DNA of 64,000 bases, taken from IMG/VR virus record IMGVR_UViG_3300045988_085326, positions 64,001-128,000 of that record. The stretch is one strand, 5' to 3'. Numbering within the stretch: the stretch's first letter is position 1; every line of letters begins with the position of its first letter. Both the position numbers and the translations under genes were made by a program. Under the pieces are notes generated by a model, which worked only from the letters and a program-made list of their open reading frames with translations, was not told where the DNA came from and ran no database searches. The DNA is from a virus. Below, piece by piece: positions 1 through 64,000 of the stretch.

Positions 1-310
1 CATAATTATAAGGATAATTACCTAAATAATTAGAGTTGTTTAAATAATTCATTTTTCATAAGTCCTCCTACTTTTATCTCTGTTCTTTGACATATTTTTA
101 TGAAAATTTAAGTGAGATAATTTTAATAAAAAGTCCTTAATTTTCATAAAAATTTATTAAACATTTAAAATTTAGCAGGTAGTTAATTTTTTCTAATAAG
201 GGAGGATAAAATTTACGAAAAAATAGATTTGAAAATAAATAGATTAAATAGAATTTAATATTGCTTAGCAAAAATAAAAATGGGCATAAAAAAATGCGTA
301 GATTTTAAAT

Positions 311-1465
311 CTACGCATATTGTAATCGATCTATCAGCTCCATATAAATATCATGAGCAAATAAATCATGAAATAATTTATCTAAACTACATAATGTTCT
401 GTAGCTATTTTTCCTCTTTAAATATCCACGCCAAGACTGATAAGAACAATTAATATCATTTAATGTCATTAAACCTTGGTCATAGAATTTTTTAAATTTT
501 TTCATTTTTCTTCTCATATGAGTTACAGCAGTTCTAGACACTCTTCTCAATATTTTTCCACTTTCTGTAATATTATATTTAGTTTTTAAAAAAGTGAATT
601 GATGAGTCAATTTAACAATTTGAGTTTTATTAGGATTTAATTTAATTCCAATTTCATCACACATCCTTGTAATTTCTTGTAAACAATATTACAAATATTC
701 TTTACTATGATGAATTAAATAACTATCATCCATATATCTTGCATAACCGCGAATCCTTAAAACCTCTTTAATATAATGGTCAATATGATTTGGATAGTTA
801 ATAGCTAGAATTTGACTGGTTTCACTGCCTAAACCTAAACTTTTTTCTCCAAATGGTACTACAAATTGTTTTGTTAAATTGATAATTCTTTCATCAAATA
901 TCTTCTTTTCTAGATCATCAAATATAGGTTCATGAAGTATATTATCAAAATAACCAGAAAAATCAATTATTAATATATATCCATCTCTTCCATATTCATT
1001 ATAAAATTCAACTAAATGTTGAGTTAATCTTTTATGAGTAAAATCTACACCTTTACCTTTCAAACTAGCTCCATTGTCATGAATAAGAGATTTAGATAAT
1101 ATAGGTAATAAGCAATGTTTATTAACTGCTTTTTGCACTACTCGTTCACTTATATGAACACTTCTTATATATCTAGTTTTTCCTCTCTCGTTTAATATAA
1201 AATGATGGAATCCTTTAGAAACACTTTTACCATCATAAATATCTTCTCTAGTTTGGTAAACATTTTTAAAAAGATTCCGTTCATATTTTTGTGTGCTAGC
1301 TTTCCATGATACAGTTTTCTTACATTGATAGAAAGCATCACATAAGTTATCAAAAGAAATTATTTCATCAAAATTTCCATATTTTTCATTTAATTCTTTT
1401 TTCTTTTTAATTCTTTTTGCTACTCTTCTCTGATAGCGAGCTTCTTTTCTTTCTTCGCTTGTCAT
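311..1465 (-). CDS. DGR reverse transcriptase; reading frame interrupted by a single in-frame TAA (plus coords 689-691), so the ORF track shows two same-frame ORFs 689..1465 and 311..664
   Basis: Motif 4 SLGLGSETSQ (DGR-type GxxxSQ), motif 5 YARYMDD, motif 6/7 GIKLNPNKTQIV in the downstream ORF. Both ORFs share one frame (1465 and 664 both = 1 mod 3). Sits immediately downstream of TR as in canonical DGRs. Confidence 0.8.
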
Positions 1466-1784
1466 AATAAAAACTCCTTTGTACCGCCCAATATTACTTG
1501 TATATTTCCTTCGGTCAGCGGCATAGAATAATGGGCATGAAAATAAAGCAAATATACGAATCTTTATCCATGCAAGCAGCGTCCGCCCAATTCATCAAAG
1601 TATTTATTTACCAATTAAGGAAGATCACTTTTTCATGTGGTTATATTATTTGATTATATTATTTTCGCTTGTACTGCGTTTAAAAATATTGAGATTTATT
1701 CAATAATAAATCTACGGATTTCAGTTTGTTGTCCGTGGTATTGGATTTAAACATAACTTACTTTGTCTGTACTTTTATACCACA
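1466..1784 (-). ncRNA. DGR TR-to-RT spacer, presumed part of the TR-containing RNA used for cDNA priming
   Basis: Non-coding ~320 nt between the 3' end of TR and the RT start codon. Locally GC-richer than surroundings. Function assigned by analogy with characterised DGRs, not seen directly. Confidence 0.35.
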
Positions 1785-1909
1785 TAAAACACACAGGAAC
1801 CCCAATGTTGGTGTTAGACGCATTGTTGTTGTTGGCATTTCCGTTGTTGTTGACATTACAGCAGTTAGTAGAGTTACCAGAGTTAACAGTAGCTAACCAC
1901 CAGTTGCAG
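1785..1909 (-). repeat. DGR template repeat (TR)
   Basis: 125-bp near-repeat of 2691..2815 (offset 906). All ~21 mismatches are T in TR on the plus strand, i.e. A on the coding minus strand. TR-encoded peptide is Asn(AAC)-rich: CNWWLATVNSGNSTNCCNVNNNGNANNNNASNTNIGVPVCF. Confidence 0.9.
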
Positions 1910-2010
1910 GACAATTCCCCAAACAGCAATCTAGTACAGCATATAACTCACAACATTGAGATAACTGAGGAAACATAAAAAGTAACCTAAGTCTATATAT
2001 TAAATTAACT

Positions 2011-2451
2011 TCATTTACAATTATGTTTCATAAAGTTAATATGACTTTCATCTTCACGCTTTAATAAATCATTTATCAGCTCTTCTTCGTCAACAATAAA
2101 ACCTACAACACGTTCTCGCACTGACATTTTGATATGAAGTCTTTCTCTGGCATCCTGCATTTCCGCGAGGATATCTTCACAACAATCATACATATTCATT
2201 AAAGCTTCTTTCTTTCTTTTGTATAAGAAAGATTCGTTGTCATCTTCACCTACACAATTATAATAGGTGTTTGCATTTTTAACAAGTTCCCGACATAAAT
2301 CAATCATAGGTATTGAATATACAAATCTATATCTTTTTGGAAAGACTTTTTCATTCATTACCATAGATGTAACTTCTCTTCTTATCCGCGTAGCATTATG
2401 AATAAACTCGACCTCTGATGTGGCTCTGTTTCTTCGTAATACATTACTCAT
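2011..2451 (-). CDS. putative DGR accessory variability determinant (Avd)-like basic protein, 146 aa
   Basis: Located between target gene and TR, which is the canonical Avd position. Basic, helical-looking. No motif-level confirmation. Confidence 0.4.
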   Translation of the reverse strand: MSNVLRRNRATSEVEFIHNATRIRREVTSMVMNEKVFPKRYRFVYSIPMIDLCRELVKNANTYYNCVGEDDNESFLYKRKKEALMNMYDCCEDILAEMQDARERLHIKMSVRERVVGFIVDEEELINDLLKREDESHINFMKHNCK

Positions 2452-2647
2452 TTAATGTAGCTAACTCCTCTTCAAGCTGATTGATTTGTGCTCTCAAATT
2501 TTCTCTATAAGTCTTAATCTCTGCATATTCGATGTCAGAGATTAAGCCTTCAGAATATTTAAGAGCTTTATAGTCAGAATTAGTAAGTAACTGTTTTAAT
2601 GCAGTTATTTCACCATTAATTTGGTCTGCTCTTGTATTCATTTCCAT
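2444..2647 (-). CDS. small coiled-coil protein, 67 aa, unknown function
   Basis: ORF with heptad-like LKQLL...LEEEL pattern. Translationally coupled to 2011..2451. Confidence 0.4.
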   Translation of the reverse strand: MEMNTRADQINGEITALKQLLTNSDYKALKYSEGLISDIEYAEIKTYRENLRAQINQLEEELATLNE

Positions 2648-2676
2648 ATTCTTATATCCTTTCTATTCATCAAAGT

Positions 2677-3489
2677 TTAGGCAGAGATTCTAAAACACAC
2701 AGGAACCCCAATGGCGGTGCCAGACGCATAGTAGTAGTCGGCAAATCCGCCGCTGGTGACACGACAGCAGCGAGTAGAGTTACCAGAGTTAACAGTAGCT
2801 AACCACCAGGCGCAGCGACCTCCGTTATTTCCTTTACCTTTGATTCTATGTGTGTAACTATTTGCAAATAAAGGATATTGTACTGCCTGACCTTGTGAAA
2901 ATCCTTTAGTTCCCCATACTACTGAACCAAATACTTCATATTCATGAGGTAGCCATAAATTACCCATATCTTGCCAAGCCCAAGTTGTAGAATCTGTTAA
3001 TGCACCACTTGCACTATATCTACTCTCTAACAAGCTTCTTTTATTTTTAATTACAGCTTTTACATCAGTTGGTAACTTAGGATAAATAGTATTATTCAAA
3101 TAAGAATATACATTAGATACCAACCAAGGATGAGGACTTGTTGAGTTACCATTGTTATTATTAGTTGTATTCCATTGAACATAATTATTCAAGCAATCAA
3201 CACTAATCCAATCAATATGATGTCCAAGTTGCTGGTCTGCAGTCTTATAATAAGTGTCAATACCTGCAATCTGCATTTTGACTACTTCTCCACCAGTCAA
3301 TGTAATTGTCTTATAATCACCAACTCTTAAATCACTAAAATCAGCATTCTGACATTTAGTTTGTAATTGTGCCCAAGTATACTCAGACAATTCACGACCT
3401 TCATAAAGTTGAGGTCCTTCGGTTTTAATTTCATAAATATTACCGATATCATACTCAACACCATTTAATAGCAATTTTGTAATACCCAT
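2677..3489 (-). CDS. DGR target protein: distal tail fibre/receptor-binding protein with C-terminal C-type lectin (FGE-sulfatase-like) fold carrying the VR
   Basis: 270 aa. C-terminal WLPHEYEVFG...CAWWLAT...GVPVCF is typical of DGR variable proteins (Mtd/TvpA class). Last gene of the tail module. Confidence 0.85.
   Translation of the reverse strand: MGITKLLLNGVEYDIGNIYEIKTEGPQLYEGRELSEYTWAQLQTKCQNADFSDLRVGDYKTITLTGGEVVKMQIAGIDTYYKTADQQLGHHIDWISVDCLNNYVQWNTTNNNNGNSTSPHPWLVSNVYSYLNNTIYPKLPTDVKAVIKNKRSLLESRYSASGALTDSTTWAWQDMGNLWLPHEYEVFGSVVWGTKGFSQGQAVQYPLFANSYTHRIKGKGNNGGRCAWWLATVNSGNSTRCCRVTSGGFADYYYASGTAIGVPVCFRISA
2691..2815 (-). repeat. DGR variable repeat (VR) at the 3' end of the target gene
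   Basis: Aligns to TR 1785..1909. VR peptide CAWWLATVNSGNSTRCCRVTSGGFADYYYASGTAIGVPVCF differs from the TR peptide only at TR-Asn/adenine positions. Shared 3' block encodes GVPVCF. Confidence 0.9.
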
Positions 3490-3508
3490 GTTTATCTCCT
3501 TTTAATTC

Positions 3509-4384
3509 TTAATTTATTATTAAAGTGTAGTTTCCAGTACTATTAGTTTCTACACTAAAATAACTATCTATCAGTTTCAATTCATCTTCACCCATACCTT
3601 TAGGTCTATAAGCAGAAATACAACCAGAAAATAAAGTATCTTCATCAATTACTTGAAACATATTCAACAAGTTTTGAATATTACCTAATAATTGATTTAT
3701 CGCAGATACACTAACCGCAGTATGAGTAGGGTCAGTTCCCAATGTTTTATAATCATCTGTAATTCTTAAATGACCATATTTTTCATTAGTTCCAACACCA
3801 TAATCTTGTTTAGTTGAAGCATGGTCTTTTTCAGCCATCTTACTAAACTGATTATATAATGCTTCAGAATTAACAAGATTCTCACTTCGTTGAGTAGGGA
3901 CAGAATCAAAACCAATTTCTTTAAATTTATTATCTGTATCTCCTACTAATACCTTATCTTTAGAAATACTTGTTACACCAGTTCCACCGTACTTAACAGG
4001 AACTGTTTTCAATATCTCTAACATTGACTTTATTATATCATAATAATTTTGAACTGTCAACCCCATATTTCCAGCAATCTGCTGTATATTCTCTTCCAAA
4101 GGTATATTATTTAAATCAATACTGAATGGAATTGGGTCCGCAAATGTATGATTTTCATTTAATATACTTACAGATGAAATCATAGATGGGAAATTGTTGT
4201 CTTTAATAAACCATAAGGTTCCAGGTGTTAAATCTTCTACTGTGGTGTCTTCAGGTAGTTCTGGCAATCCATTAATGCTTTTAGCTACTAAAGGAGATTT
4301 ATATTCAACATCTGTTAATCTTTTATCTACATCAAAAACATTATAAAAATGTTGAACAATAAACATTGTTTCTGACCAAGCCAT
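3509..4384 (-). CDS. tail/baseplate-associated hypothetical protein, 291 aa
   Basis: Long ORF in the tail module, translationally coupled to neighbours. Confidence 0.5.
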   Translation of the reverse strand: MAWSETMFIVQHFYNVFDVDKRLTDVEYKSPLVAKSINGLPELPEDTTVEDLTPGTLWFIKDNNFPSMISSVSILNENHTFADPIPFSIDLNNIPLEENIQQIAGNMGLTVQNYYDIIKSMLEILKTVPVKYGGTGVTSISKDKVLVGDTDNKFKEIGFDSVPTQRSENLVNSEALYNQFSKMAEKDHASTKQDYGVGTNEKYGHLRITDDYKTLGTDPTHTAVSVSAINQLLGNIQNLLNMFQVIDEDTLFSGCISAYRPKGMGEDELKLIDSYFSVETNSTGNYTLIIN

Positions 4385-4385
4385 T

Positions 4386-4796
4386 TTACACTATAACCTC
4401 CTTTATTTTTAAATTATTATTAGAACTTATAAAAGTAACTGTTTTTGTTTTCTTTAAATCTTGTTGTCCCGCAGTCTTTACAAAATATAATTTCTGAATA
4501 ATAATCATTTCTTCATTTTGAACTTCAAATGTTGTTACCATAACATGATAATTTTCTGTTTGAGCTTCTTCTTTTTTATACTCTTCAGTAATAGTCATTT
4601 GATTATTTGCATCTATATCAAAAGAAGTCATACTTGGACTTCCAAGATGCATCTCCTCTTCAAGATTACTACCACTAAGCATATCAATATTTACAGCATC
4701 TGCCCCAAGAGGAAAAGGAGCAGAAAAGGTTGCATCTTGTAATCTTTGAGATAACTCTTTTATTCTTTTCATATATCCTCCTATCCCAAAATACAA
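4386..4796 (-). CDS. hypothetical tail-module protein, 136 aa
   Basis: ORF with RBS, in operon context. Confidence 0.45.
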   Translation of the reverse strand: MYFGIGGYMKRIKELSQRLQDATFSAPFPLGADAVNIDMLSGSNLEEEMHLGSPSMTSFDIDANNQMTITEEYKKEEAQTENYHVMVTTFEVQNEEMIIIQKLYFVKTAGQQDLKKTKTVTFISSNNNLKIKEVIV

Positions 4797-5053
4797 TCTA
4801 CTAATGTAGTTGCTGGCTCATCTTGCTTAAAATAAATTGATGTTATATTAACTTCATTAAATTCTAAAATTTCTGTCTTTCCTATTTCAAAATTCTGTCC
4901 ATTAATACAACATATATGAGTCGAAATTGACTGAACTCCGAGCTTCTTAATATTTAAGAAACTCGGAAAATCTTTCTTAATTATGTCAACTAACTCTTCA
5001 TTCTGTTTAAAAGGTCCATGTATTTGGACAAATTTCTCATTAATCATCTTCAC
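4781..5053 (-). CDS. hypothetical tail-module protein, 90 aa
   Basis: ORF overlapping neighbours by a few codons, typical phage coupling. Confidence 0.4.
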   Translation of the reverse strand: MKMINEKFVQIHGPFKQNEELVDIIKKDFPSFLNIKKLGVQSISTHICCINGQNFEIGKTEILEFNEVNITSIYFKQDEPATTLVDCILG

Positions 5054-7136
5054 CCTCCACTATGAACCAAACTCCACCAATAGCAAGTTTTTGTTGTTGA
5101 GCTGATAATGTAGCATCATCTCTACTAGCTACCATAGTCCAAGAAATTTCGTTATTAAATGTTCCTAAATAATACCAACCTTTGTAATCAGTAGTTCCAG
5201 GTTTATAATTATAATCAAAAGCATAAAATAATTTATTCTCGCCTTCTTCTCCTATAGTCACTATTTTACCATCATACAAAGGATTTGTTAAACCATTCGG
5301 ATATGTATCATTCAGATAACTTAAAGCATTATTTATTGCTTCAATTCCAGGATGTTCAGAAGGTAACACATTGAAACCAATCAAAACTCCTGCATCATCC
5401 TTAATACTTCCTAAATCTAACCAACCATCTTTACCATCATGGATTCTTGTTAATCCATCCTCAGTTAATTTCTTTCTGATATTAGGATTACTATAATAAA
5501 CTAAAAAGTGATAATCTATTTCATCAATAGTAGTAGCTTCTATATAATTTACTGGTTGCTTACTAATAGGAATATCCTCTCCAGTATTATAAATTACATG
5601 GAAAAGATAATCGCTATCTTTAGTTATATCATCATCTATATAAACTTTATCAATAAACTTAATAATGTTATCAATAGCTTCATCATCACCAGTATTATAA
5701 ACTACATGGAATTTATTATCACCTTCATCTGTAATATCATCAATTTTATTAAAATATATATGGTCAATATATTTTAACATATTATAATAAATCAATGGGT
5801 CACCATTATTATACTGAATAGTAATAGTTCCATCATCAGCAATAGAAATATCTCTAACCCATGTCAAAGTTGTTATATAAGGTGGCGTTCCATTATTATA
5901 AGTAACTGTAAAAGTTCCATTCGCACCTAAAGATATCCCAGTTATCCACTGAATTTCATTATCAAAAGTATCATCTGTTCCATCATTATAATTGACTTTA
6001 ACAGTACCATTAGCATACATCTCAATATCTTTAATCCAGCGTAAATGAGTATTAGACAAAATTTCATCTTCTTTTCCGCCAGTATAATGTAAAGTAATTT
6101 TACCATCTTCCGCTATTGAAATACTTTTAACCCATGCTAAATCAGTTTCATAAATAGTTGGATTTCCATCTTTATCTGTACTATGATTATATTGAACAGT
6201 AAAATGTCCATTAGTAGAATCTAATGTAACTTGTTTAATCCACTTTAATAATTTAGTATAAGTATCAGTATTATCATGTGAATAATCAATAACTATAGTT
6301 CCTTCTTCATCAAAACTAATATTATCAATCATATTATAGTCACCTAAAAAAATAGATACTGGTTCTCCATTAGCATCTTTATCATAGTGATAATAGTCAT
6401 AAACTAATACTTCACGTTCATTATCAATATCATCTTGACGTCCTTCATAATCCTGAATTGTCTCATCTGCTTTCATCACTCTAAAATTTTTGAAAGCATC
6501 ACCCTTAATTCCTTTAGGAATATTAAAATGCCACTTCTCATAAAATGGATGAGTTTTATCATCTACTCGTTCTGTTAAATTTTCATTAATAAAATCATCA
6601 GTATCATTACTTCTGTTATAATAAGGACTTACACTTTCCGCAGTAAACTCTTCAACAAGATAAGGAAACTTAAATCCAATATATGCAATCGCGTCCTCAC
6701 CATTTTCACTTCTTACACAACAGCAAGCCCATTCAACTACATCATTAAATTTAACTCCATCCTTACCAGGCACCATACTAACTGGAACAGAATAACTGCC
6801 TTCACTATATCTATTCTCAAATCCTTCTGTCTTTTGTTTCAGTTTAACTTGTTCAATAGTAGTCAACTCTAACATAGGCGCACGTCCAGCTGGTCCAACT
6901 ATAGTTCCAACATAGACAGCTCCACCCATTTCGTTAGTATAATCATACCCTCTACGAAAAACTTTACCATTATCTGGGTCATTTTTATTTTCTGTATTGA
7001 TTAATACATGCTCATCATAGTGAACAGCAGAATAGGTAGGTCCTTTCTTAAAATTCTCCACCATTTCCGCGATTGATGAAAAAGATTTCACTATAATAAA
7101 AGAAAACCCAGGCTTACCACCATAGAAACTTTCCAT
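5040..7136 (-). CDS. tail fibre/spike protein with five tandem ~38-aa beta repeats
   Basis: 698 aa. Repeats such as KWIKQVTLDSTNGHFTVQYN / AWVKSISIAEDGKITLHYTGG / RWIKDIEMYANGTVKVNYNDG / QWITGISLGANGTFTVTYNNG / TWVRDISIADDGTITIQYNNG. Confidence 0.55.
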   Translation of the reverse strand: MESFYGGKPGFSFIIVKSFSSIAEMVENFKKGPTYSAVHYDEHVLINTENKNDPDNGKVFRRGYDYTNEMGGAVYVGTIVGPAGRAPMLELTTIEQVKLKQKTEGFENRYSEGSYSVPVSMVPGKDGVKFNDVVEWACCCVRSENGEDAIAYIGFKFPYLVEEFTAESVSPYYNRSNDTDDFINENLTERVDDKTHPFYEKWHFNIPKGIKGDAFKNFRVMKADETIQDYEGRQDDIDNEREVLVYDYYHYDKDANGEPVSIFLGDYNMIDNISFDEEGTIVIDYSHDNTDTYTKLLKWIKQVTLDSTNGHFTVQYNHSTDKDGNPTIYETDLAWVKSISIAEDGKITLHYTGGKEDEILSNTHLRWIKDIEMYANGTVKVNYNDGTDDTFDNEIQWITGISLGANGTFTVTYNNGTPPYITTLTWVRDISIADDGTITIQYNNGDPLIYYNMLKYIDHIYFNKIDDITDEGDNKFHVVYNTGDDEAIDNIIKFIDKVYIDDDITKDSDYLFHVIYNTGEDIPISKQPVNYIEATTIDEIDYHFLVYYSNPNIRKKLTEDGLTRIHDGKDGWLDLGSIKDDAGVLIGFNVLPSEHPGIEAINNALSYLNDTYPNGLTNPLYDGKIVTIGEEGENKLFYAFDYNYKPGTTDYKGWYYLGTFNNEISWTMVASRDDATLSAQQQKLAIGGVWFIVEGEDD

Positions 7137-7150
7137 TCTTTTGTCCTCCT

Positions 7151-7843
7151 TTAATATTTAAAATCCATAATAAAGAAATCTTTTCCATCTTGAGTAAATA
7201 AAGAATCCTTTATTATAAAGCCAATATATGAAATATTTATATCTTCATTATATAATTCATATATTCCACTTCTACCTATTCTTATTTCTTCTCCATCTAT
7301 ACAAAATAATAAACCAGGCGGTCCTTGAATACCTATTTTTTTAAGAGTAGTCATTCCTGCATAATTCTTAGCTAAATAGCTACTAATTACATTTATTACT
7401 CTATCAAATTGAAGTATTTTAATTTTCATAATTCTTCCGCTTGTTCCATCACTATTATCTGTATAAAAATCTAAAGCTAATCTTTTTAATTCAAATATAA
7501 TTTGATTATAATTTGAATTAGGAGTAAATATCAATTCAAAAGTAGTAGTTCCTACTCCCTGTTTAACTACAAAACTTCTAATATTTTGTATATTATCAAC
7601 AGTAACTTCATCACTTTGTAGTCTAATTGAAAATTCTTGAGTTACTTCTGGAAGCTGAGTAACCTCAAATTTTAAATAATAACTATATATAGAAGATACT
7701 ATATTAGCTCCGCTTAAGTACATACACTGGTCGTAAAAATCAATAATACTATTTTCATTTTTAATTAATCCTTGTTGATAAGATAATGCTGTACTATAAG
7801 AACTAATTTGATTACGTCTTAATTGACCAATTTGGTAACTCAT
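7151..7843 (-). CDS. hypothetical baseplate protein, 230 aa
   Basis: ORF in tail module. Confidence 0.5.
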   Translation of the reverse strand: MSYQIGQLRRNQISSYSTALSYQQGLIKNENSIIDFYDQCMYLSGANIVSSIYSYYLKFEVTQLPEVTQEFSIRLQSDEVTVDNIQNIRSFVVKQGVGTTTFELIFTPNSNYNQIIFELKRLALDFYTDNSDGTSGRIMKIKILQFDRVINVISSYLAKNYAGMTTLKKIGIQGPPGLLFCIDGEEIRIGRSGIYELYNEDINISYIGFIIKDSLFTQDGKDFFIMDFKY

Positions 7844-7849
7844 ATCCTT

Positions 7850-9868
7850 TTATATCCTTTCTAGCGCACGTGTGCAAGAGAGAGTCATAGTGCTTGTAAT
7901 ATCAAGAGGTAATGTAATATTATTTATCATATAATCTCCATAAATTCCGCTAACTGCATCTCTTACTGTAATACGCATATTTGGTTCTAAGTAAAAGATA
8001 GGAATTGCACTTACAGTAATACTTTCATTATAGCTAGTATACTGATGCAACATCTGTCTTACTACATTATATGCAGAATTAAAATTGCCTCCACCAGTAA
8101 TCATACTAAATAAGTTTTGACTTAATTGAATATAATCTTGTCCTTTATTTTCGCACTCTTGTCTTAATTCAGCAATATCTTCTGCTGCCTGATTTAATAA
8201 TACTAAATCTGGTATTTCAGGCTCAAATACACAGTTTACTTTATCATCATTTATTACTTTTGTGCGGCGACCAATATTAGTAATACTAATTTCAGATATA
8301 TCCGCTCCAGTATCAATAAAATCTAAATAGAAATCAATATCACTTGGATACTTTAATACTTCATCAAAGAACTTCCCATTTTCTACATCATAGAGTTTAG
8401 GCCATTCATTCTTTAACTCTGTATAATAATAATTAGAATCTATCGCTAATGGGTCACTTGAACTTCCGCTTAAGTATAACTCTGTTCGCCAATCCTTAGT
8501 AGTTATAGCTTTTAATCCTATTGTTATTTCATCATAAGTTTTTGTCTTTGACTTCCACTCATAAATTTTCTTAGTAGAAGCATCCATATAAAAAACTTCT
8601 TTAACTCCAACAAGAGGAAATTGACTTTTATTAGGAAATACAGTCGGGCATTTAGCTTTTATAATTTTATCTTCTGGGTCTTCATAAAAGAAAACTTGAT
8701 AAGTATTTCCTATCTGCGGCTTGTGGTCAATAGCAAGATGATAACGTAAAGGATAAGTTCTACCTTCAATATCTTCGCGAATGCCCCATACAATAAAATC
8801 ATTCTTTATCATATTATACTGCGGAGTATTGCTATAAGAAGTAATCAAAGTGTTATCATCAAATGTATATACTGATTTTCCTTTTGTGTAATCTGCAAGA
8901 TAATCTTCTTTTGTTATTTTATCCAGTTCTACTGTTGCATGGCTTGTGTTTAAATAATTCTTTATTTCTTGAAATACAAAATTTCCATCTATGTCATAGA
9001 AATATTCATAATTTCCTAATAAAACTTTTATCTTATCTAATATATCACATACTGAATTGCCAGCATCTGCAATTAGTTCATCTGGATAAATAAAATCAGT
9101 GTAAATATATCCAATATCACTACCATATTCATACATCTTATATAAACCCGCGGCAGCCGCTTCCGCACCATCTGTAGTTGGAGTATATTGGATTGAACTT
9201 CCATTCGTTTGTTCTATAATATAAAGTGGAGAACTTCCAATCCATTTCATTACCTTTTTTATTCTAGTATCTAAGTCACTAATAATAATCTTTCCAAGCT
9301 GTTCTCCGCCAAAATGACTAACTACCTCTTGTATTATCTGATAAATAGTAGGTTGAAGAATTACATATTCTCCATCTTCATTAACAGTTTCATACTCATG
9401 GAAAACTGTAGAGGCTGGTATAACGCCTCCGCATTCTCCATTTAAAAGACACATTTTATCCTTTAATTGTAAAGAAATAGTAACTCCAGAAGTTCCACTT
9501 GAAATAGATGGATTTATAATAACATATATTCCAAGTGGAAACCAGATAATTGGAAATTGACTATAATATTCTGTAGTATTTAAAATACCAATTTCTAAAT
9601 CTACTTTCTTATTAATTGAAATTAGATTATTTACGTTAGTCAAATCATTCTCGTATTCTTGAGCTACCATAGTTAAATTACAAGTTCTTCTTATGCTAGA
9701 AGTCCCGTCTAAATTTATACTTCCACTAATTACTTGACCTTGTATTGTTCTAATTGGTTTTTCTACAAAATCAAGTAAAGTTATTCTAACATATTGCTCC
9801 TTATTTTGTAATTTATCTATTACTTGCAGAAAGGCAGAGTCTTTTAAATAAGGATAATTCTTTCTCAT
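7850..9868 (-). CDS. baseplate/tail structural protein, 672 aa
   Basis: Long ORF contiguous with neighbours. Confidence 0.5.
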   Translation of the reverse strand: MRKNYPYLKDSAFLQVIDKLQNKEQYVRITLLDFVEKPIRTIQGQVISGSINLDGTSSIRRTCNLTMVAQEYENDLTNVNNLISINKKVDLEIGILNTTEYYSQFPIIWFPLGIYVIINPSISSGTSGVTISLQLKDKMCLLNGECGGVIPASTVFHEYETVNEDGEYVILQPTIYQIIQEVVSHFGGEQLGKIIISDLDTRIKKVMKWIGSSPLYIIEQTNGSSIQYTPTTDGAEAAAAGLYKMYEYGSDIGYIYTDFIYPDELIADAGNSVCDILDKIKVLLGNYEYFYDIDGNFVFQEIKNYLNTSHATVELDKITKEDYLADYTKGKSVYTFDDNTLITSYSNTPQYNMIKNDFIVWGIREDIEGRTYPLRYHLAIDHKPQIGNTYQVFFYEDPEDKIIKAKCPTVFPNKSQFPLVGVKEVFYMDASTKKIYEWKSKTKTYDEITIGLKAITTKDWRTELYLSGSSSDPLAIDSNYYYTELKNEWPKLYDVENGKFFDEVLKYPSDIDFYLDFIDTGADISEISITNIGRRTKVINDDKVNCVFEPEIPDLVLLNQAAEDIAELRQECENKGQDYIQLSQNLFSMITGGGNFNSAYNVVRQMLHQYTSYNESITVSAIPIFYLEPNMRITVRDAVSGIYGDYMINNITLPLDITSTMTLSCTRALERI

Positions 9869-12604
9869 TTAATACTCTCCTTTCATCAATTCATAAATAT
9901 AATCAATTAACGCATCTGTTGGACATTGTACTACATTGTCATCAGAAAATTCATACCAGTCTGCATGGTAAAAGATATATTTTTTATTTCCAACCGTATA
10001 AATACCATTTTTAACAGGTTCAGTTATATTACTTAATGAATCAGATTCATTAGGAATAATTCTAAATTCATTATCTTTTACTTCCATATTACTATGAGTT
10101 CCAACTACAATAGTATTACCTCTTATTTTGAAATAATTTGCATTTAATTTAATACAATCATTTTCCATATCTAAAGCATCTTCTTTTATTTCTTTCAATG
10201 TTCCTTCATCTACTTTAACAATTTGTTCTTCTAAATATTCTTCATTAGCTTCATATAGCTGAATCCCGCCGAAATGTAGTCCATTAACAACAGCATCAGG
10301 GTCATAAAATTCTAATATTCCAGTTGGACCAATTTCATGTTTAAAGAAATCATCATCAAATGAATCTCTCACATAAACTATTGTTCCAGGCACTGCTTCT
10401 ATTGTTACCTTATTCAATGACAAAAGCTGCTGATGATATGAAGCATAATTCAATAAATATCTCTGATAAATTCTTAGAAAGACATTTTCATTAACATTAA
10501 ATGTATCTCCCATTTGACCTACTTTTGTATAGAAATACATTTTATTATATAATAAGCTAGTATTTTCTACTTGGTCTACTTCAATCATATAATCAATAGT
10601 AACAGTTGAAGCGACAGGAAAAACAACTGATGTAATTTCCGTATCTTCATCAATTAACTCATAAAAACCTCGTGAGCTTACTATAATAGGTTTATTGTTA
10701 ATATAAACAATGTAACCTAATGCAGTATTCTCATTTGGTTTTTCATTCGCGGGAAGTGGTGCTATAGTACCATTTGCTGCGGTCTTAATTAAGTATGGTG
10801 GCATATCAAATTCTAATCGTAACCATTTAATAAACTTAACTGAGTTAATATATTTTTCAGTTGTTTTACTTGTATATTTTTCTTGTAATATTTTCAAAAT
10901 ATCTTGTTTTATACCTTCATAAGTTCCTTGTAACTGTCCCAAAGTAGCAAAAGTATATTTTAAAAATTTACTATAAGTTCCTATTGACTGAATACCATAT
11001 TTTTCAAAATTAGCTAATGAACAATTATCAATCTCATATGCAGTAGCATTGAATGTATATAACATTCTTCCTAAAGTCTGATTAGGTGTGAATGAAATAT
11101 CCATCAACTTAACTAAAATATTTCCTTCTGTTGTAGAACGAAATAGCTTAATTGTATTTGCATGGAGAAAGTCCATTACTTTTTCTCTAAATTCACGCTC
11201 ATAAATAAAATCTTGATATTCATTAATCTCATTAACATCATTATAATTATCATAATAAGTAATCGCACTTCCAAATGTGTTTTCCCTATTGATAAAAATA
11301 CCTTCTTCATCACAAAAGGCAGTAATTAAACCAGAAATAGGAAACTGTCTATAACCAACATTTCCATTACGGCGGATGACTGGATATTTAGAACCTAAAG
11401 TGTCAGTTCTAGACTCTAACATAGTTTTCTTAAAAGAAGCTATTTGCGGATTATATTTTAATCTAATCTGCATATCTCCTCTTGTTAAGAACATATCATC
11501 AAATACAGCCATAACTGGATATCTAATATTTACAACAACTCCGCGGTCTCCCTTAGAATTTCTTCTTTGAGCACAGTATTTATACCAAACTCCGCTCTCT
11601 ATAGTATAATCATACCAAGTATAATTTAATACCTTACCTTCTGCGATAGTGGTTTCATGTATATCTTCCCATATAGTAAAATTACTTTCACTAGAAGAAC
11701 GTCTAATAGTTAGGTTTCCAAAGAAAAATTCAGTAATGGTTGCAACAATATCAATTCTTACTCTACCAAATTCTTCTTCCATCGTTGCAGTTACTGTTGC
11801 ATCTAATGAGTCTATTGTATTTTGAATAATTAAAAATACATAAGAAACACTATCAGTATATTCATTTACAGTAGTGTAACTAAATACAACTTGATAAGTT
11901 ACTCCATCTTCTAAAGCTGTCTTTAAAGTATAATTAATTTCATTTGGATTATATACATTAGTATATATATCTTCACTATCATAAATTAAAGTATCATTTG
12001 ATTTTTTATATATTTTTATTCTATATAATTTAAGATATTCTTTTTCAATCTCTTCATTTTCTTCATAATACATACTTCCAATAAAATCAACTACTTTTGA
12101 AGTAAGTATAATTTCACGTTCATCTATATTTTTAAAACCTTTTAAATATAATTCAGGTTTTTGTATTCCTTTTATTAAACAAACAGTTGACCATTCAGAA
12201 AAAAACTGCTGATTATCAATCAACCATTTTGCAATTTGATTAGAATCAGTTAAATTAGTTGCTCCGACTCCAGTAAAGCGAAGTTGGACTTTATAATATT
12301 GATTTAATTCAAAAACTCCGCTTTGTAAATCTTCAGGGTTAATAGTAACAAAATACTTATCATCACTATCTCTACTTTCATCTTTTTGTAATGTAGCAAG
12401 TTTAATTCCTGCTGGATATAAGCTAGGAGTTAAAGCAGATAAATTTGTATTTTGATTACTAATAACAATTTGTACATTTTTAATTTCTTCTGCACTATTA
12501 TAAATAGATAAAGAAAAATATATTCTACATGCCGTGGTTCTTATAAAAGCAGGCATGTAGGTATCCACAATAGGTGGATATAAATTATTTCCTATTCCAG
12601 GCAT
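9869..12604 (-). CDS. baseplate/tail structural protein, 911 aa
   Basis: Long ORF whose stop abuts the start of 7850..9868. Confidence 0.5.
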   Translation of the reverse strand: MPGIGNNLYPPIVDTYMPAFIRTTACRIYFSLSIYNSAEEIKNVQIVISNQNTNLSALTPSLYPAGIKLATLQKDESRDSDDKYFVTINPEDLQSGVFELNQYYKVQLRFTGVGATNLTDSNQIAKWLIDNQQFFSEWSTVCLIKGIQKPELYLKGFKNIDEREIILTSKVVDFIGSMYYEENEEIEKEYLKLYRIKIYKKSNDTLIYDSEDIYTNVYNPNEINYTLKTALEDGVTYQVVFSYTTVNEYTDSVSYVFLIIQNTIDSLDATVTATMEEEFGRVRIDIVATITEFFFGNLTIRRSSSESNFTIWEDIHETTIAEGKVLNYTWYDYTIESGVWYKYCAQRRNSKGDRGVVVNIRYPVMAVFDDMFLTRGDMQIRLKYNPQIASFKKTMLESRTDTLGSKYPVIRRNGNVGYRQFPISGLITAFCDEEGIFINRENTFGSAITYYDNYNDVNEINEYQDFIYEREFREKVMDFLHANTIKLFRSTTEGNILVKLMDISFTPNQTLGRMLYTFNATAYEIDNCSLANFEKYGIQSIGTYSKFLKYTFATLGQLQGTYEGIKQDILKILQEKYTSKTTEKYINSVKFIKWLRLEFDMPPYLIKTAANGTIAPLPANEKPNENTALGYIVYINNKPIIVSSRGFYELIDEDTEITSVVFPVASTVTIDYMIEVDQVENTSLLYNKMYFYTKVGQMGDTFNVNENVFLRIYQRYLLNYASYHQQLLSLNKVTIEAVPGTIVYVRDSFDDDFFKHEIGPTGILEFYDPDAVVNGLHFGGIQLYEANEEYLEEQIVKVDEGTLKEIKEDALDMENDCIKLNANYFKIRGNTIVVGTHSNMEVKDNEFRIIPNESDSLSNITEPVKNGIYTVGNKKYIFYHADWYEFSDDNVVQCPTDALIDYIYELMKGEY

Positions 12605-12633
12605 GATAAACTCCTTTTCTCTCTTTATTTATT

Positions 12634-13107
12634 TTAATTTTCATTATCACGTCGAGGCTGTTTTGGCAAAGCTCTTAATTCTTTCATTAAATCATAAATA
12701 AATGAATTTCCGCTTTCGTCAGTATAATGTTTATATCTCTTTTCAATACAATCTAAACTATAATCATCTATCCATTTTTTATTATAACAAAAATGATGAT
12801 GTCTTTCAGTAATAAAAGATTTAATACTATCTTTATCAGAATCAATTAATAAATTTATTTTATCTGTTAAAATTCTTAAAGTTTCATTTTGAGTATTTTG
12901 CATAATTTCATAATTTTTTATATACTCGTTAAACTGTACTTGAATAGAGTCAATCTCCTGTTCTTTATCATTTTCTTTTTTAAACATCTGTTTTAAACGA
13001 CCATATCCCCAATCCCAAAAGGAAACGAAGCCTTTTACTGCTGACGCAAAAATAACTAAAAATAGTAAAATCTCTTGAGTAGAGAATATTTTGACTAAAT
13101 CTTTCAT
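12634..13107 (-). CDS. membrane-anchored protein, 157 aa, N-terminal transmembrane helix
   Basis: N-terminal hydrophobic segment ILLFLVIFASAVKGFVSFW followed by a charged domain. Confidence 0.45.
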   Translation of the reverse strand: MKDLVKIFSTQEILLFLVIFASAVKGFVSFWDWGYGRLKQMFKKENDKEQEIDSIQVQFNEYIKNYEIMQNTQNETLRILTDKINLLIDSDKDSIKSFITERHHHFCYNKKWIDDYSLDCIEKRYKHYTDESGNSFIYDLMKELRALPKQPRRDNEN

Positions 13108-13178
13108 AAAAGTCCTCCTTCATTATTTTATACTTAATATTATAAAAATTAGCATCAAATAATGAAGGAGGATTGACC

Positions 13179-13430
13179 TTATTGCTTCTTCTTCATTGCT
13201 TCAATTTCTTCTTCTGTATATTCAATAGGAACTGTAATTTCTTTAGTTTCTTTTTTTTCTTGTTCTTCTTGCATAATTTTTGTAACTTCTGTACGATATC
13301 CATTAAATGCTACTTGTACTTCATTAAATATATCTTTAATAATATAATATTTAATACTAATAGGTAATGGATTATTATTTATCACATCACATAAATCATT
13401 ACATAATTTAATTGCATAATCTTGTTCCAT
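13179..13430 (-). CDS. small hypothetical protein, 83 aa
   Basis: ORF between the fibre gene and the membrane protein gene. Confidence 0.4.
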   Translation of the reverse strand: MEQDYAIKLCNDLCDVINNNPLPISIKYYIIKDIFNEVQVAFNGYRTEVTKIMQEEQEKKETKEITVPIEYTEEEIEAMKKKQ

Positions 13431-13455
13431 ATTTTAATCTCCTTTTATCTCTATA

Positions 13456-16400
13456 TTAACTTCCAGTATCACTTTTTGATGCACCTGATGCATCAGTAAT
13501 TGCTGTATGAATACCATCATAAAATGATATACTTCTTGTGCTATAATCTATTTTAACAGTTACGCTTGTAATAAGAGAAGTTTCTAATCCTGCTATACTT
13601 CCTTTATGAACAGATACCGTTAAACCATTAATACTTGATACAAAATTAATAGAATGTGTTTGCCCAGACTTTCCATTATTTACTCTAATACCTTTAGAAC
13701 CTATATTCAAACCACTAACTTCTGGATTCTTTGTACCTTGCCCCATTCTTAAGTAGTAAGTACTATTACCTACATCTAAAGAGGCTGTAATTGTTACATC
13801 CGCGGCTGTTAATTTACCAACTGCTAAATCTTCAACATATGTTTGAAGACTCTTACTTCCTACTGTTGTTTTTCCCGCAGTTAGTTTAGTTCCAGAAGCA
13901 TTTAAAGTAGAACCACCTAATGTAATACTTCCTCCAGTTACATTTATATCACTAAAACTTGCTTTTCCGGCCGCAGTAATACTCCAATTTGTTCCACTCA
14001 TAGAACCATTACTATTAAGCGTCATAGCTCCGCCAGTTAAAGTAGAAGTATTGATTGTCCATCCGCCAATTTTTCCGCCTGTAGCAGTAATAGCATTAAA
14101 TGAAGCAGTTCCATTAGCATTAATATGCCAACTTCCTGCATCTGAACTAGAATAGATACCATTTTTACTAATAGTACAATTACCAATAGTTCCATCCTTA
14201 TCAGCTTTAATTCTATTAAAAGTTGCAGTTCCTGCGCTATTAATAGACCAACTATATGAGCTTCCGCCTTTTAAAGTACCATTAGATTGTAATTCCATAT
14301 TACCATCAGTAGCACTTAATTTATTACTACTAATTATCCAACCTCCAATGGTTCCTCCGGTTGCTTTAATATATTTAGCTAGCATATTTCCGCTACGGTC
14401 AACTGCAAATTTTTTACCAAGTCTAATACCATCTGTACCTAAATATACAGAAGATGAAGGTGCACTATCTTTAATAGAAACAATATTGTCACTTGTGCTA
14501 AGATATGAAGCATTGGTATTATAAGCAATATAAGATTCACTACCTCCATCAATAGTCCAATATCTTCCACTTGCGGCAACCGCACCATTACCAACTCTCA
14601 CTACTCCAGTATTATCAGCATAAAACTTCTTTCCTAAAGAAATCATCCCAGTACTAATATATACTGAATTAGTGTCTCCCATATCACCATACTTGATATA
14701 AGAGTTACTAGAATCTCCATTAATTTCCCAATGTTTACCTGTATTAGCAACCGCACCATTACCAACTCTCATGATTCCATTATTATCAGCATAAAACTTA
14801 CTACCTATTGATAGCCCATTGCCGCTTAAATAGAAACCAATTCGAGTACTAGTTAAAGCATTTTTACTATTGGAATAAATTTCAGGCTCTCCAGTTGTAC
14901 TAAAAATTAAACTACTAGCTACTGTACTTCCATCTTTAGTATAATTACTTCTTAAAGATAAACCATCTTGACTTAAATAAAATCCAACAGCAGAAGAAGT
15001 TAAACTACTATGATTATTTGAGTAAATAACTGGTGTGTTATCACTGGTTTTCATCAATATCTTTCCACCGCCAGAACTTACTAACCCTAACCCTTCTGGA
15101 CTTAAATGGAAACCTATTGTATTACTATCAAGTACAGTTTTTAAACCAGAATAAATTTTAGTATTAACTGAATCTAAAGTAAGTTTTCTACCACTATAAG
15201 GTGCAGGACTATATAATTCAGTATCTGTAATTTGCCACCTAGCAATAGAACCTCCGCCTTTCGCTGTAATATAACCTTCTTTATTTACTTCAAAATTACC
15301 ACTACCAAAACGAATTTGAGGAGTAGTTAAATCTATCTCCATACCAGTTCCAGTACCATTTGGTCTATATACAAAATTACCTGAATAAATTCTTGCAGTA
15401 TTATTAGTTGGGTCTATAGTAATCTGACCTTTACCATTCGCACCAAATACTGCTTTACCAGTTTGAGCATCTAAGAAGATACTTCTTACACCTTTAGCAT
15501 AACCAATCAATCCAATATCCGCGCCAGACTGATTAGCTTCTTTTACTTTACCCATGATAACACCAGTAAAACTGTTATCATTTTCTTTTATTCCAGCTCC
15601 TACTTGAGGTGCTAAAATAAATCCACCATCACTATCAATATTTACGCTATTTCCATCCCAACCATTAATCGCTGAATTGCCATATCTATTTAACATCAAA
15701 TGTACAGGAATATGAATACGTCCTATTACAGTACCAGACTTTCTAATAGTACCTTCAATAGCATTAGTTACACATTGTCCATCATAATCATCTAAAGGTT
15801 TAACTGCCTTTTGATTTACTAAACAGGTTTCTAATAATCTATCTCCTAAATTAATACTAGATAGCCATTCCTTTTCATAAATACGTCCTAGATATTTCCA
15901 TTCATAATCTACTACATAAGCGGAAGTTGTTTTTAAACTAATATCTTCATCATATCCACTTATCTTTTGAGTTACAGTTAATTCAAAAGGATAAGAATTA
16001 TCATATCTTGGTCTACGTCCATCTGAACTATAAACTGCGGTTAAGAATCCAGTTCCTTCTTTTAAATTCACTCTGTAATCATTATTATACATTTTAACTG
16101 TAATAAGTGGAATTGTAGCATAATACACTACTCCATCATATTCAACTTCTGCCTTAATAATATGTGCAGGTGAATCATTTCTATATCCAGAGTATGTAAA
16201 AATACCTGTACTTTCATTTACAATCAATCCACTACTGTCTAGTACACCTGCATTATATTTATTTTGCAAAATACTCCATTTAATAGTAGCTTGTTTGCCT
16301 TCTGTTGAACGCGCGGAAGTTACGCTATCTAATACCTTACTTTCATTATGCCATAGCTGCACTCTAAAGAATCTATTTGCTAATGGAGTTTGATAATTTA

Positions 16401-18618
16401 AAGACCAACTATAATCAGATAACTCAGTTAAAGTTGGATACATAGGTACTTTTTGTCCAGATATTGTATTAGGTACAATGCGACAAAAGAATTCAGTACC
16501 ATTAGTTCCTGCATCTCTCTCTTTAGTAAATACTAAATCAGTTTTTGCGGACAAACTTATGCCTTTATAGTTAATCATTACTTGAATATCATTATTATTC
16601 TTAGTAATATCATATCTATCTTGAATCTCATAAGCAAAAGACATAAAGTCTCTATATATTCTAATTCCTCGTTCTAAATCTTCTTCATAATTTTCATAAG
16701 AATTAGGAATTTGAATCATAGTATTATCAATAGGAACAATCCATTGAATATCACTATGTTTAATAATTTCATCATCAATACGATTTCCTAAATTATCATA
16801 AACACTAAATGTAAGTGCTTTAATTTCAATAGGAGAGTCAACTGCGTTACTTGCTGGACTAACACCATTTTCATCATACTTAAACACACAAGAGCCATCA
16901 TGAATAATCATAGTATATGAACCTTCCGCGGTCAAGCTGTTCGTAAGTACAATAGATGCAGTTCCAAGATATAAATTGCCTTGATATACTGTACATTGAT
17001 ATGTGCTAAAATTTGTAATACTATTTACATTTAAGTTCCAAATAGTATTTTTATCTACTCTTGTAATTTTATCATATTTATTTAATTCTGCTTTATACCA
17101 ATTCAATCTATCTCTATTTGGTTCAAGTGGAACAAGTTCTTTTTGAATATTATCTAATAATGTATAATAATTATTCCATGCTTCTAAATATTCTTTATTA
17201 ATATCAGATGTATCGCTAATACTTTCAAAATTCCCTACATTATTAGTTACCGCCCATGAATATGTTAAATTATTATCTTCTTTTCCGTTCACTAAACATC
17301 TCAATGTTGGGTATCCAATATCAAAATAAAATTTAGTTCCTTCATTTGAATCAATAGTAATATCATATCCAGATGCTAAATTTTTAATAACAATAGTTTT
17401 TGTAATAACAGTTCCATCATAAACTACTGCACATTTGTATTTAACTTCTTTTGCTATAATATCACGTTTAGATACCGTCCATTTATATGAAGATGGAATC
17501 CATTCCACTACTTCTGGGTCTGTATCTGTAGCCTTTTTAATAACAGTATAGTCGTTTAAACATTTCCATCCTTGTCCACCAAACTTATTATAGTAAGTGC
17601 TTTTAGATGTAATACCTACATGCTCTATGAACCAATAGAAAGGAAGTTGTTGGGATTTATTATCAATAACCTTTCCTTTAACACGGACTTGAGCTTCAAT
17701 ACTTCTTGTATCTGAAATTAAAGAAGTGCTATCAAAATAAATACCTTGTGGAGTATGAAAAGTTAAACTATAATTACTTAAATCATCTTCACTTAAACGC
17801 TCTGCTCCACATAATTCTATATCTTTAATAAATATATCATCAATACATTGATTATCTGGTTTAGTATTAGGAAAATCATAACAGAATATACTAATACTTT
17901 CTATATCAATAAAATTTTCTCCATCAATATCAAAGATACCATACTGTCTTGTATCATATAATATTTTATATGGATTTCCGCTCATCTTATCAATATCTAT
18001 AGTATAATATCTTGTTACAATAGAATTATTAGTATTATCAGTGAAGTTTAATGCAAAAATAAGACCATAATTTCCTCTAAACTGTTGCTCTGCGGGAAGT
18101 GCAGTTCTAATTACAGCTCCGCAAATAATAGTTTGTTGATTTTTAATATATTCATTAATTGCAGTTTTATTCAAATTAATCAAGTTTTGATTTACAGTAT
18201 ATTGCTTACTATATAAAACTTTAACTTGTTTATTTTGTCTATATGACTGTAAGTTGAAAGAAGCAGATGTATTTATAATACAGTTATTGCCAACAATCTG
18301 GTATGCTTCATCGCCTTCTACTGTTGCCACATAGTTAATTCCTAATTTTTTAGTTGTGCCTAAAATAGTTTTATCAGTCTCTGTATTATTACCAGGAATT
18401 AAAATATATACAGTTGAACCATTTGGATAAGTAACTTCTGAATTACTTGAATATGCATAGAAGGTACTGTCTTGGTATTTAACTTTATATTTTCCTATTG
18501 TTGCATCTATACAACTAATTACAGTAGCTTGAATAGTTTTATCATAATTTGCTTGGTCTATTGCTCGTTCTACGATAATTTCAATAGCGTCACAAATTTG
18601 TTGTTCTATCATATTCAT
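13456..18618 (-). CDS. large tail fibre/host-specificity protein, 1720 aa, internally repetitive C-terminal half
   Basis: Repeated ~40-aa units (IYS..K..L.S..IGFYLS.DGLSL; KFYADN.G..RVGNGAVA; GG.IGGW.I...L) typical of phage fibres. Own sigma-A-like promoter at 18646..18674. Confidence 0.6.
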   Translation of the reverse strand: MNMIEQQICDAIEIIVERAIDQANYDKTIQATVISCIDATIGKYKVKYQDSTFYAYSSNSEVTYPNGSTVYILIPGNNTETDKTILGTTKKLGINYVATVEGDEAYQIVGNNCIINTSASFNLQSYRQNKQVKVLYSKQYTVNQNLINLNKTAINEYIKNQQTIICGAVIRTALPAEQQFRGNYGLIFALNFTDNTNNSIVTRYYTIDIDKMSGNPYKILYDTRQYGIFDIDGENFIDIESISIFCYDFPNTKPDNQCIDDIFIKDIELCGAERLSEDDLSNYSLTFHTPQGIYFDSTSLISDTRSIEAQVRVKGKVIDNKSQQLPFYWFIEHVGITSKSTYYNKFGGQGWKCLNDYTVIKKATDTDPEVVEWIPSSYKWTVSKRDIIAKEVKYKCAVVYDGTVITKTIVIKNLASGYDITIDSNEGTKFYFDIGYPTLRCLVNGKEDNNLTYSWAVTNNVGNFESISDTSDINKEYLEAWNNYYTLLDNIQKELVPLEPNRDRLNWYKAELNKYDKITRVDKNTIWNLNVNSITNFSTYQCTVYQGNLYLGTASIVLTNSLTAEGSYTMIIHDGSCVFKYDENGVSPASNAVDSPIEIKALTFSVYDNLGNRIDDEIIKHSDIQWIVPIDNTMIQIPNSYENYEEDLERGIRIYRDFMSFAYEIQDRYDITKNNNDIQVMINYKGISLSAKTDLVFTKERDAGTNGTEFFCRIVPNTISGQKVPMYPTLTELSDYSWSLNYQTPLANRFFRVQLWHNESKVLDSVTSARSTEGKQATIKWSILQNKYNAGVLDSSGLIVNESTGIFTYSGYRNDSPAHIIKAEVEYDGVVYYATIPLITVKMYNNDYRVNLKEGTGFLTAVYSSDGRRPRYDNSYPFELTVTQKISGYDEDISLKTTSAYVVDYEWKYLGRIYEKEWLSSINLGDRLLETCLVNQKAVKPLDDYDGQCVTNAIEGTIRKSGTVIGRIHIPVHLMLNRYGNSAINGWDGNSVNIDSDGGFILAPQVGAGIKENDNSFTGVIMGKVKEANQSGADIGLIGYAKGVRSIFLDAQTGKAVFGANGKGQITIDPTNNTARIYSGNFVYRPNGTGTGMEIDLTTPQIRFGSGNFEVNKEGYITAKGGGSIARWQITDTELYSPAPYSGRKLTLDSVNTKIYSGLKTVLDSNTIGFHLSPEGLGLVSSGGGKILMKTSDNTPVIYSNNHSSLTSSAVGFYLSQDGLSLRSNYTKDGSTVASSLIFSTTGEPEIYSNSKNALTSTRIGFYLSGNGLSIGSKFYADNNGIMRVGNGAVANTGKHWEINGDSSNSYIKYGDMGDTNSVYISTGMISLGKKFYADNTGVVRVGNGAVAASGRYWTIDGGSESYIAYNTNASYLSTSDNIVSIKDSAPSSSVYLGTDGIRLGKKFAVDRSGNMLAKYIKATGGTIGGWIISSNKLSATDGNMELQSNGTLKGGSSYSWSINSAGTATFNRIKADKDGTIGNCTISKNGIYSSSDAGSWHINANGTASFNAITATGGKIGGWTINTSTLTGGAMTLNSNGSMSGTNWSITAAGKASFSDINVTGGSITLGGSTLNASGTKLTAGKTTVGSKSLQTYVEDLAVGKLTAADVTITASLDVGNSTYYLRMGQGTKNPEVSGLNIGSKGIRVNNGKSGQTHSINFVSSINGLTVSVHKGSIAGLETSLITSVTVKIDYSTRSISFYDGIHTAITDASGASKSDTGS

Positions 18619-18645
18619 TGCTATATTCTACTCCTTTTCTCTCTT

Positions 18646-18674
18646 ATTCTAACATAATTTTATTTTCTTGTCAA
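18646..18674 (-). promoter_or_regulatory. sigma-A-type promoter upstream of the 1720-aa fibre gene
   Basis: Minus strand TTGACA-17-TAGAAT, just downstream of the tape measure terminator hairpin (AAGGGAGGGCATTAGTCCTCCCTT + T-run). Confidence 0.5.
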
Positions 18675-18728
18675 GTTTATTTAAGATAAGTGACCAAAAT
18701 AAGGGAGGACTAATGCCCTCCCTTATTT

Positions 18729-21700
18729 TTACTTTTTAGTCTTAAATGCTCGTTGTGATGCGATATTAACAAGATTATTAAATGCATCTTCAATCTCTTG
18801 TGAATTTTGAACATTAGGGAATGAAGCTTCAATATGCACATTCTGTTCAAGAGTATCAGATGCTGTGGAAATGCCGCTCATAGGAATACCAAATCCAGTT
18901 GAAAGACTAAATAATCTATCCATAATATTTGCGTTTAAATTATTTAACATACCAGCCATATCTCTAACAATTCCAATAGCTGTTAAGAAATTAGATGTAT
19001 CATCGTCATTTAATACAAGTTCTTTTTTATGTAAGAACGCTAATTTTCCACTACTATCTCCCCAATCACCTGTGTATCCACCAGTATCATATCCGCTGAT
19101 TTGGCTTTGTTTTAACCAACCATACGCGGAATCTGATGATTGAACGTGAATAGGATATGGAGCACTTGGATTTAAGTGAGTAATAGTAACTTTCTTTCCA
19201 GGTCCGCGGCTTCCAGTAGGTTTTGTTCCGTATGAATCATAGTAATATAATCCACCTGTATAGGTAACTACATCACCAACTTTAGGAACTCCATCTCCTC
19301 CGCTTCCAGAGCCGCCACCGGAACCTCCTCCAGAACCGCCAGAACTACCTGAGTCTCCGCCTGAACTACCACCACCAAAATCATCTCCTGCAGCCGCTGC
19401 GGCTTCTTTCTGAGCTTGAACAAATGCATAAGCTGCTTCAGTTGCAGCTATAGCTGCAGCTTGAGCTTCTTCATATTTAGCTATTAAATCTTCTAATTGA
19501 GCAATGACATCTAATATTGCATCTATTTCTTCCATATATTTGTTAATTAAATCATCATTCGCATATAATAAATCTTGTGCTTTCTCAATATTCTCGTCAT
19601 AGCCCTCAGATATAGCATCAAAATCAACACCTGCCGCGCTCTCTAGTTCATCAAATGAATCTTGATAATCATGAGTAGCTTGGTCTAATTCTTCAAATGC
19701 ATCTTTACATGTAGGAATAAATCCGCCCTCTCCTGCAAATACATCCGCCATGTGCTGTACGCCAGAATCCCACTGAGGGATTAAATCATTAATAACTAAA
19801 TCTTTTTCAGCATCAGTTAAATCTCTGAATGCTTCTATATCTTTACCTGTCATCTCTCTAAAGGAATCAGCATCTGCTGCGTATAATCCTTCAAGAGTCA
19901 TGAATGTAGATTCATGTAGGTTTTGTTTAATAGTTTCATTTTGCTCAACAAGACCGTTAATTAGTTCTCCATACTGTTCAGTTAATAACTTAGCTCTTTC
20001 TTGTCTTTCTTCGTCAGTCAATGACATATCTGACATGATTTCCGCATACTTCTCTTGGAACTCTACATAATATTCATAAATCTCATTTAAGTTCTCTTTA
20101 TACTTATCTTTATCAAAATTATATAAATCATTTTGTGCGGCAAGTAAATCTTGCTGTGCTTGAGCAATGCTATCTTCGTCAGAAACAAATTGATAACTAT
20201 AATTTCCTTGAGAATCACGTCTCAATCTCATTTTTGACTTATTTTGTTGAGCTTCTTCAAGAGCAATCTGTTTTAACGCAATTTCATATAACATATTTGC
20301 ACGGTCTACATCATATTGCGTTAATTTATCCTTATCCTTCAACATACCTAACTGTTCATTCATCATGTCATTTAGTTTCTGTTGCGCGGATAAGCTATCT
20401 GTCTGGTCTAAAGCTTCAAGATACTTATTCTCCAAATCTTGAATAGCATACATGCTATTAATTGTATCTAAATATTGGTCAGCATTTTTATTGATTAAAT
20501 CCCATTCATCATTTACATAATCTAAACCTTTTCCATTTGTTACTTTTTTATTTAATTCATCAAATACTTGATTAATTGTATTTTGGTATTTATCAATAAT
20601 ATTTTGAATAGAATCTTCAACCTTTTCGTTTAACTTCTCTAAGGCATCCATCCATTCTTCTTCCCATTTCTCTTTAGCTTCAGGGTCTGTTTCTTTCTGC
20701 ATCATTTCTTCTGCATATGCTACACGTTTCTTTAAAAAGTCTAATTCTTGATTATTATTTTGTTCAATTTTCTCATAATATTGTGCCATTTGAGCATATG
20801 CTTTATCTCCATAAACAAGTCCAACTACATTCATATCATGATTTAATAAATCTTTAATATATTCATATTGGTCTACTTGTTTATCGAAAGCTTCAACTGC
20901 CTCATCAATCATATCTAAGTAAGATTCTTTTATTTCATCAACTAAATCTACAACATCTTCTAACTGTTGCATTAGTTCTTCATAATATTTTTGCAAATCT
21001 TCCATAGCTTGAGCTTTATTATCTCCGTACACATCTGCCCAGCCATTATCATTAATTTGCTTAATTTGGTCCATAGTATCATTGATTTGGTCAGTTAATT
21101 TTTGAATAGGTCCAGTGCCAGTTCCTTCTGTATTAAAATAAGAAGTGTAATCTTTTAATTTAGATTTTGCTATACCTAAAATATTATCATCTTTAATTCC
21201 ATCTATTACTTTACGTTTAAATTCATTGAAATCTCTTTCAGCTTCCGCCATGTCCAGTCTTAATTCAACTTCCATAGTAAATTTCTGAATATTAATTTCA
21301 ATTTCTTTATCAACCGCATCTTGAATAGCATCTTCTATTTCTGGAATAAATGATGATACCAATTCATCGTAACGCTCCATTTGAGACTTAAATGTCTCAT
21401 AATCTTCTTTTGCAGCTTCTACTGTTGTTTTGAAGCCTTCTTGTTCTTCTGCAGACATAGCATTATATTGTGCAATAACACTATTTACATAATCTAATTT
21501 AGCTTGTAATGCAGAAGCATAATTAGTCATATATCCATTAGAATCAAAAGCAACACCTTGCATAGCAAGAAGGTTTCTTAACTCTTGAGCTTCAGCTTTA
21601 GCAATTTGTAATTTAACTTCATAAGCAGCTTTTTGTTTTTCTAAAATATCTAACTGTTCATTTAAGTTATTAATTAAATCCTGTCCATATAATTTTTTCT

Positions 21701-24700
21701 GCTGTTTATCTAATCTGCTTAAATTAGTTTCAAGGTCTTCAAGTTCCAAATTAATGTCATGATATCTATCAGCCTCATCTTCAAGATATTCCATATAATC
21801 TGGGTCTTTTTTGCTTGAACTACCGCTATCACCCGAAGTTCCTTTTCCAGAACTAATATTAGAAAATGTTTTATCTAAATCTGTTCCAGTTGCTCCAATT
21901 TGAGCAATCATACCCTCAATATCATTTGCTGCAGCTCCAGCAGAATCTGCCAATTCAACATATTGTTCAGCTAGTCTTGCCCAAGTTTCACTGCTTTTAC
22001 TATTAGCTGAATTAAGAGCATTTTGAGTTTGCTGAATAATTGAAGCTTCACTAGATTGTCCTGTAGAACCAGAATAATTTATTCCTACTGTCCCTGTAGT
22101 TGCAGTGCCTCCATTAGCAACTGCGTTCATATTAGCTATTGCAATAGATGCTCCATCATAAGATGAATCTGCCATAGATTGAAATGCACTTTGCCAATTT
22201 TGAGCAACAGTTTGAGCATTAATATTAGAACTATCTGCAATTTCTACTGCGTTATTCATCTCAGATTGAGAAGACTCTTGACTATTATACTCTTGCAAAT
22301 TTGCTAATTCAGAAGAAATTGTTGCACGCGCGGCTGCTGCTTCTTCATCAGTTGCGGTTTCATTGTGAGCTAATATTAATGCAGCATTAGCCATATTCTG
22401 ATAAGACTGCTGTTTTGCTCTTAATAAAGTTGCTTGATTATTTAATTTATCAATCGTAGCTTGCGCATCTGCTTGAGCTTCAGATTCCGCCATACCCATT
22501 GCTGATTGTACTACTTGTTCATTTAATTGAACAGTTCCATCAGCTAATGTTGTCATACCTTCTAAAATACCTGGGAAAGTATTATTTAATGCTCTTACAT
22601 CTTCTGCAGCGACAATAAAATCTTCTCCAATTAAAGAAGCTTTTTCTTTTATATCATCAAAAGCATTAGAAATACTGTTAAACTCTTGTTCTGCTTCTGA
22701 ATGAATTGCTACATCAATTTCATACTCTTGATTTAATAAATCATCCATTGCAGTCTCAAAAGCTTCTGGGTCTGCATCTATATCAATAGTAATATTACCA
22801 TTATCTTCTGAAATAAATTCATCAACTTTTTCTTTTGCTTCGTCCGCTTGACTAATTAAATCTTCTAAGTTAATTGCATAAAGCTTATTTTGAACTATTT
22901 CAAGTGCTTCCGCATATTCTTGAGTACCTACTAACCAAGTCTTACTTAATAAATCTGCTGCAGCTGTTAAATCTTCATCTTTATCTTTAATATTATCTAA
23001 TTGATTTAATAAATCAGCATATTCTTCACTTTCGCCAATATTACTTGATGTAATATCTCCAGTTTGAATACCACTTATTAAAGTTTCAATATCAGATTTA
23101 GCAGATTTTACAGAATTTAAAATTTTTTCTTCCCAAGCAGAAGAATCGTATTTATCTAATCCTGCATTCCAAGCATCTAAAAATTCCTCTGATGTTCCTA
23201 AACCTAAAGCCTCTAAATCATCTTCTGTTAATCCAAGAGCTTCTAATAAAGAATCTTCATCTAAGCCAGATAATTGAGCTACTTCTTCTGGTTTTAAATC
23301 ATTAAAAATACTTGAAAAATCAATAGAAGAAATATTTCCATCTGCATTTGCTAAAGTATTTAATAACGCACCAGTAATATTAGCATCAAATTGTTTTCCA
23401 AATTGGTCAGCACCTTGTTGTAATTTATTAAGAGCATCAACAAAAGCAGTACCAGTATCTTCAGAAGTTTGTGCAAATTGTTCTGTTAATTGGTCAATCT
23501 GAGCCTGTCTTGCTAACGCATGACGCATAACATCGTCAGATACAGCATCTACAATTTTAGTTCCTGTCTCATCTTTTACAGTACCTTTATTTATTCCACT
23601 CTTATAAGTAAAATCAGTTGTATCATAACCTAATACTTTTTCTGCATAAAGCATAGCAAGGTCTTCATCATCGTCAATACTATAATTCGCCCCAGCCGCC
23701 TTTAAAATTTCATTAGTTTTTGAATTAGAGGTTGCTTTAGAGACATCAATCGAAGCAATCGCATCTGCTAAAGATTGTTCATTAGATGGACCATTTGCTA
23801 AAGCTGTTGTAGTTGCAGCAATTAACTGATTATATAAAGATTCATTAGTATTACCTTCTTCATCAGTAGCCATACCTTCTAATCTATCTCCATAGGTATC
23901 TTCAACTACTATACCCATGATTTGTTCGGCATAATATTCATTAGCTTTTTTAGCATCATTCATTGAATCTGCTAAATCTTCTAATGCTTGTCTATTAGAA
24001 ATAATACTATCAATATTATCTGTTACTGCCTTATCTAATGAATTTCCCATTGCGAGTAACTGTTCTTTAAGCTGTTCATCAGAAAGTGCAACTCCATTAT
24101 TAGCTTCAGTTAAATTTGCTATTGCTTGTGCAGCATTTTGTAATTCATTATTCGTAAAATTACGGAAAATTTCTGTACCTTCAGAATTTATTCCAGTATC
24201 TACGACAGAGCCAATATCTCGACCTAAATTAGTTGTATTACTCTTTAATTGTGCTTGATTTGAAATAATATTTGCACCATATGTTTGAGTTTGAGCTTTA
24301 CTTACAGCTTTCTCTGCATCTTCTATCGCTTGATTTAAAGCATTTTCATCAATGGTAATTAAACCATTATTTATACTCCATTTATCAAATAAACCATAAG
24401 TTTCAATTAACTCTCTTGCTTTATCATTTGCATTCTCTAATGCTTCTGAATATTCATCTGTACCTTCAGTTAAATCTTCTAAAGCATCAATAGCATCATC
24501 ATATTCAGAAATATTATTTTTTAATTCAGTTGCAGCATTATTTAATTCATTATATCTTTCAGTTAAATTTTTAACCTGATTAGCAGCTTCTTCTGCAGCG
24601 TTTGCATCTGCATTATATGCATCAATGCTTAATTTAACTACTGCTACAAGTGCTCCTACTGCTGCGGCTATTGCAATAATAATTGGAAGAACTGGAGCTA

Positions 24701-27293
24701 AAGCAGTCCATAACATTCCAATTGCTGCAGTTAAACCTGTAGTCGCGGCTGTGGCACCAATTTCCGCCCCTGTAACACCTGCTAAACTTAATGCTATTGT
24801 AGATAAGCCTGTAGCTAATCCAGGAATAATCTTAGCAATATTAGTAAAGTTCATTATCAATATTGGCAAAGAAAATAATAATGTTGTAATAATAGCTTCA
24901 GCTTTTTCACCAGCAGTTAAATCTTGATTGTTTAATGTCTGAATAATACCAGATAATGTAGTCATTAAAGATACTACAGTCATTAAACCAGAAACCGCTT
25001 GAGATAATAATTGCTGTCTCTTAGCTTGTTCTGTTGTTTGGTCAATTATTCTTTGTCTAGCTTGTTGCTCTTGTTGTAACTGTTCTAAATGACCATTTTC
25101 TATATTTTGTCTGTATTGTAATGCTTGGTTAGCATCTGCAATACCTTGCTCATTCTGTTGGATAAGTCCTCTTTGTTGTTCAATTAAATTATTAAGGTCT
25201 CCCTCTTCAAGTGCCTCATTTTGAACTGTTTCCAAAATCTGTAATTGTTCAGCTGAGATTCCCGCTAATAATTCTGCGGTTTCACTATTCTCATTAAAAA
25301 TTTCTTCTCCAAGTTGAGCAATTCTTGTGCTATGGGTCATCCAAGTCTCTTCAGACTGATTACATAATTCTAAATATTCTAATAAATTTCTCTGGGCTTG
25401 AACTTCTTGTTGTTTAAATTCAATACGATTAGTAATAGTTTGAGTGCTATCTTTTTCAGTAAGGTCAATTCCTTTTAATAACTTACCATAATTAGTTGTT
25501 TCTTGAATTTCTTGCTCTAATAATCCAATTTTTTGTTGTTCAGCAGTTAATTCATTATATTGTTCAGATGTTAATGCTTTACGAACTTGTAACAACTGAT
25601 TAGCAATAGTTGCCTCTTTTTCAACAGCTAGTTCATTTGTAACATTCTGCCCAGATACAGCATGAGCATCAATAATTTGTTGCTTCATAGCAATAGCATC
25701 TGAATTTGTACGATAAGCATCAATATTTATTAAACTCTGATTTATAGCTTTACCAATTTGATTACTAAAAACATTAGCAATAACACTGCCCATATGAACA
25801 ATAGAGTTCATGCCACCATTTAAACCAGTTAAATAGTTATTAAAGATTTCTAATGCTCCAGTTGCTGTATCCATGAAATCATTAACAGTATCCTGGTCAA
25901 ATAAAATATCATAAGTTTTATCTGCTTCAGTTCTTAATTGCTCTAAATGTGCAGCTGTAGATTCCATATAAATATCTTGCTGATGCTGTAATGTTTCAAC
26001 TGCGTCAACAGAAGTATTAACAGCTTCATTATACATATCCCAGTTTTCAAATAAAGCAAGCAAGTTATTATATTGTCTCTTACCAGCTAAATCAATAGCT
26101 AAAGCTTGCTTTTCTGCTTCAGACCAAGCTCCACTATTCCATTTATTACCAACTTCTTCAATAACCTCTCCAAGGTCACGCATAGAACCTTCTGCATCTA
26201 AAATATAAACACCCATAGATTCAAGAGAAGAAGATACTTCACCTAATGAAACACCAAATTCATCTTCTCCATCTAATTCTAGGTCTTCCATACGCGCAAA
26301 GATAGTTTTAAATGCAGTACCCGCGGATTCTGGCGCTTGACGAGTTACAGATATAACTGTAGATAACATACCATTTAATTTATCTATATCTACACCCATC
26401 GCGGCCGCTGCAGATGCTACCTTACTCATACCTACTGATAATTCTTCTAGGTCTGATGCAGTTGTAGCAGCTACTGCCGCTAATTTATCAACGTATAGTT
26501 CAGTTTCTTCTGCTGTAACTTTATAACCGTTCCATACAGCAGTGAGTTGTTCTGAAACTTCTTCACCAGTTTGACCAGTTACATTAGCTGCCTTTAAAGT
26601 AGTTTCTGCTCTTGCCTGAGCTTCTTCATCAGATAAACCTTGCTGATAGTAAATTAAAGATGCTTGTGTATAATCTAAAGTACTCGCACCTAAAGCTTTT
26701 GCCGCACTATTAGCTTGTCTAGCAAAAGTTTCCATACTTTCAGCGCTTTTATCTGTTACTATACGAATATCATTTAATGAACTATCCAAATTCTTAGTAT
26801 AAGTATAAGCCTGTTGGACAGAATTTGTTAAATTATTAAAAATACTAGATGTAATACCCCATTTAACAGTATTAGACATCGTAGTAGCCATATCATCTAA
26901 AAGTTTATTACTTTGTTTTAATTGTAAGTTAGTATTTAAAACACTACTAGCAAATTTATTATATGCAGTTGCAGCAGTTGTCGCTCCAGTACTACCTGCA
27001 TTTCCTGCTAAGGTAAAAGAAGCTCTTAACTGCTCAACACTACCATAAGTAGCTTTAATGCTATTATTTAATTTACTTAAATCTAATTGATTTAATTTAC
27101 CATTCCAAGCATCGTTAAGAATAGTTTGTAACTGTTGAGCCGCTTTAGAAGCTTCTTTTAATTCAGTAGTTAAAGTTCCACTTTTTGATGCTTTATTAGC
27201 TTCTAATTGGACTTGTCTTAAAGCATTTTGAATTTCATTTAATCCTGCTTTATCAACAGTATAACCAACTTGAAAATTAATTCTATTAGCCAT
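18729..27293 (-). CDS. tail tape measure protein, 2854 aa
   Basis: Long coiled-coil-rich ORF with a central hydrophobic/TM block and a Gly/Ser-rich linker (GGGSSGGDSGSSGGSGGGSGGGSGSGGDG) before a C-terminal globular domain. Sits upstream of fibre/baseplate genes. Followed by a strong terminator at ~18695..18730. Confidence 0.8.
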   Translation of the reverse strand: MANRINFQVGYTVDKAGLNEIQNALRQVQLEANKASKSGTLTTELKEASKAAQQLQTILNDAWNGKLNQLDLSKLNNSIKATYGSVEQLRASFTLAGNAGSTGATTAATAYNKFASSVLNTNLQLKQSNKLLDDMATTMSNTVKWGITSSIFNNLTNSVQQAYTYTKNLDSSLNDIRIVTDKSAESMETFARQANSAAKALGASTLDYTQASLIYYQQGLSDEEAQARAETTLKAANVTGQTGEEVSEQLTAVWNGYKVTAEETELYVDKLAAVAATTASDLEELSVGMSKVASAAAAMGVDIDKLNGMLSTVISVTRQAPESAGTAFKTIFARMEDLELDGEDEFGVSLGEVSSSLESMGVYILDAEGSMRDLGEVIEEVGNKWNSGAWSEAEKQALAIDLAGKRQYNNLLALFENWDMYNEAVNTSVDAVETLQHQQDIYMESTAAHLEQLRTEADKTYDILFDQDTVNDFMDTATGALEIFNNYLTGLNGGMNSIVHMGSVIANVFSNQIGKAINQSLINIDAYRTNSDAIAMKQQIIDAHAVSGQNVTNELAVEKEATIANQLLQVRKALTSEQYNELTAEQQKIGLLEQEIQETTNYGKLLKGIDLTEKDSTQTITNRIEFKQQEVQAQRNLLEYLELCNQSEETWMTHSTRIAQLGEEIFNENSETAELLAGISAEQLQILETVQNEALEEGDLNNLIEQQRGLIQQNEQGIADANQALQYRQNIENGHLEQLQQEQQARQRIIDQTTEQAKRQQLLSQAVSGLMTVVSLMTTLSGIIQTLNNQDLTAGEKAEAIITTLLFSLPILIMNFTNIAKIIPGLATGLSTIALSLAGVTGAEIGATAATTGLTAAIGMLWTALAPVLPIIIAIAAAVGALVAVVKLSIDAYNADANAAEEAANQVKNLTERYNELNNAATELKNNISEYDDAIDALEDLTEGTDEYSEALENANDKARELIETYGLFDKWSINNGLITIDENALNQAIEDAEKAVSKAQTQTYGANIISNQAQLKSNTTNLGRDIGSVVDTGINSEGTEIFRNFTNNELQNAAQAIANLTEANNGVALSDEQLKEQLLAMGNSLDKAVTDNIDSIISNRQALEDLADSMNDAKKANEYYAEQIMGIVVEDTYGDRLEGMATDEEGNTNESLYNQLIAATTTALANGPSNEQSLADAIASIDVSKATSNSKTNEILKAAGANYSIDDDEDLAMLYAEKVLGYDTTDFTYKSGINKGTVKDETGTKIVDAVSDDVMRHALARQAQIDQLTEQFAQTSEDTGTAFVDALNKLQQGADQFGKQFDANITGALLNTLANADGNISSIDFSSIFNDLKPEEVAQLSGLDEDSLLEALGLTEDDLEALGLGTSEEFLDAWNAGLDKYDSSAWEEKILNSVKSAKSDIETLISGIQTGDITSSNIGESEEYADLLNQLDNIKDKDEDLTAAADLLSKTWLVGTQEYAEALEIVQNKLYAINLEDLISQADEAKEKVDEFISEDNGNITIDIDADPEAFETAMDDLLNQEYEIDVAIHSEAEQEFNSISNAFDDIKEKASLIGEDFIVAAEDVRALNNTFPGILEGMTTLADGTVQLNEQVVQSAMGMAESEAQADAQATIDKLNNQATLLRAKQQSYQNMANAALILAHNETATDEEAAAARATISSELANLQEYNSQESSQSEMNNAVEIADSSNINAQTVAQNWQSAFQSMADSSYDGASIAIANMNAVANGGTATTGTVGINYSGSTGQSSEASIIQQTQNALNSANSKSSETWARLAEQYVELADSAGAAANDIEGMIAQIGATGTDLDKTFSNISSGKGTSGDSGSSSKKDPDYMEYLEDEADRYHDINLELEDLETNLSRLDKQQKKLYGQDLINNLNEQLDILEKQKAAYEVKLQIAKAEAQELRNLLAMQGVAFDSNGYMTNYASALQAKLDYVNSVIAQYNAMSAEEQEGFKTTVEAAKEDYETFKSQMERYDELVSSFIPEIEDAIQDAVDKEIEINIQKFTMEVELRLDMAEAERDFNEFKRKVIDGIKDDNILGIAKSKLKDYTSYFNTEGTGTGPIQKLTDQINDTMDQIKQINDNGWADVYGDNKAQAMEDLQKYYEELMQQLEDVVDLVDEIKESYLDMIDEAVEAFDKQVDQYEYIKDLLNHDMNVVGLVYGDKAYAQMAQYYEKIEQNNNQELDFLKKRVAYAEEMMQKETDPEAKEKWEEEWMDALEKLNEKVEDSIQNIIDKYQNTINQVFDELNKKVTNGKGLDYVNDEWDLINKNADQYLDTINSMYAIQDLENKYLEALDQTDSLSAQQKLNDMMNEQLGMLKDKDKLTQYDVDRANMLYEIALKQIALEEAQQNKSKMRLRRDSQGNYSYQFVSDEDSIAQAQQDLLAAQNDLYNFDKDKYKENLNEIYEYYVEFQEKYAEIMSDMSLTDEERQERAKLLTEQYGELINGLVEQNETIKQNLHESTFMTLEGLYAADADSFREMTGKDIEAFRDLTDAEKDLVINDLIPQWDSGVQHMADVFAGEGGFIPTCKDAFEELDQATHDYQDSFDELESAAGVDFDAISEGYDENIEKAQDLLYANDDLINKYMEEIDAILDVIAQLEDLIAKYEEAQAAAIAATEAAYAFVQAQKEAAAAAGDDFGGGSSGGDSGSSGGSGGGSGGGSGSGGDGVPKVGDVVTYTGGLYYYDSYGTKPTGSRGPGKKVTITHLNPSAPYPIHVQSSDSAYGWLKQSQISGYDTGGYTGDWGDSSGKLAFLHKKELVLNDDDTSNFLTAIGIVRDMAGMLNNLNANIMDRLFSLSTGFGIPMSGISTASDTLEQNVHIEASFPNVQNSQEIEDAFNNLVNIASQRAFKTKK

Positions 27294-27371
27294 CTATCTC
27301 CTTTTTCCTCCATTTTTTCTCAAAATAAAATAAGCCTTTACTACCAATATATGATAGTAAAGGCTTATCTT

Positions 27372-27980
27372 TTAATCTATTTTGCCCGCCTCATCAACAG
27401 GCTTAATATTCTGTCTCAACCCTCTTAATGGTCTATCACCATTAGCAGCTTCTGCAAACTGAATAACTTGTTTATATTTTTCTGGATTAAATGAATCAAC
27501 TATTTTTACTGCGGCTTCCGCATTCTTAGGTAAATCATTGATAAGACTTTGAATAACAGCTCCCGCAGTATTACGATAATTTAAACTATCTGAAATAATT
27601 TCATTAATACATGTATATAAGAAATTATATTCACTTTCTTCAATAGTTTCTAATAATAAATCAATAAAACCATTGCTCTTTAAAGTATCATATAATTTTA
27701 ATTCATTCTCCTTTTGTTTATCTGTAAAAGATAAATTGGTATACATATAAACTAAATGTAAATGGAAAAATACATCAACTTTCATAGCATTATAAATACC
27801 ATTTTCAAATGCTTTTTGCAATGTAATCATTACCAAATCATATTTATCCTCAATAGGAAGATACTTTAAAACTTCAATTTTATTCCCTTCAAAATCGAAA
27901 GTATTAATAGAAGTATCAACTTTTAATTTTAAATTAGCATAACTAACTTTCATATCTTTTTTTATCTCCTTTTGTCTCAT
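27372..27980 (-). CDS. hypothetical protein, 202 aa, possible tail assembly chaperone by position
   Basis: Immediately upstream of the tape measure gene. No motif evidence. Confidence 0.35.
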   Translation of the reverse strand: MRQKEIKKDMKVSYANLKLKVDTSINTFDFEGNKIEVLKYLPIEDKYDLVMITLQKAFENGIYNAMKVDVFFHLHLVYMYTNLSFTDKQKENELKLYDTLKSNGFIDLLLETIEESEYNFLYTCINEIISDSLNYRNTAGAVIQSLINDLPKNAEAAVKIVDSFNPEKYKQVIQFAEAANGDRPLRGLRQNIKPVDEAGKID

Positions 27981-27990
27981 TTATAATATA

Positions 27991-28019
27991 ATTATACTAC
28001 AAAATTTTTCTTTTGTCAA
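27991..28019 (-). promoter_or_regulatory. internal sigma-A-type promoter upstream of the chaperone-like and tape measure genes
   Basis: Minus strand TTGACAAAAGAAAAATTTTGTAGTATAAT; near-identical to the promoter at 43474. Confidence 0.5.
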
Positions 28020-28022
28020 GTT

Positions 28023-29102
28023 TTAATAACTATAATTTCCAGAAAGAACTCTATCATGAACTTCTTGCAATAGTTGAGAAGCAGCCTCGTTAGTCATAGT
28101 TTTTAAATGATTTCTCAAACGACCTTTTTTACGAAGTGTTTCTTTTTTCTCTTCTAATTTTTTAATATTAAAATCATCCGCTAAAATTTCTTTAGCAAAT
28201 TTAGTAAACTGAGCTAAACCTGGAATTGAAGCGTTAGCTGATTTAATAGCGTATTCAATATTACCAACTGTAACGTCACCTTGTAATAAACCAGATGCTG
28301 AATCAACTTTTCCAACTTCTTCCATATAATCTTGAATATTTTGTTCCATATCATTTTCATATGTTTTTCCTAATCGTTGTAAAACAATAGCAGCATATGC
28401 TTCGTTAATATCACCTTCTGCGGAAACTTTCATTAGATTCCACTTTTCCGGCGGATTTGGATTAAGCCACATAACAGTTTTTATTTTACTATATCTATAA
28501 CGCCACATAACTTCTTTATAAGTAGCATCTAATTTTGCCATATTAATACTTTCATCAAATAAATTATCCATTCTTGCTTGCTGAAGTCCGCTTATTTCAT
28601 TTTTTAATGTTCCAAAACGTGCAGTTAAATTATAAGTTCTTGATGCAGTATCATATTTTAAATAATCAGTTATATTTCCTAATTGATATAATTCTGGAGT
28701 TCCTTCTGCATTTTCAAATACAAATACAGTTTCCACTTCTTGACCAAGTGCAATATTAGCAGCCTCTTGTAATTCAAATGCAGCACTTACGATTTTTTGT
28801 GGCATTCCGCTATTATAAAAGTTATCAGTAATAGTTTTATATTGCTTATATGCTTCAACTTCTTGATAAACATTTTTATCTTTTCCATAAGATTTAATAA
28901 GTTGAGATTTTCGTTTTTGTGCATCTCTAAATTCTTGTAGCGCAACTCCAGCATCTGCCATAATCATTTGATATTTTTGAGCTGCTGCTTTTAGTTTTAT
29001 AAGACGTTCATCAACTACTTCTTTTAATGGATTATTTAATGCATCTAATAATTCATTCTCAGCCTGTGATAATTGTAATTCATCAGTCTGTATTTCATAC
29101 AT
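28023..29102 (-). CDS. hypothetical tail-module protein, 359 aa
   Basis: ORF with RBS. A sigma-A-like promoter at 27991..28019 lies just downstream of it. Confidence 0.45.
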   Translation of the reverse strand: MYEIQTDELQLSQAENELLDALNNPLKEVVDERLIKLKAAAQKYQMIMADAGVALQEFRDAQKRKSQLIKSYGKDKNVYQEVEAYKQYKTITDNFYNSGMPQKIVSAAFELQEAANIALGQEVETVFVFENAEGTPELYQLGNITDYLKYDTASRTYNLTARFGTLKNEISGLQQARMDNLFDESINMAKLDATYKEVMWRYRYSKIKTVMWLNPNPPEKWNLMKVSAEGDINEAYAAIVLQRLGKTYENDMEQNIQDYMEEVGKVDSASGLLQGDVTVGNIEYAIKSANASIPGLAQFTKFAKEILADDFNIKKLEEKKETLRKKGRLRNHLKTMTNEAASQLLQEVHDRVLSGNYSY

Positions 29103-29163
29103 ATAACATCACCTCAAGATAAAAAAATAAAGGAGGACAATTAAATTGTCCTCCTATTTAATT

Positions 29164-30102
29164 TTAGCCAAGAGCATCTGCGCTAGAAGAAGCGTCTGTA
29201 ACACTATCTTCTTTTGCCTCTTCAATCTTTTCACCTGATTTATGAGGGAATACAGATTCACCATCTGGTTTTACAGCCTCTTCTGCGTCATCAATAATTT
29301 GCATAGCGCATAATACTTTCTTAGTAGGATTGAAATAAGTATATCCTGGGAAAGCATCCATTGTGAATGTAAATGTTGATGGGTCTCCAGTAGAAGCCAT
29401 TGTGAATGTAAAGTTAGACTGAATTTTAACATTAGGGAATGTTAATTCAGCTGGCATATCTACACCGTCATTTTGGCGTCTAAATAATGTAGAAGCTTCC
29501 ACATAGTAATAACCAGCAAAGTTTTCTGCATCAATTTGTAATTCAGATACAGAGTTAGCTTTCTTTGTAATATAGAAATCTACAAATACAGTTTTACCTG
29601 CTGCTACAGTACCTTCTAACTTTTTACCATCTGAACTTACTGTTAAACCTTCAATAAGTTCTCCTGTGATAGAACCATCTGCCTCAGCAACAGCAACAAA
29701 TACTGGTGCAGTAGCACAAATCTTTTCATTTTGATTTAACGCATCTGATAAATCAATAGAGTTTTCATCACTATAGGCAACAGAAGTTGTATGAACATGA
29801 ACTTCTTCTGATTCAGTTCCTTTTAGTAATCCAGCACCAGATAAGATTGCAAATCCCATAGGAGATAATAATGCATCTTCAACAGTAAATGTTAAAGTTT
29901 TTTCACCTTCCCATGCAATCAATCTAGTGTTACCTTTACCACCAGTTGCATATACTGTTGTAGCTGCGCCTTCTGTGGTAGAAGTTTTTGCTGTATCGAT
30001 ATAAAGAACTGGCTGACCCTTTTTGAATATCTTATTTCCGATTTTTACAGTTGACTTAGCTTTAAATACTACGTCACAAATCTCGCGTACACCAAATTTC
30101 AT
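29164..30102 (-). CDS. putative major tail protein, 312 aa
   Basis: Position upstream of the chaperone-like and tape measure genes. Thr/Gly/Ala-rich beta-like composition. Call by position only. Confidence 0.4.
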   Translation of the reverse strand: MKFGVREICDVVFKAKSTVKIGNKIFKKGQPVLYIDTAKTSTTEGAATTVYATGGKGNTRLIAWEGEKTLTFTVEDALLSPMGFAILSGAGLLKGTESEEVHVHTTSVAYSDENSIDLSDALNQNEKICATAPVFVAVAEADGSITGELIEGLTVSSDGKKLEGTVAAGKTVFVDFYITKKANSVSELQIDAENFAGYYYVEASTLFRRQNDGVDMPAELTFPNVKIQSNFTFTMASTGDPSTFTFTMDAFPGYTYFNPTKKVLCAMQIIDDAEEAVKPDGESVFPHKSGEKIEEAKEDSVTDASSSADALG

Positions 30103-30140
30103 TTAGGCATCCTCCTTATAAATTTTCAATTTAATATAGA

Positions 30141-30875
30141 TTATGAATGAATATCTTTCATCCAATTATCTACTTCTTCTAAATCCTTGGCTCCCGCCAT
30201 TTTTGCTTGAACATATATATCATATCTTTGTTTCAGTTCAAAACGATTAAATTCATCAAATAATTGATAAATAGTATAGCCTAACAGAGTATCAAAACTT
30301 TTATTTTCTCCAACAGAAAGGATAGATATATATCTACTTAAAAGATTAATTTTTTGAGCTTCTCCTTTCGCGGCTGCCGCTTTCTGTCTTCCTTTTTTCA
30401 TCTTTTCAGCAAGTTCTTTTGCTTTTTCCCCTGCTGGATTATAATCCGGTTCAGAACTGCGACTTTTTAAACAAAACATAGCAACAACAATTTCTTTAAA
30501 ATTTTCAAAATTTTGATTATTTATGCTATGAATATCATCGCCTTTTATCAAAGATATACAATCTTTTTGTATGCGAATCTCATACTCTGGAAACATTAAA
30601 GTTAATACCATAAATGCACTAATTTTACCTTTTTGTGCTGTCAGACTTTTATCTTTCATTATTGACATAAATACTTCAAAATTTGTTTTATCTTCTAAAT
30701 TAGTTTTGTCCTCTGTAGCTAAGACATCTTTAGAAAAGTTTAATAATTCGCAACCAATAAAAAATGCTTCTTCACCTATAAAAGAAATTTCTTTTATAGT
30801 AGGTTGATGAATACTGATTTGAGCTTGTTGAAATGGAATATCGGTTCCAGATAAAAGCAACAAATCGTTTAACAT
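30141..30875 (-). CDS. hypothetical head-tail joining region protein (start trimmed to MLNDLLL with GGAAG RBS)
   Basis: ORF. The internal ATG at 30875 has an RBS and its ATG overlaps the TAA of the upstream gene. Confidence 0.4.
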   Translation of the reverse strand: MLNDLLLLSGTDIPFQQAQISIHQPTIKEISFIGEEAFFIGCELLNFSKDVLATEDKTNLEDKTNFEVFMSIMKDKSLTAQKGKISAFMVLTLMFPEYEIRIQKDCISLIKGDDIHSINNQNFENFKEIVVAMFCLKSRSSEPDYNPAGEKAKELAEKMKKGRQKAAAAKGEAQKINLLSRYISILSVGENKSFDTLLGYTIYQLFDEFNRFELKQRYDIYVQAKMAGAKDLEEVDNWMKDIHS

Positions 30876-30876
30876 T

Positions 30877-31464
30877 TTAATCTTCCTTTTTAGGAATTTG
30901 GTCATCAGTTCCATGAATTGCTCTATAACTTATACTATATCCAGATAAATCTTCACTAAGAATTATCTGACTGCCGCCCGCAAAAAACAATTCACCAATT
31001 CCTGATAACTTACTTTTATTTAAAAGACCGTCAATGTAACCACATATTTTAAGCGGTCTTAATCTATAATTTCCAATGTCCCAATAGTCAGTATGACAGA
31101 TTACATCAAAATTGATATTGCAATCTCTAAATTCAGGGTTTTTAGCATTAGGAGTAAAATTATCAAAAGAAATAATAATATAAGCCTTGACTTGCTCATG
31201 CTCTGATAAACGAACTTTTGGTTCTAATTTAATATATCCTTCTTCACGCAATTTAGCAATAGACATATTATTTAATTTCTCTATATATTTTGGATTATCT
31301 TTATTATCTAAACAATCCTTTGCACTAATAACTAATAACCTTTTTAATTCATCACTATAAGGACGGCTTTCAACAAATAATTTACGCAGGATAGTTTCAG
31401 TATCTTTCTCACAAGATAAGAAAGATGATTGTAATTCTGGTAATCTTGCTAAATCTCTTTTCAT
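30877..31464 (-). CDS. hypothetical protein, 195 aa
   Basis: ORF in head-tail connector region. Confidence 0.45.
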   Translation of the reverse strand: MKRDLARLPELQSSFLSCEKDTETILRKLFVESRPYSDELKRLLVISAKDCLDNKDNPKYIEKLNNMSIAKLREEGYIKLEPKVRLSEHEQVKAYIIISFDNFTPNAKNPEFRDCNINFDVICHTDYWDIGNYRLRPLKICGYIDGLLNKSKLSGIGELFFAGGSQIILSEDLSGYSISYRAIHGTDDQIPKKED

Positions 31465-31484
31465 CTTAAAACTCCTTTTATTTC

Positions 31485-32516
31485 CTATAATGATTTAATT
31501 TCAATAGGCAAAGTAACACTTTGGTTGTCTTCACTTGTATATGTTAAATCAAACTTTCCACTTTTTCCTGTAATTATTTCTATTGTAATTACATTTCCTT
31601 CACTTTTTATAAAATTGGCTTTTTTATTATTGCTAATAGACCACTGTCCTTTATTAAAACCTATAATAGTATAATCTATTATATCAAAAGGACTAACAAT
31701 TTTTGGACCTTCAATTCGAGGAATTGTTAACTCATCAGTACTTTCATCCGGTTCTATAGGCTCTTCATGCTCTTCTTCAAATTCATTATTATACCATTCA
31801 CCTAAGCAAACTTCAATAATACCATCTGCGGCATATGGGTCTACTGTTTTTACTTCCCACATATTTTTACCAATTTTAACTTGTTTAAATCTATGAAAAT
31901 AATCCAATGTATCTTCATTTTTAGTAATATACATAATTAAAGAATAATTAACATCATTCCAAGATATATTACTTTTTTGATTCCATTGAATTATTGTTTC
32001 TACAGGTCCGCGTATATAAACATAATATTTTTTTCCATTTATTTCTATAGGCTCTTCTTCACATTTATATACTTCCCCTCTAAAATATGAGTCTTCTTCA
32101 AGAAATTGTAAATATACTAACCAGCGAGTATTTGTTTCTTTCCATAAAAAAACTTCACCAGCTTTTATACCAGTTGGTATCATTCCTTTAGAAGTTAGAC
32201 CATCAGGTTCTTTAAAACTAACTTCCGCGGTTTCTTCATTATACTCACCTAAACAAATATCTTCATATGGTATAGATAATATTTTACAATCATAATCTGC
32301 CTTTTGTTTATCTGTATTCAAAAGACAACGAAACATTTTACCATGTATTACTGCGGTTTCCGCTTGATAGGAATATAAGAGAGACTTCCGCAAGCTCTCT
32401 AATTTATCTTTTTGGAATCGACCTTCCGCAGTAATTCCTCCATGATATTCAAGTCTAGTTCTTAAATTATCTAATCCTGACACTGTTTCATTAACGTATT
32501 CATCATACTTAAACAT
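31485..32516 (-). CDS. hypothetical protein, 343 aa
   Basis: ORF in head-tail connector region. Confidence 0.45.
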   Translation of the reverse strand: MFKYDEYVNETVSGLDNLRTRLEYHGGITAEGRFQKDKLESLRKSLLYSYQAETAVIHGKMFRCLLNTDKQKADYDCKILSIPYEDICLGEYNEETAEVSFKEPDGLTSKGMIPTGIKAGEVFLWKETNTRWLVYLQFLEEDSYFRGEVYKCEEEPIEINGKKYYVYIRGPVETIIQWNQKSNISWNDVNYSLIMYITKNEDTLDYFHRFKQVKIGKNMWEVKTVDPYAADGIIEVCLGEWYNNEFEEEHEEPIEPDESTDELTIPRIEGPKIVSPFDIIDYTIIGFNKGQWSISNNKKANFIKSEGNVITIEIITGKSGKFDLTYTSEDNQSVTLPIEIKSL

Positions 32517-32788
32517 TCAAAGATAGTACGTCTAAAAAGACCAAAATCTTCAATATCAGTAAGGATGAATAGTCCCTCCAATTTACTTAATAAAGGAAAT
32601 AAAATTTCATGTTGGTCGATTAACAATCTATTCATTCCTGCTAATTCTTCAATGATGGTTTCTAGTGGTTTTTCCCAATCTATATTTTCTTCTCTACTTG
32701 GAAGTAATTTATAAATAAGATTGGTAATTTTCTTTAATTCTTTTATAATTACTTCATTATTTATTTCAACATCATACTTTATAACCAT
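32471..32788 (-). CDS. hypothetical protein, 105 aa
   Basis: ORF overlapping neighbours. Confidence 0.4.
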   Translation of the reverse strand: MVIKYDVEINNEVIIKELKKITNLIYKLLPSREENIDWEKPLETIIEELAGMNRLLIDQHEILFPLLSKLEGLFILTDIEDFGLFRRTIFECLSMMNTLMKQCQD

Positions 32789-33347
32789 TGTAATGAACTT
32801 TCCTTCCTTGTGGATAAGATTCCATAATGGTTTCTATAGTAGACTTTGTTTCACCATTATCATTTACAATTCTTCTTTTATATAATCTTTGTAAATGGAA
32901 ACCTTTTCTTTCATAATCTTTTTGTACTGTCAAAATCTTTGTCATATGATTGGCTTGAGAAGTAAATTTAAAATCTGAACCACTATATTTCATTCTTGTA
33001 TTTTCTACACTTGCTAATTGTTGACCCATCCATTCGACAATCATATATGTAGATAATACATTTATTTCTTCAGTGGTTAAAGGCACATTGAAGTATCCAC
33101 CACTGTAGATTATTGCTTTTACAGGTTTATTTTCGCTTTCTACTCCAGAATAAGTTTCTTCATCAACAATTTCATTTTCATCATAGTCATTAATATTAAC
33201 ACGCGGAAATTCAAACCAATGTATAGAAGAAACTAATAATTCTTGTAACATTCTAAATGTTTCAAGTTCAGTTAATTCCATATACATATCATCAGTAATT
33301 TTAGATAGAAAGCTATCATAAACTTTTGAAAAAGGTGTTTTGTTCAT
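32772..33347 (-). CDS. hypothetical protein, 191 aa
   Basis: ORF. Confidence 0.45.
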   Translation of the reverse strand: MNKTPFSKVYDSFLSKITDDMYMELTELETFRMLQELLVSSIHWFEFPRVNINDYDENEIVDEETYSGVESENKPVKAIIYSGGYFNVPLTTEEINVLSTYMIVEWMGQQLASVENTRMKYSGSDFKFTSQANHMTKILTVQKDYERKGFHLQRLYKRRIVNDNGETKSTIETIMESYPQGRKVHYNGYKV

Positions 33348-33364
33348 GATACACCTCCTATATA

Positions 33365-33973
33365 TTATTCAGTCTTAGTTACAACTTTATATTTAGGAGT
33401 AGAAGCTTTACGTTGCGGAGTATCAATTTGAGCATTTTGAGCTGGATTAGAAGTTTCTTGACCAGGCACTGCCGCCTTACGAACCTTCTTAGCTTCAACT
33501 TCTTTCTTTTCTGCATCTTCTGCATATTTATTATTCTTAATAGCATTATCAGGATTAAATCCAGTTTTTTCAAAAATTAACTCTCTTTTATTCATATCAT
33601 TAAGTTTAATTTTAACTGCAATAGATTTTACCATTTCAATAACTCCAACTGGAGCAAATGTCAAACAATCGTCTAATTGGTCAAGAGTTCCTTTAATTAA
33701 AAGATTTTGAATATCTTGTTCTGTATAATAATATTCTGGCTCAACTCCACCAATAAGCTCTTCTACTGCCTCTTCATTAAACATTATAAGATAATTCTTT
33801 AATAAATAATCTCCGCCAGGTTGATAAGAAAGTTTTCTTAATTCATCCATCGTAACTTTTTTACTCTCTCCTGGAGCAAATTTTCTTTTTAATCCATTCA
33901 TTTCTGGAATACTATAACCAGTACTTCCATTATTTCTATTTGTAACAGTAATAATTGTTTTATCTTCCAACAT
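33365..33973 (-). CDS. hypothetical protein, 202 aa
   Basis: ORF directly downstream of the capsid gene. Terminator-like hairpin at ~34000..34040. Confidence 0.45.
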   Translation of the reverse strand: MLEDKTIITVTNRNNGSTGYSIPEMNGLKRKFAPGESKKVTMDELRKLSYQPGGDYLLKNYLIMFNEEAVEELIGGVEPEYYYTEQDIQNLLIKGTLDQLDDCLTFAPVGVIEMVKSIAVKIKLNDMNKRELIFEKTGFNPDNAIKNNKYAEDAEKKEVEAKKVRKAAVPGQETSNPAQNAQIDTPQRKASTPKYKVVTKTE

Positions 33974-34059
33974 AATTTATCTCCTTTTATCTCTATATAA
34001 AAAAAACTGGGGATAAGTGATTATCCCCAGTGTTAATAATCCCTTATTATAGATTATTA

Positions 34060-35061
34060 TTATTTTGTCAAACTAGTATTCTGATATACACAAATATCAT
34101 TAGTAATCATAGCACCTACGCCGACTTTCTGATAGATGTGTGTTGTTGTTGACCAATCTTCATTCTGAGTTTCTCTCATATGAGCAGTTCCCTCAAATGC
34201 AACTTTTACAGGTTTTTCAGCTCCGCCAGGAATAATCCATGCGTAAGATGGGTCAATAACTTTCTCACTGTTGGTTTCATCTGTATAAGACTGCTGTAAA
34301 ACTACTACTCTGTGTCCTTTATAGTTACCAAGATACCCATTATTCCACATAGTATTCTTCATCTCATTAGATACCCAACCTTCAGCTGGTAACATAGTAG
34401 CTGCAAAATCAAAAGTACAATAAATTGTTGCCTGACCATAAGAATCAGCTACTGCTAACAATTTATCCATTTCAGCTTCGTCAAACTTGTTATCGGTATG
34501 TTTATTAGCAGCCTGTAGATTAGCTACAGATGCAATCAAAGCTTTTTCAATTTCAAGATAAATCTTTTCATCTAAAGTATTTAATACAATATCAAGTACA
34601 TCTGACATCTGAACTCTTCCATCCAAATACTCTTCAAATGGAATCTGAGCAGCTCCACCGAATGCACTTGTAGCTACTTCATAGCTCTTACCATCTAGTT
34701 TGAATACTTCATAAGTACCAGCCAAACCAACTTTAGTAATAAACTGTTTAGCACGTCTACGAGATGCTTCAGTAATTCTCTGTACAAATACAGGTTTATC
34801 TCCTTGTGCGAAAGTCTTAATTTCAGCAAACTGTCCATACTGTTCAAGAACTTTCTTAGGTAATACATCATTAATAACTTCTTCCATTAAAGAATAAGCT
34901 TGTTTAGGATTTTCTTGATGTAATTTATTTAATTCTTGAGAAAATGTCTCATTTAAAGTTGTATATGAGAACTTATCTTCGCCCCAAGTATAAGCTGTAG
35001 GAGCAGAAGGGTTCGCATTAACGACAACTCTACCTAATGCTAATAACTCATTATAAGTCAT
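34060..35061 (-). CDS. putative major capsid protein, 333 aa
   Basis: Position (portal - scaffold - small protein - this gene), size and strong RBS. No motif-level confirmation possible by eye. Confidence 0.5.
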   Translation of the reverse strand: MTYNELLALGRVVVNANPSAPTAYTWGEDKFSYTTLNETFSQELNKLHQENPKQAYSLMEEVINDVLPKKVLEQYGQFAEIKTFAQGDKPVFVQRITEASRRRAKQFITKVGLAGTYEVFKLDGKSYEVATSAFGGAAQIPFEEYLDGRVQMSDVLDIVLNTLDEKIYLEIEKALIASVANLQAANKHTDNKFDEAEMDKLLAVADSYGQATIYCTFDFAATMLPAEGWVSNEMKNTMWNNGYLGNYKGHRVVVLQQSYTDETNSEKVIDPSYAWIIPGGAEKPVKVAFEGTAHMRETQNEDWSTTTHIYQKVGVGAMITNDICVYQNTSLTK

Positions 35062-35075
35062 ATCTGTTCTCCTCC

Positions 35076-35606
35076 TTATTTAGTTCTCATTAACTTAACA
35101 CCAGGCTGTCCATCTGGCATTGTGTAAACTTTAACTACAGTTAATACATAATCTGCGCTGTCTGCCCCATCTGTATTTAAAAATCCATTAGAATCTGGAG
35201 TTAATTTATCTCCTTCTTTTAGGGCGATTCCGGCATATTCTTGTCTATAAGAACCTGCACCACCAACGCAGTTAGTTGTATATAAATCTCCAATATTTAA
35301 CTTCACCAATCTAGGAGTCATTTCCTTATCTGTGAAGTTTTCTGCTCTCATAGCATAGTCTTTATAAGTTTCATTATAGGTATCGCCATATAACTTCACT
35401 TCGTTAAATACCATATACCATTCTCCAACACCTGTGAAATTAACTTCACCATTTGGAATATCGTATTTGGCAAACTGACCATTCTCTAATTGAGTAATAG
35501 CCTTAGCAGCTGGTAACTGAGCATGAATCTGACCAGTTCTCTGCATAGACAAATGATTTGGTTCTACTTGACCAAAACCAATTCTCTTAATAGTCTCTTG
35601 AGCCAT
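35076..35606 (-). CDS. hypothetical head protein, 176 aa
   Basis: ORF between scaffold-like and capsid genes. Confidence 0.45.
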   Translation of the reverse strand: MAQETIKRIGFGQVEPNHLSMQRTGQIHAQLPAAKAITQLENGQFAKYDIPNGEVNFTGVGEWYMVFNEVKLYGDTYNETYKDYAMRAENFTDKEMTPRLVKLNIGDLYTTNCVGGAGSYRQEYAGIALKEGDKLTPDSNGFLNTDGADSADYVLTVVKVYTMPDGQPGVKLMRTK

Positions 35607-35624
35607 CTATATGTTCCTCCTATT

Positions 35625-37019
35625 TTATTTTTGTTTATTTTGAGTGTTTCTGCAAGCTTGAACCCAAGCTGGCACATCATTCTCTACTGCTGAATTTAAA
35701 GAATATGTAGTAACAGAGCCTGAAACTTGTTCATTTTTCTGTTCAACATTCTCATTAGTGTTTTCAAAAGAAACTTTCTTTCTAAAACAAATAACAGAAA
35801 GTTTAGCTTCAATTTCTTCTAAAGAATATTTAGCTTTATTCTCAATAACATCTTTCTTATCTTCATCAGAAAGCATATAGAAAGTTTTAATTAAAGCATC
35901 TTTCTTTTCGTTATCAATACTATTCTTGAATTGAACAAGAGCCTGATAATCTTTTTCCATAGCAGAATATTTCTGCTCCAAAGCTGTGAACTTTTCTTCT
36001 AACAAGGAATATTTCTTATCTTTATCCTTATCATTTTCACCGCATTTATGCTCATCCTTCTTATCTTCAGAATTAGAAGTATCAGTATCTTTTTTATCTT
36101 TCTCTTCGTCCTTTTCTTCTTCTTTCTTAAACTCAGAAGTTTCCGCACCTGTATTAGCAGCTACATCCTCAGTAGATGAACCTTCTGTAAATTTTTGATT
36201 TTCATTGCTAATATTTTGTTCATCTTTGCCCTGAGTAGCAGAAAATTGTTCAGCAGGTGTTGCTACTTGAGTTTCTGGCTCAGCAGCTGTATTTTTTACA
36301 TCAGCCATTGTCTGTCCTCCTTGTAACGCAAATTTTAAATCTTGCATCATAGTAAACAAAGTGATTTTAAAATCATCATCAATCTTACTAAATGTTTTAC
36401 TTACTTCTGGTTTAGTAACGCTAGAACCTTCAAAACATGGTTCAACGTCCTCACCTAAAATACATAATTTTGAGAATATCGCGTCATTGATTATGAAAAA
36501 TTCAAGACCTGTTTTTAAGTCTTGTGACCATTTTCCGTCCAAAGTTTCATCATCCAACTCCATAGAATGCGGACGACCATTACCTTCGACAGCTAATTTT
36601 GCTTCTTCATATTGACCAGTCCATAAAAAACCAGTCGTCATTAAATATTCTCTAATAACTTTGTTACCAAAGTCATCTGTATCTTCAAATTTCTGAAACC
36701 ATACTTCCGCGTCAGGAGCAACAAAACCATAAGGTCTTGTCATACATCCAAATTGTATTCCATCTCCATCCCAGATAACACGGTCGCCATGGTCAGCAAA
36801 GTCACCTTTATCTTCTTTGTACCAACCTACAATCGGTGCTCCCCGTAATGTTTTAGACATTTCAGTAGCGACTTCTTTAGTTATAAAACTTCTATTTCTA
36901 TTCTGTCCTACATATAATACTTTAATTTCGCACTTAGACATTAAAGGATTTATGTCCAAAGGTTGCAGATTGATAAATTCTGGATTATCTATTGTGGCAA
37001 TACTCATTCTTGACATCAA
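35625..37019 (-). CDS. putative head morphogenesis/scaffolding protein, 464 aa
   Basis: Follows portal. C-terminal third is highly charged (KKDEHK, EEKDEEKDKKD) and coiled-coil-like, typical of scaffolding proteins. Confidence 0.4.
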   Translation of the reverse strand: MMSRMSIATIDNPEFINLQPLDINPLMSKCEIKVLYVGQNRNRSFITKEVATEMSKTLRGAPIVGWYKEDKGDFADHGDRVIWDGDGIQFGCMTRPYGFVAPDAEVWFQKFEDTDDFGNKVIREYLMTTGFLWTGQYEEAKLAVEGNGRPHSMELDDETLDGKWSQDLKTGLEFFIINDAIFSKLCILGEDVEPCFEGSSVTKPEVSKTFSKIDDDFKITLFTMMQDLKFALQGGQTMADVKNTAAEPETQVATPAEQFSATQGKDEQNISNENQKFTEGSSTEDVAANTGAETSEFKKEEEKDEEKDKKDTDTSNSEDKKDEHKCGENDKDKDKKYSLLEEKFTALEQKYSAMEKDYQALVQFKNSIDNEKKDALIKTFYMLSDEDKKDVIENKAKYSLEEIEAKLSVICFRKKVSFENTNENVEQKNEQVSGSVTTYSLNSAVENDVPAWVQACRNTQNKQK

Positions 37020-37030
37020 TCACATCCTCC

Positions 37031-38638
37031 TTAATTCATCGACTCTCTATTTTGAATAGTCTTTTCACTCTTTTCGTCATTAGGTTTTTCATTTCTTCCT
37101 ACATTTCCATCTCCATCTGAACTAGATTTACCGCTTCTATTAGCGATAGCTTCCGCGTTCATAGTATTGCTACTCATAGGTGGAATAAATACATGAACTA
37201 AATCAAGTATATCATTTTCAAAGTACGCATTTGCAAGAATAGAACTTTGACTTTGACCTAATGCAATTTGAGGTAACATTTTAGAGTATCCTAATTGAGT
37301 TTGTTCTTTATATAGTTTTGCCATCTCTTGATAATTATATATTGTAGTAGTTAAAATTTGAACTCTATAAAAAATCTTTTTAGGTGTTTTATTAAAAGGT
37401 GATAATAAATCATTCATAAATGATTCAAATTGTAATAATAAATTATACATATTTGCGGCATCATTTAAAATAGATTTTTCAAGTGCAATATTACCATTTG
37501 TATTAAATTGCATTTGAGATACACCTGCTTCATTATATACAGTTCTTTCTACCTTCATTAACTCATCTGTTGTCGTTGTTGTATTTTTATCAGCCATATC
37601 AGCAATATCAACTTCTGCAAAAGTAGTTAATACATCGATACCCAAAGCATTTTGTAGCATTTTAACTGCATTATTATGCAATGCTTGTGCCTCATCTACA
37701 TCAAAAATTAAATCTCCATTTTTATCCAAAGGCATCTTCTGAATAATAATTTTCAAAAGCTGCTGCTGCATTTTCTTTCTATCTAATGCTTGTGCTTCAT
37801 CCAAATCAATAATAGCTGGAATCATAGAGATAAATGCTGGATAATCATTATCATTAAGATTAAATTTTATACAATTATTAATATCAAGTAAGTACCAACC
37901 AGAGGTATCTCCCGTAAAGTCAGGCTTTAATTTACCTTCTTTATAAAGAACATATCCCTTTTTAAATTCTTGTGGAAATAAATTTAACATTTTCATTTTT
38001 TGAGCTGCATCTCTAAACATATCATCAAAAAATCTCATATTAAATTCAACCGCAGGCTTTCCATTTACAGAAAAACGTGAACGGCAATATTTAGGCGGAA
38101 GTTCTTGAACTACCATTTTATCTGTTTGTGGAATTAAATATCCATAATAACAGCCATTTCTAATAACTTTTAAAGCTACTTCTCCAAAAAAACGTTTAGC
38201 TTCAAAATTATCAAGATACATTAAAGCTTTATTAAATCCGTCTAATATTTTTTCCTGTTTAAGACTTTCAGAGTTTATATATGGAGTAATATACCAATCA
38301 TATCTATAAAGATAAGCCATATATCTACATAAACGTGCATAGATACCACTAGTTTTATAGAAAAAATTAGATATATCTCTCATAGTCTCATAATCACTAT
38401 TCATAATAGCTCTAAGAACTTCAGTTTTATCTCCTAATTTAGGATTAAGTTTCTTATAATTATTAAGCTCTAAAATAGCATTTTCTAAAGACTTTGCTCC
38501 AACTCTTATTTTTGAAAAATCGACCATATCATGAGGAGTTGAATATATGTCATCTTCTATAATAGAGGGAATATTCGCATTCATGCTAAAACCCTTTTTC
38601 TTAATCTCTTCTCTTCTATTTATCAAGATAATACCCAA
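37031..38638 (-). CDS. putative portal protein, 535 aa
   Basis: Size and position downstream of TerL. Own sigma-A-like promoter at 38652..38680. Confidence 0.5.
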   Translation of the reverse strand: MGIILINRREEIKKKGFSMNANIPSIIEDDIYSTPHDMVDFSKIRVGAKSLENAILELNNYKKLNPKLGDKTEVLRAIMNSDYETMRDISNFFYKTSGIYARLCRYMAYLYRYDWYITPYINSESLKQEKILDGFNKALMYLDNFEAKRFFGEVALKVIRNGCYYGYLIPQTDKMVVQELPPKYCRSRFSVNGKPAVEFNMRFFDDMFRDAAQKMKMLNLFPQEFKKGYVLYKEGKLKPDFTGDTSGWYLLDINNCIKFNLNDNDYPAFISMIPAIIDLDEAQALDRKKMQQQLLKIIIQKMPLDKNGDLIFDVDEAQALHNNAVKMLQNALGIDVLTTFAEVDIADMADKNTTTTTDELMKVERTVYNEAGVSQMQFNTNGNIALEKSILNDAANMYNLLLQFESFMNDLLSPFNKTPKKIFYRVQILTTTIYNYQEMAKLYKEQTQLGYSKMLPQIALGQSQSSILANAYFENDILDLVHVFIPPMSSNTMNAEAIANRSGKSSSDGDGNVGRNEKPNDEKSEKTIQNRESMN

Positions 38639-38651
38639 CCTTTCTAATGAT

Positions 38652-38680
38652 ATTATAACAAAAATTTAGAACTTTGTCAA
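38652..38680 (-). promoter_or_regulatory. internal sigma-A-type promoter upstream of the portal gene
   Basis: Minus strand TTGACA-17-TATAAT. Confidence 0.5.
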
Positions 38681-38701
38681 CTTTATTTAAAATTAAATTT
38701 T

Positions 38702-39058
38702 TTAATAGCCCGCCGCGCGCATAATATAATCATAATCAATTTTACCTTCATCCCAATATGGAATGGCTATTAAAGTAATATCATGTTTCTGACAATACTC
38801 TCGTTTTTTCATATCATTATATTGCTGTTTACGTAATCCAGAATATCCACCAAATTTACTTTTAGCTTCATAATGCTGAATACCTTGAAATTCTATTAAA
38901 AAATCTAACTCTCCATTATCATCAAAGACAGCAAAGTCGAACCTCAGAGCTCTTCCATTTGTACTTACAAGTCCAGGAAAACTATATTCTTCTTTAAAAT
39001 TTAAACCAGCTTCAGTTAAAATTTCTTCAATTTTAATTTCTCCTCTTGATGCTCTCAT
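38702..39058 (-). CDS. DUF559/Vsr-like (PD-(D/E)xK-fold) endonuclease-domain protein, 118 aa
   Basis: RFDFAVFDDNGELDFLIEFQGIQHY matches the DUF559 core (I.DF......L.IE.DG.QH) with N- and C-terminal flanks also consistent. Free-standing between terminase and portal. Confidence 0.55.
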   Translation of the reverse strand: MRASRGEIKIEEILTEAGLNFKEEYSFPGLVSTNGRALRFDFAVFDDNGELDFLIEFQGIQHYEAKSKFGGYSGLRKQQYNDMKKREYCQKHDITLIAIPYWDEGKIDYDYIMRAAGY

Positions 39059-39278
39059 TCTGTCCTCCTTAATTACACTAATATTTTAAAAAAATACCAA
39101 GTATTTTAATAACTTCTGACCACTTCTTTTAAATCAATTACTACTTGTGTATTATCAGTAAATCTAAAAATTAATTCTCCTTTAGCATTAATTAAAGCAT
39201 CATTAATAAGTGGAATTTGTTTTAATGACGCTTTAATTTTATCTAATGCTAAATCTTCATCAATCGAATGAACCATTC

Positions 39279-41015
39279 TTACCTCGATGAGAAGAACATC
39301 ATATCACTAATATTATGATGTTTTCTCTTTTTTAATTTTTCTTCTTCTTGTTTAATATAATATAAACCATATTCAAATGCTGAAAATTTATCTTTACGGA
39401 TACCTTTTGTTGATTGTTTTAAAATAATATTAACACCTTCATTTTCTTCTACTAAGTTAAGCATTTGTTCTCTTAAAATAGTAGTTAAAGTAAAAGGTTT
39501 TAAATAATCCGCACGTTTATTAGCATCCATAGCTTGCCCTGTTTTAGTTCCCATAAGTTTAGCTTTAGCCTGATTTTCATCAATTAAAAATTTAATCTTT
39601 CCACTAAATAATTGAGTTTGAACATAAGTATGAGCTTCTGTATTAATTGGAGCATTTGCTTTAATCAAAAATAACGCATCTCTTTCCATATCATCAGTTC
39701 TAAACTTCTTATAAAAACCTTCATCATCATTCATTGGACCAAAAGGCGGATAATATGAGCCATCAATATCTTCTTGAGATTTAACCATATAATCAATTAA
39801 ACCGATACCAAGACCATTAGCGTCAATAGCAATAGCTCTAGCTTTATATTTATAATATAGCTTTTTAATATTAATAGATTGCTGTTCAAAATGTTCTTCA
39901 TCAAATGTATATATATTAACAAGAGACTTCAATGCACTTCCTTGCGGCTGCGGTGTTACTTTAAATACACAAACTTCAGTAGTGCATCCTTTACGACCAA
40001 CGTCTATTCCTAAAATATAATAAGCTGATTTAGAACTTCTTCCACTCCATTCATATTCTGGCTGTAATAAAACTCTATATTTATCAATACGTTCAGATGA
40101 GAAAAAAGCATTTTCCGCATCTCCGCTCCATTCAGATTCATATTCACGCGCGAAAGATGCATCATTATAAGTTCCATCTAATTTCAACTCTTCAATAAAG
40201 CTACGCTGTAATAATTTTTCCATTACAGGCACTCGCCATGTTCCACCAAGAACTACAGCTTCTTCAGGTTCAATAATTTGTTGAATTAATGTCTGAATTA
40301 ACTTTTCATAAGCAAATGTATTCTTCCAACCCGCAGTAGTTACAAAAATCTGACTCTTATTAACTAACTCTTCTTCATGACGACTACCATCCGGAAGACG
40401 TCTATTAACGTTCATAGTAGGAATAATAACTTCATTCAACATTGTCTGGTCTACAAGAATACATTCCTCTACAAGTCCGCCAGTTGCACGTTTACCACGA
40501 GAAGACTGTCTTGCTGCCATAATATCAAGTTTACTTTTATTCTTAAATAGATATTCTACATTATCTTTAGAAGATTTAGATGCTCCTCTACTCCAATCTA
40601 TTTCATTTTTAATACCTGGTATTAATTTACAAAGTTCTTCTACTTTTTCTCTTGCAATACCGGCCGCCTGCTCCTTACCGCCTGTTGTAACAAATAAGTG
40701 GCTACCAGGATATAAGATACAACGTATCATCAAAATCAGCACTGATAAAAATGATTTTGAATATGCACGAGGGAAGGTTGCATACGCATATCTATGGCGC
40801 ATAACTGCTCTTAAAAATACTCTTTGATAAAAATATAATTGGAAATTTTCAGGATTATTTCCGCATAAAAAATCTACAAATATATCAGGGTATTCACGCC
40901 AAAAAGCAACGTATTCACGCAACACTGGAATTTGTGCTTGAATACGTTCTTCAGATAATCCAACTTTTTTTACATTTTTAGCTTCAGAGAGTGCCATTAA
41001 ATCTTGTAATGCCAT
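39279..41015 (-). CDS. terL: terminase large subunit, 578 aa
   Basis: N-terminal ATPase region (FPRAYSKSF P-loop-like). C-terminal RNaseH-like nuclease motifs ILGIDVGRKG and AIDANGLG. Position before portal. Confidence 0.8.
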   Translation of the reverse strand: MALQDLMALSEAKNVKKVGLSEERIQAQIPVLREYVAFWREYPDIFVDFLCGNNPENFQLYFYQRVFLRAVMRHRYAYATFPRAYSKSFLSVLILMIRCILYPGSHLFVTTGGKEQAAGIAREKVEELCKLIPGIKNEIDWSRGASKSSKDNVEYLFKNKSKLDIMAARQSSRGKRATGGLVEECILVDQTMLNEVIIPTMNVNRRLPDGSRHEEELVNKSQIFVTTAGWKNTFAYEKLIQTLIQQIIEPEEAVVLGGTWRVPVMEKLLQRSFIEELKLDGTYNDASFAREYESEWSGDAENAFFSSERIDKYRVLLQPEYEWSGRSSKSAYYILGIDVGRKGCTTEVCVFKVTPQPQGSALKSLVNIYTFDEEHFEQQSINIKKLYYKYKARAIAIDANGLGIGLIDYMVKSQEDIDGSYYPPFGPMNDDEGFYKKFRTDDMERDALFLIKANAPINTEAHTYVQTQLFSGKIKFLIDENQAKAKLMGTKTGQAMDANKRADYLKPFTLTTILREQMLNLVEENEGVNIILKQSTKGIRKDKFSAFEYGLYYIKQEEEKLKKRKHHNISDMMFFSSR

Positions 41016-42208
41016 TATTCACCTTCCTCATCACCATACATAATCTTTATATCTCTTTGCTTTTGTTCTTGTATTTCTTCAAAATATTCTTCATAATCTT
41101 TATCTTTTAATCCATCTATTTCATCTTCATCAAAATCAAAATCATCTTCCTGTTCACGCATTTCTTTTTGAATTTGTAATTTTTTAATAGAATCTTCAAT
41201 TTGTTGACCAAATCCTAAATCTTGAGTTACTAATTTACGAACATAATTATTCATATCTTTTAAAGTAACATCTACTTTATCTTGAGGAATATCTGTAGCA
41301 TAACGCGGAATGAAGCCTTCACGCTCACATATCGCAACTAATTCACCTACAGAATCAACATAATCATTCTTAGCCTCTTTATTTTGAGCAGCAGTAAATT
41401 TAGCTGATTTACGCAAAGTATCATAAACTCTTGAAAGAGTATTATATCCAGATACATCTCCGCAGTCAATAGCCTGATTCATCTTTAAGTAAGTCTTGCA
41501 AATAAGAATAAGTGTACCAGTTGTATCAGAATCTTGAATATCGAATGAGTTCATCATTTCAGTATATTTACGTTCTAATTCAACCCATTCATTTGGCTTA
41601 TATAATCGTCCCCATTTCATAGCAAGATACATTTTATCTTCTGTAGTAAGTTCTGACGCAGGGTCAATTAATTCGTCCTCACTCATAAAATTATTTTCAT
41701 TATAAGGATTATTATCCATATTAGGAGCAGGACCGTACATAGGCTCTTCCGCATGTTGAGTTTCTGTGCTCATTAAAGTTTTATATTGGGCTTCACTAAT
41801 TTTACCTTCATCATATTGTTGTTTAATTTCCGCCTCATAAGCAGCTTGTTCTTCTCTTACTTTTTCTGCTCTTGCTGCATTTTGTTTTCTTAAACGTTCA
41901 CCATCCGCCCATCCGTAAGCTTTCCACTGTTTAAGTTTCATTTTAGATAAATATTTACCAAATACAGACATTCCATTCATTTTATGAGGGTCTTTTGCAT
42001 AAGCCCTATCTCTTAATACATTCCACTCTTCTGGGATATATGGAACATCCATCTTTTCAAGTAACCATAAAAAAGTATCTGGTTCAAAATTATCTATATG
42101 CATAGTTAAACATTTTTTACACATTTCGGTCTTTTGACCATCTTTATAAGTGTAGAATTGTCCTTCATCCATAGACTTACCACACTTAGTACAAGTACAA
42201 TTCGCCAT
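41015..42208 (-). CDS. hypothetical protein with N-terminal Cys-rich zinc-ribbon-like region, 397 aa (possible packaging accessory)
   Basis: CTCTKCGK...CKKC. Stop overlaps terL start (ATGA). Confidence 0.45.
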   Translation of the reverse strand: MANCTCTKCGKSMDEGQFYTYKDGQKTEMCKKCLTMHIDNFEPDTFLWLLEKMDVPYIPEEWNVLRDRAYAKDPHKMNGMSVFGKYLSKMKLKQWKAYGWADGERLRKQNAARAEKVREEQAAYEAEIKQQYDEGKISEAQYKTLMSTETQHAEEPMYGPAPNMDNNPYNENNFMSEDELIDPASELTTEDKMYLAMKWGRLYKPNEWVELERKYTEMMNSFDIQDSDTTGTLILICKTYLKMNQAIDCGDVSGYNTLSRVYDTLRKSAKFTAAQNKEAKNDYVDSVGELVAICEREGFIPRYATDIPQDKVDVTLKDMNNYVRKLVTQDLGFGQQIEDSIKKLQIQKEMREQEDDFDFDEDEIDGLKDKDYEEYFEEIQEQKQRDIKIMYGDEEGE

Positions 42209-42267
42209 AATAGCTTCCTCCTTTTTAAATTCTCATTTTACCTAGGTATTAGTTAATCTAAAAAGTC

Positions 42268-43443
42268 CTACTTTTTCTTATTTCTACAACATTTACAAAT
42301 ACTGTAGAATCCATCTTTAGAAGTCTTATTTTTACTAAAGAATCTATTATGAGCAAGTTTAACTTCACCGCATCTTGAGCATCTTTTCCATTTGCCGCGT
42401 TCTTGCATAGTATAATACCAAATAAGATAATCTTCTTGTGCTTGTTCAGCTAATAATTTAGGAATCTTATTTCTCCACAAAGAAGAAATATATTCTACTG
42501 AATGTTTAATTCCATGTTTTTTATTTAATAGCTCTTGTATTTCAATATTTTGTTTTCCGTCAATTTTATAAATAAGCAAATCATAATATAATGGATATTT
42601 ATCTTTTAGTGTTCGTTCAATTAAATTATCTAAATCTTCCATTAAATAATATGAATCACTACTAAATTTACCCCATGCATCCTCTTTTAATTTTGAATAA
42701 TTACATAATAATGCAGATATATGTTTTTGGTCAAATAAAGAAACAAGTTCTGTATTTTTTACTTGACCATCTTCTGTTATTGTAATTTTTCCATCTAATT
42801 GTAACTTAAAAAAACTCTTAGTTACATTCATCATATACATAGGTTGTCGATATGCACTTTTCAATACATATTGGTCTTGACGCATTTCGATAAGTTGTTT
42901 TTTTAGTAAAAATTTACGTTTACCAGTTGCCGCCTTAAACTGTTTTTCTACATTATCAATCGCATCACGTAAATCTTTTAAGCCAGGAATTTCTTTAATA
43001 TCTTCTTCAGTAATAGTTACTTTAGGCATAAAAATAATATTTTTATCATTTGCAATCATATTATAGATACCATCTTCACCATTTTCTAATTGCCCAGCTA
43101 ATCCTTGAAATGATGTCTCTCTCCTATTTACAGTTACCATTCTATTGTCAGTTAATATCTTTTTCTTTTTTCTTTCTTCTTTATCCATTGCAAAAATAAT
43201 GTAATCTGATAAAATTGTTAAATATTTATTAGTAAGCTGTTCAGGAGGCGTCTCATCAATAATTTTTTTAACTAATTCATTTCGCTCTTGCGGAGTTTGT
43301 AAAGAATAATCTAATTTACGAGCAGGTTTAATATTTTCTTCTATTAACTGCTCTTCTATATTCTCATTTTCATCTTGGTAGTCTTCTGTATCTGCCTCAT
43401 CTTCTTCCACTAGAGCTACTTCTTTTTCATCTAAATCTGCCAT
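42268..43443 (-). CDS. hypothetical acidic protein with C-terminal CxxC...CxxC, ~391 aa (start at MADLDEK with AAGGAG RBS)
   Basis: First gene of the leftward operon. The longer ORF start at 43485 lacks an RBS; ATG 43443 has one. Confidence 0.45.
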   Translation of the reverse strand: MADLDEKEVALVEEDEADTEDYQDENENIEEQLIEENIKPARKLDYSLQTPQERNELVKKIIDETPPEQLTNKYLTILSDYIIFAMDKEERKKKKILTDNRMVTVNRRETSFQGLAGQLENGEDGIYNMIANDKNIIFMPKVTITEEDIKEIPGLKDLRDAIDNVEKQFKAATGKRKFLLKKQLIEMRQDQYVLKSAYRQPMYMMNVTKSFFKLQLDGKITITEDGQVKNTELVSLFDQKHISALLCNYSKLKEDAWGKFSSDSYYLMEDLDNLIERTLKDKYPLYYDLLIYKIDGKQNIEIQELLNKKHGIKHSVEYISSLWRNKIPKLLAEQAQEDYLIWYYTMQERGKWKRCSRCGEVKLAHNRFFSKNKTSKDGFYSICKCCRNKKK

Positions 43444-43473
43444 AAGAGCGCTCCTTTCTTTTCTTCTAATTAT

Positions 43474-43502
43474 AGTATAGCACAAATTTTTTCTTTTGTC
43501 AA
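43474..43502 (-). promoter_or_regulatory. sigma-A-type promoter for the leftward structural operon
   Basis: Minus strand reads TTGACA-17-TATACT. Confidence 0.6.
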
Positions 43503-43522
43503 CTCGTTTAATGATACTTTAA

Positions 43523-43551
43523 TTGATTTATTTAAAAATAAATGATATAAT
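43523..43551 (+). promoter_or_regulatory. sigma-A-type promoter for the rightward early region
   Basis: TTGATT-17-TATAAT. Divergent partner of the promoter at 43474..43502. Confidence 0.6.
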
Positions 43552-43584
43552 TATTATAAGATAAAAGTAAAGTAGGTGAATAAT

Positions 43585-44136
43585 ATGGTATTAAATGCAT
43601 ACGGTAGCGCGATTTTAAAAAGTGAAATGGATTTTTCTATATGGGCAATGAAAAAAGGAATTAAAAATCCAGTTGAAAAAAGAATAGAAAGTGAAAAAGA
43701 GGGAGAAACTGCTAAATACAATAAACTTATTGAAGAGGGATTTGAAGTTCATGTCAGTCCATTTATACATAGCTTTAATGGAGAACCATCTAAAAAACTC
43801 TACGATTGTATCAAAAGAGAAGGCGGACCTGAAGCAGAAGAAAATTATAAAATAAAAAGATTTTTATATCAATTCATCTATATTGCTAATATTATAGGAA
43901 TTGAATATGCTGAAAAATGGATTAATAGCTATAAAGAAGATAAATATAGACAAGAGGAATATACAAGAATGGTAAAAAATAAACCTAAACTTGCTTATTG
44001 TCATTTAAAAAGTTCTAATGGTCAATGTAGAATTGATTGTCCTTTTTGGAATGGCGGATGTCAGATATCAGTCGCAGAAGAGCAGCAATCCCGCGACCTA
44101 TTAGAAGAATATAAACCACTTGAACGGAGGAGATAA
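43585..44136 (+). CDS. hypothetical Cys-containing early protein, ~183 aa
   Basis: ATG with AGGTGA RBS. CHLKSSNGQCRIDCPFWNGGCQ. Confidence 0.5.
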   Translation: MVLNAYGSAILKSEMDFSIWAMKKGIKNPVEKRIESEKEGETAKYNKLIEEGFEVHVSPFIHSFNGEPSKKLYDCIKREGGPEAEENYKIKRFLYQFIYIANIIGIEYAEKWINSYKEDKYRQEEYTRMVKNKPKLAYCHLKSSNGQCRIDCPFWNGGCQISVAEEQQSRDLLEEYKPLERRR

Positions 44137-44309
44137 AATGGAAGCATTAGGACAAGGTTTGGAGCTCTTGGAGACGCAATAGGTTTTATTGGAGGATGGA
44201 TAGGTTTTGTTTGTATAGCAGGAATTGCGGCAAGCACTTTTCTTGTATATACAGGTAAAGCTACTCTTGAACAATTAAAAGATTTATTTAATAAGGATAG
44301 GAGATATCG

Positions 44310-44756
44310 ATGAAAGTCGCAGTAACAGGACATAGACCTCCAAGATTAAAAGGTAAAGAGCAAATTATAAGTCAGTGGATATATAATAAATTATTGGAAC
44401 TTAACAATAAAGATAAAATAACTGCCGCGTATAATGGAATGGCGGCAGGCGCGGACCAATTATTTGCTTTACAATGTATTAAATTAGGAATCCCAGTTTA
44501 TTGTGTTTTTCCTTATAATAGAAAAAAATATCACCCAGATGAACTTTATATTGTTGAGCGGGCAGCTGGCTCGATAGCGCTTCAGGACGAGTATTCCCGC
44601 GATTCTTATTATAAAAGAGATTGCTTTATGGTAGATAATTGTGATATTTTGATTGCAATATGGGATGGTATTCCACAAGGTGGTACTTATATCACTATTG
44701 ATTATGCAAGAAAACAAGGTAAACCAATTATTTATTTACCGCAAGGAATATTATGA
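44310..44756 (+). CDS. YpsA/DUF1273-family (SLOG superfamily) protein
   Basis: MKVAVTGHRP N-terminus, GMAAGADQ and C-terminal DILIAIWDG...GGT motifs parallel B. subtilis YpsA/YoqJ. AGGAG RBS. Confidence 0.65.
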   Translation: MKVAVTGHRPPRLKGKEQIISQWIYNKLLELNNKDKITAAYNGMAAGADQLFALQCIKLGIPVYCVFPYNRKKYHPDELYIVERAAGSIALQDEYSRDSYYKRDCFMVDNCDILIAIWDGIPQGGTYITIDYARKQGKPIIYLPQGIL

Positions 44757-45088
44757 ACAAAATTGTAATAATATGGTCTGGGGATGAAGAATTATTATCT
44801 AAAACTATGGAAAAATTAATAGTAGATAGCCAATGTTTTCTTTTTACTGTGATATGCGGCGGCACCGATGAAAGTAACCTTAAGTCTAGTTCAGGATATC
44901 GTTGGGCAATCCGCAATGGTGCTCCAGTGGAATTTATGATAGAAGCGGATGTGGAGAAACTATTAAATAAAATTGCCCAAACCGCGGACTATATTGTTTG
45001 TTATAACAATGGAAATCAATTAGTAAAAAGATTGATAATGAAGTTTAAGTCGCAAGGAAAGCATGGAACAGTGATTATAGGAGAATAA
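44753..45088 (+). CDS. hypothetical Rossmann-like protein, 111 aa (possibly second SLOG-like domain)
   Basis: Start overlaps upstream stop (ATGA). beta-alpha pattern IVIIWSGD...VICGG...DYIVCY. Confidence 0.4.
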   Translation: MNKIVIIWSGDEELLSKTMEKLIVDSQCFLFTVICGGTDESNLKSSSGYRWAIRNGAPVEFMIEADVEKLLNKIAQTADYIVCYNNGNQLVKRLIMKFKSQGKHGTVIIGE

Positions 45089-45089
45089 A

Positions 45090-45518
45090 ATGGTATATAC
45101 AAGTTATTTTGGAAAAATGAAGTCATTCCCGCCTAATATGATACCTATAGCGATATGTGGCGGAATCCCCGATTGGTATAAAAAGGGAATGATAGATAAG
45201 AGATGGCTATGGTATAAAAAGTTAGCTCCTAAATGGGAGTTTTTTCAAGTTTGGAAGCAAACGCATGATAATGATTATTATATTCGCAACTATAATACAT
45301 TAGTGTTAGATAAATTAGATGTGAATCGCATTGCCGCAGACATTCAACTTATGCTTCCTCTTGAAATAAGAGAGCAAATGACAAGTAGTATATGGTGTAG
45401 TGATAATATTCACGTTGCGCTTTTATGTTATGAAAAGCCAAATGATTTTTGTCATAGACATTTAGTTTCTAAATGGTTTAATGAACATGGATATAAATGT
45501 GAGGAATGGAAAGTATGA
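45090..45518 (+). CDS. DUF488-family protein (YeaO-like)
   Basis: MVYTSYFGK N-terminus and conserved C-terminal ALLCYEKPNDFCHRHLV (DUF488 LLC.E....CHR signature). Confidence 0.55.
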   Translation: MVYTSYFGKMKSFPPNMIPIAICGGIPDWYKKGMIDKRWLWYKKLAPKWEFFQVWKQTHDNDYYIRNYNTLVLDKLDVNRIAADIQLMLPLEIREQMTSSIWCSDNIHVALLCYEKPNDFCHRHLVSKWFNEHGYKCEEWKV

Positions 45519-45697
45519 AAAATAAAGTATTAGTAATAAGTGCAGAAAATTATTGTCGAGAAATAGAAGACAAAATTAATGAAGAATTAGAAAAAGGTTG
45601 GTTAATTGAACTTTTTTATGAAGCACGTGGAGATAATGGGAATAAAATAATTGTTACCTTATATAAGGAAGAAGAGAATGCGGAAGGCGACGTATAA
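45506..45697 (+). CDS. small hypothetical protein, 63 aa
   Basis: Translationally coupled ORF. Confidence 0.4.
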   Translation: MESMKNKVLVISAENYCREIEDKINEELEKGWLIELFYEARGDNGNKIIVTLYKEEENAEGDV

Positions 45698-45857
45698 AGG
45701 TGGAAACTTTCCTATTGTTCCTGGAACGGTATGTGATGTAAGATTAATTTGGGATAATGATTGCGAATATGTTTATGTATATGTATGGACATTAAGCGGA
45801 AGTATGAAGTGTGCTTATGATGGAAGAACAGAAATGGAGAAGGAGTGGCAGTTATGA
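45651..45857 (+). CDS. small hypothetical protein, 68 aa
   Basis: Translationally coupled ORF. Confidence 0.4.
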   Translation: MLPYIRKKRMRKATYKGGNFPIVPGTVCDVRLIWDNDCEYVYVYVWTLSGSMKCAYDGRTEMEKEWQL

Positions 45858-46063
45858 TAGCTAAATTTATTGGGCAAGATGGAAGTCTGGGATTTAGAAC
45901 TGGAAGAAAATATATTATAAATATAGAAAGGGATAATAATAATAATTGGATTTGGGTAAAAGAATTATTTGGAAGAAGTTGTCCATATCAAAGTATGAAT
46001 ACTTTAAAAAAGAATTGGGATATTCCTTCAAATAAATTTCATCCTGCAAGACAGTATAGATAG
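45845..46063 (+). CDS. small hypothetical protein, 72 aa
   Basis: Last gene of the coupled operon. Terminator ATACCCCGGGGTAT+T-run at ~46156..46176. Confidence 0.4.
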   Translation: MAVMIAKFIGQDGSLGFRTGRKYIINIERDNNNNWIWVKELFGRSCPYQSMNTLKKNWDIPSNKFHPARQYR

Positions 46064-46311
46064 CTATTCGTTTTTAGATTTTCAAAATGCATTTGGAGAT
46101 TTTTTGGACGAGGCCAAATCATTTTCACAAAGTCAAAAAATTTTTTTCCCGAAATATACCCCGGGGTATTTTTTCTAGTACGTCAGATTCTTGTAGACTT
46201 CTTTCAAGAGCAAGATAAATAGACAGCCCCACATAATAAAGAACTGCGGGAAGTCGTTTAATGAGCATAAGGTTTAGCTATCTTATGCTAACACGCTTAC
46301 TCATAAGAATA

Positions 46312-46378
46312 AACACATTAATGTAATTTAATAATAGATAATTTATTTTATTGTAATTGTAAATTACATTAATGTGTT
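46312..46378. repeat. perfect 19-bp inverted repeat AACACATTAATGTAATTTA...TAAATTACATTAATGTGTT around a 29-nt AT loop; each arm contains the sub-palindrome ACATTAATGT
   Basis: Seen directly. Located in the 490-bp non-coding gap before the first promoter cassette, immediately upstream of the GC hairpin at 46383. Confidence 0.7.
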
Positions 46379-46553
46379 CGCTGGCTCGCGTGCGGTCATG
46401 GCGAGCCGCGATTCTTGTCAAGTAGTAATGTTGTACAATTTTTTTGCCAAATGTTTGTGCATTATTATAATAGATTCTATCCCGAAATGACTTGACACGT
46501 AGAGTGTTATGTGATATAGCATAATTACAGAAAGGGAAAGAGAGGTAACAAGC

Positions 46554-46700
46554 ATGATTACAAAGAAATTTGATTACAAAGGACAGATGATTAACTATTT
46601 CAATAAAGTAAGAAAGAATCCAAATATTAGTGCATGTTATTGTAGTTTCTCTTGTGTTCATGGGTGCTATGTAGTAGAGTACTGTTACAAAGAAAGATAA
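46554..46700 (+). CDS. small Cys-rich protein, 48 aa (not in ORF track)
   Basis: Promoter plus canonical leader GGGAAAGAGAGGTAACAAGCATG. CYCSFSCVHGCYVVEYC. Confidence 0.45.
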   Translation: MITKKFDYKGQMINYFNKVRKNPNISACYCSFSCVHGCYVVEYCYKER

Positions 46701-46804
46701 TCTTTCAACAAAAAAGTCTAATAAAACGCTTGACACACAAAGATATTCATGCTATAATAAATACATAAAGAACAAAGAAAACAACACAAAGAGAGGTTGA
46801 TAAT

Positions 46805-47125
46805 ATGATTAAAGAGTATCAAGTAACACTTATTTGTGAGACAGGACAATACAGACCAGTAAGCGCCATTATTAAGGCAGATGATAAGACTGCGGAAGTC
46901 ATCGGTATTGATGCTTTCAAGCAACAAATCCGCACACAAGGTATTACAAAAATATGCCAAAAAAGGTATTGGGGTAGTTCAGATTTAAAGAGGTATCATT
47001 ATACAAAAGTAAAAATGAGAGAGTATGACAAAGAAAAAATCGAAAAAGAAAATGCAGAACGCTATGAGAAAATAAAGCGGGAACGCGGTTGGATTACCAC
47101 AGACATAGACAAGGGAGAACAATAG
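46805..47125 (+). CDS. hypothetical early protein, 106 aa
   Basis: Promoter TTGACA-17-TATAAT at ~46730 and RBS AAGAGAGG. Confidence 0.55.
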   Translation: MIKEYQVTLICETGQYRPVSAIIKADDKTAEVIGIDAFKQQIRTQGITKICQKRYWGSSDLKRYHYTKVKMREYDKEKIEKENAERYEKIKRERGWITTDIDKGEQ

Positions 47126-47226
47126 TTCTCTCTTTTTTGTCCCTTGTTGATAACGTTAAAAAATTATGGTATAATAATAATGTAAAGAAAAATAAAGACA
47201 ATAGAATAAAGAAAGGAGCAGAACCA

Positions 47227-47328
47227 ATGAAGCTTAGTTTAGACGAACTAACTGCTTTAAAGCTTGTACTTGAGTTCGTATCTGTTAAAGACTTGCTTAT
47301 ATCAGCAATAAATAACTTTGCAGAGTAA
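47227..47328 (+). CDS. small hypothetical protein, 33 aa
   Basis: Promoter TTGATA-17-TATAAT at ~47147 and RBS AAAGGAGCAG. The N-terminal 46 codons of the track ORF lack an RBS. Confidence 0.3.
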   Translation: MKLSLDELTALKLVLEFVSVKDLLISAINNFAE

Positions 47329-47549
47329 GAAGATATTCACTCTAAAGATAATGCAGACTTGTGCTTTAAAGCTATTACTTCATTTCTGAAATAATTTATT
47401 TCGGAGACCGTACACGTTCAAGGTGCGGTCGGTTCACTCCATAGTGGTATACAGCCAGATATTTTTTGCCAAAAAGTCTGGCTTTTCGCTTGACAAAGTT
47501 ATCCTGAAATGCTATAATAAATGTATCAAAGGAAAGAGAGGTAAATACA

Positions 47550-47669
47550 ATGTCATTGATGTATACAAACAAGGAAGCGTTTGAGAGAGTAAAAAGATTC
47601 TTAGAAGTTAATCAGTACTCATTTGAGTTTTCCATTTCAAATGGACAATTTTATATAAAAATTACTTAA
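47550..47669 (+). CDS. small hypothetical protein, 39 aa (not in ORF track)
   Basis: Promoter at ~47489 and leader AAAGGAAAGAGAGGTAAATACAATG. Confidence 0.4.
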   Translation: MSLMYTNKEAFERVKRFLEVNQYSFEFSISNGQFYIKIT

Positions 47670-47675
47670 TAAGGG

Positions 47676-47704
47676 TTGACAAACTACAAAGAACGTGTTA
47701 TACT
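47676..47704 (+). promoter_or_regulatory. early sigma-A-type promoter
   Basis: TTGACA-17-TATACT. The ORF-track TTG start is actually the -35 element. Confidence 0.65.
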
Positions 47705-47735
47705 TAATGTATCAAATGAAAGAGAGGTAAGTAAA

Positions 47736-47906
47736 ATGAATGAGAAGTTTAAAGGTATGATAGATGACATAATAAGAAAGTTTGGTTTTGAGGATATTCA
47801 CACTATTATCTTCTGCGGAATGTGTGAGAGAGCAGATGTTCCTCTCAATTCAATTTATGAAACCTATGATGAATACATGAGTTTAGATATAATGCTCGAT
47901 GAATAA
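47736..47906 (+). CDS. small hypothetical protein, 56 aa
   Basis: ATG after AGAGAGG RBS. Rho-independent terminator at 47893..47919. Confidence 0.5.
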   Translation: MNEKFKGMIDDIIRKFGFEDIHTIIFCGMCERADVPLNSIYETYDEYMSLDIMLDE

Positions 47907-48055
47907 TCGAGCATTTTTTACGTCGCGGCGCGTACGACCCTTGCGCGCCGAATTTGCGCATTATTATATTGTACCACATTTTTCGCTCGCTGTCAATAGA
48001 CAAATTGCACAAAGATTGAATCCCGAAATTGTGCAATATTTTTTTAAAAAAAGTA

Positions 48056-48084
48056 TTGACGTACTCGTACTCACGTGCTATAAT
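48056..48084 (+). promoter_or_regulatory. early sigma-A-type promoter with upstream A-tract
   Basis: AAAAAAAGTATTGACG-17-TATAAT. Confidence 0.65.
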
Positions 48085-48118
48085 GTATTTACAAGGTAAG
48101 GAAAGAGAGGAAAACAAA

Positions 48119-48574
48119 ATGACAAAGGAAACAATGATTAGAAATTATAGAAAATTCAGTGCGGCTGATAGTTATATATTAGGCTTTATTTATAACCATG
48201 AGGTTTATGCGGTAGAGGTTGCGGAGATAATGCCTAGATACATGAGAGTAGAACACGAAAGCAGTAAAAAAGGCGGTTGTGCAAAATTACAGTTGAGATT
48301 GCCGAAAAATTATCAAGAACAGTTAATTAGAAAAGGTGCGGTTGTTATCGGTTCAGAAAATATCTTAAATGGAGAATATAATAAAGGCGTTGAGTTTGAA
48401 AGAGTTATTTCTGAAATGAATGGAATAGCATTTAGAGGTAAAGACAACGAGCCATTTTATAAAGCAGGCGACTTAAATATAAATGGTAAAGAAATACAAA
48501 TAAAATTTAATGGTGCTCAAATTGTAGTAGAAAGAACCTTAAAAAAATTACAAAAAATGCAAAAAAATGCTTGA
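48119..48574 (+). CDS. hypothetical early protein, 151 aa
   Basis: ATG following leader AAGGAAAGAGAGGAAAACAAAATG. Confidence 0.55.
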   Translation: MTKETMIRNYRKFSAADSYILGFIYNHEVYAVEVAEIMPRYMRVEHESSKKGGCAKLQLRLPKNYQEQLIRKGAVVIGSENILNGEYNKGVEFERVISEMNGIAFRGKDNEPFYKAGDLNINGKEIQIKFNGAQIVVERTLKKLQKMQKNA

Positions 48575-48634
48575 CAAACTGATTACCGTATGGTATTATA
48601 ATTATAGAAAGAGAGAGAAAGAGAGGTATTCAAA

Positions 48635-49114
48635 ATGAGAAAAACATTAGTATTCGATATGGACGGAACAATCGCAGACCTTTATGGAGTGAATGGTTGG
48701 TTAGAAAATCTTAGAGAAGAAAACGCAAGACCTTATATAGAGGCAAAACCGCTGTATGATATGGATGTTCTTGCAAGTATCTTAGGACTTTTAAGATTGA
48801 ATGGTTGGACAATAGCAATCACAAGCTGGCTTTCAAAAGAAAGCACAAAAGCCTATGATAAAAAAGTAAGAGAAGCCAAAAAAGAATGGCTTGCAAAATA
48901 TAACTTCCCTTATGATGAAATCCATCTTGTAAAGTATGGCACAACAAAAGCCAACTGCACTAGAAAAAATGGTGGTTTCCAGATTTTAGTAGATGATAAT
49001 GAGGAAGTTCGCAAGAGTTGGCACTTAGGCGATACAATCAACGCAAACGAAAACATCATTGAAAAACTGGTTGACTTACTGGTTGCGGAGTTTATTCATA
49101 CTCCGCAACTTTAA
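48635..49114 (+). CDS. HAD-superfamily 5'(3')-deoxyribonucleotidase-like protein
   Basis: HAD motif I LVFDMDGTIAD at the N-terminus and ILVDDN (motif IV). Size and architecture of the NT5C family. Confidence 0.55.
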   Translation: MRKTLVFDMDGTIADLYGVNGWLENLREENARPYIEAKPLYDMDVLASILGLLRLNGWTIAITSWLSKESTKAYDKKVREAKKEWLAKYNFPYDEIHLVKYGTTKANCTRKNGGFQILVDDNEEVRKSWHLGDTINANENIIEKLVDLLVAEFIHTPQL

Positions 49115-49133
49115 AAATTTTTCAAAAAAAGTA

Positions 49134-49162
49134 TTGACAACGTGCAAATAATTTGTTATACT
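49134..49162 (+). promoter_or_regulatory. early sigma-A-type promoter
   Basis: AAAAAAAGTATTGACA-17-TATACT. Confidence 0.6.
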
Positions 49163-49193
49163 TAATGTATCAAATGAAAGAGAGGAAAACAAT

Positions 49194-49346
49194 ATGACGA
49201 TTGAAAGAAGCAATGATACAAATTATCCTTACACAATAAAAGGCGGTTGGGGAGATAAAGTTTATTGTTCTCTTGATAGTTTAAAAGAATTAAAAAGAGA
49301 AATCAATAAAATTTTAAAAGAGGAAAAAGCTAAAAATCAGAAATGA
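49194..49346 (+). CDS. small hypothetical protein, 50 aa (not in ORF track)
   Basis: Leader AAAGAGAGGAAAACAATATG. Terminator 49326..49363. Confidence 0.45.
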   Translation: MTIERSNDTNYPYTIKGGWGDKVYCSLDSLKELKREINKILKEEKAKNQK

Positions 49347-49806
49347 TTTTTAGCTTTTTTATTGTGTGCGGGCCGCGCACGTTTCTCGCGCGGCCGAAAT
49401 TTCATTATACCATAGTCCTTGAGGTTTTGTCAAGCGTTTTCCTCATAAATACTACACAAAAAGAACTCCCGAAATTTGGTCATTATTACCTATTGATTTT
49501 TAATAAAAATTTTGCTATAATATAGAAGGTAAGGGAAAGAGAAAGCAACAAAAAAGAAATTAAAAAAAGTTGAAAAATCTCTTGACAAACCGCGACACAA
49601 GTGCTATAATAAAGATACAAGATAGGAAAGGGTGTCGGACTTCTACCAAAGTACAGGTAGTGAATTTCTTGAAAAAGAGGTTGATTGCTTAGGAAAAGAA
49701 GTTCAGCTCTTTGAAAACAAAATCCTAAAAAATCTTGAAAAAGTGCTTGACAAGTCACTGTAAACATGGTATAATAAACTTATCAAATGAAAGAGAGGTA
49801 GTAAGT

Positions 49807-49959
49807 ATGAGTAAGAAAGAGTTCCTTAAGAAGTGGAGAAATGATAGAGATTTCCGCTATGACATGAGAAGAAAGGGCATTAAGGTTATTCAGGATAATG
49901 TAATTTTCTTCAACCCTGATGGCTCTGTTCGGGCGATGGCTGGTGCTTACATTCAGTAA
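49807..49959 (+). CDS. small basic protein, 50 aa
   Basis: Promoter at ~49751 and leader AGAGAGGTAGTAAGTATG. Confidence 0.45.
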   Translation: MSKKEFLKKWRNDRDFRYDMRRKGIKVIQDNVIFFNPDGSVRAMAGAYIQ

Positions 49960-50064
49960 GCACCGCAAGAAAAAAAAATAAAAAAACTATTGACAACTAA
50001 ATAAAGAAATGTTATAATAAAGATGTAAAGAAAACAAATAAAAAAAAGAAAGAGGTAATGAATT

Positions 50065-50433
50065 ATGGAAAAGAAAATGACTAAGAAAGAGTGGTTCGCA
50101 GTATTAGCAAGTGTGGTTGAGGCTTCTGAAATGGAGAATAAGACCGAGGCTCTGGCTTTCATCAATCACGAGGTTGAACTGTTAGAGAAGAAGTCCGCAA
50201 AGAGCGGTCAGACCAAGACACAGAAAGAGAATGTCGGCATTATGGAGGAAATCAAGTCCGCACTTGGCGAGGTTGGTAAGGCTGTTACCATTACAGAGTT
50301 GCAGGCGGCTTCCGCTGAAATGGCTGAATATAGCAATCAGAAATTATCCGCTTTGCTGAAAAAGTTGGTTGAGAGTGGCGAGGTTGTAAAGACCACCGAG
50401 AAAAAGAAATCTTACTTCTCCCTTGCGGAGTAG
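50065..50433 (+). CDS. paralog family A member 1: 122-aa protein with C-terminal winged-helix-like segment
   Basis: Promoter at ~49985. 70% identity with 53053..53439, ~50% with 55397..55762. Conserved AKSGQTKTQKEN and SNQKLSAL...TTEKKKSYF. Confidence 0.6.
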   Translation: MEKKMTKKEWFAVLASVVEASEMENKTEALAFINHEVELLEKKSAKSGQTKTQKENVGIMEEIKSALGEVGKAVTITELQAASAEMAEYSNQKLSALLKKLVESGEVVKTTEKKKSYFSLAE

Positions 50434-50634
50434 TAAGCAACCGAAAGGGCAAGACAGAAATGTCTTGTCCTTTTTTGATTTGGCGGCGCGCGGACAATCG
50501 CCCCGCGCCGATTTGCGTGTCAAGTAGTATATTGCATAAAAATTTTGTGCGATTTTTGTGCATTTTGCCTATTGTATTTATCCCGAAATGCTGTTATAAT
50601 GTATTTACAAGGTAAGGAAAGAGAGGTAAACAAA

Positions 50635-51111
50635 ATGACAAACTTATTATTTTTATTTATCATAATGAACGCACTTAATGTAGTAATGCAGACTATTAAA
50701 AGTCTTTGCACTGTAAACTCTGGTAAAACAGTTGCGGCTATTGTAAACGCGGTAGCTTATGGTTTTTATACAGTAATTGTAGTTTACATGAGTTGTGACC
50801 TTCCGCTTTGGGAAAAATCTTTGATTATCGGTCTTTGTAATCTTGTTGGTGTTTACATTGTAAAACTTTTTGAGGAAAAGAACCGCAAAGATAAATTGTG
50901 GAAAGTAGAATTGACAGTTAGAGCAGAAAGAACAGATGTTCTTGCTCGACAGTTAGAGGAACTTGTAATTCCGCATAACTACATTACAAATGTTGGCAAA
51001 TGGACTGTATTTAATATCTATTGTAATACACAAAAGGAAAGTGCTTTTGTTAAGGATTTAGCAATTAAGCACAAAGCAAAATTCTTTGTATCTGAAAGCA
51101 AGCGGTTATAA
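50635..51111 (+). CDS. membrane protein, 158 aa, two N-terminal TM helices plus soluble C-terminal domain
   Basis: ATG after canonical leader. Hydrophobic LLFLFIIMNALNVV and AYGFYTVIVVYM segments. Confidence 0.5.
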   Translation: MTNLLFLFIIMNALNVVMQTIKSLCTVNSGKTVAAIVNAVAYGFYTVIVVYMSCDLPLWEKSLIIGLCNLVGVYIVKLFEEKNRKDKLWKVELTVRAERTDVLARQLEELVIPHNYITNVGKWTVFNIYCNTQKESAFVKDLAIKHKAKFFVSESKRL

Positions 51112-51209
51112 TTACCGCTTGCACGGATAAAAAATTTTAAAAAAGTATTGACAAATAAAAAAGAAAATGATATAATAATTATAGAAAGAAAGAAAGAGAG
51201 GAAAACAAT

Positions 51210-51407
51210 ATGAGAAAATTAGTTTATGTAGTAGGCGGTCAGGAAATTACATCTTACGAAAAGGCTAGAGAAATTCAGCCGAGCGGTCAGCTTCAGATAA
51301 AACTTGATGAAATTCGAGAAGAAGCTAAGGTTAATCCCGAAACGCTGGCAAAGAGACAGGCTTACTTTGCAAGGCGTAGAGCTGAAAAGGCGGTGGCTTC
51401 CAATTAA
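51210..51407 (+). CDS. small hypothetical protein, 65 aa
   Basis: Promoter at ~51150 and RBS AGAGAGG. Confidence 0.5.
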   Translation: MRKLVYVVGGQEITSYEKAREIQPSGQLQIKLDEIREEAKVNPETLAKRQAYFARRRAEKAVASN

Positions 51408-51487
51408 GGAAGCTACCAAATAGGGCTTGACAAATAATCAAAAAAATGGTATTATAATCATAGAAAAAGAAAAGAGAGGTGCTTACT

Positions 51488-51688
51488 ATGAGAATTAATG
51501 TTGAAATGAAATGTCCTTTTTGTGGCTCTACCCATGCAGTTGAAGTAAACCTTGCACAGTTTGAGGCTTGAGAGAATGGCGAACTCATTCAAAACGCAAT
51601 GCCAGACTTATCAGCAACTGAGCGAGAGCAGTTAATTTCTCACATTTGTCCTAAATGTCAAGCAGATTTTTTTGAAGGAGAAGAGTAA
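51488..51688 (+). CDS. Cys4 zinc-ribbon protein split by an in-frame TGA (51569..51571)
   Basis: MRINVEMKCPFCGSTHAVEVNLAQFEA-TGA-ENGELIQNAMPDLSATEREQLISHICPKCQADFFEGEE. The two CxxC pairs lie on either side of the stop. Own promoter at ~51425 and terminator at ~51677..51703. Confidence 0.4.
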
Positions 51689-51706
51689 TCTTCTCCTTTT
51701 TTTGGT

Positions 51707-51733
51707 CGCGCCGCGCACGTTCCTCGCGCGGCG
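51707..51733. repeat. one copy of the recurring extreme-GC hairpin CGCCGCGCACGTTCCTCGCGCGGCG. Similar hairpins at 46383..46410, 47924..47950, 49370..49395, 50483..50510, 53937..53964, 54994..55020 and ~56497..56520
   Basis: 7-8 bp all-GC stems in a ~30% GC genome. Each follows the ordinary terminator of the upstream gene and precedes a TGTCAAG and TCCCGAAAT module and the next promoter. Confidence 0.7.
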
Positions 51734-51828
51734 ATTTTTTCATTATACCATACCGCCGCAAATTTGTCAAGCGAAATGTGAGAAAAAATTGCACAAATCC
51801 GCATCCCGAAATTTGTGCAATTTGTATG

Positions 51829-51857
51829 TTGACTTTTGTATGTAGCGATGCTATAAT
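51829..51857 (+). promoter_or_regulatory. early sigma-A-type promoter preceded by palindromic ATTGCACAAAT...ATTTGTGCAAT site
   Basis: TTGACT-17-TATAAT. The inverted repeat 51788..51822 is centred on TCCCGAAAT. Confidence 0.6.
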
Positions 51858-51891
51858 GTATTTACAAGGTAAGGAAAGCGAGGTAAACAAA

Positions 51892-52068
51892 ATGGCACTT
51901 GACAAGGCAATTATGAGCGGTAAAGAACACCGCAAAATATATAGAGGTAGTAAGAGTATTGATAGGACTTGTCGCAATCATGGTTCTTGTGATTGGTGTC
52001 GTGAAAATCGACAATATAAAAATTTAAAAAAATTGCAAAAAACTCTTGACATGATGAAAGAGGTCTGA
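51892..52068 (+). CDS. small Cys-containing protein, 58 aa
   Basis: Canonical leader AAGGAAAGCGAGGTAAACAAAATG. CRNHGSCDWC. Confidence 0.5.
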   Translation: MALDKAIMSGKEHRKIYRGSKSIDRTCRNHGSCDWCRENRQYKNLKKLQKTLDMMKEV

Positions 52069-52108
52069 TATAATAGTATTACAAGGTAAGGAAAGAGAGG
52101 ATAAAAAA

Positions 52109-52822
52109 ATGCAGAAAGAATATTTTATGGTACTTGATACAGAAACCGCAAACAGTGTAGAACAGCCACTTCCTTATGATATTGGCTATGCTATATGCGA
52201 TAGACAAGGAAATGTTGAAATTGCAAGAAGTTTTGTAGTCGCTGAAATGTTCCTTGACAATAAAGACCTTATGCAGTCCGCATATTTCGCTGAAAAGATT
52301 CCGCAGTATTGGGAAGATATCAAAAGCGGAAAAAGAGAGTTAAAAACTTTCTACAATATCCGCAAACAGTTGAAAGCAGATATGCAAGCCTATGGAGTAA
52401 CCAAAGTTGGGGCTTACAATATGGGCTTTGACAAGAGAGCTTTAAACAATGATACACGCTATATCACAAAGTCTTTCTTGCGGTGGTTCTTCCCTTATGG
52501 CACAGAGTTCTTTTGTATCTGGAATATGGCTTGTAGTGTGATTTTAAACAGACCGAGTTATATCAAATTTGCCCTTGAAAATGGTTTTGTTTCCGAGGCT
52601 GGAAATATTCAGACTTCCGCGGAATGTGCATATAGATATATTACAAAAGACACTGATTTTGTGGAAAGTCATACAGGTTTGGAAGATGTGCTAATTGAAG
52701 TCGCAATTATGGCATACTGTTATAGACAACATAAGCCTTTTGAAAACTCTATCAATTCCGCTTGTTGGCGAAAAGTACAGAGAGCGAGAAAAGAAATGGA
52801 ATTAAAACAAGTGTTCGCTTAG
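52109..52822 (+). CDS. DEDDh-family 3'-5' exonuclease (DnaQ/RNase T-like)
   Basis: Exo I FMVLDTETAN, Exo II YNMGFD, Exo III SHTGLEDV. Confidence 0.65.
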   Translation: MQKEYFMVLDTETANSVEQPLPYDIGYAICDRQGNVEIARSFVVAEMFLDNKDLMQSAYFAEKIPQYWEDIKSGKRELKTFYNIRKQLKADMQAYGVTKVGAYNMGFDKRALNNDTRYITKSFLRWFFPYGTEFFCIWNMACSVILNRPSYIKFALENGFVSEAGNIQTSAECAYRYITKDTDFVESHTGLEDVLIEVAIMAYCYRQHKPFENSINSACWRKVQRARKEMELKQVFA

Positions 52823-53052
52823 GCGAACGCTTGTTCGAGACGTGCACAAAATTTTCAAAAAGTCAAATAAAAAATTTTTAAAAAAACTATTGACAATAAA
52901 AAATAAAAGTGTTATAATAGTATTATCGAAAGGAAAGAGGTTTGAAAAGAGCAAAGAAAAAAAATAAAAAAAACTCTTGACAAACTAAAAACCTTATGAT
53001 ATAATAAATACATAAAGAACAACAAATAAAAATTTTAAGAAAGAAAGAGGTA

Positions 53053-53439
53053 ATGAGCATGGAAAAGAAAATGACTAAGAAAGAGTATTTTGCAGTATTG
53101 GCTGAGGTAGTAGCAAATTCCGACATGGAAAACAAAGAGGGCGCACTTGCCTTTATCGCTCACGAGGTTGAACTTCTTGAAAAGAAGTCCGCAAAGAGCG
53201 GTCAGACTAAAACTCAAAAGGAAAATGCTGAAATCCTTGTAAAGATTAAGACTGAACTTGCAGAGGTTGGCAAGGCTGTTACTATCACTGAACTTCAGGC
53301 GGCTTCTGCTGAAATGGCACAGTACAGTAATCAGAAACTTTCCGCACTCTTAAAGAAACTTGTTGAGAGTGGCGAGGTTGTAAAAACTACTGAAAAGAAA
53401 AAGTCCTACTTTGCAGTAGCTGAAACCGAGGGCGAGTAA
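53053..53439 (+). CDS. paralog family A member 2, 128 aa
   Basis: Tandem promoters at ~52890 and ~52975. Close paralog of 50065..50433. Confidence 0.6.
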   Translation: MSMEKKMTKKEYFAVLAEVVANSDMENKEGALAFIAHEVELLEKKSAKSGQTKTQKENAEILVKIKTELAEVGKAVTITELQAASAEMAQYSNQKLSALLKKLVESGEVVKTTEKKKSYFAVAETEGE

Positions 53440-53560
53440 TCGCCCTCCCCAAAGGGAAAGAAAATAAAAAAAATACTTGACATTCGCCACATTGTCTGAT
53501 ATAATAATCATAGAAAGAGAGGTAAACAACATGGATAAAGAAAAACTTATCAATTAGATA

Positions 53561-53896
53561 ATGAAAGAGTGTGCAGAGGATGGCGAACCTGTCACAAGAG
53601 AAGAAACCGAAGAAATGGCGGAAATGGAATTGAAAGCCAAAAAAGATTGTCGGCGGTATGAGAGCGACAAACGAAAAGTCAAAAAGCCCTCTACAAGAGA
53701 AAAGAAAATTGATACCGAAAAAGCGCGGTTAATGGAACTGTTTAATTACTGTTTGCTTGAACCTAACCGCATTGATGATGAACTTCCTTTCAAAATTGAA
53801 TTTGTGTCAGTAGTTAATAATCAAAAAGAGATTACTTTCAGCATTGGCGAAAATGATTACTCACTTACACTGACAAAACACAGAAAGAAAAAATGA
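53561..53896 (+). CDS. paralog family B member 1, 111 aa, preceded in-frame by an 8-codon mini-ORF (53531..53557, MDKEKLIN-TAG)
   Basis: Promoter at ~53477. The canonical leader ATG is at 53531. A TAG stop comes 3 nt before ATG 53561 in the same frame. C-terminus resembles 55962..56381. Confidence 0.5.
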   Translation: MKECAEDGEPVTREETEEMAEMELKAKKDCRRYESDKRKVKKPSTREKKIDTEKARLMELFNYCLLEPNRIDDELPFKIEFVSVVNNQKEITFSIGENDYSLTLTKHRKKK

Positions 53897-54089
53897 TTTT
53901 AAGCAGGTTTCCTTGTGGGAGCCTGCTTTTTGATTTGGCGGCTCGCATGCGGTTGCCGCGAGCCGAATTTGCACACGTTAGTAATGTTGTACAATTTTTT
54001 ATTCAGATTTTTGTGCATTTTGCCTATTGTATTTATCCCGAAATGCTGTTATAATGTATTTACAAGGTAAGGAAAGAGAGGTAGTTAAA

Positions 54090-54389
54090 ATGAAAGCGAC
54101 TGGTATAGTAAGAAGAGTAGATGATTTAGGAAGAATAGTTATTCCAAGAGATATTCGAAGAATAATGCAAATCAAAGAAAGTGAACCAATGAAGTTTTTT
54201 GTAGATAAAGACGCTATTGTAATAAAAAAGATTGAGACTAATAGTTATACTTTAAGACAGACAGAAGATTGGGTAGAATTATTAGATGAAAAAGGGAAAG
54301 TATTGGCAGAAGGTCATAGTTTAAGACCAGAAGAAATCTTAACAGCACTGAATATTGATTTTGAAGTTGAAGAAGTTGAAGAAATGTAA
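54090..54389 (+). CDS. AbrB/MazE/SpoVT-family swapped-hairpin DNA-binding protein
   Basis: N-terminal MKATGIVRRVDDLGRIVIPRDIRR matches the AbrB-N signature (GIVR.VD.LGR.VIP.E.R). Confidence 0.75.
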   Translation: MKATGIVRRVDDLGRIVIPRDIRRIMQIKESEPMKFFVDKDAIVIKKIETNSYTLRQTEDWVELLDEKGKVLAEGHSLRPEEILTALNIDFEVEEVEEM

Positions 54390-54460
54390 ATTTTTTATTG
54401 ACAATAAACAAAAAGTATGATATAATAATTATAGAAACAAGGAAAGAGAGGAAAAAAAAG

Positions 54461-54712
54461 ATGTTTGTAAGAATCAATTATTCTAATGGCTATTGTGGTT
54501 GTGATGAATCAGAAGTTTTAGAAGTTGAAAATATTGAAGAAGCAGAAGTTTATGCGGCAGAGGGTATTCATGACTATGCTGAACCTTATACTTATGTAGC
54601 TACAGGTTGGGATGAAGGTTTTGAATCTGAGGAAGAAGAAGAAACCTATTATGAAAATTGTACTTTCGATATTGAAGAAATTACAGAAGAGGAATATCAA
54701 GAGGAAAAGTAA
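54461..54712 (+). CDS. highly acidic small protein, 83 aa
   Basis: Promoter at ~54398. About 35% Asp+Glu (ESEEEEETYYENCTFDIEEITEEEYQEEK). Confidence 0.5.
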   Translation: MFVRINYSNGYCGCDESEVLEVENIEEAEVYAAEGIHDYAEPYTYVATGWDEGFESEEEEETYYENCTFDIEEITEEEYQEEK

Positions 54713-54779
54713 TTTTTCTCTTGACAAACTCAAAAGAATCTGTTAGAATAAATATATCAAGAGAAAAAGAGGTAAAAGA

Positions 54780-54965
54780 ATGGAAGAACTGAAAGCCTTA
54801 GATATGATTTGGATAGTTATTAACCCTGATGGAACTTACGCGGGAACACCTTGCCTTACTTGGGAAGAAGCGAGAGAGCTTGTTGCACAGAAAGAAGGCA
54901 GGAGAGTTTTCAATCTTGACCCCAATGAAGAAGATGTAACAGAAAATGAAAATGGTTTGATTTAA
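54780..54965 (+). CDS. small hypothetical protein, 61 aa
   Basis: Promoter at ~54720. Terminator at 54966..54990. Confidence 0.45.
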   Translation: MEELKALDMIWIVINPDGTYAGTPCLTWEEARELVAQKEGRRVFNLDPNEEDVTENENGLI

Positions 54966-55396
54966 GAGGGCGCAAAGCCCTCTTTTTATTTGTCGCGCCG
55001 CGCACGTCCCTTGCGCGGCGATTTTGCCTTAACCTTTCATTATACCAAATTTTTTGCTAGATGTCAAGGGGTAAAAATAACTAAATCTAATTCCCGAAAT
55101 TTGTGCAATATTTCCTATTGATTTTTAATAAAAATTTTGCTATAATAAATACATAAAGAAAAGGAAATAAGTAGTGACTGTCAAGGCACTAAAAAATTCC
55201 AAAAAAAATAAAAAAAAAGTCTTGACAAATAAAAATGCTTATGTTATAATAAATACATAAGAAAGAGATAAAACAGAAAACAAGCACTGAAAAAACTCTT
55301 AAAAAAAAATAAAAAAAATGCTTGACAAGAAAAACTGAATATGGTATAATAAAGATGTAAAGAAAAACAAACAAAGAAAGGTAAGAGGTGTTGAGT

Positions 55397-55762
55397 ATGG
55401 CAGAAAAGAGAATTACAAAGAAAGAGTATTTTGCAATGGTAGCAGGTGTTGTTGAGCAGGTTAATCCTACAAACAAGGAAGAGTTGTTGGCTTTTATCAA
55501 CCATGAGGTTGAGTTGCTGGAAAAGAAGTCTGCTAAGTCTGGACAGACTAAGACACAGAAAGAGAATGTCGGCATTATGGAAACTATTTCTGAGGTACTT
55601 GCTGATATGGGTAAGCCTGTAACTATCACTGAACTGATGAAAGATGAGCGGTTGTCCGCATACTCTAATCAGAAGTTGTCCGCACTGGTTAGACAGATGC
55701 CTAATGTGATTAAAACTACAGAGAAAAAGAAGTCTTACTTCTCTCTTGTAGACACAGAGTAG
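55397..55762 (+). CDS. paralog family A member 3, ~121 aa
   Basis: Three stacked promoters at ~55099, ~55222, ~55319. Conserved LAFINHEVELLEKKSAKSGQTKTQKENVGIME and SNQKLSAL...TTEKKKSYFSL. Confidence 0.6.
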   Translation: MAEKRITKKEYFAMVAGVVEQVNPTNKEELLAFINHEVELLEKKSAKSGQTKTQKENVGIMETISEVLADMGKPVTITELMKDERLSAYSNQKLSALVRQMPNVIKTTEKKKSYFSLVDTE

Positions 55763-55961
55763 GCGAACATCTGTTCGGGGTGGAGAGGCTCAAATCCTCT
55801 CCCTACTCCTCAAAGACATTTTGAAAATCCTCCTTTCTATGTGGTGTGGGGCTTTTGCCCCATTCCACAAACCTTTTAAAAGATTTTCAAAAAAACTATT
55901 GACATTATAAAAATTTTTTGTTATAATTATTTTAGAAAGTTAAGAAAGAGAGGTTTTCAGT

Positions 55962-56381
55962 ATGAAATACAATTTGAATGGTAAAAATATCGATATTCCA
56001 GACGCTGATATTGAGTGGTCAATGAAAAGCCTTGAATTGACAAAAGAAGAAGCAATTCAGATGTGGCTTGAAGATGAAGGCTATCTCAGAAATGAAGAAC
56101 AAGAGGAACTGGAACGCAAGGCAAAGGAAAACCGCATTACAGCAACTATCCATCAGGCAAGCGCAAAAGACCCTCATAAAAAGACACAAAAAGAGCGGGT
56201 TCGCAAGGAAAATCCGACAAAAGAAATGGTAATTCGCGAAATTGCGGCACTTTTACCTAAATTTGCGGAAGATATTGAGATTTTGAATGTCGGAAAGCTG
56301 ATTTCTTTCAGAATTGGAGAGGAAAAGTACGAAATTGACTTAAAACAGAAAAGAAAACCGAAAGAAACCGCTAAAAAGTAG
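55962..56381 (+). CDS. paralog family B member 2, 139 aa
   Basis: Promoter at ~55896. C-terminus ISFRIGEEKYEIDLKQKRKPK parallels ITFSIGENDYSLTLTKHRKKK of 53561..53896. Confidence 0.5.
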   Translation: MKYNLNGKNIDIPDADIEWSMKSLELTKEEAIQMWLEDEGYLRNEEQEELERKAKENRITATIHQASAKDPHKKTQKERVRKENPTKEMVIREIAALLPKFAEDIEILNVGKLISFRIGEEKYEIDLKQKRKPKETAKK

Positions 56382-56931
56382 CGGTTTCCACATAATTTTC
56401 AGATAATTTGGCGGTTTTGGGCAGTTTTCACAAGAAAACTGCTCTTTTTTGTGCATTTTTTCTACTTGACAACAATATAATTATGTGCTATAATTGTCGG
56501 CGCGTCGCCGATGGTGATGCGCCGAATCCGCCTCCCCGCACGCCATATGCAATTTTTTCGTAGATGTTTGAAATCTATCATCATTTCCCCAGTTTCCCGA
56601 AAATGCCCCAGTCCAATGTATCATATGGCCGCGCCCGCCGCATGTTTGAAAATTCAAAAAATTTATAGTATAATATTTATATAAAATGAAGGAAAATATA
56701 TAAATTTGGCAGTCCATCTAAAATCTTAATACATTCATTTACTTTTATCACTGCCGCCAACATTTTTACATAAAGCCCCTGCCGCAATAAAATTGCTTAA
56801 ATACAGTTTACTCAATCATTTAAACGGAGTTGTCGGAGACACTTGAAAATTCAAAAAATTTATAGTATAATATTTATATAAAATGAAGGAAAGAACAAAA
56901 GAAATAAATCAACGATAGGAGATTATAATTT

Positions 56932-57399
56932 ATGGAAAAGAATGTAGAAATGCTGTCTTTAGCTGATGCACTGCGTGATGGAGCCTCTCTTGAGGATATT
57001 CGTAAGTCCTTTGAAGCTGCACTACAGGATGCACAGAGTGAGGTTGCCGCAGAAAAGAAGAAGGCACAAGAGGCTAAAGCTTGTAAGAATTGCGGCGATT
57101 GTGATGAGTTAGACCTCGATGTATGCCGCGAAGAGATGATTTATGCGGTTTTGGATTATCTTACAGCCCTTGGTCTTATTCCGGAAGATATGGAGATTGA
57201 GGATGATGACATTGACCATCTAATTGATATGATTAAGGAAGTTGAGGAAGAGTATAAGGCTAAGATTGGCTTCGTGGAGATGCTTTCAGTTATGGCTAAG
57301 ATGGAAGCGGATAAGAAAGAAAAGGTCAGCGAAAAGAAAGTTGCTGAAAAGCCTTCTGCTGATGATGTAATTGCTCAGTTTCTGAAGGGACTCCGTTAA
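56932..57399 (+). CDS. acidic hypothetical protein, 155 aa
   Basis: Preceded by duplicated 49-bp promoter copies at 56646 and 56842. RBS GATAGGAGA. Terminator at ~57387..57415. Confidence 0.5.
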   Translation: MEKNVEMLSLADALRDGASLEDIRKSFEAALQDAQSEVAAEKKKAQEAKACKNCGDCDELDLDVCREEMIYAVLDYLTALGLIPEDMEIEDDDIDHLIDMIKEVEEEYKAKIGFVEMLSVMAKMEADKKEKVSEKKVAEKPSADDVIAQFLKGLR

Positions 57400-57500
57400 G
57401 GGGTCTCTTTTTTCTTGATATATGCACCTTGAAAACGGAATACGGTAGACGATACAGGTCTGGTCCTGGTCGCATATCTACTATTACAAATTTTTCTTCC

Positions 57501-57652
57501 TTCATTAAAATTATTTACAAATCTTCACTTCTTCACTTCTTCATTAAAATTATTTACAAATTTTTCTTCCTTCATTAAAATTATTTACAAATTTTTCTTT
57601 CTTCATTAAAATTATTTACAAATCTTCACTCCTTCATTAAAATTATCCAAAT
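57501..57652. repeat. iteron-like array: five direct copies of TTCATTAAAATTATTTACAAAT at ~31-bp spacing (first spacing 39 bp)
   Basis: Copies at 57501, 57540, 57571, 57602 and 57633 (last copy degenerate). Spacers are short T/C-rich (TTTTCTTCC / CTTCACTCC). Lies between convergent genes. Confidence 0.8.
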
Positions 57653-57735
57653 TTCTTCATTTCCTCATTTCCGCACAAGAGCAAAGGAAAATATAAACTC
57701 CTTCGCCCTCACACATAAATTCTACTCTTCACCAT

Positions 57736-58074
57736 TTAACTAACTTGTGTAATATCCCGACCATTTTTAACTTCATATTTTACTTCATCATAATCTTCGC
57801 CTTCAATAGTAGAAAAATACTTCTTTGTCATTACCATTCCCATCGCGCTATTCTGTCTTTCCGCAACATACATACTATTTTTGCACCATGGACACACAAT
57901 ATATCCCTTTTCTGTATCTCTATTATTTATAACCAATACTTGCGGAGTCCATACAATATCTTCGTCTTCAAAAGCAGTCAAATTGCGGCAAACACTACAT
58001 CTAACTGCATTAATAATCCCCTTATCCGCCAATAAACTACCTAAACTCTTTTCTTCCTCAGAATTTAAAATCAT
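57736..58074 (-). CDS. zinc-finger protein, 112 aa (CxxC...CxxC)
   Basis: CSVCRN...CPWCKN. Confidence 0.5.
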   Translation of the reverse strand: MILNSEEEKSLGSLLADKGIINAVRCSVCRNLTAFEDEDIVWTPQVLVINNRDTEKGYIVCPWCKNSMYVAERQNSAMGMVMTKKYFSTIEGEDYDEVKYEVKNGRDITQVS

Positions 58075-58130
58075 TTTTTTAAACGCTCCTTTTTAAAATC
58101 ATTTTCTTAGATGATTGCAACGAAGCGCAA

Positions 58131-58439
58131 TCATCTATAAACCAAATTCAAATCTGCCCTCTTTAGTCTTTTTAAACCAAAAACAGAAGTAGCATAAACT
58201 AAACTCTTACAATCTACTTTATTTAATATTATCCCCGCATCTTTTAATACTTGAGTTAAAGTTTTTCCATCTATCATTACTTTATCTGCGGAAATATCTC
58301 TTGATACAGCTATATCATCATAGGCTTTTAAATCTTCTAAATCTACATATTTATGCGGCATCACGGTTTGCGAACTTACTGCATTACAACAATATGTATT
58401 ATCTCTATTAAAACTATCCATACTAAAATAATCTTTCAT
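58131..58439 (-). CDS. hypothetical protein, 102 aa
   Basis: ORF with RBS (AGGAGATTAT upstream on the minus strand). Confidence 0.45.
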   Translation of the reverse strand: MKDYFSMDSFNRDNTYCCNAVSSQTVMPHKYVDLEDLKAYDDIAVSRDISADKVMIDGKTLTQVLKDAGIILNKVDCKSLVYATSVFGLKRLKRADLNLVYR

Positions 58440-58635
58440 TATAATCTCCTTCTATATATGTCAAGCATTATTATCCACTAACGTGGATAAAATGCTTTCC
58501 AAACAACTTTAATAATTCTGTTTGAAAATAGCAAAATACTTACTTTTATGAATATTCTGTTTGAAACTTGCAAAATACTTACGCATATATTATAATATAT
58601 TATGGGTAAGTAAAAATCCACTTTCAAACAAAATG

Positions 58636-59589
58636 CTAAACTGTTTTGTTAGGTATATTATAAAATGCTTCTTGGTTTAAGTCTACATTAAGTCCAAGAC
58701 AACGTTGATAACCAGCATAAGCTCTTGATGACTTAAATATCGCAGATTCTTTTAATATCTTATTACTATCTTTAATTTGATACTCACTTAATCCAGTAAC
58801 CGCGGAAAGCTCCTTTATGGTGAAAGGTTGTCTAGTCGAAAGTAACTCAATACCTAGCCAAGTCTTTAATAAAGGAATCCAACTTCTCTTATGATACTTA
58901 TCCGCAAGTATCTTACAATTTCTAACCATTCCTATACCAATCTTCATATCTTCTTCTACTTTTCTATAAAGACCAGCAATAAAATAATTAGGATTAGTTT
59001 TATCAATATTATAACTAATAAATTCTCTTTCTGCTAAACTTTGTAATGCATTTTTTAATTCAATAATATTATTTTTTGATACATTACACCCTGCATATTT
59101 CAAAAAATCTTCATAGCTCCCTCTAAAAACTAACATTGGAGTGGTTATAATAGCAAGAAAACACATAAAATCCCAATTCATTAACTTTAATGTATCATTA
59201 CTTAATATCATTTCTTCTCTTACTTCATCATACATAGTAATAGCTCTTTGGTCATCTTCAATTTCTTCTATATAATTCGCGGTTTTGCCTCTACCTTCTT
59301 TAATAATCCTAATACCATGTTTTTTTAAAATAGATTTTTGAGTACGCGGAAAAGCATTTTTCATACTGCTTTCTGATACTTCATATTTTTCACATACTTC
59401 TTGTAGCGTCATAAAATTCCAACAAACTTTTCGTTTGTATTCTCCTTTCAATAAGTTTACAAGATATAGTAAAAATTCAAACAAAAAACCTGTTGGAATT
59501 TGTCCAAAACTTAATAATACGGTTTCGTATATTTTTAACTTTGCAAGAGAAAAATTAGACTTTAACAAAACCTCCAAATTTTTTAACAC
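58636..59589 (-). CDS. two-HTH DNA-binding protein, possible replication initiator or regulator, 317 aa; true start may be internal (MTLQEV...)
   Basis: HTH-like segments TLQEVCEKYEVSESSMKNAF and FTIKELSAVTGLSEYQIKDSNKIL. Located near the iteron array and the repeat-rich region 58440..58635. Confidence 0.4.
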   Translation of the reverse strand: MLKNLEVLLKSNFSLAKLKIYETVLLSFGQIPTGFLFEFLLYLVNLLKGEYKRKVCWNFMTLQEVCEKYEVSESSMKNAFPRTQKSILKKHGIRIIKEGRGKTANYIEEIEDDQRAITMYDEVREEMILSNDTLKLMNWDFMCFLAIITTPMLVFRGSYEDFLKYAGCNVSKNNIIELKNALQSLAEREFISYNIDKTNPNYFIAGLYRKVEEDMKIGIGMVRNCKILADKYHKRSWIPLLKTWLGIELLSTRQPFTIKELSAVTGLSEYQIKDSNKILKESAIFKSSRAYAGYQRCLGLNVDLNQEAFYNIPNKTV

Positions 59590-59625
59590 CTAAACAAATA
59601 ACTTGCGGGAAACCGTTTTAAATTA

Positions 59626-59958
59626 CTACAAGTCTAGTCCTGTCCGCTTAAAAGACCATACAGGAGTAACTAAACTAGGATAAATTATACAATCTAAAAT
59701 TTTATCATCTATATCATCATCATATATTATCCTATCAAATTTTTGTCCTCTACAAGACTCAGACGCAACAACTGCTTTAATTAACATTCCATTAGTTAAA
59801 GCGCATTCTATATCATATTTATTTCTTTTTATATATTGAATTTTATCTGGTTCAATTTTATCAATATATTGATTAAAAACCATCAATGTTCTTTCTCTCG
59901 TTTTACCATAAATACCAATCTTAAATATCATAATAATTATCCTCCATATTATTTCCAT
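59626..59958 (-). CDS. hypothetical protein, 110 aa
   Basis: ORF upstream of the HTH gene on the same strand. Confidence 0.4.
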   Translation of the reverse strand: MEIIWRIIIMIFKIGIYGKTRERTLMVFNQYIDKIEPDKIQYIKRNKYDIECALTNGMLIKAVVASESCRGQKFDRIIYDDDIDDKILDCIIYPSLVTPVWSFKRTGLDL

Positions 59959-60124
59959 TATAATAATCCCTCCATTACTTTTCTAAATATATTATATCAA
60001 AATTTTGGTCAAAAGTCAAAGATGTTGCTATCATTTTAATTAGAAATTGATTTTCTTTAAAAATTTTGTTTATAATATTTATGTAATAAAAAAGATAAGT
60101 TAAAATGAAAGAGAGGTATTTTAT

Positions 60125-60847
60125 TTGAAAGCAATTCAATCTGGCAATACTTTTCGTATTTATGACAATAGCATGAAAACTTATGACCAGCTTCCGCCTA
60201 ACGCTTATCTTATCAATTTTAGCAAAGAAACGGGGTTTTACCTCACTCTTTATTCTGAAATTGATATTAAGGAAAAAGTGTATGGCGTTCATGAAGCTAA
60301 AGTTAATAAAGTTTTAAATGCATTTAACCAGTTTAAGCGGAATTTAGGTATTATTTTGAGCGGAGATAAGGGTATTGGTAAATCTCTGTTCTCTAAAATG
60401 CTAGCTCAACGCGGAATTGAGCAAGGATTGCCGCTTATCATCGCAAACTGCTATATCCCTGGTATTGGTGAGTATATTAATAGTATCGAGCAGGAAGTTA
60501 TTGTACTCTTCGATGAGTTCGATAAGACTTTCCAGAAATGCGGCGACCGTGACCCGCAGGCTGAAATGCTCACACTGTTCGATGGTATTGCACAAGGTAA
60601 GAAGCTCTTTGTTGTTACTTGTAATGATTTAAGAGGACTTAATAATTTCCTTGTGAATAGACCTGGTCGTTTTCATTATCATCTTAGATTTGAATATCCG
60701 AACGCCGCAGCCATCACTGAATATCTTACTGATGCTCTTGATGAAGCATATCATAAGGAGATTCCCGCAGTAATTGCATTTGCAGGTAAGGTTGACCTTA
60801 ATTATGACTGTTGCGAGCAATCGCATTTGAACTTAACTGCGGTTTAA
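60125..60847 (+). CDS. AAA+ ATPase, TTG start
   Basis: Walker A GDKGIGKS, Walker B VIVLFDEFD, second region of homology LVNRPGRFHYHL. RBS AGAGAGG 8 nt upstream of TTG. Confidence 0.65.
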   Translation: MKAIQSGNTFRIYDNSMKTYDQLPPNAYLINFSKETGFYLTLYSEIDIKEKVYGVHEAKVNKVLNAFNQFKRNLGIILSGDKGIGKSLFSKMLAQRGIEQGLPLIIANCYIPGIGEYINSIEQEVIVLFDEFDKTFQKCGDRDPQAEMLTLFDGIAQGKKLFVVTCNDLRGLNNFLVNRPGRFHYHLRFEYPNAAAITEYLTDALDEAYHKEIPAVIAFAGKVDLNYDCCEQSHLNLTAV

Positions 60848-61239
60848 GTTTTAGAGAAGCTATCGCTGACCTGAATATTATCAATCTTGATGCTGACTAC
60901 TATACTCTTGTTCTGGTTCTGAGCAATGGCGAAGAGCTGAAGATTAATGAGAGATTGGATACGTTCAGTTCCGAGGAGACTTACTCAGAGTTTTATGACC
61001 CTGAGATGCATAAGGACTTATATTACGTTCATTATACTCCGTCCAACAATCATTACGATTCTCACAGCAACCATTGCTGTATTAATGGAGAAGATTTACG
61101 ACTTGAGCTTCAATCTCATATTAATCCTAAGAGTGAGGATGAAGATTATAAAAAGTTATATCAGAAATATAAAGATGTTAAGGCGGTTCGACTTGAGTTA
61201 AGACGCCAGAAGGCTAGAGGTATTCATTACCTTGTATAG
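60811..61239 (+). CDS. ORF in the -1 frame overlapping the AAA+ gene end; possible C-terminal (lid) continuation by frameshift, or an independent gene starting at an internal ATG
   Basis: Open from 60808. Begins ...GLSFREAIADL resembling an AAA+ sensor-2/lid segment. No canonical start or RBS at 60811. Confidence 0.3.
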   Translation: MRAIAFELNCGLSFREAIADLNIINLDADYYTLVLVLSNGEELKINERLDTFSSEETYSEFYDPEMHKDLYYVHYTPSNNHYDSHSNHCCINGEDLRLELQSHINPKSEDEDYKKLYQKYKDVKAVRLELRRQKARGIHYLV

Positions 61240-61301
61240 CGGCAATCGTGGGTTGATGGTAACATCGACCCACTTCTAAAATAAACAAAAGGAGAAATAC
61301 T

Positions 61302-61475
61302 ATGGGATTATTTCTAATCTTTTTAAATATATTATGTGCAGTTTTATATGGTATTTCCGCATATGCCAGTTATATAGCTGGTTCAACGGGGAGAGCATCA
61401 ATTAATTTACTTTGTTGTATTTGTTGGATAGCATGTGCAGTTCTTAATAGTATAAGTTATAGAAATAGAAGATAA
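61302..61475 (+). CDS. small two-TM membrane protein, 57 aa (not in ORF track)
   Basis: RBS AAAAGGAGA. MGLFLIFLNILCAVLYGISAYASYIAGSTGRASINLLCCICWIACAVLNSISYRNRR. Confidence 0.45.
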   Translation: MGLFLIFLNILCAVLYGISAYASYIAGSTGRASINLLCCICWIACAVLNSISYRNRR

Positions 61476-61566
61476 GGAGTGGGCTAGGTCCCGCTCTTTA
61501 TTTTTTTAAAAAATTTTGTTATAATATATACATAAGAAATGAAAAAGAAAAGAGAGGTTGATAGTT

Positions 61567-61917
61567 ATGATGAACATGAGACTGATTGCAGAAACAGTAA
61601 AATTGGTAAATAGCTATTTTGAAGCAGAAAATATCATGGTTTCTAATCAAATTATTGAAGCTCAGGTAATAGATTGGTATAATCATAGTGAAATTGTTGA
61701 AGCTGAAATGTTAGCTGCGGCAGTTATGAATTATGGTAACTATATACCTGGTACAATGTGGAATGAACTTGAACAGCTCCGCGAGTTTTATTTTCCATCT
61801 GAGCCTATTCAGTTTGGTTCTTGCGGATTTGATGAAAATTGTTATGAAATGTTAGCAATGGAAAACTTCAGTATCGAAGAGATTGAAGCGGCACAGAGAG
61901 ACGCTATGTGGCAATAA
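61567..61917 (+). CDS. hypothetical protein, 116 aa
   Basis: Promoter at ~61505 (TTGTTATAAT extended -10) and RBS AGAGAGG. Confidence 0.5.
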   Translation: MMNMRLIAETVKLVNSYFEAENIMVSNQIIEAQVIDWYNHSEIVEAEMLAAAVMNYGNYIPGTMWNELEQLREFYFPSEPIQFGSCGFDENCYEMLAMENFSIEEIEAAQRDAMWQ

Positions 61918-61937
61918 GAAAGAGAGGAGAGAGGTAT

Positions 61938-62513
61938 ATGAAAATGACGAAAAAACTTTGGTTAGAAAAAAATGGTTTTGGTGCAGATGGCTTGACATGG
62001 TGTATTTTCGGTGAAGATACTTATGCGATTAAAGAACAGCTCAAAGAACTTGGATGTAAATTCTCTCCGCTCTTAAAATGGCACTCTCCTAAAGCTCTTG
62101 ATTTGCCTGAAGGTTATGGAATGTTTTCCATTTTTTTTGATGAAATTGGGCAGTGGGATTTAATCAATGAGACAGTTTGCTATTTTGAGAAGTCAAAAGA
62201 ACTGATTGAAAGAAAGTTTAGAGAAGCGGAAGGTCCCTCATTATCAGAATATGTCGGGACTCCTGGAGAAAGACTTCGTAATATAACTGCAATTTATAAA
62301 TCTTCTCGTGGTTTCTCTGGTAAGTTTGGCTGGACTAACATTCATACTTTTCAAATGGGCGAAAATATACTAGTATGGTTTACTTCTGTTGACCTTGATT
62401 TTGAGAAGGGACAAGCAATTGACCTTACTGGAACTATTAAAAAGCATGAAGAATTTCGCGGAGTTAAAACTACTCAGTTATCTCGTTGCATTATTAAAAC
62501 AATAGGAGACTAA
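61938..62513 (+). CDS. hypothetical protein, 191 aa
   Basis: RBS GAGAGGAGAGAGG before ATG 61938. The upstream ATG 61908 lies inside the previous gene. Confidence 0.5.
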   Translation: MKMTKKLWLEKNGFGADGLTWCIFGEDTYAIKEQLKELGCKFSPLLKWHSPKALDLPEGYGMFSIFFDEIGQWDLINETVCYFEKSKELIERKFREAEGPSLSEYVGTPGERLRNITAIYKSSRGFSGKFGWTNIHTFQMGENILVWFTSVDLDFEKGQAIDLTGTIKKHEEFRGVKTTQLSRCIIKTIGD

Positions 62514-62515
62514 AT

Positions 62516-62851
62516 ATGATATTAATTATCATTATTATTGTAGGGTTAATAGGATTCTATGCAATAAAACAAACAATAGAAAATAAGCTCTTGAATGATA
62601 AACTTAGAGTTCAACAAAGAATATATGAAAATTATATTTATTCTTTAAAAACTCAGATAGTTGCTTTACAAGAGGATAAGAATATATACAGTAGATTTCA
62701 GAAAGAAAGAGTAGTATATAGAAACGCGGCTATGCCTGATGGAGTGTTAGATGCAGTTAAAATTGCAATGAAAGTCAGCCATCCGGACAATGGAGGTAAA
62801 ACCGCGGACTTCATCAAGTATAATGAACTTTATAAAAAATTATCTAAATAA
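62516..62851 (+). CDS. membrane-anchored J-domain-like protein, 111 aa
   Basis: N-terminal TM (ILIIIIIVGLIGFYAI). C-terminal DAVKIAMKVSHPDNGG...FIKYNELYKKL matches J-domain helix II-HPD-helix III. Confidence 0.45.
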   Translation: MILIIIIIVGLIGFYAIKQTIENKLLNDKLRVQQRIYENYIYSLKTQIVALQEDKNIYSRFQKERVVYRNAAMPDGVLDAVKIAMKVSHPDNGGKTADFIKYNELYKKLSK

Positions 62852-62961
62852 GTCTTTTAAAGAAGGCACTATTAAGTGTCTTCTTTTATTTTTTTTAAAA
62901 ATTATGATATAATAAATTATATGAAAAAATATTTGTCAAATAATGTCGAGGAGACTTGCGA

Positions 62962-63618
62962 ATGAATAGTAACGAGATTATAAAATTATTATCAGAGTGC
63001 GAGTTTGATGGAGAATTGTACTCTGAAGTAGTGAGTGAAAAAATTTTTGAACATCTACCTGATGACTTTAGATATGATTGGAATGAAGGAGCATCTAAAT
63101 TAGTAATTAAGCCATATAATGAAGATTATGTTATTAAGATTCCTTATAATGGTCAATATTATGATTCATCTAAAAAATTTGAACCATTTCTTTCTGCTAA
63201 TAATTCAGATAAATATTTTTGGGACTATTGTATGACAGAAACTTTAGTATGGAGATTAGCTAAAACAGAGAATATTCATAAAGCCTTTGCAAAAGAACGA
63301 ATTATTGGTATGATAAATGGTCATCCTATTTATATACAGCAAAAGGTAGAAGTGTTTACTGACTCAGATGCATATTATTTAGATGATGAAATCAAAAGAA
63401 AGAAAACCGCAGATTATTGTGAAAGAAAGGGATTAAGAACATTTTATGAAGAAGCGTTAACATGGCAAGCGGACGCTCTTGAGTATTATGGACCTAAGCA
63501 ATTTGATAAGATAATGTCTTTTATTGAAAGAAATAATATTGGAGATTTTTATAATAATAACTTAGGTTATATTGAAAATAGACCAGTCTTTCTGGACTAT
63601 TCAGACTTCTACGAATGA
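62962..63618 (+). CDS. hypothetical protein, 218 aa
   Basis: ATG after GGAGACTTGCGA. The track ORF uses an upstream TTG. Confidence 0.5.
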   Translation: MNSNEIIKLLSECEFDGELYSEVVSEKIFEHLPDDFRYDWNEGASKLVIKPYNEDYVIKIPYNGQYYDSSKKFEPFLSANNSDKYFWDYCMTETLVWRLAKTENIHKAFAKERIIGMINGHPIYIQQKVEVFTDSDAYYLDDEIKRKKTADYCERKGLRTFYEEALTWQADALEYYGPKQFDKIMSFIERNNIGDFYNNNLGYIENRPVFLDYSDFYE

Positions 63619-63706
63619 TACTATAAGTCATAATTATGAGTTTCTATTGATTTTAATTAAAAAATATTATATAATATTTATATAAAAGAAAGAGAGGTAA
63701 AAATGA

Positions 63707-63904
63707 ATGGGAGATTGTGATAACACTAATTGTTGCTATTATTTAGATGGCAGGTGTAATGGTGCTAGAGACGGTTATACAATCGAAAATTGTGATGAAC
63801 ATTTTGTAGACAATGATACTGTCGGCACTGGCGAAGATGAAGATTATGAAGATTATGCTTTCGCTGATTATGACTGTGAATACGGATTGTTTGGAGACGA
63901 ATAG
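63707..63904 (+). CDS. highly acidic Cys-containing small protein, 65 aa
   Basis: Leader AAGAAAGAGAGGTAAAAATGAATGGG. GEDEDYEDYAFADYDCEYGLFGDE. Confidence 0.5.
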   Translation: MGDCDNTNCCYYLDGRCNGARDGYTIENCDEHFVDNDTVGTGEDEDYEDYAFADYDCEYGLFGDE

Positions 63905-63916
63905 GAGGTCTTAAAT

Positions 63917-64000
63917 ATGAAGGATAGGGAGAGAGCTTGTAAATATTACATTTGTGAAAGAAACTGTTCTAAAGGGCGGGAAGGCACTTTTAGAAAACAG
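63917..64000 (+). CDS. 5' fragment of a Cys-rich ORF continuing beyond the window
   Basis: RBS GGAGG then ATG. MKDRERACKYYICERNCSKGREGTF... Confidence 0.35.
   Translation, partial: MKDRERACKYYICERNCSKGREGTFRKQ

Follow-up and report, generated by a model that had tools for sequence, protein, structure and literature searches.

A stretch of the early region in a large phage genome carries three copies of one small gene, two of them followed by a gene of a second small family, and the question that it raises is what the two products do and why the phage keeps several copies of them. The window analysed here comprises 64,000 nucleotides (positions 64,001 to 128,000 of the IMG/VR virus record IMGVR_UViG_3300045988_085326), and the genes of the two families, designated A and B, lie between positions 50,065 and 56,381 of it. 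An earlier note on this DNA had regarded them as separately acquired, rapidly diversifying paralogs of the kind associated with anti-defence or host takeover.

Two families of small early genes

The A family was confirmed as a genuine three-member paralog family, as its three open reading frames lie on the + strand, align with one another, and are scored by the family HMM at E 1e-47 to 1e-54 (A1 at 1e-54). A1 (50065..50433, 122 aa) is followed by a gene for a membrane protein and not by a B gene, while A2 (53059..53439, 126 aa) is followed by B1, and A3 (55397..55762, 121 aa), the most divergent copy, by B2. The start formerly assigned to A2, at 53053, is two codons too early and was replaced by 53059 because of the ribosome-binding-site spacing, with GAGG located 8 nt 5′ of this position, and because database homologs are 126 aa in length; the tblastn alignment of the ortholog from locus L001 spans 53059-53436. 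Identities of 67% between A1 and A3 and of ~62% between A2 and A3 are within the 50-70% range previously proposed for the family, which is however exceeded by the 84% found for A1 and A2. The division into a variable N-terminal and a conserved C-terminal half is roughly correct, with variable positions at residues 13-29 and 57-70, but the HEVELLEKKSAKSGQTKTQKEN block at residues 35-56 is without differences among A1, A2 and A3, and A3 varies additionally at residues 80-89 and 98-106.

The winged helix that had been suspected in the C-terminal segment of A was borne out, as the protein displays the order H1-strand-H2-H3 followed by a beta-hairpin wing that defines the winged helix-turn-helix fold, and the AlphaFold2 model of A1 and its fold matches are in support of this assignment. 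The A protein is ~13.5 kDa and near-neutral (pI 6-7.9), and consists of two N-terminal helices, a conserved TKTQKEN linker, and a canonical winged helix with the wing motif KKxxYF. Its recognition helix, SNQK[LI]SAL, is nearly invariant across phages of 27-49% GC, and its homologs in databases number thousands, representing 2660 clusters at 50% identity.

The proposal that the B genes constitute one second family was upheld by BLASTP of B1 against B2 (E 6e-6 over the C-terminal 37 residues) and by an iterative profile search which placed both in a single family of 86 members from 53 loci. B1 (53531..53896, + strand), whose membership was established by profile search, represents a short subtype (121 aa in relatives) and B2 (55962..56381, + strand) a long subtype (139 aa), both of which are old and have been kept across the clade. 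Consequently, what had been described as a duplicated A+B cassette is a repeated A-then-B order, but a derivation of the two cassettes from each other by duplication is not supported. The start of B1 had been placed at 53561, which is only the next in-frame ATG after a TAG at codon 9 (53555-53557), whereas the true gene start is 53531; the tblastn alignment of B1 contains one stop, and the close relatives L001, L002, L004 and L005 have CAG at codon 9. Recoding of TAG to Gln, as is known for the distant relative phAss-1 (PMC10607447), was rejected for this amber codon, as the late open reading frames run without interruption under the standard code, no tRNA lies in the window, and TAG is the stop codon of both A1 and A3; a plain nonsense variant is the probable explanation. 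The B protein is ~14-16 kDa with a basic tail, which in the model of B2 follows an N-terminal beta-hairpin and three-helix bundle, a basic linker and a C-terminal alpha+beta module. Homology of A and B by way of their similar KTQKE(N) motifs was discarded (hhalign probability 2%), and co-evolution of A subtypes with B subtypes was not supported, since A copies located 5′ of short B genes do not cluster.

Conservation, copy number and age

Judged by its terminase, which is 44-47% identical to those of Enterococcus phage H1/EF1, Geobacillus E3, Alicyclobacillus KKP_3916 and phAss-1, the phage is distantly related to large phages of the siphovirus type. Its clade comprises large, uncultured and apparently lytic phages of gut and rumen Bacillota, with contigs of roughly 80-180 kb (~145 kb for close relatives of the window). 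A total of 138 A and 86 B copies was found in 56 related loci, where an A gene lies within 700 bp upstream of 65 of the 86 B genes, and the A-then-B order was again observed in a locus found with B as the query. The four genes of the region with the widest conservation across all related loci are A, B, an exonuclease-like gene and a HAD-like gene. The gene next to A varies, being a long or short B gene, a member of cluster c14, c41, c32 or c9, or the exonuclease-like or HAD-like gene. A and B are core early genes common to all relatives and not fast-evolving imports. The earlier note had named a conserved A protein with a fixed copy number as the outcome that would speak against its reading; A is indeed a conserved core gene, but its copy number differs among the relatives surveyed, at two to five copies per 20 kb.

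The description of the A genes as rapidly diversifying was not sustained, as pairwise dN/dS among the copies does not exceed 0.12, the recognition helix hardly changes between phages, and synonymous sites are saturated, identical codons occurring at the frequency expected for independent draws. Saturation combined with such low dN/dS values indicates that the A paralogs are old and under purifying selection, and the A family keeps being duplicated. Selection for synonymous divergence as a means of avoiding recombination was dismissed, given that identical codons are neither fewer nor more than independent draws would yield.

Promoters, terminators and neighbouring genes

Transcription of the early region by the host RNA polymerase is supported by its predicted sigma-A consensus promoters, of which 15 within 8.3 kb of the window are perfect (12/12, with TG). 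The A1 promoter (49990..50018) is of the form TTGACA-17-TATAAT with TG, matches at 12/12 positions, and has an A-rich tract upstream. Two tandem promoters, both 12/12, precede A2 (52890-52918 and 52977-53005), and three with ~100 nt spacing precede A3 (55118-55146, 10/12; 55222-55250 and 55322-55350, both 12/12). B1 and B2 each possess a 12/12 promoter of their own, at 53477..53505 inside the 91-nt A2-B1 gap and at 55899..55927, respectively, and terminator-like hairpins are located 3′ of A1 (50443..50474), B1 (53901..53928) and B2 (56419..56444), all of these elements being on the + strand. Phased A-tracts occur upstream of the -35 element. Each A copy is, as predicted from these signals, its own transcription unit with one to three near-consensus sigma-A promoters. 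Across 119 A copies the 400 nt upstream contain on average 1.73 near-consensus promoters as compared to a background of 0.28, with at least two promoters for 63% of copies and at least three for 24%, and the number is higher for A than for B, the exonuclease-like or the HAD-like gene. In the distant locus L014, tandem promoter repeats of 95-100 nt also adjoin A genes.

The gene following A1 (50635..51111, + strand) belongs to cluster c14, is conserved in 15 loci, and retains its earlier assignment as encoding a membrane protein because of three hydrophobic segments in its product. The exonuclease-like gene (phrog_20187; 52109..52822, + strand) is found with A and B in 56 of 56 loci, and the HAD-like hydrolase gene (48635..49114, + strand), which has a weak Pfam match, in 46. 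A MazE/AbrB-like gene at 54090-54389 is the sole such gene nearby and is unrelated to A and B.

Base composition and codon usage

The A and B genes and the gene at 56932-57399 are richer in GC than their neighbours, as had been noticed, with GC contents of 0.45 for A1, 0.42 for A2, 0.40 for A3, 0.37-0.38 for B and 0.43 for 56932-57399, as compared to 0.316 for the whole window. GC3 is 0.56, 0.41 and 0.45 for A1, A2 and A3, respectively, while it is 0.169 +/- 0.036 for late genes (n=29) and 0.263 +/- 0.064 for other early genes (n=13). This excess derives mainly from AAG, GAG and CAG codons and does not represent a uniform GC shift, four-fold sites being T-rich and G-poor (43-54% T, at most 12% G), and close relatives have the same raised GC3. 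A codon-specific excess of this type is more readily reconciled with selection on putatively highly expressed early genes than with foreign origin.

Comparison with known families and systems

A and B are uncharacterised families, without a name, a Pfam family or a structure, and for neither was a sequence relative found in Pfam, NCBIfam or PDB beyond generic winged-helix noise. No winged-helix family profile attained its threshold, and those of ArsR/SmtB and MarR did not match the window copies of A; the best E for NCBIfam HTH_metalloreg was 5.9e-5 (8 of 66 A-family members) and that for Pfam MarR_2 was 0.0096 (2 of 66). Sequence identity of A to ArsR/SmtB, MarR, PadR, Fur and Z-alpha domains is 11-25%, its N-terminal helices and TKTQKEN linker have no counterpart in any of these, and it is without a ligand-sensing or metal-binding part. 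The sole PHROG family to match A1-A3 near full length, phrog_19455 (E 5e-7 to 3e-5), is unannotated and therefore adds no functional information. Megablast against deposited phages returned no match and tblastn just one unannotated record, while plasmid, Rfam, PADLOC and PDB sequence searches gave nothing useful.

Nucleoid proteins are typically basic, unlike the near-neutral A, and its identity as a Rok-like nucleoid protein was not supported, as WH_Rok matched 4 of 66 members with a best E of 8.9e-4, below threshold. Mimicry of the RNA polymerase delta subunit, which is defined by a HARE-HTH domain and a long polyanionic C-terminal tail, was likewise not supported: alignment of the A profile with RpoE of B. 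subtilis gave an hhalign probability of 1%, and HARE-HTH matched 2 of 66 members at 0.024. Nor was a toxin-antitoxin pair supported, since A and B have separate promoters and no toxin-antitoxin match in Pfam, PADLOC or PHROG. When compared with arrangements of the anti-CRISPR-associated (Aca) type, A is located upstream of varying neighbours and not downstream, and B is equipped with a separate promoter.

A functional precedent is offered by Gp5.7 of T7, a small protein with a winged-helix-like structure and a repressor of those promoters of the phage genome that the host polymerase uses (PMC5569994). Like A, it is a small phage protein whose fold is of the winged-helix type, and the stretch of genome on which it acts is rich in strong host-type promoters. 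It differs from A in being 7 kDa, single-copy and not immediate-early and in having no sequence relationship to it, A being 13.5 kDa and multi-copy, with an extra helical N-terminal part. The host-takeover module and early region of the large Bacillota phage SPO1 consist of short early genes, most of which have their own strong sigma-A promoter and terminator, and the region studied here is similarly a block of short early genes with sigma-A promoters and terminators of their own; SPO1 is not known to possess homologs of these genes or a paralog family in several copies.

Possible functions of A and B

We tentatively favour the explanation that A is an abundant immediate-early protein directed at DNA or transcription, with B as its partner. 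Transcription by the host RNA polymerase would yield very large quantities of A during the first minutes after infection. The protein would probably act as a dimer, is predicted to bind nucleic acid, and would most likely modulate transcription or the organisation of DNA, be it on the genome of the phage or on that of the host; in a concrete version it may shut off by feedback, or re-target, the dozens of consensus early promoters. Several genes, several promoters and a codon usage rich in AAG, GAG and CAG and otherwise T-ending may all serve dosage, and B would be a putative co-factor or second subunit. Winged helices can also bind proteins or RNA. An enriched-motif search of the window and its relatives found no binding site for A. 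The one conserved palindrome of the region, TTGCACAAA-N17-25-TTTGTGCAA, situated beside -35 elements, is highly enriched both in the window and in numerous distant relatives, at 4-17 copies per 20 kb, but is missing from a low-GC subclade in which the recognition helix of A is unchanged, and as it thus does not covary with A it was not assigned to A as a target. A second enriched k-mer family, TGCGGAAA / TTGCCGCA, was rejected because its occurrences are dispersed and some fall within coding sequence, B genes among them. No concept is overturned by these findings, whose value is that of a well-delimited experimental target: A and B rank with the best-conserved early genes in a widespread clade of uncultured large phages from human and animal guts, and represent a defined candidate pair for phage takeover of the host in the first minutes of infection.

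It is unlikely that A and/or B instead neutralise host proteins, be it a defence system, a nucleoid protein or an RNA polymerase subunit, with the paralogs covering variant targets, as the anti-defence or host-takeover role previously suggested would imply. Location in an early region under the host polymerase, lineage-specific duplications giving two to five copies, the clustering of paralogs from the same genome, as expected if they track the same host, and the lack of any annotation for A and B are all consistent with such a role, as are the long acidic C-terminal tails of some A homologs, which are absent from the window copies. Nevertheless, selection is strongly purifying and conserves the recognition-helix surface, the variable residues of A are few and outside the winged-helix face, both genes are present in every relative as opposed to being patchy, and PADLOC returned no defence-related profile match.

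A role as a replication or origin accessory, in which A would attach to DNA at the phage origin or close to it, or would load replication proteins, with B assisting, is distinctly improbable. It is suggested by the position of the A-B arrays, which end beside a module composed of an HTH protein (58636-59412), an AAA+ ATPase (60173-61239) and a 31-nt tandem repeat (57484-57669) and which, in many relatives, converge as two arrays on a homolog of the HTH gene, and by weak profile matches in which residues 29-115 of A align with the C-terminal ends of the phage primase and helicase families phrog_3022 and phrog_5311 (E ~1e-3). These matches are however marginal, several highly expressed copies would be unusual for an initiator accessory, and relatives have not kept the tandem repeat at 57484-57669; the idea of a conserved origin formed by tandem repeats between the converging arrays was rejected on the basis of L014, L022 and L041, in which the repeats are not conserved.

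A further possibility, to which we attach a low probability, is that A and B form an undescribed two-protein early system specific to the clade, in which A, mass-produced from amplified genes and promoters, would coat or mark DNA or capture the host sigma-A polymerase at the early consensus promoters, and duplication would provide dosage. If so, the A-B system would drive an early-to-middle switch, a step studied in SPO1 (PMC13401047), or shield phage DNA, and the arrays that mirror each other as A-A-B / B-A-A, like the recurrent duplication, would represent dosage amplification and not diversification.

Separate acquisition of A and B, as morons of higher GC content that were imported recently and lack a core role, is very improbable and largely refuted. 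Their GC and GC3 do exceed the background of the window by a wide margin, but across the clade they show the strongest conservation of all genes in the region, the paralogs are old, GC3 is raised in relatives too, and the shift is limited to certain codons. High GC3 combined with gene copies and tandem promoters may rather provide an example of gene-dosage selection over horizontal import. The GC-rich gene at 56932..57399 (+ strand), which encodes an acidic protein of cluster c29 (155 aa, pI 4.4) and is preceded by the last A-B pair in 7 loci, has a GC3 of 0.39 and uses AAG for 15 of its 18 Lys codons.

Family A and B genes of the early region

The window (31.6% GC overall) comprises large structural genes in a long minus-strand block (311-43485), followed by short plus-strand genes (43576-57399). 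Its 578 aa terminase-like protein shares 44-47% identity with the counterparts in Enterococcus phages H1/EF1, Geobacillus phage E3, Alicyclobacillus phage KKP_3916 and phAss-1, a gut phage, and 68% with that of one unannotated human-faecal contig. Near-identical contigs of 138-149 kb are present in human gut metagenomes. No DNA-level match to the region was found among deposited phages, a plasmid search returned no A gene, and the GTDB genomes with an A gene are all metagenome bins, under the labels Erysipelotrichaceae (98% identity), Anaeroplasmatales, Christensenellaceae and Lachnospiraceae; the source of the window is therefore a large, uncultured phage of gut Bacillota that is apparently non-temperate. 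The plus-strand block carries 15 perfect TTGACA-17-TGnTATAAT promoters in 8.3 kb together with hairpin terminators, a density of host-type signals which upholds its reading as an early region, predicted to be transcribed by host polymerase.

The three winged-helix family A genes, A1 (50065-50433), A2 (53059-53439) and A3 (55397-55762, all plus strand), are real paralogs with identities of 84%, 67% and about 62%, and what an earlier note had observed from sequence was confirmed with small corrections to the starts of A2 (most likely 53059) and B1 (53531). In direct comparison the two plus-strand B genes, B1 (53531-53896) and B2 (55962-56381), match only over 37 C-terminal residues (E 6e-6); an iterative profile search of ORFs from related loci joined them in one family, and the proposed repeated A-B cassette holds. 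Codon 9 of B1 is an in-frame TAG (53555-53557) in the window and CAG (Gln) in the related loci L001, L002, L004 and L005. In phAss-1, a distant relative, TAG encodes Gln (PMC10607447), but the late ORFs of the window are intact under the standard code and the window lacks tRNA genes. An AAA+ ATPase gene (phrog_2376, 60125-61239) has a frameshift near 60811 that yields two overlapping ORFs, the L001 counterpart being a single 371-aa ORF, and this frameshift and the B1 stop are the only gene disruptions relative to L001 over about 20 kb at 97% identity. The gene following A1 does encode a membrane protein, with three hydrophobic segments. Between both cassettes lies an AbrB/MazE-type (SpoVT-AbrB fold) gene of 99 aa (54090-54389; Pfam PF04014, E 4e-9; phrog_4681, E 9e-20), next to which no toxin partner was identified.

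Distribution, evolution and base composition

Family A is very large, with 2952 clusters at the 90% identity level and 2660 representatives at the 50% level, all of them unnamed. Both A and B lack annotation and in that sense are new, although A is of a familiar structural kind. An IMG/VR pattern scan yielded 51 loci, the longest contigs reaching about 180 kb; in these and ENA relatives we counted 138 A copies, spread over 56 loci and mostly numbering 2-5 per 20 kb, in line with the variable copy number suggested earlier, and 86 B copies in 53 loci. A same-strand A gene lies within 700 bp upstream of 65 of the 86 B genes, and a locus retrieved via B likewise has A-Bshort and A-Blong pairs. The usual array order is A-A-B, and in a low-GC subclade A-A-B and B-A-A arrays converge on a homolog of the window HTH gene (58636-59412). 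When all ORFs were clustered, four families proved the most broadly distributed: A, B, the exonuclease-like gene at 52109-52822, present in 56 of 56 loci, and the HAD-like gene at 48635-49114, present in 46. B proteins fall into a short, B1-like (22 copies) and a long, B2-like subtype (64 copies) with different N-terminal parts and, since B1 and B2 belong to one each, the two cassettes of the window are old paralogous modules and did not arise by a recent duplication.

The earlier note had also interpreted these genes as rapidly diversifying and separately acquired, and it is these two parts of its interpretation that fail, the paralogs, winged helix, repeated cassette, early region and variable copy number being retained. 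Between the window A copies dN is 0.12-0.31, synonymous sites are saturated and dN/dS is at most 0.12, while identical codons at shared-amino-acid positions number 47, 41 and 37 for the three pairs, in agreement with the 40 ± 4, 36 ± 4 and 33 ± 4 expected from independent draws on each gene's codon usage; the copies are thus old and constrained, not fast-diversifying. In a neighbour-joining tree of 119 A copies, which is only indicative given the short sequences, copies of the same genome or lineage mostly cluster, and this grouping points to repeated gain by duplication and loss against a permanently multi-copy background. Long acidic, Glu/Asp-rich C-terminal tails of 20-100 residues occur on some A homologs (among P0247, P0250, P0133, P0165 and P0168), and P0168 consists of two winged-helix halves fused in tandem.

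The reported GC-richness is confirmed and is pronounced at the third position of codons, with GC3 at 0.56, 0.41 and 0.45 in A1, A2 and A3, 0.35-0.36 in the B genes and 0.39 in the gene at 56932-57399, as compared to 0.169 ± 0.036 in late and 0.263 ± 0.064 in other early genes. In relatives at 30% GC or less A-gene GC3 equals the background, and above about 31% it exceeds it, reaching 0.9 in 49%-GC phages. The excess in the window is codon-specific: AAG supplies 64% of Lys, GAG 60% of Glu and CAG 93% of Gln codons (23%, 17% and 26% in late genes), while four-fold sites remain 43-54% T and at most 12% G, C alone rising, in A1 and A2. A foreign origin with evenly raised GC would not leave such a pattern, and with A and B among the most widely shared families it is largely excluded that GC-rich genes were imported recently. 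An AAG/GAG/CAG-specific excess could arise from translational selection in a host of moderate GC.

Promoter load and proposed role of A

A1 is preceded by one promoter matching all 12 consensus positions, A2 by two such promoters in tandem and A3 by three spaced about 100 nt, two of them perfect; each B gene has a promoter of its own. Clade-wide, the 400 nt upstream of an A gene contain on average 1.73 near-consensus promoters (background 0.28), a load exceeding that of B, the exonuclease-like and the HAD-like gene, and 63% of A copies have two or more. These promoters have in common an extended -10 and, upstream of -35, phased A-tracts, and in the distant locus L014 promoter-containing tandem repeats of 95-100 nt adjoin both minus-strand A genes. 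Many leaders of A genes in relatives (L015, L022, L039, L044, L050 and others) open with a short inverted repeat, such as GTAAATAAG...CTTATTTAC, exactly where the transcript is predicted to start, which would fold as a 5′-terminal stem-loop and possibly stabilise the mRNA; it is absent from the A leaders of the window.

With its fold, conservation, copy-number pattern and promoter load established, A would be needed in bulk right after infection and would act on nucleic acid through its winged helix, most plausibly in transcription or in organising DNA and with B as its partner. A functional precedent is T7 Gp5.7, likewise a small winged-helix-like phage protein, described in PMC5569994 as repressing host-polymerase promoters on the phage genome. 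Less probable alternatives are an anti-host effector working by protein binding, and a replication accessory adjoining the HTH/AAA+ module and 31-nt repeats.

Intergenic elements and repeats

No A binding site was found: the conserved candidate examined, a palindrome TTGCACAAA...TTTGTGCAA beside some -35 elements, has a distribution that does not track A. The 9-mer TTGCACAAA, usually an inverted pair directly upstream of the -35 element, reaches 4-17 copies per 20 kb in many relatives (L007, L018, L023-L025, L044, L046, L049-L051, L056 and L060) against about 0.15 expected, is all but missing in the low-GC subclade (L009-L015, L021-L022, L026-L041), and looks like an operator of some regulator.

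A composite intergenic element, without an Rfam match, occurs seven times in the window (starts near 47890, 49335, 50450, 51675, 53905, 54960 and 56465), each copy combining the terminator of the upstream gene, a GC-rich hairpin of 8-9 bp (CGCCGCGC-loop-GCGCGGCG) that is unusual for a genome of 32% GC, and a plus-strand promoter, whose -35 is in most copies overlapped by the palindrome AATAG..TTGCACAAA-N17-25-TTTGTGCAA..CTATTGA. Four share the leader GTATTTACAAGGTAAGGAAAGAGAGG, their genes starting near 48119, 50635, 51892 and 54090. Perfect 12/12 minus-strand promoters lie inside two elements (55067-55039 and 51770-51742), with weaker versions in those at 47890 and 49335; directed back across the hairpin and upstream terminator, each could produce an antisense small RNA of ~60-80 nt, forming a multi-copy family. 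An exact 50-nt promoter-like duplicate (56646-56695 and 56843-56892, 197 nt apart) sits within the 550 nt that separate B2 from the 56932 gene, with no convincing ORF between its copies. At 57484-57669 about five 31-nt units (TTACAAATTTTTCTTCCTTCATTAAAATTAT) form a tandem array in the gap of converging plus and minus transcription, about 1 kb away from the HTH gene; the array may serve as an origin or for packaging, and was not conserved in three distant relatives checked. CGAAC-N4-GTTCG, a match to the Bacillota LexA (Cheo) box consensus, directly follows the stop codons of the exonuclease-like gene (52824-52837) and A3 (55764-55777), and these sites could equally be plain hairpins.

Follow-up and report, generated by a model that had tools for sequence, protein, structure and literature searches.

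What is the inverted repeat at 51.8 kb of this phage genome, and what reads it? The repeat (AATTGCACAAAT-ccgca-TCCCGAAAT-TTGTGCAATT by direct reading, positions 51787-51822 of the window, by which we mean the whole 64-kb stretch of DNA analysed) lies beside an early promoter. A preliminary description had proposed it to be a palindromic operator, built around TCCCGAAAT as its core and bound by a dimeric regulator, with a second full copy and several half-sites nearby. The source phage is a ~145-kb siphophage that probably has a Clostridia host. Its terminase shares 68% identity with the one in a human-gut phage record that lacks annotation, ~45% with those of Enterococcus phages H1 and EF1, Geobacillus phage E3, and the stop-codon-recoding gut phage Phass-1, and 34-36% with those of SPbeta-type phages. 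Close relatives are found on contigs of 141-149 kb. Between ~44.3 and 57.4 kb, the window holds small genes on the + strand, each behind a near-perfect sigma-A type promoter, and this is a typical early region.

The inverted repeat and its cassette

The repeat at 51.8 kb is real and far beyond chance; it proved to be perfect over 13 bp (51786-51798 / 51811-51823) with a gap of 12 nt, and its dyad centre falls on the first base of the TCCC of TCCCGAAAT, an element that overlaps the right arm. We aligned the eight TCCCGAAAT loci of the window and defined from them an intergenic cassette of ~200 bp, of which the repeat is the centre and which occurs in 8 copies at 46.4-56.6 kb, all in one orientation. 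Its parts run in the order terminator, G+C-rich hairpin, a minus-strand promoter P(-), left box TTGCACAA, TCCCGAAAT, right box TTGTGCAA, a plus-strand promoter P(+), and a leader, where all promoters, here and below, are consensus predictions. At 51.8 kb, the parts are as follows.

51674-51699, + strand: intrinsic terminator of the upstream early gene, an 11-pair stem followed by a T run (terminator scan), forming the left edge of the cassette
51709-51733, + strand: G+C-rich hairpin CGCCGCGC-N9-GCGCGGCG (folding)
51742-51770, - strand: P(-), TTGACA-17-TGgTATAAT, matching the consensus at 12/12 positions and with TG
51786-51798, - strand: left arm AAATTGCACAAAT, read as box TTGTGCAA in the minus-strand sense (core 51789-51796); the -35 of P(-) follows 18 bp downstream
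51804-51812, + strand: TCCCGAAAT
51811-51823, + strand: right arm ATTTGTGCAATTT, carrying the box (core 51813-51820), 8 bp upstream of the -35 of P(+)
51829-51857, + strand: P(+), TTGACT-17-TGcTATAAT, predicted early promoter
51858-51891, + strand: purine-rich leader GTATTTACAAGGTAAGGAAAGCGAGG, conserved in the relative L150, with the start codon at 51892

The preliminary description, which placed the site upstream of early promoters, overlooked the consensus promoter on the minus strand (51770-51742). This P(-) fires leftwards into the G+C-rich hairpin and the upstream gene's 3' end. RNA made from it would be antisense to that upstream unit at its 3' end. Such a promoter is present in four of the eight cassettes, with TTGACA-17-TGnTATAAT at 11-12 of 12 positions, and the leaders across the cassettes share the purine-rich consensus GTATTTACAAGGTAAGGAAAGAGAGG. 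The remaining copies and their parts are listed next.

46480, 48021, 49467, 50581, 54036, and 55092, + strand: other copies of TCCCGAAAT
56595, + strand: variant TCCCGAAAA of TCCCGAAAT
~46378-46411, 47926-47950, 49371-49395, 50484-50510, 53939-53965, 54996-55020, and 56497-56525: other G+C-rich hairpins
47968-47996, 49404-49433, and 55039-55067, - strand: other copies of P(-)
46431-46462: short-type cassette with boxes TTGTACAA (46431) and TTGTGCAT (46455), 24 bp apart, and TCCCGAAAT at 46480, 3 nt before a -35
48004-48012: left part ATTGCACAA of the second full site, with the left box (48005-48012) 8 bp from the -35 of P(-) 47996-47968
48021-48029: TCCCGAAAT of the second full site, overlapping TTGTGCAAT at 48029-48037
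48029-48036: right box of the second full site, 19 bp from the -35 of P(+) 48056-48084
50532-50600: short-type cassette with boxes TTGCATAA (50532), TTGTGCGA (50545), and TTGTGCAT (50556); its promoter, TTGTAT-tta-TCCCGAAAT-gcTGtTATAAT, holds TCCC within the spacer
53987-54055: short-type cassette before the AbrB-like gene, with boxes TTGTACAA (53987) and TTGTGCAT (54011) and TCCCGAAAT at 54036 in the promoter spacer
55092-55146, + strand: single-box site, with TCCCGAAAT at 55092, box TTGTGCAA at 55101, then 9 bp and P(+) TTGATT-17-TATAAT, the first of three tandem promoters before the gene at 55388, a member of what we call family A
56449-56494, + strand: single-box site, with TTGTGCAT at 56449, then 9 bp and a consensus promoter (56466-56494) that fires straight into the G+C-rich hairpin at 56497-56525

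The second copy previously placed at 48004-48037 is thus there as described, and so are the half-sites TTGTGCAAT at 55101 and TTTGTGCAT at 54010, while some of the other half-site coordinates were a few bases off: that given as 50548 corresponds to TTGTGCGAT at 50545 and TTGTGCATT at 50556, and that given as 46457 to TTGTGCATT at 46455. What had been read as scattered half-sites also includes true pairs at a spacing of 24 bp (46431/46455, 50532/50556, and 53987/54011) that had escaped notice. These pairs belong to the three short-type cassettes (those with TCCCGAAAT at 46480, 50581, and 54036), which have no -10 for P(-) and keep the box pair at 24 bp.

Exact TCCCGAAAT occurs eight times in the window, always on the + strand and always within 46147-55100, against ~0.5 occurrences expected by simple arithmetic for a random 9-mer per 64 kb on both strands. 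For the boxes, a weight matrix derived from other phages only gave 11 top-scoring matches in the window (score >=13), 9 of them within 46.4-56.5 kb, and the hits outside that interval lie within coding sequence with no promoter downstream. The earlier proposal of a cis element that recurs as a family beside early promoters is supported, and the element is under selection (see below).

The G+C-rich hairpin folds at -17 to -25 kcal/mol in every cassette of the window, and comparison with L150 shows reciprocal C/G swaps in both arms, so that its sequence varies and its pairing is kept. Over 49 modules collected from relatives (see below), it is more stable as + RNA than as - RNA (32 vs 16 modules, p ~0.001; mean -21.4 vs -19.7 kcal/mol), with 61 vs 27 G-U pairs in the two RNAs, respectively. 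Given this greater stability of the + RNA, the hairpin seems to be selected on the early-gene strand, and its role seems to be that of a second terminator, a 3' stabilizer, or, where a + promoter precedes it, a 5' hairpin.

Boxes, TCCC elements, and promoters in related phages

The 18-mer TCCCGAAATTTGTGCAAT was found in 16 IMG/VR contigs, mostly of 90-200 kb, with the same architecture, and ~13 of the 16 modules found independently in this way have P(-). Because circularity was to be avoided, we then searched blind to the palindrome, with the P(-) pattern alone, and kept hits with an adjacent G+C-rich segment. This gave 84 anchors, among which 49 non-redundant modules from 27 loci carry the right box. 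In all, about 30 IMG/VR contigs from phages of 130-200 kb carry the cassette, as does Phass-1, where the composite lies at 128909-128968. Megablast of the 10-kb early region against GenBank phages gave no match, and distant blastn of the cassette picked up nothing beyond 60 matching nt in Phass-1 and the leader in an Enterococcus phage. A scan of Enterocloster phage PMBT24, an isolated relative considered as an experimental model, found neither box promoters nor a family A gene, and an 18-mer scan of bacterial genomes returned mostly chance matches in unrelated phyla. Three contigs of rumen metagenome-assembled genomes (MAGs) with the 18-mer look related by their source and taxon labels alone, these labels being uncultured rumen bacterium, Clostridia bacterium, and Ruminococcus sp. 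A literature search for the motif strings yielded nothing but primers and unrelated entries, and the words "promoter" and "repeat" are absent from the text of the Phass-1 paper.

Across the 49 modules, the geometry is rigid. In 48 of the 49, the -35 of P(-) and the start of the right box are 42±1 bp apart, TCCC starts 33 bp from that -35, and the left and right boxes are 23/24 bp (20 modules) or 34 bp (17 modules) apart, with no other value. The right box is separated from the -35 of P(+) by 7-10 bp in 31 modules, by 17-19 bp in 11, by 24 bp in one, and by 28 bp in two. The left arm occurs in two registers 10 bp apart with all else fixed, and the spacer between the boxes is conserved in length and not in sequence. 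Within the box, T0, G2, T3, and A6 are invariant (49/49), position 4 is G in 40/49, and position 5 is C in 44/49; the C positions of TCCC are conserved in 42-47 of the 49. Box variants also exist, e.g., TTGGTCAT. In L150, TCCC, box, linker, and -35 are 100% identical in four orthologous modules in which the promoter spacers vary, and the hexamers of P(-) are likewise conserved around a variable spacer.

To describe the boxes relative to promoters in general, we used 984 non-redundant sigma-A-like promoters of the phage family loci, whose box-bearing members give the consensus aAaTTTGTGCAAtTTgcCtaTTGACA. Upstream of the -35, a box in the TTGTGCAA orientation occurs at a gap of 8-9 bp (130 promoters), 18-19 bp (49), or 28-29 bp (5) and almost nowhere else, and in the 18-bp class the box stands upstream of an A-tract. 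The reverse orientation is seen only nine times at a gap of 8-9 bp, such that 94% of boxes point one way. Fixed orientation and helical phasing relative to the -35, as expected of a UP-type element, are thus both found, and from this orientation and phase-locking to its own -35 we conclude that each arm is an oriented element tied to its own promoter. Box pairs anywhere in the family loci are separated by 24 bp (44 pairs) or 34 bp (32 pairs) and almost nothing else. Among 187 box-bearing promoters, a partner at 24/34 bp is good in 111, weak in 34, and lacking in 42 (~22%), compared with a partner of <=2 mismatches in just 1/187 at control offsets. The single-box promoters typically stand directly after a terminator, and they include + promoters that fire into the G+C-rich hairpin. 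With 42 of 187 partnerless, the palindrome seems not to be obligatory. The quality of the -35 differs as well: an imperfect -35 is found in 27/80 box-bearing gene promoters vs 51/399 (Fisher p = 2e-5), and hairpin-type box promoters are almost all perfect.

TCCC behaves differently from the box, being present at 38/116 gene-type vs 0/71 hairpin-type box promoters, always in the promoter's own orientation. It starts -25 to -27 or -35 from the -35 hexamer, abutting the box, or at +9, inside the spacer, the latter in about 10 different contigs. By this distribution, TCCCGAAAT is to be regarded as an independent oriented element specific to gene promoters and not as the core of a palindrome: the dyad does not run through its middle, and it also stands between -35 and -10 at 50581, at 54036, and in many relatives. 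Most plausibly, TCCCGAAAT would bind another regulator, and its placement inside the spacer suggests a repressor.

Alternative readings of the paired boxes

We favor, with a probability of roughly 60%, the reading in which the boxes are oriented upstream elements of back-to-back promoters in a composite cassette, read by a sequence-specific factor. The cassette would separate small early-gene units, and each arm would be one copy of an upstream promoter element, box aAaTTTGTGCAAt, set upstream of a sigma-A type -35 at a gap of 8-9 bp, or at a gap longer by one or two helical turns (18-19, 28-29), which puts its centre near -47.5 or -57.5. The back-to-back arrangement of P(-) and P(+) would turn their two boxes into an inverted repeat at exactly 24 or 34 bp. 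The factor would sit on the boxes, phased on the helix with RNA polymerase at the adjacent -35, probably with cooperative binding to paired boxes, and one factor could thereby balance sense transcription from P(+) against antisense or roadblock transcription from P(-). By analogy with the logic of phi29 p4, it might help the somewhat weaker P(+) and over-stabilize or block the perfect-consensus P(-). We acknowledge that the constant spacing may partly reflect common descent of duplicated cassettes, because the 8-bp linker is partly conserved. In addition, the strict 24/34-bp spacing would fit a single symmetric complex equally well, and the left box is retained in short-type cassettes without a -10 for P(-) (46431, 50532, and 53987; L150). 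Strict spacing and retained left boxes would mean that the dimer-operator picture is incomplete rather than wrong. Of the original proposal of a site for a dimeric regulator, we keep protein binding, to which the rigid geometry points, and revise the arms into oriented boxes of two separate promoters.

That picture, in its full form, has one dimer or tetramer of a repressor or activator occupying both arms of TTGCACAA-N16/26-TTGTGCAA together and controlling the promoters on either side, with single boxes as degenerate or low-affinity sites, and we think it unlikely, if still worth keeping in mind. A box-to-box distance of only 24 or 34 bp, the 145/187 box promoters with a partner of <=2 mismatches, the persistence of left boxes in cassettes lacking the P(-) -10, and the weakly covarying outer positions of the arms (z = 1.9, p = 0.04) all speak for it. 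It does not, however, require the 94% orientation bias or the phase-lock of each box to its own -35, and it sits poorly with the 42/187 promoters that are truly single, right after terminators, and with a left arm in two registers 10 bp apart while the rest is fixed. In lambda/434/LexA-type operators, the half-sites lie about one helical turn apart (~10-11 bp centre to centre); the arms here are 24 or 34 bp apart start to start, and a centre-to-centre distance of 24-34 bp far exceeds an ordinary HTH dimer.

The same arms could in principle form an RNA hairpin or DNA cruciform with TCCCGAAAT in the loop, serving as an attenuator, processing site, or structural signal. They do fold, at -13.6 (+) and -16.6 (-) kcal/mol (z -4.8 and -5.4), a few paired changes are seen (e.g., ATGCACGAAT / ATTCGTGCAT in locus L097), and in some relatives a + promoter upstream of the G+C-rich hairpin would transcribe through the site. 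The substitutions as a whole argue otherwise, however, as TAGTGCAA stands five times opposite an unchanged TTGCACAA, the L150 orthologue has ATTGTACAAAT with the right arm unchanged, the window pair TTGCATAA / TTGTGCAT is uncompensated, and in a permutation test of 37 arm pairs the signal came from the outer positions, with none in the core; single boxes, moreover, are common (42/187). An Rfam scan gave only sub-threshold chance matches. Because the site is upstream of both promoters in most cassettes, it would be transcribed by neither. For want of core compensation and of transcription across most sites, we reject a structural hairpin, which we consider hardly credible, and read the boxes as putative protein-binding or RNA-polymerase-contacting DNA.

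If the boxes contact protein, host RNA polymerase itself might read them directly, through alpha-CTD or sigma region 4, as UP-like elements without a dedicated factor. Location at -44 to -51 or one turn further, fixed orientation, 10-bp phasing, and A/T-rich flanks would all suit such a role. With its invariant G/C positions (G2, G4, C5) and the CCC beside it, the box is nevertheless unlike A-tract UP elements. Plain A-tracts are used by ~20 other consensus early promoters in the region (families D1 and D2), and in the 18-bp class the box stands upstream of such a tract. The paired 24/34-bp geometry would also go unexplained, and we regard this reading as very unlikely. Nearly the same low standing, or slightly lower, goes to the cassette being mainly a recombination substrate for swapping early-gene units, with the boxes conserved as homology. 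In its favor, the genes 46554, 50635, and 54090, which follow short-type cassettes, have no homologue in the syntenic region of L150, homology to L150 breaks at the start codon after a conserved leader, and the eight cassettes share one orientation. Recombination would, on the other hand, homogenize tracts and not 8-9-bp islands amid unconserved spacers of fixed length, and it is compatible with a regulatory role of the boxes without replacing it.

Several known sites were also compared with the box. The patterns of CodY, PurBox, Rex, the DnaA box, sigma-54, and an alternative -35/-10 pair misfit in their invariant positions or spacings. The Spo0A box, TGTCGAA, was rejected, as it needs C4 and G5 where the box here has G4 (40/49) and C5 (44/49).

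Candidate factors, known systems, and implications

Two kinds of regulator encoded here had been put forward as binders. The AbrB-like protein is a real AbrB-domain protein; among 34 (partial) family loci, only 2 were found to carry it, and the syntenic region of L150, a relative that is ~85% identical and keeps all boxes, lacks it. We downgrade it because of this distribution among phages. The family A proteins, proposed as winged-helix (wHTH) proteins, fared better. The AlphaFold model for the three paralogues, genes 50065, 53053, and 55388 (mean pLDDT 84.5), shows a C-terminal winged helix, and Foldseek relates it to ArsR/MarR/HxlR/Z-alpha folds with modest E-values of ~1e-2. By sequence, the paralogues match families of unknown function in PHROGs (phrog_19455 and, more weakly, phrog_30233), and searches of Pfam (sub-threshold DUF5799), PHROGs, NCBIfam, and PDB sequences assigned no function. 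Family A is the commonest gene downstream of the modules, stands behind 2-4 tandem promoters, and occurs in 22/34 loci and in Phass-1 and not in PMBT24, i.e., it co-occurs with the cassette. This co-occurrence is only suggestive because two other early genes share the same distribution. We thus name family A as the best candidate binder encoded here, better than the AbrB-like protein. A further suggestion, which we hold tentatively and think improbable as it stands, is that the boxes are sites of a dedicated, highly expressed phage factor, possibly family A, that switches early units from sense to antisense transcription via P(-). Such a factor would dock on host RNA polymerase, phase-locked near -47 / -57, and bring about early shut-off.

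Among known systems, one comparable in layout is phi29, whose p4 sites lie between the divergent early A2b/A2c and late A3 promoters, and where p4 bound upstream contacts RNA polymerase, activating a weak promoter and repressing strong ones. Both arrangements have inverted-repeat arms ~1.5-2.5 helical turns apart between back-to-back promoters. The arms of the p4 sites (CTTTTT / AAAATG) have no sequence similarity to those described here, however, and in the present cassette the two promoters both resemble the sigma-A consensus, one of them running antisense to early genes. Class I activator sites, e.g., CRP at -61.5 / -71.5, and UP elements share with the box a position upstream of the -35 on one helix face and a tolerance of whole-turn displacement. 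The box differs from them in that its centre is at about -47.5 / -57.5 and that it has specific G/C positions.

With respect to large phages with repeated elements, the SPbeta repeated element (SPBRE), first predicted in silico as a regulator site, is bound by the master repressor MrpR/YopR (Kohm et al. 2023, PMC10516654). The likeness is that SPBRE, too, is short, recurs at about 10 promoter regions, and belongs to a large siphophage of Firmicutes whose terminase is related. Derived from seven SPbeta promoter regions, SPBRE reads caaatAcAAAaAATATGTATAT and overlaps the core promoter, and we reject it as a homologous element, given that it has no similarity to TTTGTGCAA or TCCCGAAAT. Homologues of MrpR, a tyrosine-recombinase-like repressor (tblastn), and of YonO were not found in the 64-kb window of the ~145-kb genome, and SPBRE/MrpR is an analogy only.

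As a whole, the cassette resembles the PeSL (promoter-early stem-loop) of T4-like myophages, in which a strong early promoter is joined to a G+C stem-loop and the many copies, spread over plastic genome regions, allow modules to be shuffled (Arbiol et al. 2010, PMC2839356; Comeau et al. 2014, PMC4122927). In both systems, a short composite motif of sigma-70-type promoter and stem-loop is repeated between small non-conserved early genes, and cassettes bound gene-content differences between close relatives. In the window, an intergenic sigma-70-like early promoter with a stable stem-loop is repeated in eight copies, and cassettes bound the replacements at 46554, 50635, and 54090 relative to L150, a comparison of one genome pair only. 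The two differ in host phylum and phage type and in the larger size of the cassette here (~200 bp), and the portion of the PeSL description considered contains no divergent consensus promoter, phase-locked box, or TCCC.

The kinds of parts in the cassette are all known already, and no principle is overturned. If our reading is true, a widespread clade of 130-200-kb gut and rumen phages, including Phass-1, shares one promoter "grammar" consisting of an oriented upstream box in helical phase, TCCC as a second site, and, at the 3' end of each early unit, a G+C hairpin together with an antisense consensus promoter. As this clade is known almost solely from metagenomes, with Clostridia presumed as hosts, such a grammar would offer a sequence signature for early regions and early promoters in these contigs, as well as a small set of candidate regulators. 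It would also extend the PeSL idea, that of mobile cassettes of promoter and stem-loop, from T4-like phages of Gram-negative hosts to Firmicute siphophages. Should the tentative switching reading hold as well, a large uncultured clade of phages of gut and rumen Clostridia would shut off its early genes via an antisense-promoter cassette.

Hairpins and backward-pointing promoters

In a genome of 31% G+C, the cassette (the ~200-bp intergenic module) carries G+C-rich hairpins whose pairing is maintained by compensatory swaps despite varying sequence, and which have greater stability and more G-U pairs as plus-strand RNA. A perfect 19-nt inverted repeat with a 29-nt gap lies directly ahead of the first hairpin. 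The predicted minus-strand promoters of the cassette, P(-), agree with the consensus at 11-12 of 12 hexamer positions. They face back into the preceding early gene, antisense to its 3' end, with their start directly at the hairpin.

46312-46330 / 46360-46378, inverted repeat AACACATTAATGTAATTTA
46378-46411, 47926-47950, 49371-49395, 50484-50510, 51709-51733, 53939-53965, 54996-55020, 56497-56525, G+C-rich hairpins
47968-47996, 49404-49433, 51742-51770, 55039-55067, minus strand, predicted P(-) promoters

At three other family loci (L002, L003, and L004), a plus-strand consensus promoter stands opposite P(-) across the hairpin, with only ~38 nt from -10 to -10.

Variant box, further promoters, and repeats

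One box, the short oriented element upstream of the -35, occurs as a variant that is identical in L150 (an ~85% identical relative) and L021 (another family locus), and it therefore looks, by sequence comparison, more like a conserved variant than like decay. Positions 46700-56000 contain >20 further promoters of the consensus type (TTGACA-17-TGnTATAAT); A-tracts lie upstream of them, and a single gene is often preceded by a tandem set of 2-4. A TTGAAA-17-TATAAT promoter region is present in two 50-nt copies, 100% identical and 197 nt apart. Further along, at the junction of the plus-strand early genes with minus-strand genes, a 31-nt unit occurs five times head to tail. This repeat could represent iterons or a promoter array, each unit being similar to a weak TTTACA-17-TAAAAT promoter.

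49467-49505, variant box TTGGTCAT after TCCCGAAAT
49493/49582/49747/49990, tandem promoter set
52890/52977, tandem promoter set
55118/55222/55322, tandem promoter set
56646-56695 and 56843-56892, duplicated promoter region
57484-57667, array of TTACAAATTTTTCTTCCTTCATTAAAATTAT

In Phass-1 (L135; OQ749652), no genes are annotated over a 1.1-kb interval (5600-6740). It contains several boxes, a cassette, three promoters in tandem, and a segment that is tRNA-like or structured; after these, an ORF missing from the annotation begins near 6379.

Leader and early genes

A purine-rich leader, near-identical ahead of five different genes and conserved in other phages too, separates the -10 from the start codon, and homology with L150 breaks at this leader; it may serve as a 5' stabiliser, a translation enhancer, or a recombination joint. 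Early genes include an AbrB/SpoVT-domain gene and three family A paralogues. The paralogues (122-128 aa; phrog_19455, a family of unknown function) are predicted to carry a winged helix at the C-terminus and have >1500 homologues in a metagenome protein collection.

48085-48118, 50601-50634, 51858-51891, 52075-52108, 54056-54089, leader GTATTTACAAGGTAAGGAAAGAGAGG
50065-50433, 53053-53439, 55388-55762, family A
54090-54389, AbrB/SpoVT-domain gene

At the counterpart position in L150 (8366-8515), the same cassette precedes an unrelated 49-aa gene in place of the AbrB/SpoVT-domain gene, which, judged from sequence, is an accessory unit.
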